This document shows positions 1 to 64,000 of a stretch of 64,000 nt of DNA, in pieces (position 1 is the first letter of the stretch; each line of letters begins with the position of its first letter). The stretch comes from Alteromonadaceae bacterium (GTDB taxonomy: Bacteria > Pseudomonadota > Gammaproteobacteria > Enterobacterales > Alteromonadaceae). A program made the translations under genes and the position numbers. The notes beneath the pieces were generated by a model that worked only from the letters and a program-made list of their open reading frames with translations, was not told the origin of the DNA and made no database searches. Location: contig CAXRBI010000099.1 in the NCBI GenBank assembly GCA_964229075.1, positions 12,457 to 76,456 of the forward strand, read 5' to 3'.

Positions 1-164
1 GTTTTATATTGAAACTCATTGACTTAACTATATCGCGTTATCTTCAGTTGTCTACTGAATGGCAGGTAAAAATGCTTGTGTAGGTCGGTCTACGTCGGTG
101 ATTGCTCGTGGAATCATAATTCCCTGCTATGCTTGTATAAACGCAGTCGACTCGTAGTGAAAAC

Positions 165-986
165 ATGTCTAAGTGGTTTGCCCTAGTATTGATTAGTATA
201 GGACTTTGGCACACAAGTGTGAGTGCTGCGCAACCTTTCACTCTGACGGTTCCTGCGCCGTTAAACGATGGAAAAGGTCAGAACCCTTACATCGAAGAGC
301 TTCTTCACTTAATTTTTGCCAGCCAAGGTTATCGATTAGATCTCCGATATGCCTCGAGGCCCGGAAACAAAGCTCGAAACGCTAAAATGGTGAGTCGAGG
401 GGATGAGATAGATTTGTTATGGGCCAATGCATCAGTTGAACGCGCGAGGAGCTTGCACGAGGTTCGGCATCCTATATACAAAGGTTATATTGGTTGGCGC
501 GTATTGATTATCCATAAAGATAAGTCCGAACAATTTTCTAACGTAAAAAGCCGACAAGAGTTAGCCAGTTTGGTTGGAGCGCAACGTTATGATTGGGCCG
601 ATTACCGAGTGTTGAAATCTAGTCGACTTAAGATTACCAGTGACTTGAGTTTTTCAGCTATGTTCAAAGCGGTAGAGAGTGGTGTGGTCGATTATTTCCC
701 CCGTTCGGTGTTAGAGGCACAACGCGAGGTGAAACGACACAGTTCTGGCCATCTAAAAATAGCCGATGGAATACTGTTACGTTACCCTTCCGCAAGTTTC
801 TTTTATGTCAGCAAGCAGAATACCGAACTGGCCCAAATGTTATCCGAAGGTTTTGTGCGGATTAAACAGAATGGTCAATTCGACCGGCATTTTGATTCGT
901 ATTTTGCGGAAGATCTTGCCAGACTCGACCTCAATAAACGTCACGTCATTGAGCTGAGGAACCCATTTTTTAAAGCCAGCAATTAG
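165..986 (+). CDS. Periplasmic substrate-binding protein (family 3 / PBP2-like), orphan
   Basis: Signal peptide (SVSA-AQP); PIYKGYIGWRVLII and VDYFPRSVLE segments typical of Alteromonadales orphan SBPs. Confidence 0.7.
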   Translation: MSKWFALVLISIGLWHTSVSAAQPFTLTVPAPLNDGKGQNPYIEELLHLIFASQGYRLDLRYASRPGNKARNAKMVSRGDEIDLLWANASVERARSLHEVRHPIYKGYIGWRVLIIHKDKSEQFSNVKSRQELASLVGAQRYDWADYRVLKSSRLKITSDLSFSAMFKAVESGVVDYFPRSVLEAQREVKRHSSGHLKIADGILLRYPSASFFYVSKQNTELAQMLSEGFVRIKQNGQFDRHFDSYFAEDLARLDLNKRHVIELRNPFFKASN

Positions 987-1013
987 GCGGATAAATTCAA
1001 TAGCGGGTTAGCG

Positions 1014-1760
1014 CTAATCATCTTTCTTAGCCAAAGTTTCGGCGCTTTCAGTATTTTTATTTTGGGCAGTGGTTTGTGCTTGAGTAATTAAGTCCTCTAA
1101 CGCCGCGCTGACGCTTTTGGATTGGTTTGATGCTACGCCCAAATACTGAGGTTCTACGTGCAATGGGGGGGACAACATTCGTAACTTGAGCTTTAATCGC
1201 TTGATCGTCAGTTGTGCCCAGACTTCATCGATGAGCATGACGTCGGCACTGTGTTTGTGAATATAGTTGAACAGCCCCTTGGTATTGAGATCGTTGGTTG
1301 TGTAATAAGTGACCCGTTTTCTGACAAGTGGCAGTTTATTTAGTTTCGCAATCAGCATTTCTGGGTATTCGTAATCCAATGCCATGATCATGAGCCCGTG
1401 AAAGATATCTGAGCTGGTTTGTGCAGGATGATCGGACTTGACCAAAAAGCCGAGTCGCCACTCAGCGATGGACGGTTGCAGTAAATTGAGCCCGTCAGAT
1501 TCGTCTACAAACAAAGCACCGTCGAATTTGCCGGATTTGACGCCTTCGACGCAACGATTATGCGGTAAATCGATAAAGTTGACCTGCCAAGACAAATGGC
1601 TCGCTGCGGTTAGCAGTTGATTGATGACTAAACCTTTATCCTCTTCGTCGCTGCGCAAGGCATAAGGCGGCCACTCCTCGTAACAAAGAGTAAAATTCTT
1701 CGCACTCGCGCAAGCGCTAACAAGTAGACTTAGTAATAAAATTAACCGCAAATCAGACAC
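1014..1760 (-). CDS. Periplasmic substrate-binding protein (family 3-like)
   Basis: Signal peptide; YEEWPPYA and LPHNRC..VKSGKFDG motifs of SBP_bac_3-like proteins. Confidence 0.65.
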   Translation of the reverse strand: MSDLRLILLLSLLVSACASAKNFTLCYEEWPPYALRSDEEDKGLVINQLLTAASHLSWQVNFIDLPHNRCVEGVKSGKFDGALFVDESDGLNLLQPSIAEWRLGFLVKSDHPAQTSSDIFHGLMIMALDYEYPEMLIAKLNKLPLVRKRVTYYTTNDLNTKGLFNYIHKHSADVMLIDEVWAQLTIKRLKLKLRMLSPPLHVEPQYLGVASNQSKSVSAALEDLITQAQTTAQNKNTESAETLAKKDD

Positions 1761-1926
1761 CTCTGATTATAAATTTAGTGTGAAACCGCCGATTTGTCAG
1801 TGCAGATGTCACAATTGTTGTAAGCGGTTGTGAACGGCATGATCCTAATCTGTCTATGTATTTAGACTTGTCCCGAAATTCGAATACCGCTAGTCTAGTG
1901 AGCAAAATTTAGGGACGGGAGTTAGT

Positions 1927-4701
1927 GTGAGAAAAACACTCGGAGTGGCCTTGTTGGCTTCAGTATTAGCGGCATGTGGTCAAAAAAGTGCGGAAGAGCA
2001 TTATCAATTAGCGCAGCAAGCGTTAGAACAAGGCGGCAAAGAAACTGCTGTCATTGAACTAAAAAATGCCATTCGTATGGCGCCCGACAATGCGCAATAC
2101 CGATATCTTTTGGGACAAGTTTACTTTCAGCAGCGCAACTTTACTTTTGCTGAAAAAGAGTTTGAAAAGGCTTTGGAAAACGGCTTTTCATCGGAACAAA
2201 TCATACCTAAATTGTCCGTCATTTATCGTTCACTTGGCAACAATGACCGTTTGTTTAAGCTGACCGCCCGAGCCAAAGGCTTGCAAGCTCAGGATATGGC
2301 AAAGCTTAAGTACTACCAATTAGAGGCGTATGTTGGTCAAGGTAATTTTGACAAAGCCAAAGCCAGTTTAGAAGAACTCAAAAAAATCCCTGATCAAGGC
2401 GTGTATTCACAACTCGGTTTGGCGTTTCAGTTCATTATAAATAATGATCTAGAGGCGGCTATTGAACAAACAAAACGTTCGCTACAAATGTTTCCGGACC
2501 AACAGGATGCCTTGAAACTATTGGGTAATTTGTATCAGAACAATGGCCAGCAAGATGAGGCACTTGAAGTATATAAGTCCTATTTGGCCTTATACAGTGA
2601 CGATATTGAAGTTAAGTTTCGCGTTGCCCGTACGTTAAGTGGCCAAGATGATTTTGCAGCTGCTGAGCCGTTGGTTGACGACTTGTTGACTCAATACCCA
2701 AATCATCCAATGTTGCTGCAACTAAAAGCGGCGGCAAGGCTTAAGGCTGAAGACTACAGTGCGGCCAGCGAGTTTTCTGAGCGGGCAATTTTAGTTGAGC
2801 CAGAAGATGGCCCACTGCGACTAATAGCCGGCATAAGCCACTACTTCTTGTCTGAATTTGAAGACAGTTTGCAAGATTTAACCTTAATAGCGACTGAGTT
2901 GCCTGAATCTCATCCTGCTTTGCGTATGTTAGTCGATGTTCAAGTTCGATTGGGCTTAGCGCTTGATGCAAATGACACACTCACCAAATTCAGCGCGTTA
3001 ACTGAGTCTGAAATTGGCCTGGCGGCAGGTGTGGGACAAGCACTTGTGAGCAAAGGTGAGTTTCGCAAAGCCAGAGAAGTATTGGCGCAACAGGAAACAG
3101 AGATTGATTCTGCCAACGTATTAGCCAATGTCGCGCGCCTGAAATTATCTTTGAACGACGTATCCGGAATCGCTGATTTGGAAAAAGCGATTGAAAAGTT
3201 TGGTGTTGAGACGGATGAAAGTCCGGCAGAGAACCTTGAGGTTGTGTTAGGTCGTGCCTATTTGGCAACGGGCCAGTTTGACAAAGCACAAGCTCTGGCG
3301 AGTAAATGGATGAGCAATGAAGATTCCAAAGAAGTTGGTTACTTGCTTCAAAGCCAAGTGTATTTTGCTCAACAAGCTCCGGATAAAGCCAAAGCAACAC
3401 TTGAAGAAGGGGTTGCGGCGTTACCACAGTCGGTTGCACTTATTTACGCACTGGCAAATTCTCAAAACCTACAAGTTGAGAGCGAAAAAGCGACGAGTTT
3501 AACCTTGTTGCGTCGCGCATTGGACATCGCACCTGATTACGTTCCGGCTATCGTAAAATGGTATTTAGTAGCGCGAACCTCTGATAGCCAACAGCAAGTC
3601 GTAAGCTATTTAAATCAGCAACTAGAATCCCGACCTGAAACTGTGTCTTTGGCATTAACACTGGCCAGAATTCATGTGTTAGAGCAACGTGGTGCCGAGG
3701 CCATGGTCATCTTAAATCGATTTAAACAAGAAACGTCGGCGGTGTACCGACAAGTTTTAGCTCAAGCCTTAGTGCAAACGGGTGACATTCAAAATTTAAA
3801 AGACCTGTTCTCCGAGTGGTATCAAGACACTCCTAACAATGTGCAAGCCGTCGTGGGTATGATGCGTGTTTACGAATCTCGCGGTGAGTTTGACAGAGCA
3901 TTGTTGGTCGCAGACAAGTATCTGGTTGAACAAGGTGGTAATTCGGCACTGGTTAAGATATCCCGATTGAGTGTCATGGCTAAGGCCGGTCAATATGAAG
4001 ACTTAGCGAAAGAGTTAGATGAACTCGACAAAAATTTATATCAACTGCCGCCGGTACAAGGTTTGCGCGGTCAAGTCGCACTAAAAGCCTCGAAGTTTGC
4101 CGCAGCAGAGCCGCTGCTTTTGACCGCCTATAAAGCTCAACCGACGAGTCTAAATGCTGCTTTGCTTTCGCAAGCGTATCAAGGTGGTAAAGGGCTTGAT
4201 TTCACTCGTGGGTTCTTAAAACAACACCTAGATAAGCATCAAGATGATCAGCTAAACACCTTGCGCCTAGCCCAACTAGTGACAGGTAAAAACAATGCAG
4301 AAGCAAAAGACTATTATCTGAAAGCAATTGCCCTTGATGACGGACTGTTTGTGGCACATAACAACGTCGCCCATATGTTTTTGATGGAAAACGATTTGGA
4401 TTCGGCCTACAAACACGCCAAGCGTGCGAGTGAGTTGCAGCCAAGACAAGCCGATGTTTTGGATACGCTAGGGTATATCGAAATGCAAATGGGCCGTGAT
4501 GAAGCCGCCCTGCAGAATTTGTCGATGGCGATGGAAGTGTTTGGAGACCGCGTACCTGACGATGCCTTCTTAAACTATTTAGAAGCCTTGCTTAAAAATG
4601 GTGAAAAAAGGCTGGCTCAAAGACGTTTAGATCAACATTCGTTTAAGGGCAGTCCAGGTTCTCGACTGGATGATTTAAAACAGCAGTATCAGTTGCAATA
4701 A
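1927..4701 (+). CDS. prsT: TPR-repeat lipoprotein, PEP-CTERM/XrtA-system PrsT-like
   Basis: Lipobox VLAAC; AVIELKNAI...AEKEFEKAL start; about 920 aa of TPRs; C-terminal NNVAH...VLDTLGYI. Confidence 0.75.
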   Translation: MRKTLGVALLASVLAACGQKSAEEHYQLAQQALEQGGKETAVIELKNAIRMAPDNAQYRYLLGQVYFQQRNFTFAEKEFEKALENGFSSEQIIPKLSVIYRSLGNNDRLFKLTARAKGLQAQDMAKLKYYQLEAYVGQGNFDKAKASLEELKKIPDQGVYSQLGLAFQFIINNDLEAAIEQTKRSLQMFPDQQDALKLLGNLYQNNGQQDEALEVYKSYLALYSDDIEVKFRVARTLSGQDDFAAAEPLVDDLLTQYPNHPMLLQLKAAARLKAEDYSAASEFSERAILVEPEDGPLRLIAGISHYFLSEFEDSLQDLTLIATELPESHPALRMLVDVQVRLGLALDANDTLTKFSALTESEIGLAAGVGQALVSKGEFRKAREVLAQQETEIDSANVLANVARLKLSLNDVSGIADLEKAIEKFGVETDESPAENLEVVLGRAYLATGQFDKAQALASKWMSNEDSKEVGYLLQSQVYFAQQAPDKAKATLEEGVAALPQSVALIYALANSQNLQVESEKATSLTLLRRALDIAPDYVPAIVKWYLVARTSDSQQQVVSYLNQQLESRPETVSLALTLARIHVLEQRGAEAMVILNRFKQETSAVYRQVLAQALVQTGDIQNLKDLFSEWYQDTPNNVQAVVGMMRVYESRGEFDRALLVADKYLVEQGGNSALVKISRLSVMAKAGQYEDLAKELDELDKNLYQLPPVQGLRGQVALKASKFAAAEPLLLTAYKAQPTSLNAALLSQAYQGGKGLDFTRGFLKQHLDKHQDDQLNTLRLAQLVTGKNNAEAKDYYLKAIALDDGLFVAHNNVAHMFLMENDLDSAYKHAKRASELQPRQADVLDTLGYIEMQMGRDEAALQNLSMAMEVFGDRVPDDAFLNYLEALLKNGEKRLAQRRLDQHSFKGSPGSRLDDLKQQYQLQ

Positions 4702-4712
4702 GTGTTGCAGAT

Positions 4713-4738
4713 AAAAGGAAGCGAAAGCTTCCTTTTTT
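4713..4738 (+). terminator. Rho-independent terminator after prsT-like gene
   Basis: AAAAGGAAGC-GAAA-GCTTCCTTTTTT. Confidence 0.8.
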
Positions 4739-4855
4739 ATTTAGTACAGTTATGAGCCGGATAATTGCCTGAAAGGCAAATTAAGGTTGTGACGCCTAAC
4801 AGTTTAATTTACTGTTTTAATTGGAACTTTAAGCAAATAATAATAAGGGAGCGTC

Positions 4856-6982
4856 ATGTCAGCGCCGATTCAAATTCCAACTCTTCCGCAACAAGACGAC
4901 CAAAAACAGCAAGCTCAGAGGGCGTTCGACTTATCCATCGCCCATACCACATACAATTATATGACGTCTTACATGGAAGGCGTACCGCTATCCGCTGATC
5001 TACCGGATCAAGAAAAATTCAGTACAGCCTATGAGATTAAACTTCTGCCAGTCTTTAAAAGTATGGCGAGCAATCTTATCGCGGTGTTGGAGCGTTTGTT
5101 TAAAAAGCAGTTAGCAGACGATTTGTCTTTAAGTGAGTTTAAGCAACTGAAAGCGGCAATTGACGAGTTGGGCGATGGCATCGAGATCACTCATTTAGGT
5201 CAAGACGTCAAAGCTCTGAAATCGGTATTCAAAGCTATCGCGGATCTGCCAGATGTATTCGAACATCTAACCAACCTGCCGAAGGACATTGCCAAAGCCG
5301 TGTCAGGTTTGAAGAGGTTAGCGGTAGAAGCGTCTGAAAAAGGCGCAACAGAAATTCTCAAGAACACTTTATTTGACGTCCTGAGCACCGAGAATGGTCG
5401 CGATTATTTGCAAGCTGAGTCCATGCAAGATTATGAGGACTTGTTTGAGACCATAGCATTACCAGAGATGTTAACGATTCCGCAACAAGATTGGATGACC
5501 GGCACCGACAAGCCTTGCATGCAAGATTGGTTTTTTGGTTACCTGCAAATTGGCGGATTCAATACTACCAATTTACGCGGCGTACAATTAACTCAGCCGG
5601 CGGGAACAGAGATTGTTGCATTACCTGCCTTATTGTCTAAATTTCCAGTCACTGATGCTATTTTGCAACAAGAATCAGGTGACTCGTCAATAACACTTGA
5701 GCAAGCGGCCAAAGACAAACGCTTGTACGTCGTTGATTATGCCATGTTAGATGGTGCAGAGACCGTGCCTGTTCACGGCGAAGACCGTTATTTGGCAGCG
5801 CCCATTGCACTGTTCTATTTGAATCCAAAGTCACCAGAAGGCTATCCACCGTCAGATAATGGCGTGATGCAACCTATTGCGATTCAGCTGAGTCAGACGC
5901 CTGACCCTGATAAAGCGCCATTGTTCACCCCACAAGATGCAGCAGACGCCGGCGATGCAGAGCATTTTAAGTGGCGAATTGCAAAGTACTTTGTCAATGT
6001 TGCTTGCGCGATTCAGCACGAGTCCATCGCTCATTTAGGGGACTGTCATTTAACCTTAGATCCTATGGTGGTGGCGACCAATCGAAAGCTTTCGCAGCAA
6101 CATCCGATTATGGTGCTATTGAAACCCCATTTCCGTTTTACCATTAATATTAACAACAGCGCACTGCACAGTTTGATAATTCCTGGTGGTGTGGTTGCAA
6201 CCAACGTTGGGCCAAAGATTGAAGACACTTGGGAGCTGGTTCGACAGGCGCACTTAGCGTGGCAATTTGACGACAATAACCCGGATTCTATCTTTGATAT
6301 CCGTGGCGTTGCCGATATTCCAGACTTTCCATTTAAAGACGATACGATACTTCTTTGGCAAGCGCTGCAGAAATGGGTCAGTAGTTACCTCGATGTCTAC
6401 TACCCAGATACACAATCGATGCTTGATGACTACGAGTTGCAAGCGTGGATAAATGAATTGGTTTCACCAAACTACGCTAAAGTTGGCGGCATGAGAGGGC
6501 TTAAAGCGACAGGAAACGACAAACAGCCTTATGTGATAGATGATTTAGATTATCTCAAGAAAGTCATTTCGCAGATCATATACATCGCAGGTCCGCAGCA
6601 TGCTTCGGTGAACTACGCTCAGTACCCTTTGATGTCTTATATGCCGAGTGTTGCAGGTACCATTTACCAACCAGCACCGGATAAATCGACCCAGTTGAGC
6701 TCAGAGCAAGACTGTTTACCTTGGTATCCACCACTTGATGTGTCCTTGTATACTTTCCTGTTTGAGTACTTACTGAGTGGCGTTCAATATGACGTGTTCG
6801 GTCATTACAGTGAAGATCCAAAGATGCCTTACTTTAAAGACGACCGAGTGAAAGACGGCTTGAGCGAGTTTCACGCGGCACTGGCGCAAATTGAAGTGAC
6901 TATTCGTCAACGCAATAAGTCGCGCCCAATGGAATATCCGTTCCAGTTGCCGTCGCAAATTCCAAACAGCATTAGCATCTAG
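4856..6982 (+). CDS. Lipoxygenase (non-haem iron polyunsaturated fatty acid dioxygenase)
   Basis: HESIAHLGDCHL (H-x4-H-x4-H), GPQHASVNYAQ (H...N ligands), C-terminal PNSISI, LYVVDY, PIAIQL, WRIAK, DYELQAWINEL. Confidence 0.93.
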   Translation: MSAPIQIPTLPQQDDQKQQAQRAFDLSIAHTTYNYMTSYMEGVPLSADLPDQEKFSTAYEIKLLPVFKSMASNLIAVLERLFKKQLADDLSLSEFKQLKAAIDELGDGIEITHLGQDVKALKSVFKAIADLPDVFEHLTNLPKDIAKAVSGLKRLAVEASEKGATEILKNTLFDVLSTENGRDYLQAESMQDYEDLFETIALPEMLTIPQQDWMTGTDKPCMQDWFFGYLQIGGFNTTNLRGVQLTQPAGTEIVALPALLSKFPVTDAILQQESGDSSITLEQAAKDKRLYVVDYAMLDGAETVPVHGEDRYLAAPIALFYLNPKSPEGYPPSDNGVMQPIAIQLSQTPDPDKAPLFTPQDAADAGDAEHFKWRIAKYFVNVACAIQHESIAHLGDCHLTLDPMVVATNRKLSQQHPIMVLLKPHFRFTININNSALHSLIIPGGVVATNVGPKIEDTWELVRQAHLAWQFDDNNPDSIFDIRGVADIPDFPFKDDTILLWQALQKWVSSYLDVYYPDTQSMLDDYELQAWINELVSPNYAKVGGMRGLKATGNDKQPYVIDDLDYLKKVISQIIYIAGPQHASVNYAQYPLMSYMPSVAGTIYQPAPDKSTQLSSEQDCLPWYPPLDVSLYTFLFEYLLSGVQYDVFGHYSEDPKMPYFKDDRVKDGLSEFHAALAQIEVTIRQRNKSRPMEYPFQLPSQIPNSISI

Positions 6983-6993
6983 GGTGTTTTAGA

Positions 6994-7881
6994 ATGCAGG
7001 CGGCTTCGTTGAACGCAAAGCAGTGGTATGAGACGGCTAAGTGGTGTGACTACCAAGGGTTTGATATTCCATATTTCGACAGTGACGAAGCGGATGCTGG
7101 TAATGGCGAAGTATTGGTTTTGATCCATGGTTTTCCGACCTGCAGCTTGGACTGGGCCAAAATCTGGCAGCCTTTATCAAAGCACTATCGTTTGATTGCT
7201 TTTGATCTACTGGGGTTTGGCCGCAGTAGCAAACCTTTGATCAATTACACTATTTCGCGCCAAGCGGATATGATTGAATCTTTGCTGCACAAGCTGGGTG
7301 TTGGTAGGTTTGCGCTGGTGGCCCATGATTACGGAGATACCGTTGCGCAAGAATTGCTGTCACGAACAAATGTGGTTGAACAAACCTGGGCCTGTGTATT
7401 GTCTAATGGCGGGCTTTTTCCGGAGACACACAAGCCATTGTTGGTGCAAAAATTATTACTGAGTCCAATCGGTGGTCTAGTTGCGCAGTTGATGAGTTAT
7501 GAAAAGTTTAAACGCAGTATGGATAGCATTTGTCAGGTCAACATTGACGAGCAGGAGATACAAGAGTACTGGTTGCTGTTGACTGGAAGTAATGGCAAAC
7601 GAATATTCAGTCGTTTAATCAAGTATATGACCGAGCGCAAACGCCACAGGACACGTTGGGTTAGTGCACTGCAAAATTATCAAAAGCCGTTGTTGTTGAT
7701 CAACGGTTTAGACGATCCCATCAGTGGCGAACATATGGTCGAACGGTTTCACAAGCTCGTACCTAACGGCTTGGTCGAAGCGAAACGAGGCATTGGCCAT
7801 TATCCGCAATTGGAAGCTCCTGAGTGGTTTTCTGAATCACTGCAAGGGTTTCTCGAAAACCTCTCGAGTAAGCCAAGTTAG
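6994..7881 (+). CDS. Alpha/beta-fold hydrolase, MEST/epoxide-hydrolase-like
   Basis: HGFPT..DW oxyanion motif, DLLGFGRSSKP, nucleophile elbow AHDYGDTVAQELL, catalytic GHYPQLE. Confidence 0.85.
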   Translation: MQAASLNAKQWYETAKWCDYQGFDIPYFDSDEADAGNGEVLVLIHGFPTCSLDWAKIWQPLSKHYRLIAFDLLGFGRSSKPLINYTISRQADMIESLLHKLGVGRFALVAHDYGDTVAQELLSRTNVVEQTWACVLSNGGLFPETHKPLLVQKLLLSPIGGLVAQLMSYEKFKRSMDSICQVNIDEQEIQEYWLLLTGSNGKRIFSRLIKYMTERKRHRTRWVSALQNYQKPLLLINGLDDPISGEHMVERFHKLVPNGLVEAKRGIGHYPQLEAPEWFSESLQGFLENLSSKPS

Positions 7882-7896
7882 CCATTTTACAGGCAC

Positions 7897-7926
7897 AAAA
7901 AAAGCCACCTTATAGGTGGCTTTTTT
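7897..7926. terminator. Bidirectional terminator between the lox operon and the PiT gene
   Basis: AAAAAAAGCCACCT-TAT-AGGTGGCTTTTTT. Confidence 0.85.
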
Positions 7927-7936
7927 GTATCGATAA

Positions 7937-9220
7937 TTAAGCTACGTCAAATACTTGTTTCAAGATTAAGTAGATAACGATAGATAGCCCGGCACCAACT
8001 GGCAGCGTGACAACCCATGAAACCACGATGTTGCGCACAACACCTAAGTTCAGAGCCGCAATACCACGAGCAAGACCAACACCCAATACCGCACCAACAA
8101 GCGTTTGTGTAGTAGAGATAGGAAGGCCAGTACCTGAAGCGATGATAACCGTAGATGCTGCCGCCAATTCTGCTGCGAAACCGCGGCTTGGCGTTAGGTG
8201 AGTAATGCCTTTACCAATTGTGGCGATGACTCGATGACCGAACAATGCCAAACCAGCAACAATACCTAAACCACCCAGTGGTAAAATCCACCACGCCAGC
8301 GCTGCTTTCTTAGCGATTTCACCGTCGTTTTCAACAATGCTTACAACAGCGGCTAGTGGGCCAATTGCGTTTGCAACGTCATTTGAACCGTGAGCGAATG
8401 CCATACAACATGCGGTAACAACCATTAATACTGCAAAGATTTTTTCAACGTTGTTGAATTGCATTTCTTTATCAGCGTTTGGATCGAACTTAACGCGAGA
8501 CACAAAGTATTTACCGATAGCAGCAATGATTAAACCAACAAGTATCGCGTATATATAGGACTCAGTTGCAGAAATCGATAAGTCGCCAGATTTAACGACA
8601 TGCTTAAGACCTTTTTTAATGGTCACCAGCGCCATGATGAAGCCAGCTAGGAACATGTAGAAAGGCACGTAACGACGCGCGTTTTCAAGTGGTTTATCGG
8701 TGTCGAAGATAAGCTTCTGTGCGGATATAAAGATCCAATAAGCGATGAAACCTGAGATAGCAGGGGTGATAATCCAGCTACCAACGATACCGCCAACTTT
8801 ACCCCAGTTAACCGCATCCATACTTACACCAAACGCAGCGAAACCAACGATCGCACCAACAATTGAGTGCGTCGTCGATACTGGCCAGCCCAAATATGAT
8901 GCCACAGCTAACCATGTTGCTGCAGCGAACAATGCGGAGATCATACCCAATACTAAGTATTCCGGATTTGGAATGAATGGGGCAGAATCTATGATGCCTT
9001 TACGGATGGTTGAGGTAACTTCACCACCGGCAAGATACGCACCGGCGAACTCAAATACCATCGCAATTAAAATAGCTTGTTTGATTGTTAGCGCTTTAGA
9101 GCCAACTGACGTACCCATAGCGTTTGCTACGTCGTTAGCACCAATACCCCAAGCCATGAAAAAGCCAACTACGGCGGCAATCATGATTAACATCATGCCG
9201 TACGAAGAAATAATATCCAT
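7937..9220 (-). CDS. Inorganic phosphate transporter, PiT family
   Basis: GANDVANAMGTSVGS and HGSNDVANAIGP signature repeats, PVSTTH, many TM helices. Confidence 0.92.
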   Translation of the reverse strand: MDIISSYGMMLIMIAAVVGFFMAWGIGANDVANAMGTSVGSKALTIKQAILIAMVFEFAGAYLAGGEVTSTIRKGIIDSAPFIPNPEYLVLGMISALFAAATWLAVASYLGWPVSTTHSIVGAIVGFAAFGVSMDAVNWGKVGGIVGSWIITPAISGFIAYWIFISAQKLIFDTDKPLENARRYVPFYMFLAGFIMALVTIKKGLKHVVKSGDLSISATESYIYAILVGLIIAAIGKYFVSRVKFDPNADKEMQFNNVEKIFAVLMVVTACCMAFAHGSNDVANAIGPLAAVVSIVENDGEIAKKAALAWWILPLGGLGIVAGLALFGHRVIATIGKGITHLTPSRGFAAELAAASTVIIASGTGLPISTTQTLVGAVLGVGLARGIAALNLGVVRNIVVSWVVTLPVGAGLSIVIYLILKQVFDVA

Positions 9221-9255
9221 TAACTTAAACCTAAATAAAGAAAATTATATTGTTG

Positions 9256-9933
9256 TTATCGCGCTAGCATGAGCTCTAGACGCGAACCTACTCGCTCAGC
9301 CAAGTCGGCTAAGTCGCCAATCCATTCGATCATACGATAGGTCACCATGACATCTATCGGGTTCAACTCGTCTTCCAACTTTTTAAGTGCAAGGCGAATA
9401 TTGATTTGCATAGTATCTGTGTCGTCTTCTATTGAATCCAACTCAGTAATCATCTTTTCTACAAGCTCTACCTCACGGCCTCGGAAACCGGTTTCCAATA
9501 GCTCGTCTAGTTCGTTGATGGCTTTACGTGCTTGTTCGGTAGCGTCTACGCTTCTCTCTACGTAAGATTTGAATTCAGCGTGTATGCCGTTAGGTAGTGC
9601 TAACTCACGACCGAGGAAGCGACCAGCGATGTCTTTTGCTTTGTTGGCAATTTTGTCTTGTTGGGTCACTAACTCTAGAAGATCTGTACGCTCAACCGGA
9701 AGGAACAAACCACGCGGTAAATTCATTCGAATTTCGCGCTTTAGAACGTCCGCTTGCTTTTCATGTTTCGAAATTTCTGTGCGGACTTCAGCCGCTTTGT
9801 TCCAATCTTCTGCGAACACTGCGTCAAAAAATGGAACCAACAGCTTGGCTGCTTCGTGAACTTCATTGATATGCTCTTCAATCGGCTTGATTGGAGATTT
9901 TGCAAATACGCCAAGTATTGAATTAGTGGCCAT
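9256..9933 (-). CDS. TIGR00153/DUF47 PhoU-like Pit accessory protein
   Basis: FAKSPIKP..., LFLPVERTDLL, DKIANKAKD; directly upstream of the PiT gene. Confidence 0.85.
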   Translation of the reverse strand: MATNSILGVFAKSPIKPIEEHINEVHEAAKLLVPFFDAVFAEDWNKAAEVRTEISKHEKQADVLKREIRMNLPRGLFLPVERTDLLELVTQQDKIANKAKDIAGRFLGRELALPNGIHAEFKSYVERSVDATEQARKAINELDELLETGFRGREVELVEKMITELDSIEDDTDTMQINIRLALKKLEDELNPIDVMVTYRMIEWIGDLADLAERVGSRLELMLAR

Positions 9934-10049
9934 ATTTATACCTTTGTCGTTTAAATAAAACTTAAGCTTAGCTTGTGATTGTTAAATCTATTCGGATCAC
10001 AATCGATTTAAGACAGGAATTATACCTATCTGTGAGCAAAACGGCGCGC

Positions 10050-10083
10050 ACTATATGTCTTTTTTGTTACAGAAATGTGACAA
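10050..10083 (-). promoter_or_regulatory. Pho-box promoter of the DUF47-PiT operon
   Basis: TTGTCAC-ATTT-CTGTAAC (10083-10066), 10-bp spacer, -10 TATAGT. Confidence 0.75.
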
Positions 10084-10130
10084 AGATGTCATAAATGGTC
10101 GTTATTTGAGCATAATGACCGAAAGGGAAT

Positions 10131-10157
10131 AAAAAAACCACCCAGTGGGTGGTTTTT
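10131..10157 (-). terminator. Terminator after phoU
   Basis: AAAAAAACCACCCA-G-TGGGTGGTTTTT inverted repeat. Confidence 0.75.
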
Positions 10158-10168
10158 GGAATTATTTT

Positions 10169-10876
10169 CTAGCCTAGAACTTTGTTTTCGATGTCACTCT
10201 CTGAGGTGTGTCGAACATCTTTACCTTTGACGAAGTAGATGACGTATTCAGAGATGTTTTGACAACGGTCACCGATGCGCTCTAAGGAACGAACTGACCA
10301 GAACACATCCATAACTTTTGGAATACTGCGTGGATCTTCCATCATGTAGGTCATTAATTGACGGGTAATACCTTCGTATTCTTTGTCGAGTGTTTTGTCT
10401 GCTTTGTGTACTTCAAATGCCGCGTCAACGTCCATTCGCGCAAACGAATCTAGAACCTGGTTTAACATGGCGATTGCTTTACGGCCCATGCTGTCCATTG
10501 ATACTAAAAACTCTTGTTGAGTTTTATTGAACGACTCTAAAGCAACATTGGCGATACGCTCAGCTTCATCACCGATTCGCTCAAGATCTGTAATCGTTTT
10601 GATGATAGCAAGTACCAAACGTAAGTCAGACGCTGCTGGCTGACGCTTTGCGATAATGCGAGTACAAGCTTCATCAATATCAACTTCCATTTTGTTGACA
10701 AGATAGTCGGTTTCTAACACGCGCTTAGCAAGCGCTTGGTCAGAATTGTTAACGGCATTTAAAGCGTTGGTCAGTTGCTGTTCAACCAAACCACCCATTT
10801 TTAATACGTCGTTACGAATTTGCTCAAGCTCTTCATTGAATTGACCTGAGATGTGTTTATTTAAATGCATTTCCAT
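10169..10876 (-). CDS. phoU: Phosphate signalling protein PhoU
   Basis: [27 protein letters not shown] repeats. Confidence 0.96.
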
Positions 10877-10925
10877 ATTAAAACCCCTTATTTGCCGCTA
10901 ACTCTAAACTAAATTCAACTGTTGA

Positions 10926-11750
10926 TTAACCGTAACGGCCGGTGATGTAATCTTCGGTTTTCTTCATTTTTGGTGTTGTGAACAAGGTGTTTGTATCAGC
11001 GTGTTCAATCAACTGACCCATGTACATGAACGCGGTTTGATCCGATACACGTGCTGCCTGTTGCATGTTGTGGGTAACGATAACAACGGTGTACTTGTCT
11101 TTAAGTTCAGTGATCAATTCTTCAATTGTCAAGGTTGAAATCGGGTCAAGTGCTGAGGTCGGTTCGTCTAGAAGTAATACTTCTGGTTCGATTGCAATTG
11201 CACGAGCGATAACCAAACGTTGCTGCTGACCACCTGACAAGCCTAATGCAGAGTCGTGTAGACGATCTTTTACTTCGTTCCAAAGTGCGGCGTTACGCAA
11301 AGAACGCTCTACTACTTCATCTAATACGCGACGGTCGTTTTGGCCTTGTAGGCGCAAGCCGTAAACAACATTCTCGTAAATGCTCTTCGGGAATGGGTTA
11401 GGGCGCTGGAACACCATACCAACAGTACGACGAAGTGACGCGACATCTACAGACTTGTTATAGATGTTTTGATTGTGAAGTAAAATCTCACCTTCGATAC
11501 GACAGGTGTCGACTAAGTCGTTCATGCGGTTAATACAACGCAATAACGTCGACTTACCACAACCTGATGGACCGATAAACGCAGTCACTTGGCCTTTTGG
11601 AATATTCATCGAAATGTTTTCCAAAGCCTGCTTCTCGCCATAATAAAGATTTAGGTCTTTGATGCGAAGCGCAACTTGCTCTTCACGTAAGTTGTCCAAA
11701 TCAATTACTGACGACTGTTTGTTGCTCATATCTGGTGCTACTGAAATCAT
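10926..11750 (-). CDS. pstB: Phosphate ABC transporter ATPase
   Basis: [41 protein letters not shown]. Confidence 0.97.
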
Positions 11751-11807
11751 GTCACACTCTCTTACTATCTATAAATCTTAAAACTGTTTCTGTTTCTAAT
11801 CTTTCGA

Positions 11808-13457
11808 TTAGTGCTCTAGCGCTTTGTATTTTTCACGCAAATGGTTACGAATGCCGATGGCGGTAATGTTCAGTGCCACGATTACGGTAACCAATAGGAA
11901 TGACGTTGCGTAAACTAAAGGACGCGCTGCCTCTACGTTTGGACTTTGGAAACCAACATCGTAGATGTGGAAGCCTAAGTGCATAAATTTACGATCCAAA
12001 TGGACGAACGGGAAGTTGCCGTCAATTGGAAGCGTCGGTGCCATCTTAACTACACCAACCAGCATAAGTGGTGCTACTTCACCGGCTGCACGAGCAACTG
12101 CTAGGATAAGACCTGTCATGATCGCAGGGCTCGCCATCGGAATGATGATGCGCCACAGTGTTTCCGCTTTAGTCGCGCCTAGGGCTAAAGAGCCTTGACG
12201 TAGCGAGCTCGGAATACGAGACAAACCTTCTTCTGTTGAGACGATGACAACCGGTAGGGTTAAAATCGCAAGTGTTAATGCCGACCAGATAACGCCTGGA
12301 GTACCAAATGTTGGGCCAGGAAGTGCTTCAGGGTAGAACAATTGGTCAATTGAGCCACCTAACATGTAAACGAAGAAACCAAGACCAAATACACCGTAAA
12401 CAATTGAAGGTACACCCGCTAGGTTAATAACGGCAATACGGATAACCTTAGTAATCGCATTGTTACCGGCGTACTCGTGTAGGTAAATCGCCGCAACAAC
12501 ACCGAATGGTGTAACGATAACCGCCATCAACATAACCATAAATACGGTACCGAAGATTGCAGGGAATACACCACCTTCAGTGTTTGCTTCGCGTGGATCG
12601 TCAGAGATGAACTTACCAAGCTGTTTCCAGTAGCGGAAGAACTTGTCCATAAACGACATGTCGTTCGGGAATGCTACGTCTAAGATGTAGTTCATTGGCA
12701 ATGTGACAGATTCACCGCGCATGTCTTTTACGATAACTGCGTCACGTTCTGCTTGGTTACGGAAGCCAAATAGCTGCTTTTCAAATTCGCGGTATTCTGC
12801 TCTTAGTTCCGCTCGACGGTCGTTCAACTCACCAAGAGTTCTGTCGTTCAGTTTGCCTTCAAGCTCCAACTTACGCTCTTTCAGACGAAGCTTTTCAAGC
12901 TCGTAGTTAATTGCGCCGATTTCACCATTTTGCAATGACAGTGCTGCACCGTTTAAGTCAACTGCGCGTTCAATCAGTTCAAACAACAATTCTTCTTTGT
13001 TTTCTGTGATCGTAACGCCGTCTTTAACGACAGCCTCGACAAAACCGTAGAAGTTACCGTTTTTGCTGCGTTCGAAAACCGCTAAGCCCGAAGGTACGCT
13101 TTGTTTAACGATTTCCGGTGCTAGTAACCAACGAAAATCGAGCTCTACAAACTCACGGTTACCCGTTTTAACCAATAAACGTTCAACCGTTTCGCCCTGC
13201 GGGTTCTTAAACTGGATGCCAGATTCGGTTAAACGATCCGTTGGCACTTCTTCACGGTCATAGACTTCACCAATGATGGTGTAAGTTGTACCGTCTGCTT
13301 TTTCAATTTCAAATTGTTGAATGTCCGTTGGCCAGAAGAAAGATAGTCCTCGGCTCGCAATCAACAACAATAAACCAATAACTGATAACAAGCTGATGCT
13401 AACTGCACCCGCTGTCATCCACACCCAAGGGGCACCTGATTTAAACCATGATTTCAT
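11808..13457 (-). CDS. pstA: Phosphate ABC transporter permease PstA (long periplasmic-domain type)
   Basis: PREANTEGGVFPAIFGT, NLAGVPSIVYG, GSLALGATK. Confidence 0.95.
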   Translation of the reverse strand: MKSWFKSGAPWVWMTAGAVSISLLSVIGLLLLIASRGLSFFWPTDIQQFEIEKADGTTYTIIGEVYDREEVPTDRLTESGIQFKNPQGETVERLLVKTGNREFVELDFRWLLAPEIVKQSVPSGLAVFERSKNGNFYGFVEAVVKDGVTITENKEELLFELIERAVDLNGAALSLQNGEIGAINYELEKLRLKERKLELEGKLNDRTLGELNDRRAELRAEYREFEKQLFGFRNQAERDAVIVKDMRGESVTLPMNYILDVAFPNDMSFMDKFFRYWKQLGKFISDDPREANTEGGVFPAIFGTVFMVMLMAVIVTPFGVVAAIYLHEYAGNNAITKVIRIAVINLAGVPSIVYGVFGLGFFVYMLGGSIDQLFYPEALPGPTFGTPGVIWSALTLAILTLPVVIVSTEEGLSRIPSSLRQGSLALGATKAETLWRIIIPMASPAIMTGLILAVARAAGEVAPLMLVGVVKMAPTLPIDGNFPFVHLDRKFMHLGFHIYDVGFQSPNVEAARPLVYATSFLLVTVIVALNITAIGIRNHLREKYKALEH

Positions 13458-13490
13458 TTACAAATTCTCCAAAAATCTTACGGGTGCACG

Positions 13491-15737
13491 TTAAAGTGAG
13501 CTGTATTTTTCACGAAGACGTTGACGAACGAACTCCGCTAAAGTGTTAAATACAAAGGTAAAGACGAACAACACAAAGGCCGCCAAGAATAGGATGCGGT
13601 AGTGTGAACTACCCACTTCAGATTCTGGCATTTCAACCGCAATGTTCGCAGATAGAGTACGCATGCCTTGGAATATGCTCCAATCCATGATTGGTGTGTT
13701 ACCAGTCGCCATCAATACGATCATGGTTTCACCAACAGCGCGGCCAAGTCCCATCATAACTGCCGAGAAGATACCTGGACTCGCAGTTAACAATACGACC
13801 TTGGTCAATGTTTGCCACTGAGTCGCACCAAGTGCCAATGAGCCGCTTGATAAAGTTTTTGGTACGCTGAATACCGCATCTTCGGCAATTGAGAAGATGG
13901 TCGGGATTACAGCGAAGCCCATAGCGATACCAACAATAAGAGAGTTACGTTGGTCGAAGGTGATGCCAAGCTCGTTGGTAATGTACAAACGGGTATTACC
14001 ATCGAATAACCACTGTTCAACAGCAGGGCTTAAGGCAAATGCCAACCAGCCAACAAACATGACAACTGGGATCAAAATCAGTGAGTCATAGCCTGCAGGT
14101 ACGCTTTCTTTGATGCGTTTTGGAATGTTGTGCCACAACATGGCTGCAACCAAAATGGAGACAGGTAGCAAGATGAGGAACAGCACAACACCAGGTAAGT
14201 TTTCTTCAATAACCGGTGCTAACCAAAGGCCCGCTAAGAAACCTAAGATTACGGTCGGTAGTGCTTCCATGATTTCAACGGTAGGCTTAACCACCTTGCG
14301 CACGCTTGGTGCCATAAAGTAAGCAGTGTAAATAGCCGCTGCTAGTCCGATTGGAACCGCAAACAACATTGCATATGCCGCTGCTTTTAAGGTACCAAAC
14401 GAAATTGGAACTAAGCTGAATTTAGATTCAAAGTCGTCACTCGCTGACGAAGACTGCCAAATGTAGTCTGGCTCAGGGTAACCCTCATACCATACTTCTT
14501 GCCATAGACCAGACCAAGTTACTTCCGGGTGTTCGTTTTCTACTTTGAACACCGTTAAATCAGAGCCGTCTAGTGCAATCAGAGCATTAGAGCGAGGAGA
14601 GAAGTTTAAGTTACTGATTTTTTTACCAGTCAAGTTGCCTTGCCATAACTCAGCTTCAGACGTGGTATGGAACAAATTAACTTCGCCACTCGCTGTAGTA
14701 GCAGCAAATGTACGACGATAAAATTCTGGGTAGATTTTCACTACAGCGGTATCGGCTTGCTCGACTTCCATTTGGAACGAACGGGCGTTGATGAACGCTC
14801 TGCCATCTTTGCTGTTGGTTTCAAACCATTGGGCAATGTGGCCGTCAGAGTAGCCAATTACCAAAGAGTTCGCGCCAGCTAATAGCTGAGCCGCGGTCAA
14901 TTCACTGCCTGTGCGGTTAACTTTCACTGTGTACAGTAGACGAACATTTTCGCCGTCACGCGCGTTGGCAACAAATACTTCACTGTCCGTTACAATGAAA
15001 ATACGAGAAACATCAGGGGATACCAACAATTGCTTTACTTCGCCAGTGACAAAGTTCAAATCAGATTGATACGCTTCCCATGTCATTTCTTCGGTGAACA
15101 TGTCTTCTTCACCTTCTAAGCGCGCAAAGACAACCTGACCATTGTCTAATTGATACAGGATACCAACTGCACTTTCCTCAGAAGCAAAGCTAAATTGCTT
15201 AATGACTTTGCCTGGGCTTTGTAACGCTGGAGTCGCTGCTTCACCGAGCGGATAATCGAGCACCGGCGTCAATACGCGAACGTCATTAGGGAATGACACT
15301 CTGAATGATGGCTTGACTACGGTTAACTCACCGCGGTTGTTGATATAACCGTAATGGGCTTGGTGCGGCGCACTTGCCGCAAACGCGGCAATTTCACCGT
15401 CGATGCTGACTGTTTCTGAATTCAACTTCTCGCCAGCCTTATCGCCCTTAACGCGATAAAAATCGACGACGCCTGAATCAGTCAAACCAAATGCAATTTC
15501 AGTTTGCTCTTCAATACCCATTGCGGCGTATTCAGTCGTAATGTTTTCAATTTTGTTACGAACTTCAATATGGGCCGAATTAAATACTGGTTGAACGACA
15601 TACAAAAGGTAGAAAAATATAAGTAACAAAGCACACAAAACCATGACGCCACCCGCCATAACTCCGTACTTTGCCGCTTTATCCTTGAACAAACGTTTTT
15701 TCTCAGTTTTAAGAAACGTTTCTGAGGTTTGAGACAT
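13491..15737 (-). CDS. pstC: Phosphate ABC transporter permease PstC (large periplasmic domain)
   Basis: EALPTVILGF, SLALGATQWQT, GRAVGETMIVLMATGN. Confidence 0.93.
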   Translation of the reverse strand: MSQTSETFLKTEKKRLFKDKAAKYGVMAGGVMVLCALLLIFFYLLYVVQPVFNSAHIEVRNKIENITTEYAAMGIEEQTEIAFGLTDSGVVDFYRVKGDKAGEKLNSETVSIDGEIAAFAASAPHQAHYGYINNRGELTVVKPSFRVSFPNDVRVLTPVLDYPLGEAATPALQSPGKVIKQFSFASEESAVGILYQLDNGQVVFARLEGEEDMFTEEMTWEAYQSDLNFVTGEVKQLLVSPDVSRIFIVTDSEVFVANARDGENVRLLYTVKVNRTGSELTAAQLLAGANSLVIGYSDGHIAQWFETNSKDGRAFINARSFQMEVEQADTAVVKIYPEFYRRTFAATTASGEVNLFHTTSEAELWQGNLTGKKISNLNFSPRSNALIALDGSDLTVFKVENEHPEVTWSGLWQEVWYEGYPEPDYIWQSSSASDDFESKFSLVPISFGTLKAAAYAMLFAVPIGLAAAIYTAYFMAPSVRKVVKPTVEIMEALPTVILGFLAGLWLAPVIEENLPGVVLFLILLPVSILVAAMLWHNIPKRIKESVPAGYDSLILIPVVMFVGWLAFALSPAVEQWLFDGNTRLYITNELGITFDQRNSLIVGIAMGFAVIPTIFSIAEDAVFSVPKTLSSGSLALGATQWQTLTKVVLLTASPGIFSAVMMGLGRAVGETMIVLMATGNTPIMDWSIFQGMRTLSANIAVEMPESEVGSSHYRILFLAAFVLFVFTFVFNTLAEFVRQRLREKYSSL

Positions 15738-15770
15738 ACTAAATTACCTGCCCTAAATTAGTTGGCGCGC

Positions 15771-15804
15771 ATTATATTTCACTAATGTTACAGTTATGTG
15801 ACAT
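15771..15804 (-). promoter_or_regulatory. Pho-box promoter of pstCAB-phoU
   Basis: ATGTCAC-ATAA-CTGTAAC (15804-15787), 10-bp spacer, TATAAT. Confidence 0.8.
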
Positions 15805-15969
15805 GTTGTAACTTTTGAACTTCTGAAATTTTTCGCTGTCGTAAGCAAAATTAGAACATATTTTAGTCATTTAATTACGATAACGCACAAAAATCGGACA
15901 CGGGGTGGCGTAAACAATTTTTGTTGTTAATACTCAAAGCATAATAATAAGTAGTAGGAAGTGGTCATT

Positions 15970-16476
15970 ATGAAAAAACTTGTGTTAACCGTGATAGGCG
16001 AAGATAGGGTTGGCTTAGTTCAAAACTTGTCAAACGCCTTAGTTGAAAACCATGCCAATTGGTTGGCAAGTAACCTTTCGCATTTAAGTGGTTATTTCGC
16101 CGGAGTGGTTGAGGTAGAAGTGCCTGAGAATCACATCACCGAGCTTTCCGATGCATTGGCGAGTGTTCCCGGGTTAAAAATCGAATTACACGACAGTGTC
16201 GGCCATGAACCTTTGTCCGCACAAGAGATTGAGTTTGTCATCACGGGCAACGATCGCAAAGGGATCGTTCAGGAGTTATCGGAGATCATAGAACACAAAG
16301 GTGCCAGTATTGTGCACTTTACTTCGTCCAGACAGTCTGCGCCAAATTGGGGTGGAGGTTTGTTCCACGCGGTCGCAAAGGTGTCTTTGCCTGTGGGGAT
16401 GAACCCAGACACCATTGCCGAGTCACTAGAGCAATTAGCCAGTGATATCGTGGTGGATTTAGAGCAAGCCAGTTAA
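15970..16476 (+). CDS. Tandem ACT-domain protein (GcvR-like)
   Basis: Two ACT repeats: LVLTVIGEDRVGLV and FVITGNDRKGIV; start taken at ATG 15970. Confidence 0.8.
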   Translation: MKKLVLTVIGEDRVGLVQNLSNALVENHANWLASNLSHLSGYFAGVVEVEVPENHITELSDALASVPGLKIELHDSVGHEPLSAQEIEFVITGNDRKGIVQELSEIIEHKGASIVHFTSSRQSAPNWGGGLFHAVAKVSLPVGMNPDTIAESLEQLASDIVVDLEQAS

Positions 16477-16494
16477 GTTTGCTGAATTTTAGGC

Positions 16495-16526
16495 AAAAAA
16501 AAGAGCGACCTAGGTCGCTCTTTTTT
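16495..16526. terminator. Bidirectional terminator between the ACT gene and pstS
   Basis: AAAAAAAAGAGCGACC-TA-GGTCGCTCTTTTTT. Confidence 0.8.
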
Positions 16527-16536
16527 GTGGTCTAAA

Positions 16537-17502
16537 TTATAGACCTAATGCTTTGTACTGCTTCGCTACTACGCTTGCTGGTAGTGGAATGTAGCCATCT
16601 TTTTCAACGATCTTTTGACCAGACTGAGAAAGAATCATCTTAACAAACTCAGCTTCCATTGGAGAAAGAGGCTTGTTAGGGTGCTTGTTGATGTACATGT
16701 ATAGGAAACGTGATAGTGGGTACTTACCAGCTACTGCATTTTCCATAGTCGCTGCAACGTAGTTGTCGCCTTTTTTCGCTAGAGGTACTGCACGTACACC
16801 TGACGTTAGGTAACCGATACCTGAGTAACCGATACCGTTAAGAGAAGAAGAGATTGACTGTACAACTGATGCAGAACCAGGCTGCTCGTTTACGTTGTTT
16901 TTGAAGTCACCTTTACAAAGGGCTTTCTTCTTGAAGTAACCATAAGTACCAGATACTGAGTTACGACCGAATAACTGAACGTCTTTCGCAGTCCAGTTGC
17001 CTGTAAGACCTAAGTCACCCCAACGGTCAACGTCTTGCTCGCCACCACACTTACGAGTAGAAGAGAAGATCGCATCAACGTCAGAAATTTTAAGACCTTT
17101 GATTGGGTTATCTTTGTGTACGAAAACTGCTAGAGCATCGATTGCAACAGGTACAGCTGTTGGTTTGTAACCAAAACGCTTTTCGAACGCTTCAACTTCT
17201 TTTGACTTCATACGACGGCTCATAGGACCGAACTGAGAAGTACCTTCAGTTAGTGCTGGAGGAGCTGTAGAAGAACCTGCCGCTTGGATTTGAATGTTAA
17301 CATTTGGGTAAAGACGCTTAAATTCTTCCGCCCAGAAAGTCATCATGTTAGCTAGAGTGTCAGAACCTACAGAAGAAAGGTTACCAGAGATACCGCTTGT
17401 TTTTGTGTAGTTAGGGATTTCTTTATCAACCGCTACTGCTGACGTTGATACAAGAGTCGCTAAAGTAAAACCTAATGCGCCGATAAGTGCTTTTAGTTTC
17501 AT
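16537..17502 (-). CDS. pstS: Phosphate-binding protein PstS
   Basis: Signal peptide; [30 protein letters not shown]. Confidence 0.95.
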
Positions 17503-17580
17503 TTTTTTGCTCCGATTAATTTAATCTTTCTCGGTGGAGATTCCAACCGAATTAAAGTTGTGTATTTTTCAACTGTGGCC

Positions 17581-17614
17581 AGTTTAGAGAGTTAATGTGA
17601 CAAGTTTATGACAA
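17581..17614 (-). promoter_or_regulatory. Pho-box promoter of pstS
   Basis: TTGTCAT-AAAC-TTGTCAC (17614-17597), 10-bp spacer, TAAACT. Confidence 0.8.
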
Positions 17615-17773
17615 AGATTTTTTTTATCGAATTTTAATTTCTTGATGATGTTATGTTGCTGAAATTATTGGGTTATTTTAGTTCAAAAAAAAGATCAAAA
17701 AAAAATGTCACCGGCGTTTTGTAGGCCAAAATGACATTTTTTTTGTTGCGTCATGGTTTTGTAATAAATCGGA

Positions 17774-19075
17774 CTAGTGGATCTTTAAAAAGCAATTGTC
17801 TATGTCGAAACTAAAGGTACTGCCTTTGTGGACTTCGCTTGAGACTCTCAGTTTTGAGTCGTGATTGGTAAGGACGTGTTTGACAATAGATAAGCCCAAT
17901 CCCGAACCACCTGAGTCGCGGGTTCTAGCTTGATCAACCCGATAGAAACGTTCGGTGAGCCGGGCCAAATGTTCGTGAGGGATACCATCGCCTGAATCTT
18001 TGCAACTAAATCTGGCGTCGCCGTTTTCCAGTCCCGACCATGAAATATCAATTTGTCCGCCTTCGGGGGTATAACGAACGGCGTTAAAAATTAGGTTTGA
18101 GAAGGCACTTCGAAGTTGATCTTCGTTACCGACCATGTGAATTTTGTCATCGATGTTTAAACGAATGTCGTGTTTGCCGTCTGACAATGCCATAGCTTCT
18201 TGATGAATTGTCGATAACATCGAAGGCACATTCACAGGGTGATACGACGTCATCATCTGCTTATTCTCAAGCTTGGTAAGGGTAAGGAGCTGATTGACCA
18301 AAGCGTCCATACGCATGGTTTGTTCCGTCATCATTTTGTGGGCTTTTTGCCACAGCATAGGATCTGGTGAATCGCCGTCATCCAGCACTTCTAAATACCC
18401 ACGCATAACGGTCAACGGTGTTCGCAATTCGTGACTGACGTTAGCGATAAAATCTTTACGCATTTGTTCCATACGTTTGACTTGGGTGACATCTCGGGTC
18501 ACTAAGGTCCAACGGTCTTTTTCAAAGGGCGCAATACGACATTCAAGAATGATCTGATCGTCCAAAGGTGAATGAAACACAAACGGATCGTCGTATTTTT
18601 TTGAATTTAGGAAATCTAAAAAATCCGGTGCACGGAGGAAGTTGTCTAATCGATTACCGACGTCCTCCGGCATTTTGAAACCAAGCATTTTCTGTGCGAG
18701 TGAATTACACCAAACTATGGTTTTATCTTCATTAAAGACAACGGCAGCGTCAGGCAGTGACTCGGCACCCAATCTGAATCTGCGAATGAGTAAACTCAGC
18801 TCGTTACGCTTCTTTCGGTGTTTTCGCTGTTGGTGATAAATGCCGTCAAACACATCCGCCCAGGAACCCGCTGCTTTCGGCGGATAGGCGTCGCGCTTGT
18901 ACCATAACCAGTCAATGAGCTTGAATAAATGGTGATAATGCCAAACGACGACAACAAGTAGGCCGATGGCAATGGTCTCGAATAAGACGTTAAAAAAGAA
19001 GCCAAACACTAAAAAAGGTAGCAAAAACATCGCTACCTTTGTTACCACTTTACTAAAATTTGGTGGTTGTATCAT
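17774..19075 (-). CDS. phoR: Phosphate regulon sensor kinase PhoR
   Basis: GAESLPDA, NVSHELRTPLTV, LTERFYRVD, GSGLGLSIVKH. Confidence 0.96.
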   Translation of the reverse strand: MIQPPNFSKVVTKVAMFLLPFLVFGFFFNVLFETIAIGLLVVVVWHYHHLFKLIDWLWYKRDAYPPKAAGSWADVFDGIYHQQRKHRKKRNELSLLIRRFRLGAESLPDAAVVFNEDKTIVWCNSLAQKMLGFKMPEDVGNRLDNFLRAPDFLDFLNSKKYDDPFVFHSPLDDQIILECRIAPFEKDRWTLVTRDVTQVKRMEQMRKDFIANVSHELRTPLTVMRGYLEVLDDGDSPDPMLWQKAHKMMTEQTMRMDALVNQLLTLTKLENKQMMTSYHPVNVPSMLSTIHQEAMALSDGKHDIRLNIDDKIHMVGNEDQLRSAFSNLIFNAVRYTPEGGQIDISWSGLENGDARFSCKDSGDGIPHEHLARLTERFYRVDQARTRDSGGSGLGLSIVKHVLTNHDSKLRVSSEVHKGSTFSFDIDNCFLKIH

Positions 19076-19084
19076 ACACTCAAC

Positions 19085-19780
19085 TTAAACTGTTTGAGAG
19101 AAGCGGTATCCTGAACCTCGAACGGTTTGAATCATGTGATTCACTTCTCCCATCGCTTTACGCAGGCGACGGATTTGAACATCAACGGTTCTGTCTTCTA
19201 CGTAAACATTAGTACCCCAGACATGATCCAATAATTGTTCACGACTGTAAACCCTATCTGGATGAGTCATGAAAAAGTGCAGCAGTTTAAATTCAGTTGG
19301 ACCTAAATCGATGCGCTGGTTGTTTACTGTAACGCGGTGAGAAATTGGGTCAAGGACCAAGCCATTGGCCTCTACCGTTTCTTCAATTGCAGTTGGCGCA
19401 ACACGGCGCAATACTGCTTTGATACGTGCCATCAATTCTTTCGGTGAAAATGGTTTAGTCATGTAGTCGTCAGCACCGACCTCAAGGCCACGGATCTTAT
19501 CTTCTTCTTCACCGCGAGCGGTCAACATGATGATCGGGATGTTCTTGGTGTGATCTTCTTGCTTAAGAGTCTTAGCGATTTGAATACCACTGGCGCCAGG
19601 CAACATCCAGTCTAAAAGGATTAGCACAGGGTAAGGCTCTACAATGAGCTTTTGTGCTTCTTCAAATGATTTGGCTTGCAACGCTTCGTAACCGTTTTGC
19701 TCTAAAACAAAGGCTAACATTTCACGAATAGGTGCTTCGTCTTCAATAACTAAAATTCTGTTCATGTCTAGCTTTTTCAT
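19085..19780 (-). CDS. phoB: Phosphate regulon response regulator PhoB (start may be 19765)
   Basis: [38 protein letters not shown]. Confidence 0.97.
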
Positions 19781-19805
19781 CGTGGTCTTCTAATGGATAG
19801 TCGCT

Positions 19806-19839
19806 AGTATTCATCAATAATATGACAGAAGTGTGACAC
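19806..19839 (-). promoter_or_regulatory. Pho-box promoter of phoBR (autoregulation)
   Basis: GTGTCAC-ACTT-CTGTCAT (19839-19822), 10-bp spacer, AATACT. Confidence 0.75.
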
Positions 19840-19900
19840 ATGTTAAGTTTTGTCACATTAATTACAAGAATTTGCAATGAAACTGCAACTCGCACGCAAT

Positions 19901-19926
19901 AAAAAAGCCGCGAATGCGGCTTTTTT
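19901..19926 (-). terminator. Terminator after the porin gene
   Basis: AAAAAAGCCGC-GAAT-GCGGCTTTTTT. Confidence 0.8.
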
Positions 19927-19943
19927 AGATGATAAAAGTGTGA

Positions 19944-20846
19944 TTAGAACTTTTGTTCAACACCTACAGCTAGGTATGTTTCGTCTTCCGCTTCGTCCAT
20001 GTTGAAGTTTGTGAAGAAACCGAACAACTTAGTGTTCTTACCTAGTTTACGGTCGAAACCTAGAGTAAAGCCGTTGTCGTCTTCAAGCGTCTGATATTGA
20101 CCTTTCAAGTTGAACTTGCCAACTTTGTATTGAGCATTTACCAAGAAACCCGTCTTGTCGTCGCCTGAGTCAACCGCTTCTTGTACTTGAACCATTGCGC
20201 CAAGTTTTACGTCAGACACTTTTGCACCAACGGTTAAACGTGTTGCATCGTAACCTTTAACGTCAGAGTCCATTGCAACTGCAGCGTAATACTTGCCTTT
20301 CTTAAGGGCTTTGTCGCCGTAGGTAGCAGAGATTGATGTGCTTGCATCGTCGTTTTCTTCGTCAAGAATGTAGCTCACACCGAACTGGATACCGTTGAAT
20401 TTTGGCGACTTATAAGAGATAGAGTCGCTCATGCGGTTTTCACCTTTCCAAAGGTTCTTGATATCCGCTTCGTAATCTGAGAATAAGTCAAACTTACCTT
20501 GAGATTGTTTGAACATAGTGTCGTTACGACCTAATAAAACTTCACCGAAGCTGCCTTTAAGGCCAACGTATTGGTTACGAGATTTAATGTTTTTCTCGCC
20601 AGACTCGTCAGTAGGGTCTACTTGGAATTCGTATTTGTATACAACTTCAAGACCACCGTCTAACTTTTCAGAGCCTTTGATACCGAAGCGAGAAGCGTTG
20701 CTTTTCAATTCAGTGATTGACTCAGAGCCGTCGTCAGAGCTTTGAACAGAAACATTCAATTTGCCGTAAATATCTGCGTCAGCAAATGTTGGTGCAGATA
20801 CGGTTGCAAGTACTGCTACTGCTACAAGAGACTTAAACTTATTCAT
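19944..20846 (-). CDS. Gram-negative porin, probably phosphate-starvation induced
   Basis: Signal peptide from ATG 20846; SNASRFGIKGSE, RNQYVGLKGSFG, C-terminal F. Confidence 0.88.
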   Translation of the reverse strand: MNKFKSLVAVAVLATVSAPTFADADIYGKLNVSVQSSDDGSESITELKSNASRFGIKGSEKLDGGLEVVYKYEFQVDPTDESGEKNIKSRNQYVGLKGSFGEVLLGRNDTMFKQSQGKFDLFSDYEADIKNLWKGENRMSDSISYKSPKFNGIQFGVSYILDEENDDASTSISATYGDKALKKGKYYAAVAMDSDVKGYDATRLTVGAKVSDVKLGAMVQVQEAVDSGDDKTGFLVNAQYKVGKFNLKGQYQTLEDDNGFTLGFDRKLGKNTKLFGFFTNFNMDEAEDETYLAVGVEQKF

Positions 20847-20921
20847 ATTTTTACCTTTTATCAGGAAGTTGTAACACCTAAATCCTAGCCCAAATCTTTC
20901 GACTTGAGATATTTGCGGCAT

Positions 20922-20974
20922 ATTAAATAACAGAAATGTTACAGAAATATTTCAATGTGAAAAAAATATGACAA
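20922..20974 (-). promoter_or_regulatory. Array of Pho-box half-sites upstream of the porin gene
   Basis: On the minus strand TTGTCAT...TTGAAAT-ATTT-CTGTAAC-ATTT-CTGTTAT, with 11-bp periodicity in the last three. Confidence 0.65.
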
Positions 20975-20990
20975 TTCTGTTTAAGTCGTG

Positions 20991-21803
20991 TTACGGCTGC
21001 GTTCTTATTGTTGCGTCCAAACACACAGGATCACACTGTTCCATTGTTATGGACTCTGGTGATACTGTCATTACCGCGAACTTAACGTCTTGAGTGTCGG
21101 CGGTGACAAAATGTGGCAACCCAACATCTTGCTCTTGAAAGTAGTCAAACTTGTGCCTGTGTGCGTGCAACATATGAGTATAGCCATGGTCTTTTAAAAA
21201 GGCGCTTAAGTCTGGTGCATTGCCCCAAGGTTCAATATGCGACATGCCAATGGTATGCAGGCGAGTCTCATTTTCTGCAAGTGCCCCCTGTGCTGCCAGC
21301 CAGTCTTTATCTGGAGCATCGAGGAACTCATATTGGTTATCGTTGTAGCCTATGTACTTTGAACCCAAGTAGTGAAATGAAAAGTCAAACTCACCAAATA
21401 CCTTCAGCCAAATCTGTTTGCCGTAAGACAGCGCATCGTGGTTGCCAATGACCGATATGATCGGCTTTTCGGTTTGATTGAGCGCGGTGCACGCCCATTC
21501 ATATTCTTTTTCAATGCCGGTTTCCACAACATCACCGAGCAATAAAATAAAATGTATATCGTCCATGGCATTGATGGTTTTAATCGTGTCTTCTAAATCG
21601 CCAGGGAATTGCTGAGGATCGCCAATCACCGCGACTTTGTATGTATCACTGGCGGAATGCTGCGTTTCTATGGTTTTTAGCCATGCTAAATTTTCTTCTA
21701 CTGAGAGGTTAGGGCAGTCAGCGTCGGTCTCCCAAGGCGAAAGATCGAATTCACAACCACTGATAATCATGGCAAGCAATATACAAATATACAGGCGCAT
21801 CAT
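20991..21803 (-). CDS. Calcineurin-like metallophosphoesterase lipoprotein
   Basis: Lipobox IISGC; motifs GDPQ, GDVV, GNHD, SH, HAHRH. Confidence 0.82.
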   Translation of the reverse strand: MMRLYICILLAMIISGCEFDLSPWETDADCPNLSVEENLAWLKTIETQHSASDTYKVAVIGDPQQFPGDLEDTIKTINAMDDIHFILLLGDVVETGIEKEYEWACTALNQTEKPIISVIGNHDALSYGKQIWLKVFGEFDFSFHYLGSKYIGYNDNQYEFLDAPDKDWLAAQGALAENETRLHTIGMSHIEPWGNAPDLSAFLKDHGYTHMLHAHRHKFDYFQEQDVGLPHFVTADTQDVKFAVMTVSPESITMEQCDPVCLDATIRTQP

Positions 21804-22381
21804 CAGAATACTTTCCTCACACCAAATCCATAACTGACAATGCCTTCAATACCTAAAAATTTGTAATGATCGTTGTAGAACTCGGCATTGCGCACATAAT
21901 TTATTAGGCCAACGTCTAAAATCGACCAATCAATGTAGGTCTCAAATTGATAGGGCAGTTTAAAGTTCGCTTGGTAATTAATCAGCACTCGACGTGCGGT
22001 TGGAAAATAGTAACCATCTGGTATGTATTCCGGTAAGTCGCTGTATATCTCGTCTTGATGGCCAGTGATGGTTGCCACACCAAAATTGAATGGACTGAAT
22101 TCGATCGCTTGGCCAAACAGTGAAAAAGGAATTCGGACGCGGCTTTCGTATCGGTATTTCAGGCTTGTCATCGTCATCGCTTCGTGATGACTAAGCTCAG
22201 GCACATAGCCAAACCCAATAGAGACCGTATGTTTTTCTGCAAACGTGTAGCCATAGGATAGGTGAGCAAACCCCATCATCGAACCGGATTGCAATTCTAA
22301 ATTGTGCTTTCCTGCATAAGCAAAGTGAGAGGAAACCCCCAGGCACAATATCAATGCGAATTGAAAGAGGTTTTGTGTCAT
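21803..22381 (-). CDS. Exported hypothetical protein, possible small outer-membrane beta-barrel
   Basis: Signal peptide (FAYA), aromatic-rich amphipathic strands, C-terminal FGVRKVF; stop overlaps the phosphoesterase start. Confidence 0.6.
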   Translation of the reverse strand: MTQNLFQFALILCLGVSSHFAYAGKHNLELQSGSMMGFAHLSYGYTFAEKHTVSIGFGYVPELSHHEAMTMTSLKYRYESRVRIPFSLFGQAIEFSPFNFGVATITGHQDEIYSDLPEYIPDGYYFPTARRVLINYQANFKLPYQFETYIDWSILDVGLINYVRNAEFYNDHYKFLGIEGIVSYGFGVRKVF

Positions 22382-22597
22382 AAATCTCCAAATATGCCTA
22401 AGTCGGAAAGCGGACGAGATATGGTCATGGCGACGTTTAGTTTCAAGTGTATATTCATATATTCAGATGAAAAGTACATTTTTGTTACCATTAGTAATAA
22501 GGAAGTTGAATAATAATTTGATTTGCATAACGTTTTTGTTCAACTCTGACAAAATTGCGACTAAACTAGTTAACAAATTTAAAAGGGGTTAGTTGAC

Positions 22598-23521
22598 ATG
22601 GCACGGGAACAATGGGGCATCTGTGGAGAAGCGAATTTACATGGACTTCATTTGTTTTTTAACACTCATGAAGGCTACGAGCCTGTTATTAGAGAAGCGT
22701 TAAGCCAACTGCCTGATATCTTCAACGAGATCAACGAACAGTTTTCTGAGGCGATGTTTTCCGGTGTTGTCGCCATAGGCGCTAACTTTTGGAACGAGCT
22801 TTACCCCGACAGTTACCCACCTGGTTTAAAACCTTTCCCGGCAATGCGTCACGAAGATAGGCACATGCCAGCAGTGCCCGTCGATTTATTCATTCAACTG
22901 CGCTCTGATAGACAAGACGTCAACTACATCGCAAGTCGCCGAATCACCAGCTTGTTTGGTGAAATGGTGGAACTGATAGAGCAAGTGCCTTGTTTCCGCT
23001 ATTTAGATGGTCGCGATTTAACCGGCTTTGTTGATGGCACGGAAAATCCAAAGGGAAGAAAACGCAGAGAAGTCGCTCTGTTATCTGACGCAGGTAAGTT
23101 CACGGCGGGCAGTTTTGTTCATGTACAACGTTATCGTCATCATTTAAATAAGTGGGACAACTTACCCACCGACGAACAAGAACTCATTATAGGTCGCACT
23201 AAAATTGACGATGTGGAGTTTGACTCCGAAAACATGCCGGATACGGCGCATGTGAAACGCTCCAACGTAAAAGATGAAAACGGCAAAACAATGGAGTTAA
23301 TGCGCCAAAGCATGCCTTACGGTAATTTGACGACACAGGGTCTGTTATTTATTTCTTACTGCGCGCACCCAACGTATTTTGAAACGATTTTGTCGAACAT
23401 GGTATTTGGCAGTGATGAAGGCAGTTATGATCACTTACTAAATTACACAACCGCTGAGACTGGCGCCGCATTTTTCGCACCTTCAATTGACTTCCTAATC
23501 AATCAAGGCAACTTGGAATAA
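22598..23521 (+). CDS. Dyp-type haem peroxidase (YfeX-like)
   Basis: RDLTGFVDGTENP, TAHVKR, RQSMPYG, AFFAPS. Confidence 0.92.
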   Translation: MAREQWGICGEANLHGLHLFFNTHEGYEPVIREALSQLPDIFNEINEQFSEAMFSGVVAIGANFWNELYPDSYPPGLKPFPAMRHEDRHMPAVPVDLFIQLRSDRQDVNYIASRRITSLFGEMVELIEQVPCFRYLDGRDLTGFVDGTENPKGRKRREVALLSDAGKFTAGSFVHVQRYRHHLNKWDNLPTDEQELIIGRTKIDDVEFDSENMPDTAHVKRSNVKDENGKTMELMRQSMPYGNLTTQGLLFISYCAHPTYFETILSNMVFGSDEGSYDHLLNYTTAETGAAFFAPSIDFLINQGNLE

Positions 23522-23569
23522 AAAAAGCGCCTTAGGCGCTTTTCAATGAATATTCACTATAAATTGCGT

Positions 23570-24034
23570 TTATACAGTGTCGAATAGCTCTTTGACGTTG
23601 GCTAATGTGTGCTCAATTTCACTAACTTTTAATGGCGCAATGAAGATAGTGTCGTCGCCAGCGATGGTGCCTAAAACCCCTTCTGCTTTTCCAACTGAGT
23701 CTAACAATCGAGCGATCAACTGAGCGGCGCCAGGACTGGTGCGAATTATGACCATAGATTCATTGTGGTCAACTTCCAGTACAAGTTGACGCAAAGGGCT
23801 CTTAGCTGTTGGCATTCCTAGCTCTGCAGGCAAGCAGTAGACCATTTCTTGTTTGGCGTTACGGGTACGAACCGCACCAAAGCGGGTCAACATACGAGAG
23901 ACCTTAGATTGGCTGACATTGTCAAAACCTTGAGCTTTTAGCGCATCGACGATGTCGGATTGAGATCCAAATCGCTCTTCTTTTAATAGTGCTTTAAACG
24001 CTTTAATAAGCTCTTCTTGTTTGGTCTGACTCAT
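23570..24034 (-). CDS. argR: Arginine repressor
   Basis: [33 protein letters not shown]; start at ATG 24034 behind GGAG. Confidence 0.96.
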
Positions 24035-24072
24035 ATTGTTTACAACTCCCATTTTTCCTAGCGGAAAATATT

Positions 24073-24121
24073 AATTCATTTATAAGCATAATACTAATTG
24101 CTATTTGAGTTTTTACTCATA
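24073..24121. promoter_or_regulatory. Two ARG-box-like sites in the argR/mdh intergenic region
   Basis: AATTCATTTATAAGCATA (24073-24090) and TTTGAGTTTTTACTCATA (24104-24121) resemble WNTGAAT-W4-ATTCANW. Confidence 0.5.
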
Positions 24122-24178
24122 TTTGAGTATGGTTTGCCCGCAAATTTACTCTATAACCCCTTTGAATTGGAGAAAACA

Positions 24179-25123
24179 ATGAAAGTTGCAGTTTTAGGTG
24201 CCGCAGGTGGCATTGGTCAGGCTCTATCTTTACTTCTTAAAACTCAGTTACCAGCAGGTTCGGAATTAGCGTTATACGACGTAGCTCCGGTTGTTCCTGG
24301 TGTTGCAGTTGACTTGAGCCACATCCCAACTGCAGTTAAAGCAGAAGGATTTGGTGCTGACGATCTAGACAAAGCGTTAGTAGGTTCTGACATCGTATTA
24401 ATCCCAGCTGGTGTTCCTCGTAAGCCAGGTATGGACCGTTCTGACCTGTTCAACATCAACGCCGGTATCGTTAAGAACCTAGTTGAAGCGATTGCTGATC
24501 ACGCTCCTGATGCTTGCATTGGTATCATTACTAACCCAGTAAACACGACTGTTGCGATTGCTGCAGAAGCGTTAAAGGCTAAAGGTAAGTATAACCCTGC
24601 GAAATTATTCGGTGTGACTACGCTTGACGTAATCCGTGCTGAAACTTTCGTTGCTGACGCAAAAGGCCTTAACTGTGAAGACATCGTTGTTCCAGTTATC
24701 GGTGGTCACTCAGGTACAACTATCCTTCCTCTTCTTTCTCAAGTTGAAGGCGTTGAGTTCTCTCAAGAAGAACTAGAATCTTTAACTAACCGTATCCAAA
24801 ACGCGGGTACTGAAGTAGTAGAAGCCAAAGCGGGTGGCGGTTCTGCAACTTTATCTATGGGTCTTGCAGCGGCGCGTTTCGCTCTTAGCCTAGTTGACGC
24901 GTTAAACGGTGAAGAAGACGTTTACGAATACACTTACGTAGAAGGTGACGGTGAAGACGCACGTTTCTTTGCTCAACCAGTACTTCTTGGTAAAGACGGT
25001 GTACAAGAGATCCTTCACTACGGTGAGTTGAGCGATTTCGAAGAAAAATGTAAAGCTGAGATGATCGAAGGCCTTCGCGCTGACATCAAACTTGGCGAAG
25101 ACTTTGTAAACAACGCAGAATAA
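24179..25123 (+). CDS. mdh: Malate dehydrogenase
   Basis: [33 protein letters not shown]; divergent from argR. Confidence 0.97.
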
Positions 25124-25224
25124 AAGCGAACTCATAGTCTGAAAAAAAGGGTGCTTAAGGTACCCTTTTTTAATTGTTGTAGTCCTAATATCGAAATACC
25201 GGATTCAGTTAAAAAAGGAATTTT

Positions 25225-25812
25225 ATGTTGTATACCTTAATTACCTTTGCTCTCGTCTTTTTTACTTGTTTACTGTTTCTACCAAAATTCAAACGTTTCA
25301 TTGAGCAGCAGAGTGTCGCGTTTAATTTTCTTCTGACTATGGTAGCCACGTTAGTTGGTGTACTTTTGGCGATTGCAATCAGTAATTACGAAGCGGATAA
25401 AAAAGAACAAGAGGACGTGGTTAAACTGATTGATGCGTCTATCACGTCAATTGAATCATGTGCTGGTTACACTCAAGCACTGCTGGAGCATGCCGAAAAT
25501 CAATCTTTAGATGCGCAAGCGAGCGAACAATTTTTTCTTCTCAACCCCGCACCTTACCCTGAGTATGTGGATGTTTTTCTCGCTCAACCTGTGGTGAGTA
25601 AAAACCTGTCAAGTGACGGGCTTAGCGACCTAAATGGGATTGTGATCAATTTGAAGCGTACCATCACTTCAAAGCCCAAAGTGTATTTGGAGTTGTTAAC
25701 ACAAACTCGAGAAGTGTTATTGGTAGAGCGCAGGTATCAAGGTGGTGAGATTGATGAAGTAGAATTAGACCGCCTGTTGGATCAGATTCAGGAGCGGCCA
25801 TTGAGCTTGTAA
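25225..25812 (+). CDS. Hypothetical membrane-anchored protein
   Basis: Two N-terminal hydrophobic helices then a soluble helical domain; AAGGA RBS; flanked by terminators. Confidence 0.65.
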   Translation: MLYTLITFALVFFTCLLFLPKFKRFIEQQSVAFNFLLTMVATLVGVLLAIAISNYEADKKEQEDVVKLIDASITSIESCAGYTQALLEHAENQSLDAQASEQFFLLNPAPYPEYVDVFLAQPVVSKNLSSDGLSDLNGIVINLKRTITSKPKVYLELLTQTREVLLVERRYQGGEIDEVELDRLLDQIQERPLSL

Positions 25813-25852
25813 AAAAAGGTGCAATAGCACCTTTTATTAAAAATGTCGTTGT

Positions 25853-26824
25853 CTATGCGGTGCGATGCACAGATAGGTGCGCTAGGCTCACCAACGCTTG
25901 TTTGAACTCAGACTCTGGCAATACATTAAGCATCGCGATCGCTTTATCCGCTTCTTGCTCAGCTTTCTCTTTGACGTAATCTAACGCGCCGGTTGCGGTC
26001 ATCGTTTTCATTATGTCGTCAAACTTATCTTTGCCATCGCCGTTTTCAATGGCTTCACGAATGACTGCCGACTCAGTTTCAGTGGCATGCCACATAGCAT
26101 AAAGAAGTGGTAGGGTCGGTTTGCCTTCGGCGAGGTCATCTCCAACGTTTTTACCCATATCTTCGGCATCGGATGCGTAATCCATGACGTCGTCAATCAA
26201 CTGGAATGCAGTACCTAGGTGCATGCCGTAAAGGCGCATGGCATCTTCAGTGGCATCGTCAGATTGAGCAATGACAGCAGCTAACTGCGTTGCAGCTTCA
26301 AACAATCGAGCTGTTTTGCCGTAGATCACATCAAAATAGCTCTGCTCAGTAGTTTCTGGATCGTTGCAGTTCATTAACTGCAGAACTTCACCTTCTGAGA
26401 TGACGTTGGTCGCGTCTGCCAAAATACTCATAACTCGCATTGAGTCGAGCGTTACCATCATCTGGAAAGAACGTGTGTATAAAAAATCACCGACCAAAAC
26501 GCTGGCTTGGTTACCAAATACCTCGTTTGCGGTTTCTTTGCCACGACGCATCGTAGATTCGTCAACTACGTCGTCATGCAGTAAGGTTGCTGTGTGTATA
26601 AACTCGATGATGGCCGCTAACGTGTGGTGCTTTTCGGCTTGATAGCCGAGCGCACGTGCTGCTAGCACAGTCAACATAGGACGGATGCGTTTGCCTCCGC
26701 TGTTGATGATATACATACCCAACTGATTAATTAGCGCGACGTCTGAACTTAATTGTGCGCCGATGACGCTGTTCACTGAGTCCATGTCAGACTCCGATAG
26801 CGCCACGATTTGTTTGATATCCAT
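25853..26824 (-). CDS. ispB: Octaprenyl diphosphate synthase
   Basis: GGKRIRP, LLHDDVVD, FQLIDD, GDDLAEGKPT; real start MDIKQI at 26824. Confidence 0.96.
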   Translation of the reverse strand: MDIKQIVALSESDMDSVNSVIGAQLSSDVALINQLGMYIINSGGKRIRPMLTVLAARALGYQAEKHHTLAAIIEFIHTATLLHDDVVDESTMRRGKETANEVFGNQASVLVGDFLYTRSFQMMVTLDSMRVMSILADATNVISEGEVLQLMNCNDPETTEQSYFDVIYGKTARLFEAATQLAAVIAQSDDATEDAMRLYGMHLGTAFQLIDDVMDYASDAEDMGKNVGDDLAEGKPTLPLLYAMWHATETESAVIREAIENGDGKDKFDDIMKTMTATGALDYVKEKAEQEADKAIAMLNVLPESEFKQALVSLAHLSVHRTA

Positions 26825-27002
26825 TAATTGGTTTTTGCTGTTGATTGCAGTAATTTGCCGCAAGTTTACCTGACTCTGAAAAATTCCGAAACGGTAAATC
26901 CGTCGCATGGCCAAAAACTCAGGACAATTGCATTGTTTCACGCCAATCCAAGCGCCGAATTCCAAGCTTTTGCTTTTTTTCAAAATTAAACTGAATTTGT
27001 AC

Positions 27003-27039
27003 TTGCGATCGTTTTTCTTCTCCTTTAGAATTCGCGCCC
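27003..27039 (+). promoter_or_regulatory. Sigma70 promoter of rplU-rpmA with GC-rich (stringent) discriminator
   Basis: TTGCGA-17bp-TAGAAT-TCGCGCCC. Confidence 0.7.
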
Positions 27040-27088
27040 TGTTTTACAGATTTAATTTGTGCGAAGAACGCACAGGAGACGGAGTAAT

Positions 27089-27400
27089 ATGTACGCGGTA
27101 TTCCAAAGTGGTGGTAAACAACACCGTGTTGCTGAAGGCCAAACCATTCGTCTTGAGAAGCTTGACGTAGAAACTGGTTCTACTGTTGAGTTTGATCAGG
27201 TGCTTTTAGTTGCTAACGGCGACGACGTAAAAGTTGGCGCACCATTAGTAGCTGGCGGTAAGGTTTCAGCTGAAGTTGTTTCTCACGGTCGTGGTGAGAA
27301 GATCAAAATTGTTAAATTCAAGCGTCGTAAGCATTCACGCAAGCAAGCGGGCCACCGTCAGTGGTTCACTGAAGTGAAGATTACGGGCATTAGCGCTTAA
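27089..27400 (+). CDS. rplU: 50S ribosomal protein L21
   Basis: [14 protein letters not shown]...[14 protein letters not shown]. Confidence 0.98.
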
Positions 27401-27419
27401 TAAGTAGAGGTACTTTAAA

Positions 27420-27677
27420 ATGGCACATAAAAAGGCTGGTGGTAGTACTCGTAACGGTCGTGATTCAGAAAGCAAACGCCTAGGCGTTAAGCGTTTCGGT
27501 GGTGAAGCAGTATTAGCTGGTAACATCATCGTTCGTCAACGTGGTACTAAGTTCCACGCTGGCCAAAACGTAAGCATGGGTCGTGACCACACATTGTTCG
27601 CTACTGCAAACGGTAAAGTTAAGTTCGACGTTAAAGGTCCACTTAACCGTAAATACGTGAGCATTGAAGCTGAGTAA
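27420..27677 (+). CDS. rpmA: 50S ribosomal protein L27
   Basis: [16 protein letters not shown]. Confidence 0.99.
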
Positions 27678-27698
27678 TTAGCTCAATACGCAAGATTC

Positions 27699-27724
27699 AA
27701 AACCCCGCTTTTGCGGGGTTTTTT
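27699..27724 (+). terminator. Terminator after rpmA
   Basis: AAAACCCCGC-TTTT-GCGGGGTTTTTT. Confidence 0.85.
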
Positions 27725-27769
27725 GTTTCTACTGAAAGCTGGCAGTAATCCGGCTCTGGTCATATAGTT

Positions 27770-29073
<1,304 letters not shown>

Positions 29074-29108
29074 CCGCTTGTTGGTCCTCAAACTAAAAGA
29101 AGTACACT

Positions 29109-29600
29109 ATGAGTCAGATTTCCATGATTGCCGCGATGGCAAACAATCGAGTGATTGGTAAAGACAATGATATGCCATGGCACATGCCGGCAGATCTTAA
29201 ATATTTTAAGTCAGTAACTATGGGTAAGCCCGTAATTATGGGCAGAAAGACCTTTGAGTCCATTGGTCGTCCCTTACCTGGACGCAAGAATGTTGTGATT
29301 ACCAGAAACTCGCAATGGCACGCTGATGGTGTTGAAGTTGTTAGCTCCACTGAAGAGGCGCTTAACGTTCTCAGTGAAGCAGAAGAAATAATGGTGATTG
29401 GTGGCGGTAATATTTATCTGCAATTATTGCCTTTAGCCACTACACTTTATTTGACCTTTATTGATTTAGAAGTAGAAGGTGACACGCAGTTTCCAGATTG
29501 GGAAAAAGCGGCAAATTGGCAAGAAGTAGCTCGCGAGAGCCACGTTGCGGATGAGAAAAATGCGCATCCTTATCAGTTTGTTACTTTAAAAAAATTGTAG
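29109..29600 (+). CDS. folA: Dihydrofolate reductase
   Basis: MPWHMPADLKYFK, IMGRKTFESIGRPLPGR, IGGG. Confidence 0.97.
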   Translation: MSQISMIAAMANNRVIGKDNDMPWHMPADLKYFKSVTMGKPVIMGRKTFESIGRPLPGRKNVVITRNSQWHADGVEVVSSTEEALNVLSEAEEIMVIGGGNIYLQLLPLATTLYLTFIDLEVEGDTQFPDWEKAANWQEVARESHVADEKNAHPYQFVTLKKL

Positions 29601-29687
29601 GGAATTCCCTGTAATACGGACTTTGATACTTGCATAAGTAATTCACTGTGGTACTGTCGTCACAATAATTAAATGGCGAGAAAGTTT

Positions 29688-30059
29688 ATGAAGTTATTAG
29701 CGACACTCTTATCTGTTACTTTGGTGTTAGGTAGTGTTTCTTACTCTGCACCAGCGAAATCTGCTGATGTGGCATCATTACTAGCGGGTCTTTGCGAAAA
29801 CGTAGCAACGGATAATAAATCTCGTTTGCGTAAAAAGCTGAAAGAAGCAGGCGTTAAATTAAGAAATATCTACGACGGTATTACTTGTGGTGGCGAGCCT
29901 TTAGTCCGTTATGCGATGATCAAAGGCGCAAGTGGCGCAGGTACGTTTATCGTTAAGCGTATGCCAGCTTCTCACTTTGCCGGTTCTGGCGATTTAGACT
30001 GGGCAAATGCTAACGGTCACGGCGATTCAGACATCGCAAAAGCAATCGCGAATCGTTAA
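29688..30059 (+). CDS. Small secreted protein, DUF3718-like
   Basis: Signal peptide; LCENVATDNKSRLRKKL...ITCGG two-Cys pattern. Confidence 0.65.
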   Translation: MKLLATLLSVTLVLGSVSYSAPAKSADVASLLAGLCENVATDNKSRLRKKLKEAGVKLRNIYDGITCGGEPLVRYAMIKGASGAGTFIVKRMPASHFAGSGDLDWANANGHGDSDIAKAIANR

Positions 30060-30122
30060 TTCTGATTCAAATAAAAAAACCGCCTCTTGGCGGTTTTTTT
30101 ATGTCTGCAAATCCAACGTGGC

Positions 30123-32609
30123 TTACAACGCCAGTTGCAGCTCTTTCAGCGCATCGACGTCCATTGGCTTGCCGATGTAATAACCCTGGGCATATTTAAT
30201 CCCAAGCTGTTTCAGGGCATTGAATACAGCTTCAGTTTCAACAAATTCTGCGACACATTCTTTACCCAAAGCTTTGGAAACATTGGCAATGGCGCTAACT
30301 AGCGTTTGATCGACATCATTCTTGGTCATATCTTTAACAAAACTGCCGTCTATTTTTACCGATTCAGCCGGAAGTTCCTTAAGGTAGGCAAAAGTGGAAA
30401 AGCCGGTGCCAAAATCATCGATTGAAAACTGACAACCCAAACTACTGATCTGTTCAATTAAGCGACGAGTGCCACTGACATTGGTTAAACTGGCCGATTC
30501 AGTTAACTCAAAAATGATCCGCTCACCACTGACATTGTGTTGTTTAAGCTTTTCTTTGATGTGTGGGTGTAAACGTTCATCGGAGAAGGCTTGGGCAGAT
30601 AAGTTGATCGCGACTTTATGCAGCAATGGGTTATCGCCCGCCATTTTTATCGCTTGGTTTACCACCTGATGATCAAGGAAACTGATGTCTTCGGCACGCT
30701 CCAGTGCAGGAATGAACTCATTAGGGTAAGCAAGATTGCCATTCACATTTAAGCGCACAAGCGCCTCATAATAAGCAATGTGGTTTTCTTGTAAGTCCCA
30801 AACCGGTTGGAAATGCAAAATTAATTGATCGTTTATCACCGCTTCTTGCAGCTTCTGAACCCACTTTATGTTGTCTAGCTGTTGTTTCGAGTCGGAATCG
30901 GATTCGCTGTAACAGTGGGTCTGATTGCGGCCTTTATTTTTGGCCACGTACAAGGCGATGTCGGCTTGGCGCAAGTATTCCGCCGCCGTTGCGTTACCAT
31001 CAATTTCGCTGGCGCCAATACTGGCGCTAATCTTGTAGGTGTTGTTGCCAAACTGAAAGTGCGCATTCGCAATTTGAGTACAGATGTTATCACCTATCTT
31101 GATTGCATCTTCTATTCGCGTTTCTGCCAATAAGATAACAAACTCATCGCCACCCACTCGACAAAGCACGTCAGATTGCCTTAAACGCATTGAAAGGATT
31201 TGTGAAACCTCTCTTAGCACCATGTCTCCGGTTTGGTGACCTTCGGTATCGTTGATGACTTTGAAGTGGTCTAAGTCGATGTATAACAGGCTGTGTTTGG
31301 CTTTGCCTCTGGATGCGAGCAACGTCAACCGGTTTAATTCATTATCAAAGTAGTAACGGTTGTAGAGTCCGGTTAATGTATCGTGCAGAGCCAAGTGGTT
31401 GAGTTTTTCCTCGGCTTTTTTGCGATCATTAATGTTGTCTATGGTCGCGGTAAGACCTTCCACTACTCCGTCTTTGATCAATTGGTGGAACTTGATCTCA
31501 ACCCATACGCTGGTGTCGTAGATGGTTCTGATCCGCACTTCTTCTGTTGAAGAGGTCTGTTCTAACATCAACATGTTATGCAGCTTTTTGCTGAAACGCT
31601 TGGCGCCGAGCTCGTCGACATCGATGAAATCGGTCAGGGTCTTACCCAACGAATCAGTGATGTTGTGGCCGCACAAATCTGTCCAAGAACGATTCAAAAA
31701 GCGAATCTTGCCAGATTTATCGAGTTCGACGACCACCGAACTGAGGTTCTCAAGTAGCTTGGTGTGAGCAGTAAATAAGTCTTTAAACTTGGATTCGCTT
31801 TGCTCGAGTTGATGCACTTTAATTGCAAACTGCTCGTTACTGATCATAAAGTCGTTGCGACGCGCTGCGCGTTCACAAATGTTTAATACCCGTGATGGGT
31901 TAAGTGGACTGTATATGAAGTCACTTGCGCCATTGGTCATGTAATATTCGGCAAGCTCTATATCATTACGCGGAATCAGCATTACCACCGGAATTTCTGG
32001 TTTTTCGCTTTGTATTGTTTTTAGAAGCGCCGGACCTGTGGCGTTATCGAGATCATGGTCGATGATCACAAAATCAAAGTTTTGTTGCCGAACGAGGGCG
32101 AGACCTTCTTTTGACGAGTTCACACTGAAGGTTTCGAATTTTGCGTCGAGTAATTTCTCTAGCTGATTTCCCAGTTCGTTGTCGGAGACAATATTCAGCG
32201 CTATCAATTTACTGTTGATAGGCAAAGACAATGAAAAAGCATCCGCCAAAATTTCATTAACACGAGAAGACTCGCTTTTGGTTAAAACGGCATTGATTCC
32301 GAATGACTTCGCGGTCGCCTCTGCGATTCTTTCGCAGTGGGTTTCAGCAAGCAAAACAATTGGGATCTTGCGGTCGCAAAGATAGATATCTGATCGAATC
32401 AAACTGGAGAGACACCAGCCGTCGACTTGGCCGATATTGATGTCACTGATAATAAACTGATAGTTGGTGCTTTTGAGCTTAGCTATCGCTTCCGTGCTAT
32501 TCGCAACAGTGTCGATGTCAAATAACTGTAAACTACTTATTCTATTAACCAACTGGACCTTGTGCTCAAGATCGGAGGTAATCAATAGCAGTGGAAGTTT
32601 CTGATCCAT
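30123..32609 (-). CDS. REC-REC-PAS-GGDEF-EAL c-di-GMP signalling protein
   Basis: Two receiver-like domains, PAS/PAC, HDTLTGLYNR, RQSD-x5-GGDEF, YEALVR, IDDFGTG. Confidence 0.92.
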   Translation of the reverse strand: MDQKLPLLLITSDLEHKVQLVNRISSLQLFDIDTVANSTEAIAKLKSTNYQFIISDINIGQVDGWCLSSLIRSDIYLCDRKIPIVLLAETHCERIAEATAKSFGINAVLTKSESSRVNEILADAFSLSLPINSKLIALNIVSDNELGNQLEKLLDAKFETFSVNSSKEGLALVRQQNFDFVIIDHDLDNATGPALLKTIQSEKPEIPVVMLIPRNDIELAEYYMTNGASDFIYSPLNPSRVLNICERAARRNDFMISNEQFAIKVHQLEQSESKFKDLFTAHTKLLENLSSVVVELDKSGKIRFLNRSWTDLCGHNITDSLGKTLTDFIDVDELGAKRFSKKLHNMLMLEQTSSTEEVRIRTIYDTSVWVEIKFHQLIKDGVVEGLTATIDNINDRKKAEEKLNHLALHDTLTGLYNRYYFDNELNRLTLLASRGKAKHSLLYIDLDHFKVINDTEGHQTGDMVLREVSQILSMRLRQSDVLCRVGGDEFVILLAETRIEDAIKIGDNICTQIANAHFQFGNNTYKISASIGASEIDGNATAAEYLRQADIALYVAKNKGRNQTHCYSESDSDSKQQLDNIKWVQKLQEAVINDQLILHFQPVWDLQENHIAYYEALVRLNVNGNLAYPNEFIPALERAEDISFLDHQVVNQAIKMAGDNPLLHKVAINLSAQAFSDERLHPHIKEKLKQHNVSGERIIFELTESASLTNVSGTRRLIEQISSLGCQFSIDDFGTGFSTFAYLKELPAESVKIDGSFVKDMTKNDVDQTLVSAIANVSKALGKECVAEFVETEAVFNALKQLGIKYAQGYYIGKPMDVDALKELQLAL

Positions 32610-32798
32610 TCCTAATTAACCACTTATATTTTGGGAACGGGGCGGTGGTGCCCGAATCCTCCTACTGTATAAATATTCGTTACATTAAACAAGTGGGGAT
32701 AACCCCTATATCTCTCTGAGAAACTGGGGAAATTACCGAAACGCTGTTATACTTCGCGCCCTTTATTTTATCGCTTAGACACACAGTTGAGGTTTATT

Positions 32799-33854
32799 GT
32801 GCAAGTTGCAGATTTTCACTTTGATTTGCCTGAAGAATTAATTGCGAAAGCTCCAAAAGAAGATCGTGCCAGCAGCCGTTTAATGCAGCTAAATGGCAAC
32901 AGCGGAGACATTGATCATCATATCTTTGCCGATATTGTTAATTTGGTCGAACCGGGTGACTTATTGATTTTCAACAATACTCGAGTGATACCTGCTCGTT
33001 TGTTTGGGCAAAAAGAGTCTGGCGGTAAAGTCGAGATCTTAGTTGAACGTTTGTTAGATGAACACTCAGTTCTGGCCCATGTCCGTGCAAACAAATCACC
33101 AAAGCCCGGCAATGTGTTGGTGTTAGAAGGTGAGGTGCGCGCGGAGATGGTGGCGCGTCACGATGATTTGTTTGAGCTTAAATTTTTAGGCAATGAGACG
33201 GTTCTATCTGCACTGGAACGAAAAGGCCACATGCCGTTGCCGCCCTATATCGACAGACCTGATACAGAAGAAGACAAAGAGCGCTATCAAACGGTTTACA
33301 ATGAGAAACCGGGGGCAGTGGCTGCGCCGACCGCCGGTTTACACTTTACCGACGCGCTGCTGCAACAGTTGAAAGACAAAGGGGTGCAAACTGAGTTCGT
33401 AACCCTTCATGTTGGCGCTGGCACGTTTCAGTCGGTGAGAGTGGATAACGTTGAAGAGCATAAAATGCATTCAGAATACGCAGAAGTCCCGCAATCGGTT
33501 GTTGATGCAATTGTAGCGACAAAAAAAGCGGGGAATCGCGTTATTGCCGTGGGTACAACTTCTGTTCGCTCGGTGGAGTCCGCCGCATGGAAATCGGGTA
33601 TTGGCCGAAGTGAAATTGCCGAGTTAAAACCTTTTACTGGCGAGACTGACATATTTATCTATCCCGGTTTTGAGTTCAAAGTTATCGACGCTATGGTAAC
33701 CAATTTCCATTTGCCAGAGTCAACATTGATTATGTTGGTGTCTGCGTTTGCCGGTCAAGACAACATATTAAAGGCCTATAACGAAGCAGTCGCTGAGAAG
33801 TATCGATTTTTCAGTTATGGTGACGCCATGTTATTAGAGCGTAAAGAAAACTAA
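32799..33854 (+). CDS. queA: S-adenosylmethionine:tRNA ribosyltransferase-isomerase
   Basis: [37 protein letters not shown]; GTG start behind GAGG. Confidence 0.97.
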
Positions 33855-33877
33855 AAAAGGACCCTAGGGTCCTTTTT

Positions 33878-34144
33878 TTATTCTGCTTTTAACTGGCGTT
33901 TGCGCCCGTAGTACTTGTAGATACCGACGATGGAGGCGGAAATCCAAAAAATTTCGATAACAAAACTGGCGAGGTTAAAGTTAATACACAAACTGATCAG
34001 GAGCAAAATCGCGCCTATAAGATTGTACAGATTATATTGAATGCCCTTGGGATCGATTTTTTCTAGCTGAATTAGAAAAAACGCAAGCACAACTAAAAAC
34101 GTACCGGCCATCCCAATGATGTCGGCAGCTAATGAAATAGACAT
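33878..34144 (-). CDS. Small 3-TM membrane protein, CBU_0592/PQ-loop-like
   Basis: DIIGMAGTFLVVLAFFLIQ...YNLYNLIGAILL...NFNLASFVIEIFW; AGGAG RBS. Confidence 0.7.
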   Translation of the reverse strand: MSISLAADIIGMAGTFLVVLAFFLIQLEKIDPKGIQYNLYNLIGAILLLISLCINFNLASFVIEIFWISASIVGIYKYYGRKRQLKAE

Positions 34145-34294
34145 AACTGACTCCTAAAACTAATTAAAGCTGGCGCGGTTCCTTGGAGACTTTACCAATA
34201 CAGCGGTTGCTGTTTCCATTTGGCAGACAACTCGGGATTCTATTCATTCTTGTGAATTATTCAATAGGGATCTTTCCTCAGATCTTGTATATAA

Positions 34295-35482
<1,188 letters not shown>

Positions 35483-35588
35483 TCGGAGATTTTTTATGAT
35501 GGGCGTTGCATAACTTATATCGCGTCCTCATATAGAAATTCACAATTTAAAAATACAAAAAATATTAAAAAAGTTTAGGGGAAAAAAA

Positions 35589-35924
35589 ATGAGTTTATTC
35601 ATTTCTAATGCGTACGCAGAAGGTGGCGCACCAGCACAAGCTGCCGGTCCAGACATGTTAATCATGTTGGTTATCTTTGGTTTAATTTTTTACTTTATGA
35701 TTTATCGCCCACAAGCGAAACGCGTAAAAGAGCACAAAAACTTAGTGTCTTCATTGTCAAAAGGCGACGAGGTACTAACGGCAGGTGGCTTAATCGGCAA
35801 AATCACCAAAGTATCTGACGACAAAGACTTCGTAAAGGTTGAGTTGGCAGAGGGCACAGAAGTTATGGTGCAAAAAGGCAGCATTAGCTCTGTTTTGCCT
35901 AAAGGTACAATCAAGTCAATTTAA
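35589..35924 (+). CDS. yajC: Preprotein translocase subunit YajC
   Basis: FYFMIYRPQAKR, KGDEVLTAGG. Confidence 0.97.
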   Translation: MSLFISNAYAEGGAPAQAAGPDMLIMLVIFGLIFYFMIYRPQAKRVKEHKNLVSSLSKGDEVLTAGGLIGKITKVSDDKDFVKVELAEGTEVMVQKGSISSVLPKGTIKSI

Positions 35925-35987
35925 GACTTAGCAGCCAGAGAGTTCTGGCTGTTTTCATTTTAGTTAGAATAAAAATAGGGTGTACGC

Positions 35988-37844
35988 GTGTTAAATAAGT
36001 ACCCACTTTGGAAATACATCATGGTGCTGTTTGTGTTAGCCATTGGCGCACTTTACTCAGCTCCAAACTTGTATGGTGAAGATCCTGCCATTCAAGTGTC
36101 AGGCCTTCGAGGCGCTGAAGTTAACGCTTTGGTTCTGGATAAAGTCATCGAGAAGCTTGATACTGCAGAAATCAAATACAAAAAAACAGAGTTAGCCGAC
36201 GGCCGAATTCTCGTTCGTTTGAACAACCAGTCTGATCAAAACTTGGCAAAAGAAGCCATTGGCGACAGCTTAGGTTCAAACTATGTAGTGGCTTTGAACT
36301 TAGCGCCAGCTACTCCAGCCTGGTTGGAAGCGTTTGGTGCAGGGCCGTTGAAACTTGGTCTTGACCTTCGTGGTGGTGTTCATTTCTTGATGGAAGTGGA
36401 CATGGATGTAGCCATGAATAAAAAATTCACGGAAATGGTCGACAATTTCAAAGCAGACCTTCGTGAAGAGAAAATTCGTTATCGTACGATTAAACATTCA
36501 CCGGGCAATACTTATGTGACGGTTCAAGTGCGCCAAGAAGAAGATCTTGATGCTGCTCGTCGTGCCATTGCCAAGAAGTATCCAGATCTCGTTATCTCTG
36601 AAGATAGCCGTACGATTGAGCCTGATTTACGCGTCGCCATGAGTGAAGCAACAATCAAGGAAACGCGCAGTTATGCCATTGACCAAAACATCACAATCAT
36701 CCGTAATCGTGTTAATGAATTAGGTGTTGCTGAGCCTTTGGTTCAACGTCAAGGTCAAGAGCGCATCGTGGTGCAGTTACCAGGCGTACAGGATACTGCG
36801 CGTGCCAAAGAAATCTTAGGCGCTACCGCGACTCTAGAGTTCAAAATGGTTTATCAAGGCGGTGATATTGGCGCTGCGACACGTGGTCGAGTACCACCAA
36901 AAGCCAAATTGTACGAATATGAAGGCCGTCCGACGTTGTTGGAAAAACGCGTTCGTTTAACGGGTGATCATATCGTTGACGCGCAAGGTTCTTTCGACCA
37001 ATACGGCATGCCGCAAGTAAGCATCTCGCTTGATTCAAAAGGCGGCAGCAAAATGACTGACATGACTAAAGATAATGTCGGTAAGCCAATGGCTGTAGTC
37101 TTTATTGAATACAAACCTTCTGAGCAGAAAGACGAAAATGGCGTCGCCAAACTTGTCAAACACGAAGAAGTTATTCAGGTAGCGACCATTCAAGCGGTTC
37201 TAGGCCGTAGTTTCGTTATCACAGGCATGGATTCTCCTCAAGAAGCTCGAAATCTAGCCCTGATGTTGCGAGCGGGTGCTTTGATTGCACCTATTCAAAT
37301 TGTAGAAGAGAGAACGGTTGGCCCAAGCTTAGGTCAAGAAAACATCGAAGCGGGCTTCAGTGCCGTGATTCTCGGTTTTGCACTTGTCTTAGTATTTATG
37401 TTGTTCTACTACAAGAAGTTTGGTCTAGTTGCAAACTGTGCGCTAGCCGCAAATCTTGTATTGATCATTGGTGTCATGTCGATGATTCCAGGTGCGACAC
37501 TAACGCTGCCAGGTATTGCCGGTATTGTATTGACGGTCGGTATGGCAGTCGATGCGAACGTATTGATATTTGAGCGTATTCGCGAAGAATTGAAAGACAA
37601 ACGTTCACCACAGCAAGCTATTCATCACGGTTATGACAGCGCATTCTCTACCATTGCGGATGCCAACATCACCACCTTTATCGCTGCAATTATCTTGTTC
37701 TCTATCGGTACCGGACCTATCAAAGGTTTCGCGATTACGTTAGCCATCGGTATTGCAACTTCAATGTTCACTGCCATCGTTGGTACCCGCGCAATTGTAA
37801 ATGCGGTTTGGGGTGGCAAGCGCATTGATAAGTTGTCAATTTAA
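35988..37844 (+). CDS. secD: Protein translocase subunit SecD
   Basis: [38 protein letters not shown]. Confidence 0.98.
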
Positions 37845-37856
37845 GGAGACCTTGAC

Positions 37857-38828
37857 ATGCAGATTTTAAATTTGACCAAAACCATTAATTTTATGTCGAT
37901 TCGCCGCTTTACGATGGCGTTATCGATTGTATTGATATTGGGCTCTATGGCGTCTTTTTTTACCAAAGGATTAAACTGGGGTCTGGATTTCACCGGCGGT
38001 AGCTTGATCGAAGTCTCATTTGAACAAAGTGCGGATTTGAAGAAGATCCGTGGCGTGATGGATGAGATTGGCTTTTCAGATGCGACGGTACAAAACTTTG
38101 GTTCAAGCCGAGACGTGCTGATCCGCTTAGCACCTCGTAAAGTTGAGAAAGAAAACAACGACGCTAAATCCATTGATTCAAAGATGATTGGCAACACCAT
38201 TATGGAAGCACTGACCGCGATGGATAGCAGCGCAACTATGCGCCGCATAGAATTCGTAGGCCCAAGTGTTGGTGACGAGCTGAGAGAGCAGGGCGGCTTG
38301 GCCATGTTGACGGCTTTGATCTGTATCCTGATTTATGTTGCGCTTCGTTTTGAATGGCGTTTCGCTTTGGGCTCAGTTTCTGCCTTGGCGCACGACGTAA
38401 TCATTACTTTGGGCTTGTTCAGCGTATTGGGTATCGAATTTGATTTGACCGTTCTTGCCGCGGTTTTAGCGGTGATAGGTTACTCACTCAACGATACCAT
38501 TGTTGTGTCTGACCGAATTCGTGAAAACTTCCGAAAAATTCGTCAAGGTGAAGCGGAAGAGATCATCGATATTTCTCTAACTCAAACGTTGAATAGAACC
38601 ATGGTGACTTCGATCACAACCATTCTGGTGTTAGTTGCACTATTGGTTGTTGGCGGTGCTTTGATCAAAGGTTTCGCAACGGCACTATTATTTGGTGTGG
38701 TTATCGGTACATATTCATCTATCTACGTGGCGAGTTCTATTGCCTTGTCATTGGGCATCAGCAAAGAAGATCTGATGCCAACTGTGGTTGAGAAAGAAGG
38801 CGCAGATCAAGACCAGATCATGCCTTAA
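37857..38828 (+). CDS. secF: Protein translocase subunit SecF
   Basis: GLDFTGG, VGPSVG, GYSLNDTIVV.DRIRE, GTYSSI. Confidence 0.98.
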   Translation: MQILNLTKTINFMSIRRFTMALSIVLILGSMASFFTKGLNWGLDFTGGSLIEVSFEQSADLKKIRGVMDEIGFSDATVQNFGSSRDVLIRLAPRKVEKENNDAKSIDSKMIGNTIMEALTAMDSSATMRRIEFVGPSVGDELREQGGLAMLTALICILIYVALRFEWRFALGSVSALAHDVIITLGLFSVLGIEFDLTVLAAVLAVIGYSLNDTIVVSDRIRENFRKIRQGEAEEIIDISLTQTLNRTMVTSITTILVLVALLVVGGALIKGFATALLFGVVIGTYSSIYVASSIALSLGISKEDLMPTVVEKEGADQDQIMP

Positions 38829-38954
38829 AGAAGACATAGAAAAGAGTGAAAAACGGTAAACCTTGGTTTGCCGTTTTTTATGGAAAAATGTAACACTGTG
38901 AGTACGCGATTTGGCGACATCATAGTTTTTTGAATAACGTTTGGGAGATGACAA

Positions 38955-39440
38955 ATGCCATCATTTGATACGGTATCTGAAATCGATATGAATGAAGTGA
39001 GACACGCAGCGGAAAACGCTGAAAGAGAGCTTGCGACTCGCTTTGATTTTCGTGGCGTGGAAGCGTCGTTCGAGTATGTTGATGAAAAAGTTAAGTTAGT
39101 TGCAGAGGGCGAATTCCAGATTAAGCAGATGTTGGATATGCTGCGTTCGCAATGCACGAAGAGAAAGCTCGACCCTGAATCAATGGATACTTCAAGCAAC
39201 GTTGAAGTTACTGGGAAAAAGCACACTAAGTTTGTTGGCTTTAAACAAGGTATTGAACAAGACTTAGCGAAAAAAATGGTTAAGTTGATTAAAGACTCAA
39301 AGATGAAGGTACAAGCATCGATTCAAGGGGATAAGGTGCGTGTAACGGGCAAGAAGCGTGACGATTTGCAACAAGTGATGCAATTGTTGAGAGGTGCCGA
39401 GTTAGGTCAGCCACTGCAATTTAATAACTTCCGAGACTAA
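38955..39440 (+). CDS. yajQ: YajQ family nucleotide/c-di-GMP-binding protein
   Basis: [30 protein letters not shown]. Confidence 0.96.
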
Positions 39441-39463
39441 TTGCTCAAGTAAATTACAGGCAC

Positions 39464-39493
39464 AAAAAAAGCAGTATCCTAACTGCTTTTTTT
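39464..39493. terminator. Bidirectional terminator shared by yajQ and sRNA copy 1
   Basis: AAAAAAAGCAGT-ATCCTA-ACTGCTTTTTTT; the loop carries a GGA on the minus strand. Confidence 0.85.
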
Positions 39494-39780
39494 ATGCATT
39501 TTTTACGCGTCCTGCATACTCTACCTTGAGTCAAAAGTCCTGATGCATCCAGCAACTGTCCTTAGTCTAAATCCGTTTTCCTTTTATCCAGTAATTTCCT
39601 ATTACCGGTTGTCCTTATGCTGTCCTAGCAATCCTTTCCATTTTTTCCTGTGGCTTCATGCCGCCCTAATCCCTGTCCTTTTGTGTATGGCTCCTGCCAT
39701 CCTTCCTAACGTCCTTGCTCGCATCCAGCGTGTCCAATCCATCTGTGTTAAATCATTTAACACTATCTCGTCGTTAAGTG
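39464..39780 (-). ncRNA. CsrB/Rsm-family CsrA-sequestering sRNA, copy 1 (about 317 nt)
   Basis: About 23 GGA motifs on the minus strand, many in short hairpin loops (e.g. UGGC-AGGA-GCCA); ends in terminator 39464-39493; -10 TAATAT just upstream. Confidence 0.85.
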
Positions 39781-39949
39781 TGTTCAATATTAAGGATATC
39801 CGCAGAAGTCGCTAGGTAGAAAAATGAAGAGTTTTAATGTCACCATACTTTAATCCTCTTTTTTATGGAATAAAGTTGTTTAATTACAGTGGCTTGCAGT
39901 TATTTTGGTTGCTTTTTTAATCTTTTTTTTAAGCTGTTTCTTAGGCCAA

Positions 39950-39967
39950 TGTGAGAAATATCTCACA
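39950..39967. promoter_or_regulatory. UvrY/GacA/VarA-type binding box for sRNA copy 1
   Basis: 18-bp inverted repeat TGTGAGA-AATA-TCTCACA about 170-187 bp upstream of the inferred start; resembles the GacA box TGTAAG-N6-CTTACA. Confidence 0.78.
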
Positions 39968-40004
39968 CAATATTGGGCGAAGTGTACCCATGAACGCGAC
40001 GCAT

Positions 40005-40032
40005 AAAAAAAGCAGTCTTTCGACTGCTTTTT
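40005..40032 (-). terminator. Terminator of sRNA copy 2
   Basis: AAAAAAAGCAGTC-TTTC-GACTGCTTTTT on the plus strand (GAAA loop on minus); stem nearly identical to the copy 1 terminator. Confidence 0.85.
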
Positions 40033-40388
40033 CTAAAATACCTCTGTAGCTTCCTGCTCAACTAGCTCCATCAGTATGGTCTTCCCTGCAGCTCCTTGCA
40101 CTCAGTTCCTTTGAATTCCTAATCCTTGTCGTCCTTACATTTCCTTGTTTGCAATCCATGCGCTCAACGTCCTGTTGAAATCCATTCCTTGCGTCCTTAA
40201 CTCCGTTTTTCTGCATCCTGCAAAAATTTGATATTTCACATCCAGTGAGTTCTCAAATTGTCCTTTTGGGCTCCTTGCCACCATTTCCTATGAGTTTGGC
40301 TCCTGCCATCCTTCCTTTACGTCCTTGGTCGCTTCCAGCGTTTCCTTTCCTTGTGTGTTACATCCGGTAACACGCTCGTCGTTAAGTG
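40005..40388 (-). ncRNA. CsrB/Rsm-family CsrA-sequestering sRNA, copy 2 (about 384 nt)
   Basis: About 28 GGA motifs on the minus strand, many in hairpin loops (UCAAC-AGGAC-GUUGA, GUGUUAC-CGGAU-GUAACAC); terminator 40005-40032; -10 TATTAT; 5-prime about 90 nt homologous to copy 1. Confidence 0.87.
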
Positions 40389-40464
40389 ATAATAATAATA
40401 GATCGATTCACCTAATTCGGAATGACCAGAAATTAAAACACTTGCGTGTCATATCATCGAAAGG

Positions 40465-40477
40465 AATCAATATTTTA
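40465..40477 (+). promoter_or_regulatory. IHF consensus site between the UvrY-type box and the promoter of sRNA copy 2
   Basis: AATCAATATTTTA matches WATCAANNNNTTR exactly. Confidence 0.55.
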
Positions 40478-40558
40478 GTAAAATAATAATGAAAACAATT
40501 GTTTATGTTTTATTTGTGAGGTTGGGATGCGAGATCCTTCAGTTAGTTCTTACTAGGA

Positions 40559-40576
40559 TGTAAGAAATATCTCACG
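40559..40576. promoter_or_regulatory. UvrY/GacA/VarA-type binding box for sRNA copy 2
   Basis: TGTAAGA-AATA-TCTCACG, 16/18 identical to the copy 1 box and at the same distance (about 171-188 bp). Confidence 0.78.
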
Positions 40577-40703
40577 TTTGAACAGGAGGTTTTCTCTTTT
40601 GTTGCTATTGTCGTTGAGCGCTTTTTATCTTTTCCAATGGTAACAGTTTGGCGCAAATGGTTGTAAGCTATGGTCTAGAATCAAGTTTTTAGGAAGAATA
40701 AAA

Positions 40704-41069
40704 TTGGACGTCAGCTTTATTTGGCAGCGTGATCAAAAAAAACATTTAATTGAGGTAACGAGCGAACAGGGACTCCTGACCCGTTTCTTAAATGAAGAAA
40801 TGCAAGCCACTGACGGAGATGTCTCCTTTTTACAGACATTCATCGATAAAATTGAGGGTGCAGTTGAATTGCAAATTGAATTTGCTGACTGGGTAGTTTT
40901 CGTCGAAAACGAGGAAGTAGTTGTTCGACCGAGCAGTAATCTTATTGAGTCCGTTGATGAACTGCAGGAGGGGATGTCGATGCTTGAACAATCAGACAGT
41001 GTTGGCAAAGTCGATTTAGTGGAGGCCCTGGTGAGTTGGCAGGATTTTATACAGGCTGAAACGAGGTAA
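40704..41069 (+). CDS. YacL (UPF0231)-like protein
   Basis: 121-aa acidic protein ending DLVEALVSWQDFI, reminiscent of YacL; TTG start behind AGGA. Confidence 0.55.
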   Translation: MDVSFIWQRDQKKHLIEVTSEQGLLTRFLNEEMQATDGDVSFLQTFIDKIEGAVELQIEFADWVVFVENEEVVVRPSSNLIESVDELQEGMSMLEQSDSVGKVDLVEALVSWQDFIQAETR

Positions 41070-41074
41070 CGCCA

Positions 41075-42817
41075 TTGGATACTAAAATCCGTTTTACCTT
41101 AGCTGCATCGTCTGTCGTTTTGTCGTTTGTTTTTGCTCTGTTTGCCTCGCAATTTTTGGTAAGTTTTCACTTTGAGTTTGAGCTTTTTTACTTTGTTCAA
41201 GCGTTGAAAGCGATGCTTTATCTGGCGGTGCTGTTTTATCTTTGGTTTTTTGTGAATGGCCAAGTCATCAAAATATTCAAACATCGCCTGTCAGAAATAT
41301 TTATGTTTTCTTTTGTCGGCCTCGCTGCGGTTTTGGCGTTTAGCCAATTTTACTACGCAGATGCAGAATTGAGCCGCCAACTCACATTGTACTCATCGCC
41401 GCTTTACTTGTTGTTTGGTGTGTTTGTGTATGTGCTCGGTGGTTTACGGGTAAATTGGTCCCTTTTCCCCCTGTGGTTGTTAGTGTCGATAGTCATCGGC
41501 TTCAGTTTTTATAGCCTTAGCTGGAACGTCAATTTTTACAGCTTTTCATCTCAATCAGCGTTAACCCATTGTTTAATAATTGCCATCAGCTCGTTATTAA
41601 TTACCATCAGCTTGAGATTGTTCTATGAGAAGTTTGAGCAAGGTTACGAGCTCAATCTGATGCCAATGGTATTGGGCTTTTCGCTGTTATGCGAAATGTA
41701 TGGACGCGAAGGCTTTGTCGTTTGGTGGTCTGCCGTGGTGTTTCATATCGCGCTGATATACTTAACATTGGTTGCGATTAATCGACTCAATACCTCGACC
41801 AGCAAGATTTTGGATATGTATCGACAAGGATTAAATGATACTACCAGTGTGTTTTGCAGCGGTCGCAGCGACGGCTCTCTGGTATTTGCTAATCAGGCGT
41901 TTAAAACTTTGTTTGGTTGGAGCGCCAAAACTCATGTTAGCCAATTAAAACACCCTTTTGTTGAACATCCCCTTTGGGCTGAAATGCTGGATGAATGCTT
42001 GCGGAATGGCGAGTGGCGCGGCGAGACTGTAATCGCAAATAATCGCGGAAAAGTGATCGCGGTTTACGTGGAAATGACGCAATTGACAAGGCAACCAAGT
42101 TGGCATCAAATTTCGATTGTGGACAAACAAGACACCGTTGAGTTGAAGCGAAAAAAAGAGGATGTGCAAGAAAAGTTAGAACGTCTGTCTTTCAACTTAA
42201 TGGAAAAACAAGAAGAAGAGCGGCGATTTTTTGCAAAAGAGTTGCATGATGAAATTGGTCAAGGATTAACCTTGTTAAAAATCCAACAACAATTGCCAGA
42301 GCCTGACAATCAATTGATCAAAAACGTACTGACTGAGCTTATCGATAAGGTGCGCAATATGTCTCTTAACCTGCGCCCTGCGATTCTTGACGATATGGGA
42401 CTGTCTGCCGCGCTTACTTGGTTGGCAGGTCGGCAAAAGCAGTTTAGTCAGTTAGCCATTAAAGTCTCGATACCTGACAACTTACCTCGATTCGACGACA
42501 AACTTGAAATCTCGGTATTTCGAATCGCGCAAGAAGCATTTACTAACATACACAAGTATTCCCACGCCACAGAGGCACTGATTAAGTGCGAAATGGATAG
42601 TGAGTCATTGCGATTGACCATAGCTGATAATGGGGTGGGCTTTGATGTCGATGCAAAATTTAACGATGCGGTTCAAAGCCAGAGTTTAGGACTGGTCAGT
42701 ATTAAAGAGCGAGCGCACTTGATATCGGCAGAAATTAACATTTTTTCGACACCAGAGTCAGGCACTAGAATTGAAGTTAAGGTACCGCTGAATAACACAG
42801 AGGTGATCAATGATTAA
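41075..42817 (+). CDS. Membrane sensor histidine kinase (multi-TM, PAS, HisKA_3, HATPase)
   Basis: QEEERRFFAKELHDEIGQ, LRPAILDDMGL, FRIAQEAFTNIHKYS, DNGVGFD, LGLVSIKER. Confidence 0.9.
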   Translation: MDTKIRFTLAASSVVLSFVFALFASQFLVSFHFEFELFYFVQALKAMLYLAVLFYLWFFVNGQVIKIFKHRLSEIFMFSFVGLAAVLAFSQFYYADAELSRQLTLYSSPLYLLFGVFVYVLGGLRVNWSLFPLWLLVSIVIGFSFYSLSWNVNFYSFSSQSALTHCLIIAISSLLITISLRLFYEKFEQGYELNLMPMVLGFSLLCEMYGREGFVVWWSAVVFHIALIYLTLVAINRLNTSTSKILDMYRQGLNDTTSVFCSGRSDGSLVFANQAFKTLFGWSAKTHVSQLKHPFVEHPLWAEMLDECLRNGEWRGETVIANNRGKVIAVYVEMTQLTRQPSWHQISIVDKQDTVELKRKKEDVQEKLERLSFNLMEKQEEERRFFAKELHDEIGQGLTLLKIQQQLPEPDNQLIKNVLTELIDKVRNMSLNLRPAILDDMGLSAALTWLAGRQKQFSQLAIKVSIPDNLPRFDDKLEISVFRIAQEAFTNIHKYSHATEALIKCEMDSESLRLTIADNGVGFDVDAKFNDAVQSQSLGLVSIKERAHLISAEINIFSTPESGTRIEVKVPLNNTEVIND

Positions 42818-43628
42818 ATCAACTCTCGCGTTTCTGGCGCTCCTACTATTTTGCATTAGCTTTGAATCAACGGCGCGAGCACCTGAGTTCTCAGAAGTCT
42901 TCGAGGTGGTAGAAGGCAAAAACAACAAGCTGTACATAGTCACGGATACTGGATTGTGGCAACTGGACGGCGACATGTTAGTTAAAGTTGATGCGGATAA
43001 TCGCAGATCTGTCCGAGCAAGTGCCTATCAGCATTTATTGCCGACAAAATTAGAAGAAGCACCATCTGGCCGCTGGACCGGGCTTGGCATCATGATGTTG
43101 TTTATTGGCTTTATGATCAGTCTCGTTTATTACCATCAGCTAATGACACGCCGGAAACTCGAATATGTTGAGCAAATTGAACAGCAGCGTAATTTGTTGG
43201 ATATCTTGCAGTGGGCGTCGGAAGACACCATTATGGATTGTGACTTGGCGAGTCGTAAGGTGACTCGCTTGTCTTCGAATAACCACCTAAACTTAAAAAA
43301 TGTTATTCACTTTCATTCCGATGACTATATTAATAATATACATCAAGATGATAGAGCTAAATTTAAGCGCCATTACGACCGTCTAATTGACTCGACGGAC
43401 ACCAATTTTGAGCTCAACTATCGCATTGGTGATGGCCTAAACGGCTGGCTGTGGGTAAATGAGCGTGGGTATGTGCTTAAACGCGATGTTACAGGTGCAG
43501 CCACAAGAATCGTTATAAACTTGCGAAATGAAACGGATTTGAGAAAAGAGCAAGATAATCTATTGCGCTTAGCCAATGAACTAGAAAAACGATTGAAGCT
43601 ATTAGAAGCGTCGAAATTACCAGAATAA
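42810..43628 (+). CDS. Membrane-anchored PAS-domain protein without output domain
   Basis: Signal peptide, short periplasmic part, TM helix, PAS_3-like IHQDDR...NYRI...WLWVNERG, C-terminal coiled coil. Confidence 0.7.
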   Translation: MIKSTLAFLALLLFCISFESTARAPEFSEVFEVVEGKNNKLYIVTDTGLWQLDGDMLVKVDADNRRSVRASAYQHLLPTKLEEAPSGRWTGLGIMMLFIGFMISLVYYHQLMTRRKLEYVEQIEQQRNLLDILQWASEDTIMDCDLASRKVTRLSSNNHLNLKNVIHFHSDDYINNIHQDDRAKFKRHYDRLIDSTDTNFELNYRIGDGLNGWLWVNERGYVLKRDVTGAATRIVINLRNETDLRKEQDNLLRLANELEKRLKLLEASKLPE

Positions 43629-43642
43629 ATTGAGGAAACCCC

Positions 43643-44296
43643 ATGGATAAGTTCAGTATTTTGTTTGCCGATGACCACACATTGTTGCGTCAAGGCATCA
43701 TTAGCTTGGTACAGAACTTCGCGTTTATTGATAAAGACAAAATCATGCAAGCCGCAAACGGCCTTGAAGCACTCAATATCGTAAAACGGGCTCAGCCTCA
43801 GTTGGTGGTAATGGATGTCTCTATGCCAGAAATGAATGGTCTGGAAGCAGCACAATTGATTAAGAATCAGTTTCCCGAGATTAAAGTGCTGATGTTATCG
43901 CATTACAACAATGAGCCATACGTGTATCGGGCACTTAAAGCCGGAGCAGATGGTTACATGTTGAAAGATGCGGCAGTGGATGAATTGCAACAAGGGTTAC
44001 TCGACCTGATTGCAGACAAGATGTACATCAGCCCAGACATAGATCAAAACATCGTAGAGAAGCTCAAGGATGGGGCCGAGGGGCAGATGGACGCGCTTGA
44101 TATTCTCACCGCCAGACAACGAAATATATTGCAGTTAATTGCTGAAGGTCACTCAACAAAAGCGATAGCTGAGAAACTCTTTTTGAGCGTAAAAACCGTC
44201 GAAGCCCATCGCGCGAACATCATGGATAGACTCGATATTCGCGACGTACCGGGGCTGGTTCGATTCTCCATTCGAGTGGGCTTAATTCAAGCGTAA
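43643..44296 (+). CDS. NarL/LuxR-family response regulator
   Basis: [45 protein letters not shown]. Confidence 0.93.
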
Positions 44297-45912
44297 AAGT
44301 CGATCGCTTCTTTTAGCGCCAGAGATTCCGATTTTGATAGTACCTCAAACTTAATTCCACTTAGGTATTGCTCGCCTTTGCGACGTTGCCAGGCCAAAGA
44401 GGCTGGCAATACGATGGGCGATTGACTCTTATAACTGTCTAGCTCAGACTTCGGCAGCTTCAATTCGACGGCAAGTTTGCCTGATTCCGGAATGGCGAGG
44501 TTAGTCATAATGCCCAAACCGGTTTGGCTGAGATCATTGGACAAGCCTTCAATTCGTCCAAAATCACCAACGACCGAGATTAAGTTATGGCCTTGCACAC
44601 GCCGTGCGTTACGTTTTTCTGTATAGCCGTTGTTAATGTTTTGACCAGACTGCGTTTTATCTATCTTAAGACCGGCCAATTGGTCGTGCAGAGCCGAGTT
44701 TAAACTGTTTAAAGTGGTCGAGATGTTCCCCGAATTAGAAATTTTCACACTGTTTTCCGCTAAGGTCGTAAACAGGGATTTCAGCTCTTGGTTTAGGTCG
44801 AGAAACTTATTCATTTGTACAATCACGGCATTCTCAATCTGGTGATTGAGCTCTGATGTTTGGGTGACATCTTGTTGCATGCCGGAAACCGTTTTTGACG
44901 CCTCGGTGATCTGTTGTTCACTTTGTGAAATATTGTCGACCAAAACCGTCATTGATCCTTGTGCGTTCATTACTTTGCTGGAAAGCTCATCCAGTATTTT
45001 GGTGATTTGATTGGCCGAGTCTTGTGAACGCACCGCTAATTGTCGAACCTCATCGGCAACAACCGCAAAACCGCGCCCTTGCTCACCTGCCCGAGCCGCT
45101 TCAATAGCAGCGTTTAAAGCCAGTAGATTAGTTTGCTCAGCGATCTCTTTAATCGTTGATAATATTGAATTAATGTTTTGACTAAACTCAACAATCTCCT
45201 CAACTTGGGCAGATGTTTGGTTAATGTCTTGAGATACGGCGTTCAACTGCTCCACCGAGCAATTTAGGCTAGCGATACTTTTGTTGGCTTGTTGTTCGAC
45301 CGCAAGGGATTGTTGATTGGCTTTTGAAGCAAGCACCTGAACGTCCTCTGCTACGTCTCGTACCTGAGCAGTTGCGGCATTAATTTCTGTTTCTTTGGCT
45401 TTTTCGGATTCACTCATATCTTCAATTTCTTTTGAAATTGCGGCGATCTGATAAGCCGATTGGCTCATGTGAATCGTGGAGCGGTCGACATCGTTGAGAA
45501 TGGAATTCAGCTTTTTCAGCATTAAATTGAAGTGACTCTCAAGCTCACCAATCTCATCTTTGGAATGAACCATGACTGTTTGCGTTAAGTCTCCCTCTTC
45601 GACGGCTTCCAGCGACTTAACAAGTGAAATGATAGGCTCGACAAACAACTTGGCGACAACCGCGATGACAAAAAACTGCAGGGTGAATTGGAGCAAGGAA
45701 TCCCAGACGGAGTTAACTAAAAATGCATCGTAGTGTTGCTGCAGTTCTGCGAGCAATGCTGGGTTATCGGCTTTTGCAGCGACGATTTCGATATAGTCAG
45801 TCAATTTAACCGACGCAATCCAACGGTTGTATAGTGTGGTGATCATCGCAATCGCCATGAAGCCTAACTGTAGCTTCCAGCGCAGACTGAGGTTGAGCCA
45901 AAACGTTTTCAT
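44287..45912 (-). CDS. Methyl-accepting chemotaxis protein with C-terminal PilZ domain
   Basis: 2 TM, HAMP (SKDEIGEL), [34 protein letters not shown], then RNARR and DLSQTG PilZ motifs. Confidence 0.9.
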
Positions 45913-46062
45913 ATGTGAACTTGTCGTTAATGTTATTCGTTCAAAATATCGACCAAAGGCACAAATGATTGAGCCTTGGTGTTAAATTAATCACATGATA
46001 TTGAAGCTTTGGACAAAAAAAAGCCAGAACTAATGTTCTGGCTCTCTAATTAACGAATTCGA

Positions 46063-46587
46063 TTAATGTTTGGTTTCTTCACAGTCATTTGAAGAATCGT
46101 CGCATGTTCCTGTGTCACAACAACTCTGTTTGTGTACGTGGCCGTGATAAATTTCTTCAGCCGTTGCTTCGCGCACATCAAGTACCTCAACGTCAAAAGC
46201 AAGGTCAACGCCCGCAAGTGGGTGGTTGCCGTCGACAGTCACAGAATCATCATCAATCGCAACGACAATCACTGTTTGTTCACCGTCGTCCGTTGTCGCA
46301 CGTAATTGCATACCCACTTCTACCTCGAAGTCAGCAAACATTTCTTTGCCAATCGACTGCACTAAACCGTCGTGACGAGGTCCATAGGCATTTTCAGCAT
46401 CGACTTTTACTTCAAAGCTGTCGCCTTTTTCATGGCCGACCAAAGCTTTTTCCAAGCCTTCAATGAGCAAGCGTGAACCTTGTAAGAATTCAAGTGGGTC
46501 GCCGTCGTAGGAGCTGTCGATTAGGTTGTCCTCTTTATCTTTAACGGCATAGTGGATCTTCACGACCGTGTTTTCTGCAATTTTCAT
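46063..46587 (-). CDS. slyD: FKBP-type peptidyl-prolyl isomerase SlyD
   Basis: VDGNHPLAG, VREATAEEI.HGHVH, His/Cys tail. Confidence 0.95.
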   Translation of the reverse strand: MKIAENTVVKIHYAVKDKEDNLIDSSYDGDPLEFLQGSRLLIEGLEKALVGHEKGDSFEVKVDAENAYGPRHDGLVQSIGKEMFADFEVEVGMQLRATTDDGEQTVIVVAIDDDSVTVDGNHPLAGVDLAFDVEVLDVREATAEEIYHGHVHKQSCCDTGTCDDSSNDCEETKH

Positions 46588-46595
46588 TTTGGCTG

Positions 46596-47426
46596 TTATT
46601 CCTCTTCTAATGAATAGGGCAAAGCAACCAACTGCAGTGCCGTATCGGATTCTTGGTCTGTATAAATTAAGTCTGTTAAATCAGTATCTTTAGGTAGCAC
46701 CAATTGTGCAACCGTTTTTCCATTATAGCTGGCAAAGTTTATTACTTTCCCGGCGGAGCGACGATTACCATTAAGGTCTCGATACACATCCTGGGCAATT
46801 TCCAGCGACACATCTTGTTCAATTTCCGCGATGTAAAGTGCGCGTTTGTTTTTCCCAAGGTAACGCATACGAGCGACCATTTCCTGGCCCATGTAGCAAC
46901 CTTTGTTAAATGAAATGTAGTCTAATGCTTGTAGGTTGAGCATCTGAGGTACGTATTCGCCAATTGTGCCATTAAAAAGGTGAGCGCGGCCTGAACTGAC
47001 CTCATTAAACAACCACTCGTCACTGGCCTCTGTGACTTCAAGTTGTGTTTCACTTAATACCAAAAAGTGGCTCGTTGCGAGTTCCAGAGAAAATGCTTCA
47101 GCGTGTTGTTCGTTACTGCCGTAAATGAACCAATTTGCGCTATCATCCGTAATATCTGCTTTGGCAAATACCCCGTATTTGTTGAGCTCTGCAAGAGTGG
47201 AAACGGCGCTTTCGCGACTCAAGACTAAATAAATCGCGTCTTGTCGCTGAAAAGCCAGAAAAGACGACCACATTTTGCCTTTGGCGTTGCAATGCACCCC
47301 GGCGAGCCAATCAACATTTTTTAGTTGAGTGACATCACAGGTCACCTGGCCTTGCAAAAAGGAAACGGCATCGTCACCTATGATTTTAATGACACTAAAT
47401 AATTCAATTTGAGCAAGCTGAGACAT
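46596..47426 (-). CDS. ygfZ: Folate-binding Fe-S repair / tRNA-modifying protein YgfZ
   Basis: FLQGQVTCD, PQMLNLQ, KGCYMGQE. Confidence 0.92.
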   Translation of the reverse strand: MSQLAQIELFSVIKIIGDDAVSFLQGQVTCDVTQLKNVDWLAGVHCNAKGKMWSSFLAFQRQDAIYLVLSRESAVSTLAELNKYGVFAKADITDDSANWFIYGSNEQHAEAFSLELATSHFLVLSETQLEVTEASDEWLFNEVSSGRAHLFNGTIGEYVPQMLNLQALDYISFNKGCYMGQEMVARMRYLGKNKRALYIAEIEQDVSLEIAQDVYRDLNGNRRSAGKVINFASYNGKTVAQLVLPKDTDLTDLIYTDQESDTALQLVALPYSLEEE

Positions 47427-47553
47427 AGTCTATAAATACAATGGAAAATGATAAAAATAGATGGGGGTGAATTGAGAAACCTCAAGTCATATGTAGGTCT
47501 AAATTTATTATTTTGTTAAGATGGGCCTGTTGTTAACAAGAAAGAGATAACCA

Positions 47554-47862
47554 ATGAGCAGTTCTGAAGCCGATGTAATTTATGTTGACCCTACCGGTAA
47601 TAAATTCAACCTGGATTCTAAAGCCAAATTAAAGTGGGCGTGTCGTCGCGGCATGCTTGAGTTGGATATTTTGTTTGAACCATTTGTAGACGACGCCTAT
47701 GACGCCTTGTCACAAGAAGATAAATACGTTTTTCAGCGTTTGTTGGCCTGTGAAGATCCAGAATTGTTTGCTTGGTTTATGGGCCATGAACAATGCGAGG
47801 ACAAAGAACTAAGCGATATGGTTCAATTGATATTGAATCGCGTAAAAGTAGCCAAGGCATAA
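47554..47862 (+). CDS. sdhE: FAD assembly factor SdhE
   Basis: WACRRGMLELD, LLACEDPELFAW. Confidence 0.95.
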   Translation: MSSSEADVIYVDPTGNKFNLDSKAKLKWACRRGMLELDILFEPFVDDAYDALSQEDKYVFQRLLACEDPELFAWFMGHEQCEDKELSDMVQLILNRVKVAKA

Positions 47863-47879
47863 ATCATTAATGAGGGCTC

Positions 47880-48320
47880 ATGGAAGAGACCAGTCAATCT
47901 TACCGTATCGAAATATGTGCTGCGTCTAAACAGCGAGCACTATTACTTGCTTCGCTATGGGTCTTTTATGCCGCAAGTTTGGCTGTTTGGCCCTATTATC
48001 TCCCGACTTACGCGACTGTCGCATTGGTAATCTCATTGGCGTACCTCTTGTGGTCGCAACACAATGATCTTATCAGTCAAGTCCCCAAGCACTTATCAAT
48101 ATCAGAGCAGGGCGAAGTGTCATTGGCTTCTCAGCAGCAGTCTATACAGCTAACGGCTGGCAGCTTTGTTATGCCAGGATGGATCTATCTTCGCTTTGAT
48201 TGTAGTGACAGTCAGTTGGGCGGGAGCCTGTGTTTGTTCAGTGATATGCTGCGGGAGGTGGATATGATTCGCTTGCGCAGAATTGTACTGCGCAAACGTC
48301 GAACGGTTTCTAAGATTTAG
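47880..48320 (+). CDS. ygfX: YgfX-like inner membrane protein
   Basis: Two TM helices, C-terminal LFSDML....RLRR; directly downstream of sdhE. Confidence 0.65.
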
Positions 48321-49917
48321 TTTTTGGGCTAAGTTCTGTTGGCGTCGAGGACTCTAAGGTATTTGGGTAGTCCTTGTTGTAATGAAGACCTCGGCTTTCC
48401 TCTCTGAGCAAAGCGCTTTGCACGATAAGTTGAGCAACTTGCGCTAAGTTTCTTAACTCAAGTAAGTTGTTACTGACTTTAAAATTGGCATAAAACTCAT
48501 CGATTTCGCTTTTTATCAGTTCAATGCGTTTAAGCGCTTTATTTAAACGTCGGTTTGAGCGCACGATCCCAACATAATCCCACATTAATAAACGCAATTC
48601 ATGCCAAGTGTGGCTGATGATGACGTTTTCTTCTGAGCTGGTCACCCGACTTTCGTCCCAAAGGGAAATCGCCGAAGGCGTTGGCATCTGACCTAGCTGA
48701 TCAAGAATAGTTTGTGCAGCGCCATGAGCGAACACGATACATTCTAATAAAGAGTTGCTAGCCATTCGGTTGGCGCCATGCAAACCGGTATAAGCGACTT
48801 CGCCGATAGCAAATAGGTTGTCTATATCTGTTTTGCCCCGAAGATCGGTTTTCACCCCACCACAAGTGTAGTGAGCCGCCGGCACTACCGGAATTTGTTC
48901 TTTGGTGATATCAATACCAACTTTTAAACACTTAGCATAGATGGTTGGGAAATGTTCGATAATAAACTGCTCGTCTTTATGACTGATGTCCAAAAACATG
49001 CAATCTGCTCCGAGTCGTTTCATTTCAAAATCGATGGCTCGCGCGACAATGTCTCGAGGCGCCAGCTCAGCCCGTTCGTCAAAATCGGGCATAAAACGAC
49101 TGCCATCTGGGCGCCGTAAATAAGCGCCTTCACCTCGCATTGCTTCGGTGATCAAAAAGTTCTGTGCTTTTTCGTGGAACAAGCTTGTCGGATGGAATTG
49201 GTTGAATTCCATGTTGACTACTCGACAACCTGCGCGCCAGGCCATTGCAATACCGTCACCGCTGGCAATATCGGGGTTGGACGTGTATTGGTAGACTTTG
49301 CTTGCGCCGCCGGTCGCAAGGGCGACAAACTTTGCTTCAATGGTTTCGACTCGCTCGAGGTTTCTATTCCAAACATAGGCGCCTTGGACACGACTTGGGG
49401 CACTTTCAGTATCCAAGGTAACCAAATCCAACGCATTATAACGTTCGAACAGTTTGATATTAGGGTGCGCTTTTACTTTGTCTAACAGTGTTGTTTGCAC
49501 TGCTTTCCCGGTTGCATCAGCTGCATGTAAGATGCGTCTGTGGCTGTGGCCGCCTTCTTTGGTCAGGTGGAATTTCTTGGTGCCATCTTGATCGCGGATT
49601 TGGTCGAATGGCACGCCTTGGTCGATGAGCCATTGCATCGAAGTTTTTGCGTTACTGGCGGTAAAACGGACGGCTTCCTCGTTACAAAGGCCTGCACCTG
49701 CGATTAATGTGTCTTGTACATGCGAATCAACACTGTCGTTTTCATCAAAAACAGCAGCAATCCCGCCTTGCGCATAAAGCGTGGACCCTTCTTTCAATGC
49801 CGATTTACTTAAGATTATAACTTCTGCGTGATCAGCAATTGAAAGCGCTAAGGTAAGACCAGCAGCACCGCTGCCAATGATCAAACAATCTGTCGCGTGC
49901 TGTAACGTATTGCTCAT
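48310..49917 (-). CDS. nadB: L-aspartate oxidase
   Basis: [45 protein letters not shown]. Confidence 0.97.
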
Positions 49918-50044
49918 AAGATGTACCAATTAATTCAATGCTTTATGACTGATAATATGCTAAAAACTGAGGGTTAAGTTTAAACTGGAAATTGATTAAA
50001 ACGGCGCTTTAACCACTTTTTTTAAAAAAAGTTGAAAAAACTGC

Positions 50045-50071
50045 GAACTTTTTACTTAAGCTTCAGTCATA
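50045..50071 (+). promoter_or_regulatory. Sigma-E-dependent promoter of rpoE (autoregulation)
   Basis: GAACTT-16bp-TCATA. Confidence 0.7.
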
Positions 50072-50184
50072 GTGTCAGCAGATGGGGATGATATCAGATT
50101 ATTTTCCCTGAGCTAGGGTAAGACCATCTTAATTAGAAATGAAAAGAATATGGCGCCCTACATAAATCGGGAGTAGTAGCTCGA

Positions 50185-50766
50185 ATGAGCGAGCAGAGTA
50201 AAGATTTAGCCTTAGTAAGGAAAGCGCAAGCAGGCGATAAGGCTGCATTTGATTTATTAGTTCGGAAGTATCAGAACAAAATAATAAGCTTAGTCTCAAG
50301 GTATTTAGGTAACAACGGTGATGTGCAAGATGTTGCACAGGATGCATTCATTAAAGCGTATACTGCATTGCCGGGGTTCCGAGGTGAAGCCGCATTTTAT
50401 ACTTGGCTTTACCGCATCGCAGTGAATAGTGCGAAAAACTATTTGATGGCAAAAGGTCGTAGACCTGCCAACGTTGATGTAGACGCTGAAGAAGCGGAAT
50501 TCTACGAGACCAGCGACGCATTAAAAGAGAATGCATCGCCTGAGCGTTTAGCGCTAACTGAAGAAATTAAACACGTGATTTTTGACACCATCGAAAGTCT
50601 TCCTGAAGAGCTAAAAGTAGCGATTCAACTGAGGGAAATTGATGGTATGAGTTACGATGAAATTGCGGCGGCAATGGGATGTCCAATTGGTACAGTGCGT
50701 TCGAGAATATTTCGAGCTCGTGATGCCATAGACGCGAAATTAGCACCGTTGATTGAGAATCGATAA
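50185..50766 (+). CDS. rpoE: RNA polymerase sigma factor RpoE
   Basis: FYTWLYRIAVN.AKNYL, CPIGTVRSRIFRAR; nadB-rpoE-rse synteny. Confidence 0.97.
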   Translation: MSEQSKDLALVRKAQAGDKAAFDLLVRKYQNKIISLVSRYLGNNGDVQDVAQDAFIKAYTALPGFRGEAAFYTWLYRIAVNSAKNYLMAKGRRPANVDVDAEEAEFYETSDALKENASPERLALTEEIKHVIFDTIESLPEELKVAIQLREIDGMSYDEIAAAMGCPIGTVRSRIFRARDAIDAKLAPLIENR

Positions 50767-50850
50767 TTCTGAACAAAAATGACAATTTTTAGCGACTGTA
50801 GTAAGTTTTAGTCGAAACTTGCGCAGTAGGAACTGGAGTCGGTCGTATTT

Positions 50851-51471
50851 ATGACTAACAAAAATAACGAATCTTTATCCTCATTGCTTGATGATGAACT
50901 CACACAAGCAGAGTTAGAGGCTATGATGTCTGAGCTCGAGCAAGACGAAGCAGAGACTTTTGGTCGTTACAGTTTAATTGGTGATGTGTTGCGAAACGAG
51001 CAAGAGATTGTGGTGGAAAGCAGTTTTAGCGCCAACATCCAAGCTGCAATTGCTGACATTGAGCTTGAACCAGTTCCACAAGAACAAAACAGTGATGTTG
51101 TAGCAATCACTGCCCATCCTAAATGGCATCAACGTTTTGCTCAGAGGCTAACTTCATTTGGTGGTAGTAATACTGGCAAAGGCATGGGGCAATTAGCAAT
51201 TGCAGCGTCTGTTGCTTTAGTAGCTGTTGTTGGGGTGAGTAACATGGCGCCACAAACTGGCGACAATGTACCTTCACCAGTTATCAGTACGGTTCCGTTA
51301 GTAGATGGAATTGCACCTGTCTCAGCCGATGGTCTAAAACAAATGCCAACGGCAGACCAAGTAACGCAGTCTCGAATTAACGCGTTAATGGCTGACCATA
51401 AGCAACAACTTCGTGCATCTGACGCAGACGAAGAGAAAGAGTCTGAAGAAGAGAAAGAAAAAATCGACTAA
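50851..51471 (+). CDS. rseA: Anti-sigma-E factor RseA
   Basis: ESLSSLLDDE, RYSLIGDVLR, TM AIAASVALVAV, HKQQLR. Confidence 0.92.
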   Translation: MTNKNNESLSSLLDDELTQAELEAMMSELEQDEAETFGRYSLIGDVLRNEQEIVVESSFSANIQAAIADIELEPVPQEQNSDVVAITAHPKWHQRFAQRLTSFGGSNTGKGMGQLAIAASVALVAVVGVSNMAPQTGDNVPSPVISTVPLVDGIAPVSADGLKQMPTADQVTQSRINALMADHKQQLRASDADEEKESEEEKEKID

Positions 51472-51501
51472 TATTCTTAAGTAGTCATTAAAGAATGAAA
51501 T

Positions 51502-51539
51502 AACGCCTGTAACTCGATAGAATTACGGGCGTTTTTTTT
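51502..51539 (+). terminator. Terminator/attenuator between rseA and rseB
   Basis: AACGCCTGTAA-loop-TTACGGGCGTT followed by a T run. Confidence 0.6.
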
Positions 51540-51553
51540 AAGGAAGAGTTGAG

Positions 51554-52603
51554 TTGAAAGATTTCCCGAGTTTTAAGCATATACGCCAGCCCCTGAGTTT
51601 TTTGCTGCCGTTTTGCATTACACTGTTTTCCGCATCCGTCTTATCGCAGCCTGGGCTATTGGCGGCTTCGCCAATTGTCGCTACGGATCAGGGGGCTACG
51701 ACAGAGAAAGTCAACGCTGCATTTTGGTTAGGGAAGTTAAAAAATGCTTTAACTAAAACCAACTTTCAGGCCGGCATAGTTACCTTGAAAGGTGAAAAAA
51801 CAGAGTCATTTCAGTGGGCCCACGGATATGTTGCGGACCAAAACATTGAAATTGAAAAAGTGGCGCCGTTAATTGGTGGTGGCGTTACAACTGTTCGTCG
51901 TGGCAATACCGTTGCTTTTATTGAGCCAAACAAAGAGCCTTACGCTGTAACCAGCCCGAGTATTAGGAATTTTATCCCGCCTGTCTTTTATAAAGATGCC
52001 GCCAGTTTGTCGGACAGCTATCAATTTGTTTTGGTCAGCAAGAGCCAAATTGCTGGGCGTTCAGCTCAGTTGATTCGTATTGAGTCCATCAGTAAACATG
52101 TGTTTAATTATTGGGTTTGGATAGATGTCATTAGCGGATTGCCACTGAGGTTGGCGTTCGTGGATGAAATGGGTGAGGTAAAAGAGCAAGTTCTGATGAC
52201 ACATTTGTCGTTGAATAATGAACCGAAGCCTGAAATGTTAGCTGTATTGGAAATGGATTTACCGCTACCCGCTGTGGCGGAAATCGCGACCCAAGCGGAA
52301 ACCAACAACTGGCAAATGACGTGGCTTCCGGATGGTTTTAAGTTGATCAAAAGCGACCGCCACCATGTGTCAATTAGTCGTGAGGTTTCGGATTATTATC
52401 TCTATAGCGACGATTTAGTTGAAATCTCGATATACGTGCAGAGACCACTGGATTCTTTCAAAAGCCCGATCGTTCTGAAAGATGGCGCAACTTCGTTTGT
52501 GATGTTGCGTTCATCCGGTTTTGATGTGACGGTTGTCGGCAAGGTACCGGCTGAAGTCGCATATCAAATAGCAACTAACGTCAAACGAGTTCAACCGCAA
52601 TAA
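51554..52603 (+). CDS. rseB: Sigma-E regulatory protein RseB/MucB
   Basis: IAGRSAQLIRI, WID..SGLPLR, WLPDGF, YSDDLVEISIYV, VTVVGKVP. Confidence 0.88.
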   Translation: MKDFPSFKHIRQPLSFLLPFCITLFSASVLSQPGLLAASPIVATDQGATTEKVNAAFWLGKLKNALTKTNFQAGIVTLKGEKTESFQWAHGYVADQNIEIEKVAPLIGGGVTTVRRGNTVAFIEPNKEPYAVTSPSIRNFIPPVFYKDAASLSDSYQFVLVSKSQIAGRSAQLIRIESISKHVFNYWVWIDVISGLPLRLAFVDEMGEVKEQVLMTHLSLNNEPKPEMLAVLEMDLPLPAVAEIATQAETNNWQMTWLPDGFKLIKSDRHHVSISREVSDYYLYSDDLVEISIYVQRPLDSFKSPIVLKDGATSFVMLRSSGFDVTVVGKVPAEVAYQIATNVKRVQPQ

Positions 52604-53070
52604 TGATCACTGAACTGGGGCGGGTGATCAAAGTTGAAGATGGCTTTGCTTGGGTTGAAACGTCGGTTAAGTCATCTTGCAGTAGCTGCGCTGCAAAAGG
52701 CAATTGTGGCACCTCCGCGGTGGCTGAAGCGGTAGCTGGCAAAACTGTTGTTAACAAGGTCAACAACGATTTAGGCGCCGAGCTCGGGGACCAAGTTGAG
52801 ATCGGTATCGAGGAAGATACCCTGATTTACGGTGCCTTCTATCTTTACCTTGTGCCGCTGATAACGGCCATTGTATTTGCATTAATAAGCCAGTTCTGGC
52901 TTGTTCGTTTTTTTCCCATCAATGAAGGCATCGTCATCCTGTCTACATTTGTAGGCGGTACAATGGGCTTTTATTTTTCTAAACATAAATTACAATCGAT
53001 AGGCGCTGACCGGTCGGTCGCCAAGTTACTACAAATAAAGTTTAAAGCGATAGACGTCACTCAAGTTTAA
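52603..53070 (+). CDS. rseC: RseC/MucC family protein
   Basis: SSCSSCAAKGNCG, GDQVEIGI, YLVPL. Confidence 0.92.
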   Translation: MITELGRVIKVEDGFAWVETSVKSSCSSCAAKGNCGTSAVAEAVAGKTVVNKVNNDLGAELGDQVEIGIEEDTLIYGAFYLYLVPLITAIVFALISQFWLVRFFPINEGIVILSTFVGGTMGFYFSKHKLQSIGADRSVAKLLQIKFKAIDVTQV

Positions 53071-53173
53071 GGCTAAATATTTCCAGTTGTTAAATCTGAA
53101 AAATGATGTAACATAAATATTTGTGTCTTATGTGTCACGTTTGTGTTTTAAACGTGTTTAGGGAGTGAACCAT

Positions 53174-53809
53174 ATGTATGCATTTTTTATGGCGGATGCC
53201 AACGCGTATTTCGCAATTGCACTTTCCATTGTAATTGTAATTGGAGTGATGGAAGTGTTAGGCCAGTTGGTTGGCCTGTCAGTCGGGGAATTACTCGACA
53301 ATTCAATCAATATTGATTCTGACGTCTCTATTGACGGCGTTGCTAGCCCTGGCGGCATGACACAATTTGTCGGCTGGTTGGGTTTGAGAAAGTTGCCATT
53401 TTTAGTCTGGCTTATCTTGTTTCTTACTGCCTTTGCTCTGGCGGGTTACGGTATCAACTACATCGCGTTCAGTGTCATTTCGGATCTTTTACCCGCTGTT
53501 TTGACCGTTCCTGTTGCTTTAATCTCGGCGATAGTTACAAGCCATAAATTGGGCGGCGTGTTATCAAAATGGATCCCGAAGGAGCAAACTTCGGCGATTT
53601 CAACAGATACGTTCGCAGGTCGATTAGCACAAATTACGCTGGGCACAGCCCGTAAAGGCATGCCTGCAGAGGCCGTGTTTAAAGACGAGTTCGAACAAAA
53701 GCACTACGTTATGGTCGAGCCAATGGACGATGAAGAGTTTAGCCAAGGCGATAATGTCGTTTTGGTGGCTAAAGAAAACAACAATTGGTTAGTCACAAGT
53801 TTCGACTAA
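53174..53809 (+). CDS. yqiJ: YqiJ (DUF1449) family membrane protein, flotillin partner
   Basis: WLGLRKLPFLVWL, GTARKGMPAEA, DEFEQKHYVMVEP. Confidence 0.82.
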   Translation: MYAFFMADANAYFAIALSIVIVIGVMEVLGQLVGLSVGELLDNSINIDSDVSIDGVASPGGMTQFVGWLGLRKLPFLVWLILFLTAFALAGYGINYIAFSVISDLLPAVLTVPVALISAIVTSHKLGGVLSKWIPKEQTSAISTDTFAGRLAQITLGTARKGMPAEAVFKDEFEQKHYVMVEPMDDEEFSQGDNVVLVAKENNNWLVTSFD

Positions 53810-53857
53810 GCCAATCTAGATACAAATCATATTTATAAACAAGGAAAAGGAAGTACG

Positions 53858-55642
53858 ATGGAAAATATGTCTACAGATTTTAATTTCATCTTAATTGCCT
53901 CAGGTGCAGTCATCGTTGCATTTATCAGCATCGGGATGGTATTCGCAAAACTCTATACCCGAGCAACAAAAGAAGTGGCGTTTGTTCGTACCGGTTTAGG
54001 TGGCGAAAAAGTGGTTAAAGATGGCGGTGCGTTAGTATTGCCAGTCCTGCACGATACCATTCCGGTGAGCATGAATACGTTGCGCATCGAAGTGGAGAAA
54101 ACCCAATCGGAAGCGCTAATCACCAAAGACCGTTTACGTGTTGATGTGAAGGCGGACTTCTATCTTCGCGTTGCGCCAAACCACGAGTCTATTGCAATGG
54201 CTGCGCAAACTTTGGGTACGCGAACAATGCGTGTCGAAGAGCTTAAAAAGCTGGTAGAAAGTAAGTTTGTTGACGTTTTACGAGCGGTTGCGGCGGAAAT
54301 GTCGATGACAGAAATGCACGAGCAACGCTCTGACTTTGTACAAAAAGTGCAGGTGAACGTTGCCAATGACTTAGAAAAAAATGGTTTGGAGCTAGAGTCA
54401 GTTTCGTTGACTGGTTTTGACCAAACAGACTTAAACTTCTTCAATGAGAACAACGCATTTGATGCGGAAGGTCGCGCTAAGCTGGCTAAGATCATCGAAG
54501 AGAAAAAGAAAGAAACCAACGACGTTGAACAGACCAACCGAGTGGCGATTGAGCGCCGTAATTTAGAAGCAGAGCGAGAGTCACTGCATATTCAAAAAGA
54601 TGAAGCGCAGGCAAAGTTAGAACAAGAGAAGTCGCTTGCATTCTTACGCGCTGAACAAAATGCGGAAATCGTTAAGACGCAAGAAGCGAAAGCACAAGAA
54701 GAGCGCAGCGCGGAAATTGAGAAAGAAAAAGCGATCGAAGCAGCGGAAATCGAAAAGCAGAAAACGCTAGAACGTCAAACAATCGAGAAAAATCGTGCGT
54801 TGCAGGAAGCCAAGATTCAACAACAGCGCGATATAGAAGTCGCAGAGCAAGAAAAGCAGATCGCCGTTGCTCAAAAATCCGAAGAAGAATCAGCGGCACG
54901 AGCGAAAGCCGCGGAAGCTGAAAAACTGCGGGTAGAAAAAGAGGAATCGGTTGTTACTGCGCGTCAAGTTGCAACGGCTGAGCGTCAAAAACAAATAGAA
55001 GTTATCGATGCGAAAAAAGTGGCAGAGCGTGATGCGGTTGGTATCACAGTCGCGGCAGAGGCTCAAAAGCAAGCGGCGATTGACCACGCGGAATCAATTC
55101 AAATCAAAGCCAAAGCAGAAGCGGAAGCTGCGGTTGTGTTAGCGGAAGCGGACGAGAAGAAATTCCAAGTTGAAGCTGAAGGTAAACGTGCTCTGAACGA
55201 AGCGGATAACGTCTTAAGTACCGAGCAAGTTGAGCTGCAAAAAGCACTGGCTATCCTGCAAGCGTTACCTGAAGTGGTTGCGGAAGCTGTTAAACCATTG
55301 CAAAACATTGATGGCATCAAGATCCTTCAGGGTTATGGCCAAGGTGGCGCAACAGTAGCAACCGGCAGCAATGGCAAAACGGTTGGCGGCTTTTCTGAAC
55401 AAGTCACCAGCGCTGCTCTTAACTATCGCGCAAATGCGCCGTTAGTTGACGCTATGTTGCGTGAATTGAACATGGTGGATGGCGAGTCTGGGACGTTAGC
55501 AGATTTAGTTCAAGGCCAGTCTCCTGTCTTAAAACAAGCGGCGGAAGCGATTCAATTACCACAGGATGGGGCGGGTGAGAGTAAGCCAGTTAACACCAAT
55601 GGCAAAGCTCAAAGCTCAGCGAATCAAGCCAACGCTGACTGA
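53858..55642 (+). CDS. yqiK: Flotillin/SPFH-domain protein YqiK
   Basis: AFVRTGLGG, ALITKDRLRVDV, DLEKNGLELESVSLT, NNAFDAEG, long Ala/Glu coiled coil. Confidence 0.92.
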   Translation: MENMSTDFNFILIASGAVIVAFISIGMVFAKLYTRATKEVAFVRTGLGGEKVVKDGGALVLPVLHDTIPVSMNTLRIEVEKTQSEALITKDRLRVDVKADFYLRVAPNHESIAMAAQTLGTRTMRVEELKKLVESKFVDVLRAVAAEMSMTEMHEQRSDFVQKVQVNVANDLEKNGLELESVSLTGFDQTDLNFFNENNAFDAEGRAKLAKIIEEKKKETNDVEQTNRVAIERRNLEAERESLHIQKDEAQAKLEQEKSLAFLRAEQNAEIVKTQEAKAQEERSAEIEKEKAIEAAEIEKQKTLERQTIEKNRALQEAKIQQQRDIEVAEQEKQIAVAQKSEEESAARAKAAEAEKLRVEKEESVVTARQVATAERQKQIEVIDAKKVAERDAVGITVAAEAQKQAAIDHAESIQIKAKAEAEAAVVLAEADEKKFQVEAEGKRALNEADNVLSTEQVELQKALAILQALPEVVAEAVKPLQNIDGIKILQGYGQGGATVATGSNGKTVGGFSEQVTSAALNYRANAPLVDAMLRELNMVDGESGTLADLVQGQSPVLKQAAEAIQLPQDGAGESKPVNTNGKAQSSANQANAD

Positions 55643-55664
55643 TTAACTCCTTAATCTCAATATC

Positions 55665-55698
55665 AAAAACCAGTGCAATCGCACTGGTTTTGTTTTTT
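55665..55698 (+). terminator. Terminator after yqiK
   Basis: AAAAACCAGTGC-AATC-GCACTGGTTTT then a T-rich tail. Confidence 0.75.
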
Positions 55699-55855
55699 TA
55701 TCCACTAAAACTTACCGACTGCGGCCGATAACGGTGGAGTGGTACGCCAATTCGGTGTAAAATTGCGCCCTTTTTACGCTGTTTCGGATCTGCACGAAAT
55801 TCAGCAACGCAGTTTATCGCCAAAAATAGTTGGCCAAAGGTATATCAATTAACTT

Positions 55856-57646
55856 ATGAAGCACATTCGTAACTTCTCGATTATCGCGCACATCGACCAC
55901 GGTAAGTCGACTTTGTCCGATCGTTTAATTCAGCATTGTGAAGGTCTTTCTGATCGCGAAATGAAAGAACAAGTTCTGGACTCTATGGACATTGAGCGTG
56001 AGCGCGGTATTACCATTAAAGCGCAAAGCGTTACGCTCAATTACAAAGCGAAGGATGGCGAAACTTATCAGCTTAACTTTATCGATACGCCAGGGCACGT
56101 AGACTTCACTTATGAAGTATCGCGCTCACTTGCTGCCTGTGAAGGCGCATTGTTGGTTGTTGATGCCGGTCAAGGGGTTGAGGCTCAGACCGTAGCAAAC
56201 TGTTACACCGCCATTGAAATGGACTTAGAAGTTCGCCCAATTCTAAACAAGATAGATTTACCGCAGGCGGACCCTGAGCGTGTTTCTGAAGAGATTGAAG
56301 ACATCGTCGGTATTGATGCCGTTGATGCGGTTCAGTGTTCAGCAAAAACGGGCATCGGCATTGAAGATGTTTTAGAAGACATCGTTAAAAACGTGCCGCC
56401 GCCGGAAGGTGAACCTGACGCCTCTACTCAAGCTTTGATCATTGACTCATGGTTTGACCCGTATCAAGGCGTTGTTTCACTGGTACGTATCAAACACGGT
56501 CAGTTGAAAAAAGGCGACAAAATCAAAGTGATGTCGACCGGTGAGTCTCACATCATTGATAAAATTGGTATTTTCACTCCGAAACAAACAGACACTGGCA
56601 TACTGCAGACTGGCGAAGTAGGTTTTGTTATCGCCGGTATCAAAGACATTTTAGGTGCACCGGTAGGTGATACTTTAACCACCACGGTTAATTCAGCGGA
56701 AACGCCACTACCTGGTTTCCAAAAAATCAAACCACAAGTCTACGCCGGTGTGTTCCCTGTCAGTTCAGACGACTACGAAGCCTTCCGTGATGCGTTAGGT
56801 AAACTGAGCTTAAACGACGCTTCTTTGTTCTACGAGCCAGAGAGTTCAACGGCTCTTGGTTTGGGCTTCCGCTGCGGCTTCTTGGGTATGTTGCACATGG
56901 AGATCATCCAAGAACGTCTTGAACGTGAATATGACTTAGATCTGATCACAACAGCGCCGACGGTAAACTACGAAGTGTTGAAAAAAGACGGCGAAGTATT
57001 ATCCATTGACAGTCCTTCTGAATTGCCGGCGGTGGGCGACATTCAAGAAATTCGCGAACCAATTTGTAAAGCCGATATTCTGGTGCCGCAAGAGTACTTG
57101 GGTAACGTGATTACTTTGTGTGTTGAAAAACGCGGTGTGCAAACCGCAATGAGCTACCATGGCAAACAAGTTGCTGTAAGTTATGACTTGCCTATGGCCG
57201 AGGTTGTTATGGACTTCTTCGACCGTTTGAAGTCAACCAGTCGAGGGTTTGCGTCACTGGATTATAACTTCACTCGATTCCAAGACGCAGACATGGTTCG
57301 TGTCGATATCTTGTTAAACGGTGAACGCGTAGATGCCTTGGCAATGATTTGTCACCGCGACTTCTCGCAATCTCGAGGTAGAGAATTAGCTGAAAAACTG
57401 AAAGAGCTAATTCCTCGTCAAATGTTTGATATTGCTATCCAAGCGGTTATTGGCGCTCACGTTATCGCTCGAACGACAGTAAAGCAGCTTCGTAAAAACG
57501 TAATCGCAAAGTGTTACGGTGGTGACGTTTCGCGTAAGAAGAAACTACTCCAGAAGCAGAAAGAAGGTAAAAAACGCATGAAGCAAGTGGGTAACGTTGA
57601 GTTACCGCAGGATGCGTTCTTAGCCATCTTGAAAGTTGGTAAATAA
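55856..57646 (+). CDS. lepA: Elongation factor 4 (LepA)
   Basis: [39 protein letters not shown]. Confidence 0.99.
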
Positions 57647-57665
57647 TTAGGGATTGAAGTAGAAA

Positions 57666-58706
57666 ATGGCAGGATATTTCGCAATATTTCTGGTCGTGAT
57701 TACCTTGGCCAGCGGTTTAATTTGGCTGATTGATGCACGTTTTCACGCGCCAAAAAGACGAGAAGAAATTGCTTTGGCTTTAAAAGCCGCAGGGCATGAC
57801 ATCAACATCGAAGCGATTCGTGGCACCAGAGCATATCGCCGATTGGGTGCCGCTGGATTATCCACCTCAGCAATGAATTCTATCATCAAGGATTTAAAGC
57901 TGGGTGATGGCGAAAAGGTTGATATCACTTCGTTTCAAGAGATGGCTCCACAACCAGCAATCGCGGAAACTGCACAGTCTATCTTCCCGATACTTGCCGC
58001 TATCACCATTTTCCGTTCGTTCCTGTTTGAGCCGTTTCAGATCCCGACCGGTTCAATGATGCCAACTATGCTGGTGGGTGACTTTATTTTGGTACAAAAA
58101 TACACCTACGGCGTGCATGACCCGATTTGGCGTAAGGAGTTGATCACTACGGGTTCTCCTGAGCGCGGCGACATTGCAGTGTTTAAGTTTCCTGGTAATG
58201 AAAACATAGATTACATCAAACGTGTTGTCGGTCTGCCTGGCGATAGAGTGGTGTACTACAAGAAGCAACTGTTTGTTCAGCCTAGCTGTGAACGCTCGCC
58301 TGAGGCCTGTGACAAGCTAGTACCGATGGAAATCACTGAAGTTCAAACCAGTGAATTCATCAACCGCTACGGCACCTTTTTACAGCAATCAACTGAGCAA
58401 CTTGGTGACGTATCTCATCAGATTTTGGTCGACCCAACTCAGCCGGAGCTAAAGCGTCGATACTATCAACAGCCGGGCACAAAAGTTGGCGAGTGGATTA
58501 TTCCAGAAGACAAGTACTTCTTGATTGGTGACAACCGAGACAACAGTGAAGACAGCCGTTTTTGGGGTTTCGTAAGCGAAGACCAGCTAGTTGGTAAAGC
58601 GGTCTTTATCTGGATGAGTTTTGTGTATAACGATGGCGCCATCAGTTGGTTGCCAAACTGGGCACCTGTGGACATTCGTTTCTCGCGTTTAGGCTCGGTA
58701 CAATAA
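57666..58706 (+). CDS. lepB: Signal peptidase I
   Basis: EPFQIPTGSMMPT, DYIKRVVGLPGD, GDNRDNS.DSRFWG. Confidence 0.96.
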   Translation: MAGYFAIFLVVITLASGLIWLIDARFHAPKRREEIALALKAAGHDINIEAIRGTRAYRRLGAAGLSTSAMNSIIKDLKLGDGEKVDITSFQEMAPQPAIAETAQSIFPILAAITIFRSFLFEPFQIPTGSMMPTMLVGDFILVQKYTYGVHDPIWRKELITTGSPERGDIAVFKFPGNENIDYIKRVVGLPGDRVVYYKKQLFVQPSCERSPEACDKLVPMEITEVQTSEFINRYGTFLQQSTEQLGDVSHQILVDPTQPELKRRYYQQPGTKVGEWIIPEDKYFLIGDNRDNSEDSRFWGFVSEDQLVGKAVFIWMSFVYNDGAISWLPNWAPVDIRFSRLGSVQ

Positions 58707-58717
58707 TTTGCAAATTC

Positions 58718-58770
58718 AAGTCAGCTTGAGGGAGTTCTGCTAGAGTTACCTCAAGCTGGCTTTATTTTTT
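58718..58770 (+). promoter_or_regulatory. Long hairpin in the rnc leader (rncO-like RNase III site and/or attenuator)
   Basis: AAGTCAGCTTGAGG...CCTCAAGCTGGCTT, about 20-bp stem with an internal mismatch, followed by a T run, just before rnc. Confidence 0.6.
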
Positions 58771-58782
58771 TAAGAGATAAGA

Positions 58783-59460
58783 TTGATCAAAAAAGATTAT
58801 CAACAACTGGCCAAAAAGCTTGGTTATCAGTTTCAAGATGAACGGTTGCTTATTCAAGCGCTAACGCATCGCAGCTATAAAGGCGCGCACAATGAGCGCC
58901 TTGAATTTATCGGCGACTCGTTGCTGGGGATGTTCGTGGCTGAAGCCCTGTATTTTAACTTCCCTAAGGCAACCGAAGGTGAGTTGACTCGGATGCGTTC
59001 ACAAATCGTTAAAGGCCAAACACTTGCCGAAGTAGCCAAAGAGTTTGGCTTAAGTGATTGGTTGCGATTGGGGCCTGGCGAGATGAAAAGTGGCGGGTTC
59101 CGCCGCGACTCAATTTTAGAAGATGCTGTTGAAGCGATAATTGGTGCGGTTTACCTCGACTCGGATACCGAAAGCTGTAAACAGTTTGTTCTCAAATTAA
59201 TCTCAGAGAGATTAGCGAAAGTCGACCCCAAAAACGCACTAAAAGACGCAAAAACACGATTGCAGGAATATCTGCAGTCTCGCAAACGTCCATTGCCTGT
59301 ATATGAAGTGGTTGAGGTCACAGGGCAAGCTCATAACCAAATGTTTACCATGAGGTGTTTGTTGGACACAGGTGACGGTTATGAAGCGAAAGGAACCAGT
59401 CGACGTAAAGCAGAACAAGCCGCAGCAGAAAAAGCACTTGAGGAAATCAACGGTGAGTAA
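58783..59460 (+). CDS. rnc: Ribonuclease III
   Basis: [17 protein letters not shown]-terminal dsRBD; TTG start. Confidence 0.97.
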
Positions 59461-60418
59461 TAAAGAACAGAATCAACAAGAACTCGATGCCTTGTTGCAA
59501 AACTTAAACAACAGAGCAGACTTAAATCAGACGAAAAAGTGTGGTTTAGTTGCCATCGTTGGTCGTCCAAATGTTGGTAAATCGACATTAATGAACAACA
59601 TCCTAGAGCAGAAAATATCGATCACCTCTAAAAAGCCACAAACCACTCGTCACCGCATCCTCGGTATCCACACCGAAGGCGATGAACAGACGGTTTATGT
59701 GGATACTCCTGGGCTACACAAAGAAGAAAAGCGAGCCATCAACAAGTTGATGAACCGAGCTGCGTCGAGCGCGCTGGGCGACGTAGAAGTTGTTTTGTTT
59801 GTGGTTGAAGCACTTAAGTGGCACGAAGACGATGAGATGGTCCTGAATAAGATTCGCCGTTCGAAAAAGCCAACTTTATTATTGATCAACAAAGTCGACA
59901 CCATTAAACACAAAGAAGAATTGATGCCGTTTTTACAAATGGTGTCAGACAAACACACATTTGAAGAAATTATTCCTATCTCTGCAGAGAAAGGCACCAA
60001 CGTTGAGCCGATTAAAGCGGCGGTATCGAGCTTCTTACCAGAGAATCCATTTTTCTTCCCAGAAGATGATGTGACAGACCGCAGCAGCCGTTTTATGGCG
60101 GCGGAAATTGTTCGCGAAAAGTTGATGCGATTTATGGGCGAAGAGTTGCCTTATAGCGCGACTGTTGAGATTGAGCAGTTCAAGTGGGACGAAAAGATGT
60201 GGCGCATCAATGCCCTGATCTTGGTCGAGCGAGAAGGCCAAAAGAAGATGGTGATTGGTAAGAAAGGTGAAAAGCTGAAGATCATAGGTCGTGATGCCCG
60301 ACAAGATCTTGAACGTTTGTTAGATGCAAAAGTGTATTTGGAGCTTTGGGTTAAAGTGAAAAGCGGTTGGGCAGACGATGAGCGAGCTTTGCGTTCACTG
60401 GGTTATGGTGAAGACTGA
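59453..60418 (+). CDS. era: GTPase Era
   Basis: [24 protein letters not shown] domain VIGKKG; GTG start overlapping the rnc stop. Confidence 0.97.
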
Positions 60419-60420
60419 TC

Positions 60421-61173
60421 GTGAGGTCATTGCCTGAAGTTAAATTGGCGTTTGTGTTACACAGCCGGCCGTTTAAAGAAAATCAGGCGATTTTAGAGCT
60501 TCTGGTTGAAGGTGAGGGACGGCTCAGTGCCGTCACTTACAAAGGCAGCAAAAAGAACACCGCAAAAACGGCGCTATTACAGCCGTTTCGACCAATCAAG
60601 GTCATTATTGAAAAAGACACCGGGCTTAGAAAACTTAAACACATTGAAGCGGCACCTGATTTAAAAAACAGCGCGTTTTTAACTCAAGGCAAACCGCTGT
60701 TTTGTGGTTTTTATTTGAATGAACTGCTTTGCCGATTGTGCGCCGCTGACGCCCATTTCCCTGAATTGTATCCTGTGTATTTGGCGACGATTAAGAGGTT
60801 GCAGTGGTCTGAAACTGAAAACCCATCGCCCTTAATGTTAGAGCGCAGCCTCAGGCAATTCGAGTTCGCGTTATTGTCGCAACTCGGTTACGGCATCGAT
60901 TTAAGCCACACCGTCGATACAGATCAATCCATTGAGCCCGAATTGCAGTATGAACTATTTCAAGACACGGGATTTGTGTTTGGCGCACATTCTCGCAATG
61001 CGTGGCTTGGTGAAGACATTCTTTTGTTAGCACAGTTCCTAGAAGGACAAGAGTTAACTGAGGAACGTCAATTGCGGGCAGCTAAGTCGGCAAAGTTATT
61101 ACTAAGAACGTGTTTGCATCGCCATTTGGGCGACAAACCTTTAAAATCTCGTGAATTATTTAGAGCGGGCTAA
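60421..61173 (+). CDS. recO: DNA repair protein RecO
   Basis: [42 protein letters not shown]. Confidence 0.95.
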
Positions 61174-61187
61174 TTTTCGGAGAAAGC

Positions 61188-61925
61188 ATGAGCGAAATTC
61201 ATTTAGGCGTTAACATCGATCACATTGCGACTTTACGTCAAGCACGTGGGACAAGTTACCCTGATCCAATTCATGCCGCGGCAGTTGCTGAACATGCCGG
61301 AGCAAGTGGTATTACGATTCACCTTAGAGAAGACCGCCGACACATACAAGACCGAGACGTCTACGTGTTGGCGAAAACTATTCAAACTCGAATGAACTTA
61401 GAAATGGCGGTGACCGACGAGATGATTGGAATCGCTGAAGAGGTGAAACCTGAGTTTGTATGTTTGGTGCCTGAAAAGCGAGAAGAGTTGACGACCGAGG
61501 GCGGTTTGGACGTTAAGGGTCAACTTGATAAAGTAACAGACGCGGTAAAACGATTGGCCGCTGCTGGCGCAAAAGTGTCTCTTTTTATCGATGCCGATGA
61601 AGCGCAAATTGATGCCACAGTCGCAACAGGCGCTCCGTATATCGAAATTCACACAGGTCATTATGCCGATGCTGAAACGGATGAGGCTCGTGATGCTGAA
61701 CTGGCAAAGATCATTGCAGGTGTGAAATACGCCGCGAGCAAAGGGTTGATAGTTAATGCTGGCCATGGTTTGCACTACCACAATGTTAAACCGATTGCGG
61801 AAATCCCGGAAATCTACGAGCTCAACATTGGTCATGCGATCATCGCCAGAGCATCGACCGATGGTCTCGAAAAAGCTGTACGCGACATGAAAACCCTAAT
61901 GGTTGAAGCGCGCCAAGGAGTTTAA
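61188..61925 (+). CDS. pdxJ: Pyridoxine 5-phosphate synthase
   Basis: [34 protein letters not shown]. Confidence 0.98.
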
Positions 61926-61928
61926 GAC

Positions 61929-62303
61929 ATGTCTGTGCGAGGACTAGGAACTGACATTGTAGAGATCACACGAATTGAACAAGCGTTGAACAAGAGTGAC
62001 CGCCTTGCACAGAGGGTTCTTACTGACACCGAATTAACCATTTTTCGGCAACATCATGAACCGGCACGATATCTAGCGAAACGCTGGGCCGCCAAGGAGG
62101 CCGCGGCAAAAGCCCTTGGTATAGGCATTGGTCGAGGCATTTCCTTTCATCACTTTGAGACTTCAAACGATGACTTGGGTGCCCCTAAGTTGGTATTGAC
62201 GGCGGCGGCATTGGCCAAAGCCGAAGAACTTGGTGTCAGTTCGGTTCACATTTCCATTTCAGATGAAACTCACTACGCAATGGCGACAGTAGTACTGAGT
62301 TAG
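61929..62303 (+). CDS. acpS: Holo-ACP synthase
   Basis: GLGTDIVEI.R, LAKRWAAKEA..KALG, HISISDE. Confidence 0.97.
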   Translation: MSVRGLGTDIVEITRIEQALNKSDRLAQRVLTDTELTIFRQHHEPARYLAKRWAAKEAAAKALGIGIGRGISFHHFETSNDDLGAPKLVLTAAALAKAEELGVSSVHISISDETHYAMATVVLS

Positions 62304-62364
62304 TCGCAAACTCTCGGTATTCGTCTATAGTTTGATTATTATTAAAATATTCAGATGCTTGGCG

Positions 62365-63150
62365 ATGAAAAAAGAGGGTTTACAGCGCAGCTTTTATGTT
62401 TTCGTATTGGTGTTAACCGCACTGTATGCGAAGCTTGTCCCTGCGCAAAGTTCGTTAGCTGAAGACGTCGAAAAACTGAGTTACTACACCGAAAATTATC
62501 CCCCCGCCAATTTCTACGATAACTATGTGCTGAAGGGTATTTCTGTCGATACACTCAAGTTAATTTGGCAGAAGTTAGATGCGACCCCCAAAGAGATTTC
62601 TTTACAGCCCTGGGCTCGAGCCTATCGCAATGTGCTGCTGAGGGACAACACGGTGCTCTTTACCATGTCGAGAACCCCACAGCGGGAAAAAGACTTTAAA
62701 TGGGTTGGTCCAGTGTTTCATTCAAACCATGTTTTGGTCGCTAAAAGCAGTCGTAAATTTCAATTTGATTCAATAGAGCAAGTCTTTCAGCATCGGGTCG
62801 CGACAATACGCGGCGACATTTCCGAGATTTCCTTGCGCCAGCAAGGCTTCCCTGAAGTCAGAATGGGCAAAGTGTCGGATTTAAAGCAGGCGCTTTTGAT
62901 GCTGCGTAATGACCGGGTCGATATGATGATGATATCGATTCACGGCTTTCAACATGTGTTGTCACAGCTAAATGAGTCTCGTAATAAGTACGAAATTGTC
63001 TGGCGGGTTAACAAAATAGGCAATTACTACGCCTTTAATAAAAACACCTCAGATGCGGTTATCGATGTTTTCCAGCAGGCGTTCGATTCTCTTGAACAAG
63101 AACGCCTAGCGATCAAAAAGAAATACGAACTACCAGCCGAAGAATACTAA
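62365..63150 (+). CDS. Periplasmic substrate-binding protein (family 3-like), orphan
   Basis: Signal peptide; TENYPPANF, PWARAY, RTPQRE..FKWVGP. Confidence 0.8.
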   Translation: MKKEGLQRSFYVFVLVLTALYAKLVPAQSSLAEDVEKLSYYTENYPPANFYDNYVLKGISVDTLKLIWQKLDATPKEISLQPWARAYRNVLLRDNTVLFTMSRTPQREKDFKWVGPVFHSNHVLVAKSSRKFQFDSIEQVFQHRVATIRGDISEISLRQQGFPEVRMGKVSDLKQALLMLRNDRVDMMMISIHGFQHVLSQLNESRNKYEIVWRVNKIGNYYAFNKNTSDAVIDVFQQAFDSLEQERLAIKKKYELPAEEY

Positions 63151-63162
63151 TGAAAACCGCGA

Positions 63163-64000
63163 CTAACTGTAGCAAGTTGGCGATCTAGGACATACGTTGC
63201 CCCTAGAGCAAATCAGCTTTGCTTCTGAGTCGATGGCGCGTTCTACCCAATTAATGTTGAGTATTCTAGCCACGCTCATTAGATCTTGATGAGCCGCCCT
63301 TGGTACTTTGGCACTGCCGCCTTGGCTTACACAGGCCTGCTGCAGTTCACTGGCAATATCCAAAGCGTCACGCCCTTGTGCAGTGATTGCAGGGTTCAAA
63401 TCAATGCCAGCACATAACACGTGACTGTTGCCTGCGAGATCTTTGACGTTGATTGACTCACAAACATAGATTCTTGGCTCATTATTTACATTCATTATCG
63501 ATAGCTGGGCAGAAGTGCCTTGGCTAGGGGCGGTGATCATGTTGAAGACTGCCCAATGTTGGCACGGATCATCCACCTTCGTCATATTACCCCAGGGCAA
63601 GGGAATGCCATTGCCTCGATAAACCGCTTTTAATTTACCTGGTGAATACGCATCAAAGTAATGCCAATGAGAATATGGTGATACCGCCGTCATCCGGCGC
63701 ATGGCAACAGATGCGGAGACGTCGGCCAGCGTATGACTCGAAATTTCATAGCCTTGACGGTCAAGCAATTGCCTAAAGGGCACCTTTGGACACAGAAGTG
63801 CACCAGCAAAAAAGCTGGATTCAAAGTCGTGCCAAGCGTGAAGGATATCTTTTGGATCGACGCTGTTACTATAGGGCTCGATGCTGCTATTTACTTGTTG
63901 GCTACTGCCAACGGACATCACCGTTTTTAGACTGTCTTTGGTATGCAAAATTGCATGGCCTATGTGCACCGCCAATTCGTACTTTAAGCGCCTTGGAAAT
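63163..64000 (-). CDS. DUF3612-like protein, 5-prime end outside the window
   Basis: Frame stays open to the window edge; ESSFFAGALLCPK, HWHYFDAY.PG.LKAVYRGNGIPLPWGNM, C-terminal Cys cluster. Confidence 0.65.
   Translation of the reverse strand, partial: FPRRLKYELAVHIGHAILHTKDSLKTVMSVGSSQQVNSSIEPYSNSVDPKDILHAWHDFESSFFAGALLCPKVPFRQLLDRQGYEISSHTLADVSASVAMRRMTAVSPYSHWHYFDAYSPGKLKAVYRGNGIPLPWGNMTKVDDPCQHWAVFNMITAPSQGTSAQLSIMNVNNEPRIYVCESINVKDLAGNSHVLCAGIDLNPAITAQGRDALDIASELQQACVSQGGSAKVPRAAHQDLMSVARILNINWVERAIDSEAKLICSRGNVCPRSPTCYS

Follow-up and report, generated by a model that had tools for sequence, protein, structure and literature searches.

In the window (the whole 64-kb stretch of DNA that was analyzed), a lipoxygenase (LOX) gene (P0001; positions 4856 to 6982, plus strand, 708 amino acids) is followed on the same strand by the gene for an alpha/beta hydrolase with an aspartate nucleophile (P0002; 6994 to 7881, 295 amino acids). 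An earlier note on this DNA had described a complete LOX with such a hydrolase 11 nt on; both open reading frames are indeed there, separated by an 11-nt spacer (6983 to 6993). That note had also placed the pair between terminators, and here too we agree. To the left, a terminator-like hairpin reported by a consensus scan (4713 to 4736, plus strand; −13.7 kcal/mol, z of −4.0) ends a prsT-like gene and marks the boundary of the unit. To the right, the boundary is a bidirectional terminator hairpin (7895 to 7928, both strands) that the hydrolase gene has in common with a convergent gene of the PHO4 family (7937 to 9220, minus strand). The consensus scan did not report this second hairpin; it folds at −17.9 kcal/mol on the plus strand and −18.7 kcal/mol on the minus strand, with z values of −4.5 and −5.5, and none of 200 shuffled sequences folded as well. 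No terminator lies between the two genes, and folding of the spacer gave no significant structure (z of 0.33). The proposed position between a PrsT-like gene and a Pho cluster holds as well, with PrsT upstream (TIGR02917, 439 bits against a cutoff of 312) and PHO4, PhoU_div, PhoU, PstB, PstA, and PstC downstream on the opposite strand.

The intergenic region 5′ of the LOX gene (4737 to 4855, plus strand), as read from the sequence, contains a Shine-Dalgarno-like AAGGGAG at 4845 to 4851 and two palindromes, at 4765 to 4779 and 4798 to 4816, that could be operator sites. A consensus scan of this region found no sigma-70 consensus promoter, and Rfam, searched over 4300 to 8300, gave only subthreshold matches on the terminator hairpin. 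Both genes are native to the genome in composition and codon usage, neither of which shows a sign of foreign origin, and a repeat search around the pair found no flanking direct repeats and no traces of mobile elements. In sum, the observed features support an operon-like anatomy for the LOX-hydrolase pair.

The first of the two proteins belongs to the lipoxygenase family (Pfam PF00305, residues 204 to 690, 195.2 bits against a cutoff of 23.6, E of 2.6e-57) and aligns over its full length to a solved bacterial LOX, 8x8f (E of 3.1e-63). The five-ligand pattern of His-x4-His, His-x3-Asn, and a C-terminal Ile carboxylate is complete: H388, H393, H582, N586, and the C-terminal I708 are the same in all 20 family sequences that were aligned, in accord with the earlier claim that all of the iron ligands are present. 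We take these five residues to be the iron ligands, given their positions in the 8x8f alignment, and Ala436 presumably occupies the position of the S/R stereocontrol site. The N-terminal ~200 residues are helical and do not form a PLAT barrel, with the catalytic domain following them; in the AF2 model (pLDDT of 75.5), residues 16 to 176 are predicted to be helical with low confidence. An iron catalytic domain without a PLAT barrel is also found in 8x8f, in Pseudomonas aeruginosa LoxA (4g32), and in the Cyanothece enzyme (5med). All three are distant relatives, and the matches to the latter two cover only the catalytic part of the protein. By inspection, P0001 has no signal peptide, whereas P. 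aeruginosa LoxA is secreted. Taken together, these features mark P0001 as a complete cytoplasmic iron lipoxygenase. Among the solved and related LOXs that we compared, we identified no characterized member of its ~710-residue subfamily. A tblastn search of plasmids with this LOX matched eight plasmid records, at ~30% identity.

The second protein matches Abhydrolase_1 (E of 4.8e-26) and Abhydrolase_6 in Pfam. It had been described as an Asp-nucleophile alpha/beta hydrolase on the strength of its HGFP, HDYG, and GHYP motifs, and this description stands: HGFP lies at residues 45 to 48 (oxyanion), AHDYGD at 110 to 115, and GHYP at 268 to 271, and none of H45, G46, P48, D112, D241, and H269 varies among the 28 family members that were aligned. 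The Asp-His-Asp triad is intact, with D112 as nucleophile, H269 as base, and D241 as acid; the last two follow strands 260 to 264 and 233 to 238 of the model and were assigned by position, not by geometry. Several hallmarks of alpha/beta-fold epoxide hydrolases are found in this protein, namely an HGXP motif with an Asp nucleophile (HGFP and D112), a His base with an acidic partner (H269 and D241), and an alpha/beta core with a helical cap. The cap spans residues ~138 to 230, with its helices at 150 to 228 in the AF2 model (pLDDT of 92.1), and has six invariant residues (H146, W193, Y211, R215, R219, and W222). In the 28-sequence alignment, Y211 is the only invariant cap tyrosine, and H146 is an invariant candidate for its partner at the oxirane.

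Whether this protein is an epoxide hydrolase is a more delicate matter. In Foldseek searches with the model, epoxide hydrolases were matched at TM scores of 0.74 to 0.82 (the Cif-like enzymes Cfl1 and Cfl2 at 0.79 to 0.82, CorEH at 0.74, and 1ehy at 0.75), but the fold matches are a mixture of dehalogenases, epoxide hydrolases, and one phospholipase. Every curated model, those for epoxide hydrolases included, scored below its cutoff. The earlier designation as epoxide-hydrolase-like survives in part. The Asp nucleophile and the presence of epoxide hydrolases among the nearest folds speak for it, and the missed cutoffs, the single invariant cap tyrosine, and the mixed fold matches speak against it. 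We regard the protein as an epoxide-hydrolase-like member of an uncharacterized family, and its assignment as a putative epoxide hydrolase is only partly supported by the sequence and the model.

The mixture of matches brings in two other possible activities. The top NCBIfam models were those for haloalkane dehalogenases, NF002938 (87 bits) and NF002043 (71 bits), many haloalkane dehalogenase structures match the model at TM scores of 0.78 to 0.81, and the HLD-III enzyme DhmeA (8ooh) and DbeA (4k2a), at 0.79 to 0.81, share both the fold and the Asp-His-acid mechanism. One can therefore envision a haloalkane or haloacid-type dehalogenase that acts on halogenated marine compounds and has nothing to do with the LOX. 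We consider this very improbable, since the two scores fall far short of the cutoffs of 241 and 265 bits, a third dehalogenase model (NF002873) gave 50.5 bits against 466, and the halide-stabilizing residues are absent. The halide site of haloalkane dehalogenases is made up of a Trp directly after the nucleophile and a second site of Asn or Trp; here, a nearly invariant Tyr113 follows D112, and Phe47 takes the place of the Asn, giving HGFP rather than HGNP.

A different activity is suggested by the phospholipase A PlaF (6i8w), which was the best match both in Foldseek (E of 4.8e-20, TM score of 0.77) and among sequence profiles (E of 9.3e-25). The hydrolase might be coupled to the LOX without hydrolyzing epoxides, either by freeing polyunsaturated fatty acids (PUFAs) from lipids or by processing another electrophile made by the LOX (a lactone or an oxidized ester). 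The incomplete epoxide-binding tyrosine pair is consistent with such a role, as are the propellers of arylesterase/lactonase type in fused members of the family. However, the nucleophile is Asp in all 28 family members and Ser at the same position in PlaF, and within the alpha/beta fold an Asp nucleophile is the usual one in epoxide hydrolases and dehalogenases but not in lipases. Coupling of this kind seems improbable to us, and a putative epoxide hydrolase is the reading of P0002 that we carry forward.

The hydrolase family is large and uncharacterized, with 324 representative clusters at E ≤ 1e-30. Its fused members carry SDR/epimerase, arylesterase-type propeller, or amidohydrolase domains, and never a LOX. 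A Protein Atlas search with the hydrolase returned only generic alpha/beta-hydrolase clusters, and tblastn of P0002 against plasmids gave no match at E ≤ 1e-20. Named carriers of the family (Microbulbifer, Exilibacterium, Pseudomonas sp. HK3, and Saccharospirillaceae) are absent from the set of related LOX loci described below.

The earlier note had proposed, as a check, to see whether the adjacency recurs across genomes, and beyond the closest relatives the answer was negative. From 125 matches, 80 related LOX loci were kept, 45 further matches being left out; 74 of the 80 hold at least 900 bp downstream of the LOX. The hydrolase was found beside the LOX in none of the 80, including six Psychrosphaera loci at 77 to 79% LOX identity, and so the pair is not a conserved two-gene module. 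A weak hydrolase match (24%) occurs at one locus, ~5 kb upstream and on the other strand, and no alpha/beta-hydrolase Pfam domain was seen among 104 immediate nonkinase LOX neighbors at 77 loci. In three Psychrosphaera relatives (L004, L005, and L045), the LOX sits at another locus altogether, beside acpS-pdxJ-recO-era-rnc-lepB, a cluster that is also present at the far end of the window.

All of this is what would be expected if a rearrangement had simply put the LOX beside a hydrolase of a widespread family, or the reverse, the substrate being unrelated and any cotranscription incidental. The breadth of the hydrolase family, most of it without a link to LOX, fits this explanation, and unrelated genes are often brought together in operons of recent origin. 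Still, an Asp-nucleophile hydrolase at operon spacing is a rare chance neighbor and one that is chemically apt for LOX-derived epoxides. In addition, the pair seems to have been retained in a relative whose LOX is 84% and whose hydrolase is 64% identical; a second pair, at 99 and 97% identity, seems to exist as well. Co-location was judged in both cases from an equal longest contig (4498 and 54622, respectively). Among the best 120 hydrolase homologue clusters, only two appear on this kind of evidence to be co-located with a listed LOX cluster, and recurrence of the pair therefore seems limited to one or two close relatives. The LOX-linked hydrolases (P0002, P0123, P0124, and P0125) also stand apart from the rest of the family, as a clade with a support of 1.0 on a long stem of 0.67 substitutions per site, compared to 0.59 for the 95th percentile of internal branches in the hydrolase tree. 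On balance, chance adjacency strikes us as unlikely, but it is the rival to be taken most seriously.

A separate observation concerns the LOX family at large. Its recurrent neighbor is a giant kinase-STAND-GAF signaling protein, found at 51 of the 80 loci. We found no published association of a LOX with a kinase, and the main text of the Kurakin preprint mentions no hydrolase, kinase, or gene neighbor. This family-wide link may tell more about the purpose of bacterial lipoxygenases.

Returning to the pair, we tentatively favor, at a little under even confidence, a functional coupling of LOX and hydrolase in a two-gene operon that is young and specific to its lineage, that of a marine gammaproteobacterium resembling Psychrosphaera. 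We imagine that the LOX would dioxygenate free, probably exogenous (algal or host) PUFAs to hydroperoxides and that a hydroperoxide-isomerase or LTA-synthase-type side activity of the same enzyme would convert these to epoxy-alcohols or allylic epoxides. D112 of the hydrolase would then attack the epoxide, with the oxirane polarized by Y211, perhaps together with H146, and H269 and D241 would hydrolyze the alkyl-enzyme intermediate, giving tri- or dihydroxy oxylipins as products. The earlier note had allowed for PUFAs of the bacterium's own as well as algal or host PUFAs. Because the account of a described Psychrosphaera in PMC11324256 gives no PUFA among the major fatty acids, an exogenous substrate, algal or host, is more likely, and the bacterium's own PUFAs are less so.

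The coupling would have arisen after the LOX left its ancestral locus and the giant kinase-GAF sensor kept in most relatives. A bolder version of these events, in which the LOX of one Psychrosphaera lineage was uncoupled from the giant kinase-STAND-GAF sensor and joined to a fast-diverging orphan Asp hydrolase, which became a dedicated oxylipin epoxide hydrolase, is in our view a long shot. We infer that the pair may act as a self-contained module with products of the hepoxilin/trioxilin class; at best, it would be a known route in the form of a young operon particular to this lineage.

LOX and epoxide hydrolase together form the animal route to hepoxilins, trioxilins, and several proresolving mediators, and the route has already been rebuilt from unlinked genes of Myxococcus xanthus. 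A natural operon, if true, would offer two enzymes matched to each other for the production of chiral fatty acids with three or two hydroxyl groups and a first substrate class for the large hydrolase family, and it would illustrate how a marine bacterium associated with algae may transform host PUFAs. That value is modest, since the pair is restricted to a single lineage and its chemistry is predicted from sequence. We found no published LOX-epoxide hydrolase operon, and the main text of a 2026 review (PMC13319228) mentions no operon, gene cluster, or gene neighbor.

The chemistry itself has precedent. In M. xanthus, LOX and epoxide hydrolase make hepoxilins and trioxilins by way of the 12-LOX MXAN_1745, the 11-LOX MXAN_1744, and the epoxide hydrolase MXAN_1644 (An et al. 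2018, PMC5760719), and bacterial LOXs show hydroperoxide-isomerase activity (PMC13319228). The earlier claim that epoxy-alcohols made by a LOX can be opened by an epoxide hydrolase thus describes real bacterial chemistry. The M. xanthus route, from LOX hydroperoxides and epoxy-alcohols to trihydroxy fatty acids, is the chemistry that the earlier note had proposed for the present genes; by locus tag, its epoxide hydrolase gene lies ~100 genes from the LOX genes, as opposed to 11 nt in our case.

For the hydrolase, two comparisons are instructive. Cfl1 and Cfl2 of Burkholderia cenocepacia (7jqx/7jqy/7jqz), among the best structural matches, resemble P0002 in their helical cap and Asp nucleophile, but their sequence identity to it is only 18 to 19%. 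The ring-opening pair of Cif is His/Tyr, not Tyr/Tyr, and H146 and Y211 of the hydrolase would presumably fit such a pair. Cif is secreted; P0002, unlike Cif, has no signal peptide. The other comparison is with the mammalian orphan alpha/beta hydrolase MEST (MEST/PEG1), described as resembling epoxide hydrolases without a defined activity and as having Ser-His-Asp at residues 145 to 147 and one conserved epoxide-coordinating tyrosine (PMC5481029). P0002 is like MEST in that its nucleophile elbow reads x-His-Asp and its cap has only one invariant tyrosine, but unlike MEST it has no N-terminal membrane anchor. The likeness in motifs may be closer than the points noted here, and we treat kinship as a lead only. 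In the bolder version above, and if the hydrolase family is the bacterial counterpart of MEST, the pair described here would be the first genomic clue to a MEST-type action on oxidized fatty-acid epoxides.

The earlier note described a lipoxygenase (LOX) gene and an epoxide-hydrolase-like gene as a terminator-bracketed operon, and the anatomy was upheld. The LOX ORF (4856-6982, + strand, 708 amino acids) is followed after a gap of 11 nt by the hydrolase ORF (6994-7881, + strand, 295 amino acids). A terminator scan placed a hairpin at 4713-4736, closing the upstream PrsT-type gene, and folding against shuffles gave a strong bidirectional hairpin at 7895-7928, between the hydrolase and the convergent PHO4-family gene. 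Folding of the spacer between the two genes found no structure exceeding shuffles, and a consensus scan upstream of LOX found no promoter consensus. Even so, the natural reading is a bicistronic transcript. Composition and codon usage are native for both genes. Within the 119-nt region 5′ of the LOX start lie two palindromes (4765-4779 and 4798-4816), one with 5-nt arms and a 5-nt center, the other with 6-nt arms and a 7-nt center; they are possible binding sites for a regulator.

LOX matches Pfam PF00305 (E 2.6e-57), and its alignment with 8x8f, a bacterial lipoxygenase of known structure, runs the full length (E 3.1e-63). H388, H393, H582, N586, and the C-terminal I708, which we take to be the iron ligands, are the same in all 20 sequences of a family alignment. 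Inspection revealed no signal peptide, and in the model (pLDDT 75.5) the N-terminal ~200 residues are helical, at low confidence, without a beta-barrel. Ala436 is invariant across the family; since it sits at what we presume to be the S/R stereocontrol position, the enzyme would be predicted to be an S-lipoxygenase, if that assignment is correct.

The downstream protein falls into the alpha/beta hydrolases (Abhydrolase_1, E 4.8e-26) and has HGFP, AHDYGD, and GHYP motifs. Among 28 aligned family members, H45, G46, P48, D112, D241, and H269 are invariant, as are N138, G140, F142, P143, E144, H146, Q152, W193, Y211, R215, R219, and W222 in the cap. A Foldseek search of the PDB with a high-confidence AF2 model (pLDDT 92.1, pTM 0.92) gave mixed neighbors: phospholipase A PlaF (6i8w, TM 0.77), a subfamily III haloalkane dehalogenase (8ooh, TM 0.81) together with many further dehalogenases, and the epoxide hydrolases CorEH (0.74), Cfl1/Cfl2 (0.79-0.82), MdEH (0.74), and 1ehy (0.75). 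Searching the PDB by sequence or by profile returned the same mixture, with alignments mostly limited to the N-terminal core, and all 21 NCBIfam matches fell far under their own cutoffs. With Asp as its nucleophile, the protein is unlikely to be a lipase or esterase. Tyr113 and Phe47 presumably occupy the halide-binding positions of dehalogenases, and Y211 is the only invariant tyrosine of the cap. In Cif, a His partners the Tyr at the epoxide site; by analogy, H146 is a possible partner of Y211. On balance, the protein works most like an epoxide hydrolase and is a putative member of that class.

The family of this hydrolase (P0002) is large: at E <= 1e-30, it comprises 324 representative clusters. 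In some of its proteins, the hydrolase is joined to an N-terminal NAD-dependent epimerase/SDR, an arylesterase/SGL-type propeller, or a C-terminal amidohydrolase (P0402, P0436, P0448, P0452, P0458, and P0370); LOX was the fusion partner in none. One paper states that mammalian MEST carries Ser-His-Asp at the corresponding elbow, together with a single epoxide-coordinating tyrosine, and that it has no known activity (PMC5481029); a candidate resemblance to the P0002 family is a lead.

Beyond the closest relatives, recurrence of the pair did not hold up. A LOX-alignment scan with one genome per GTDB species gave 125 relatives, from which 80 loci were kept with flanks of up to 10 kb (in 74 of them, 900 bp or more on the downstream side). 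By tblastn, none of the 80 has a relative of the hydrolase next to LOX; the sole match, in L008, is weak (24% identity), ~5 kb upstream, and on the other strand. A Pfam scan of 104 immediate LOX neighbors from 77 loci, with the kinase cluster, LOX itself, and antisense ORFs excluded and three loci dropped because their LOX ORF was not intact, found no alpha/beta hydrolase. Coupling to a hydrolase is therefore not a property of the LOX family. The same absence from 80 other loci favors the main rival explanation, a fortuitous junction made by rearrangement, which we consider rather unlikely, given that an apt Asp-hydrolase at operon spacing is improbable by chance in any given locus. In the protein database, LOX clusters stand at 99% and 84% identity, followed by 24 at 76-79%, and hydrolase clusters at 97%, 64%, and 61%, followed by others at 54% or less; only two hydrolase clusters have a longest contig equal in length to that of a LOX cluster (54622 and 4498). 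From these matching lengths, the pair may be present within the species of the window and also in a single, more diverged relative. In a tree, the four LOX-lineage hydrolases form one clade with support of 1.0 and a long stem.

By its LepA, which shares 89-95% identity with Psychrosphaera sequences and 87% with Flocculibacter, the window is Psychrosphaera-like. In six loci of Psychrosphaera, the LOX is 77-79% identical, but the hydrolase and the prsT and pho flanks are missing. In three Psychrosphaera relatives (L004, L005, and L045), a homolog of window 63163-63975 lies a few kilobases from LOX; in L004 and L005, LOX is also near homologs of acpS, pdxJ, recO, and era, and in L004 additionally rnc and lepB (L004:10096-16577, L005:14319-21940, and L045:15915-16730, compared with window 57666-63975). 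Because the LOX of these relatives lies near homologs of the far right end of the window, ~56 kb from the window LOX at 4856, LOX in the window lineage would appear to have been relocated by that distance or else to be a second copy.

The recurrent neighbor in the LOX family is a giant kinase of 1700-2225 amino acids whose domains are Pkinase, AAA_16, TPR, and GAF, with either GGDEF or HisKA-HATPase-receiver-Hpt at its end. Of the 80 loci, 51 have it within 10 kb of LOX (among the 44 whose flanks reach 5 kb or more on each side, the count is 38). They range from L004 to L079 across Gammaproteobacteria, Betaproteobacteria, and spirochaete MAGs; examples are L006:2968-9645, L008:12148-17247, and L045:2982-9617, all on the - strand. 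Mostly it is convergent just downstream of LOX, sometimes divergent upstream, and in six loci directly downstream on the same strand. In the window it is not beside LOX, and a literature search found no paper linking it to a bacterial lipoxygenase. Other immediate neighbors are often signaling proteins, namely, PAS-GGDEF-EAL, 7TMR-DISM GGDEF, receiver-PAS-SpoIIE phosphatase, receiver-TPR, and MCP types (L007:12304-14619, L012:7991-9709, L014:7992-9710, L055:5690-7555, L027:748-2445, L033:2672-4321, L048:8140-9789, and L004:7334-8449), which suggests a link between the LOX family and signal transduction, c-di-GMP in particular.

Enzymes also occur beside LOX. Five Burkholderiales-type loci carry, directly after LOX and on its strand, a gene for an NADPH-dependent FMN reductase (L017:12208-12753, L018:12210-12749, L024:12214-12753, L025:12210-12749, and L059:5957-6547), which might be a redox partner or might handle hydroperoxides. 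A Leptospiraceae MAG has LOX followed by a same-strand gene for a SnoaL-like (NTF2-fold) protein (L021:3493-3993). Since epoxide hydrolases of the limonene-epoxide-hydrolase type have the NTF2 fold, this may be an independent LOX and epoxide-hydrolase-like pairing.

Elsewhere in the window, PstA (549 amino acids) and PstC (748 amino acids), at 11808-15737 (- strand), are roughly double their NCBIfam models of 272 and 296 positions in length; with only the C-terminal halves matching, each carries a long N-terminal extension. A Dyp-type peroxidase gene (TIGR01413, 235 bits) at 22598-23521 (+ strand) is ~15 kb from LOX, with no evident link. The dihydrofolate reductase at 29109-29600 (+ strand) meets the type 3 FolA model (207 bits, cutoff 168) and, at 221 bits, does not reach the cutoff of 350 for trimethoprim-resistance DfrA3; it is a housekeeping folA and no resistance gene.

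What was observed is the arrangement of the genes, their catalytic residues, the fold class, and the distribution; beyond this, we infer a pathway in which LOX would oxidize free PUFA, an isomerase-type side activity of LOX itself would yield epoxides, and the hydrolase would open these to tri- or dihydroxy acids. We favor this as the likeliest working of the pair, by analogy and tentatively. A few bacterial LOXs reportedly show such a side activity (PMC13319228). The PUFA would probably be exogenous, since for a Psychrosphaera described from the phycosphere of a brown alga the major fatty acids given are only C16:0, C16:1, C18:1, and hydroxy acids, with the terms "polyunsaturated" and "C20" absent from the text (PMC11324256).

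The chemistry of LOX with epoxide hydrolase is already known; our literature searches turned up no natural lox-hydrolase operon. Opening of LOX-derived epoxides to trihydroxy acids was shown for Myxococcus xanthus (PMC5760719), where the LOX and epoxide hydrolase genes are unlinked, whereas in the window the two genes lie 11 nt apart.
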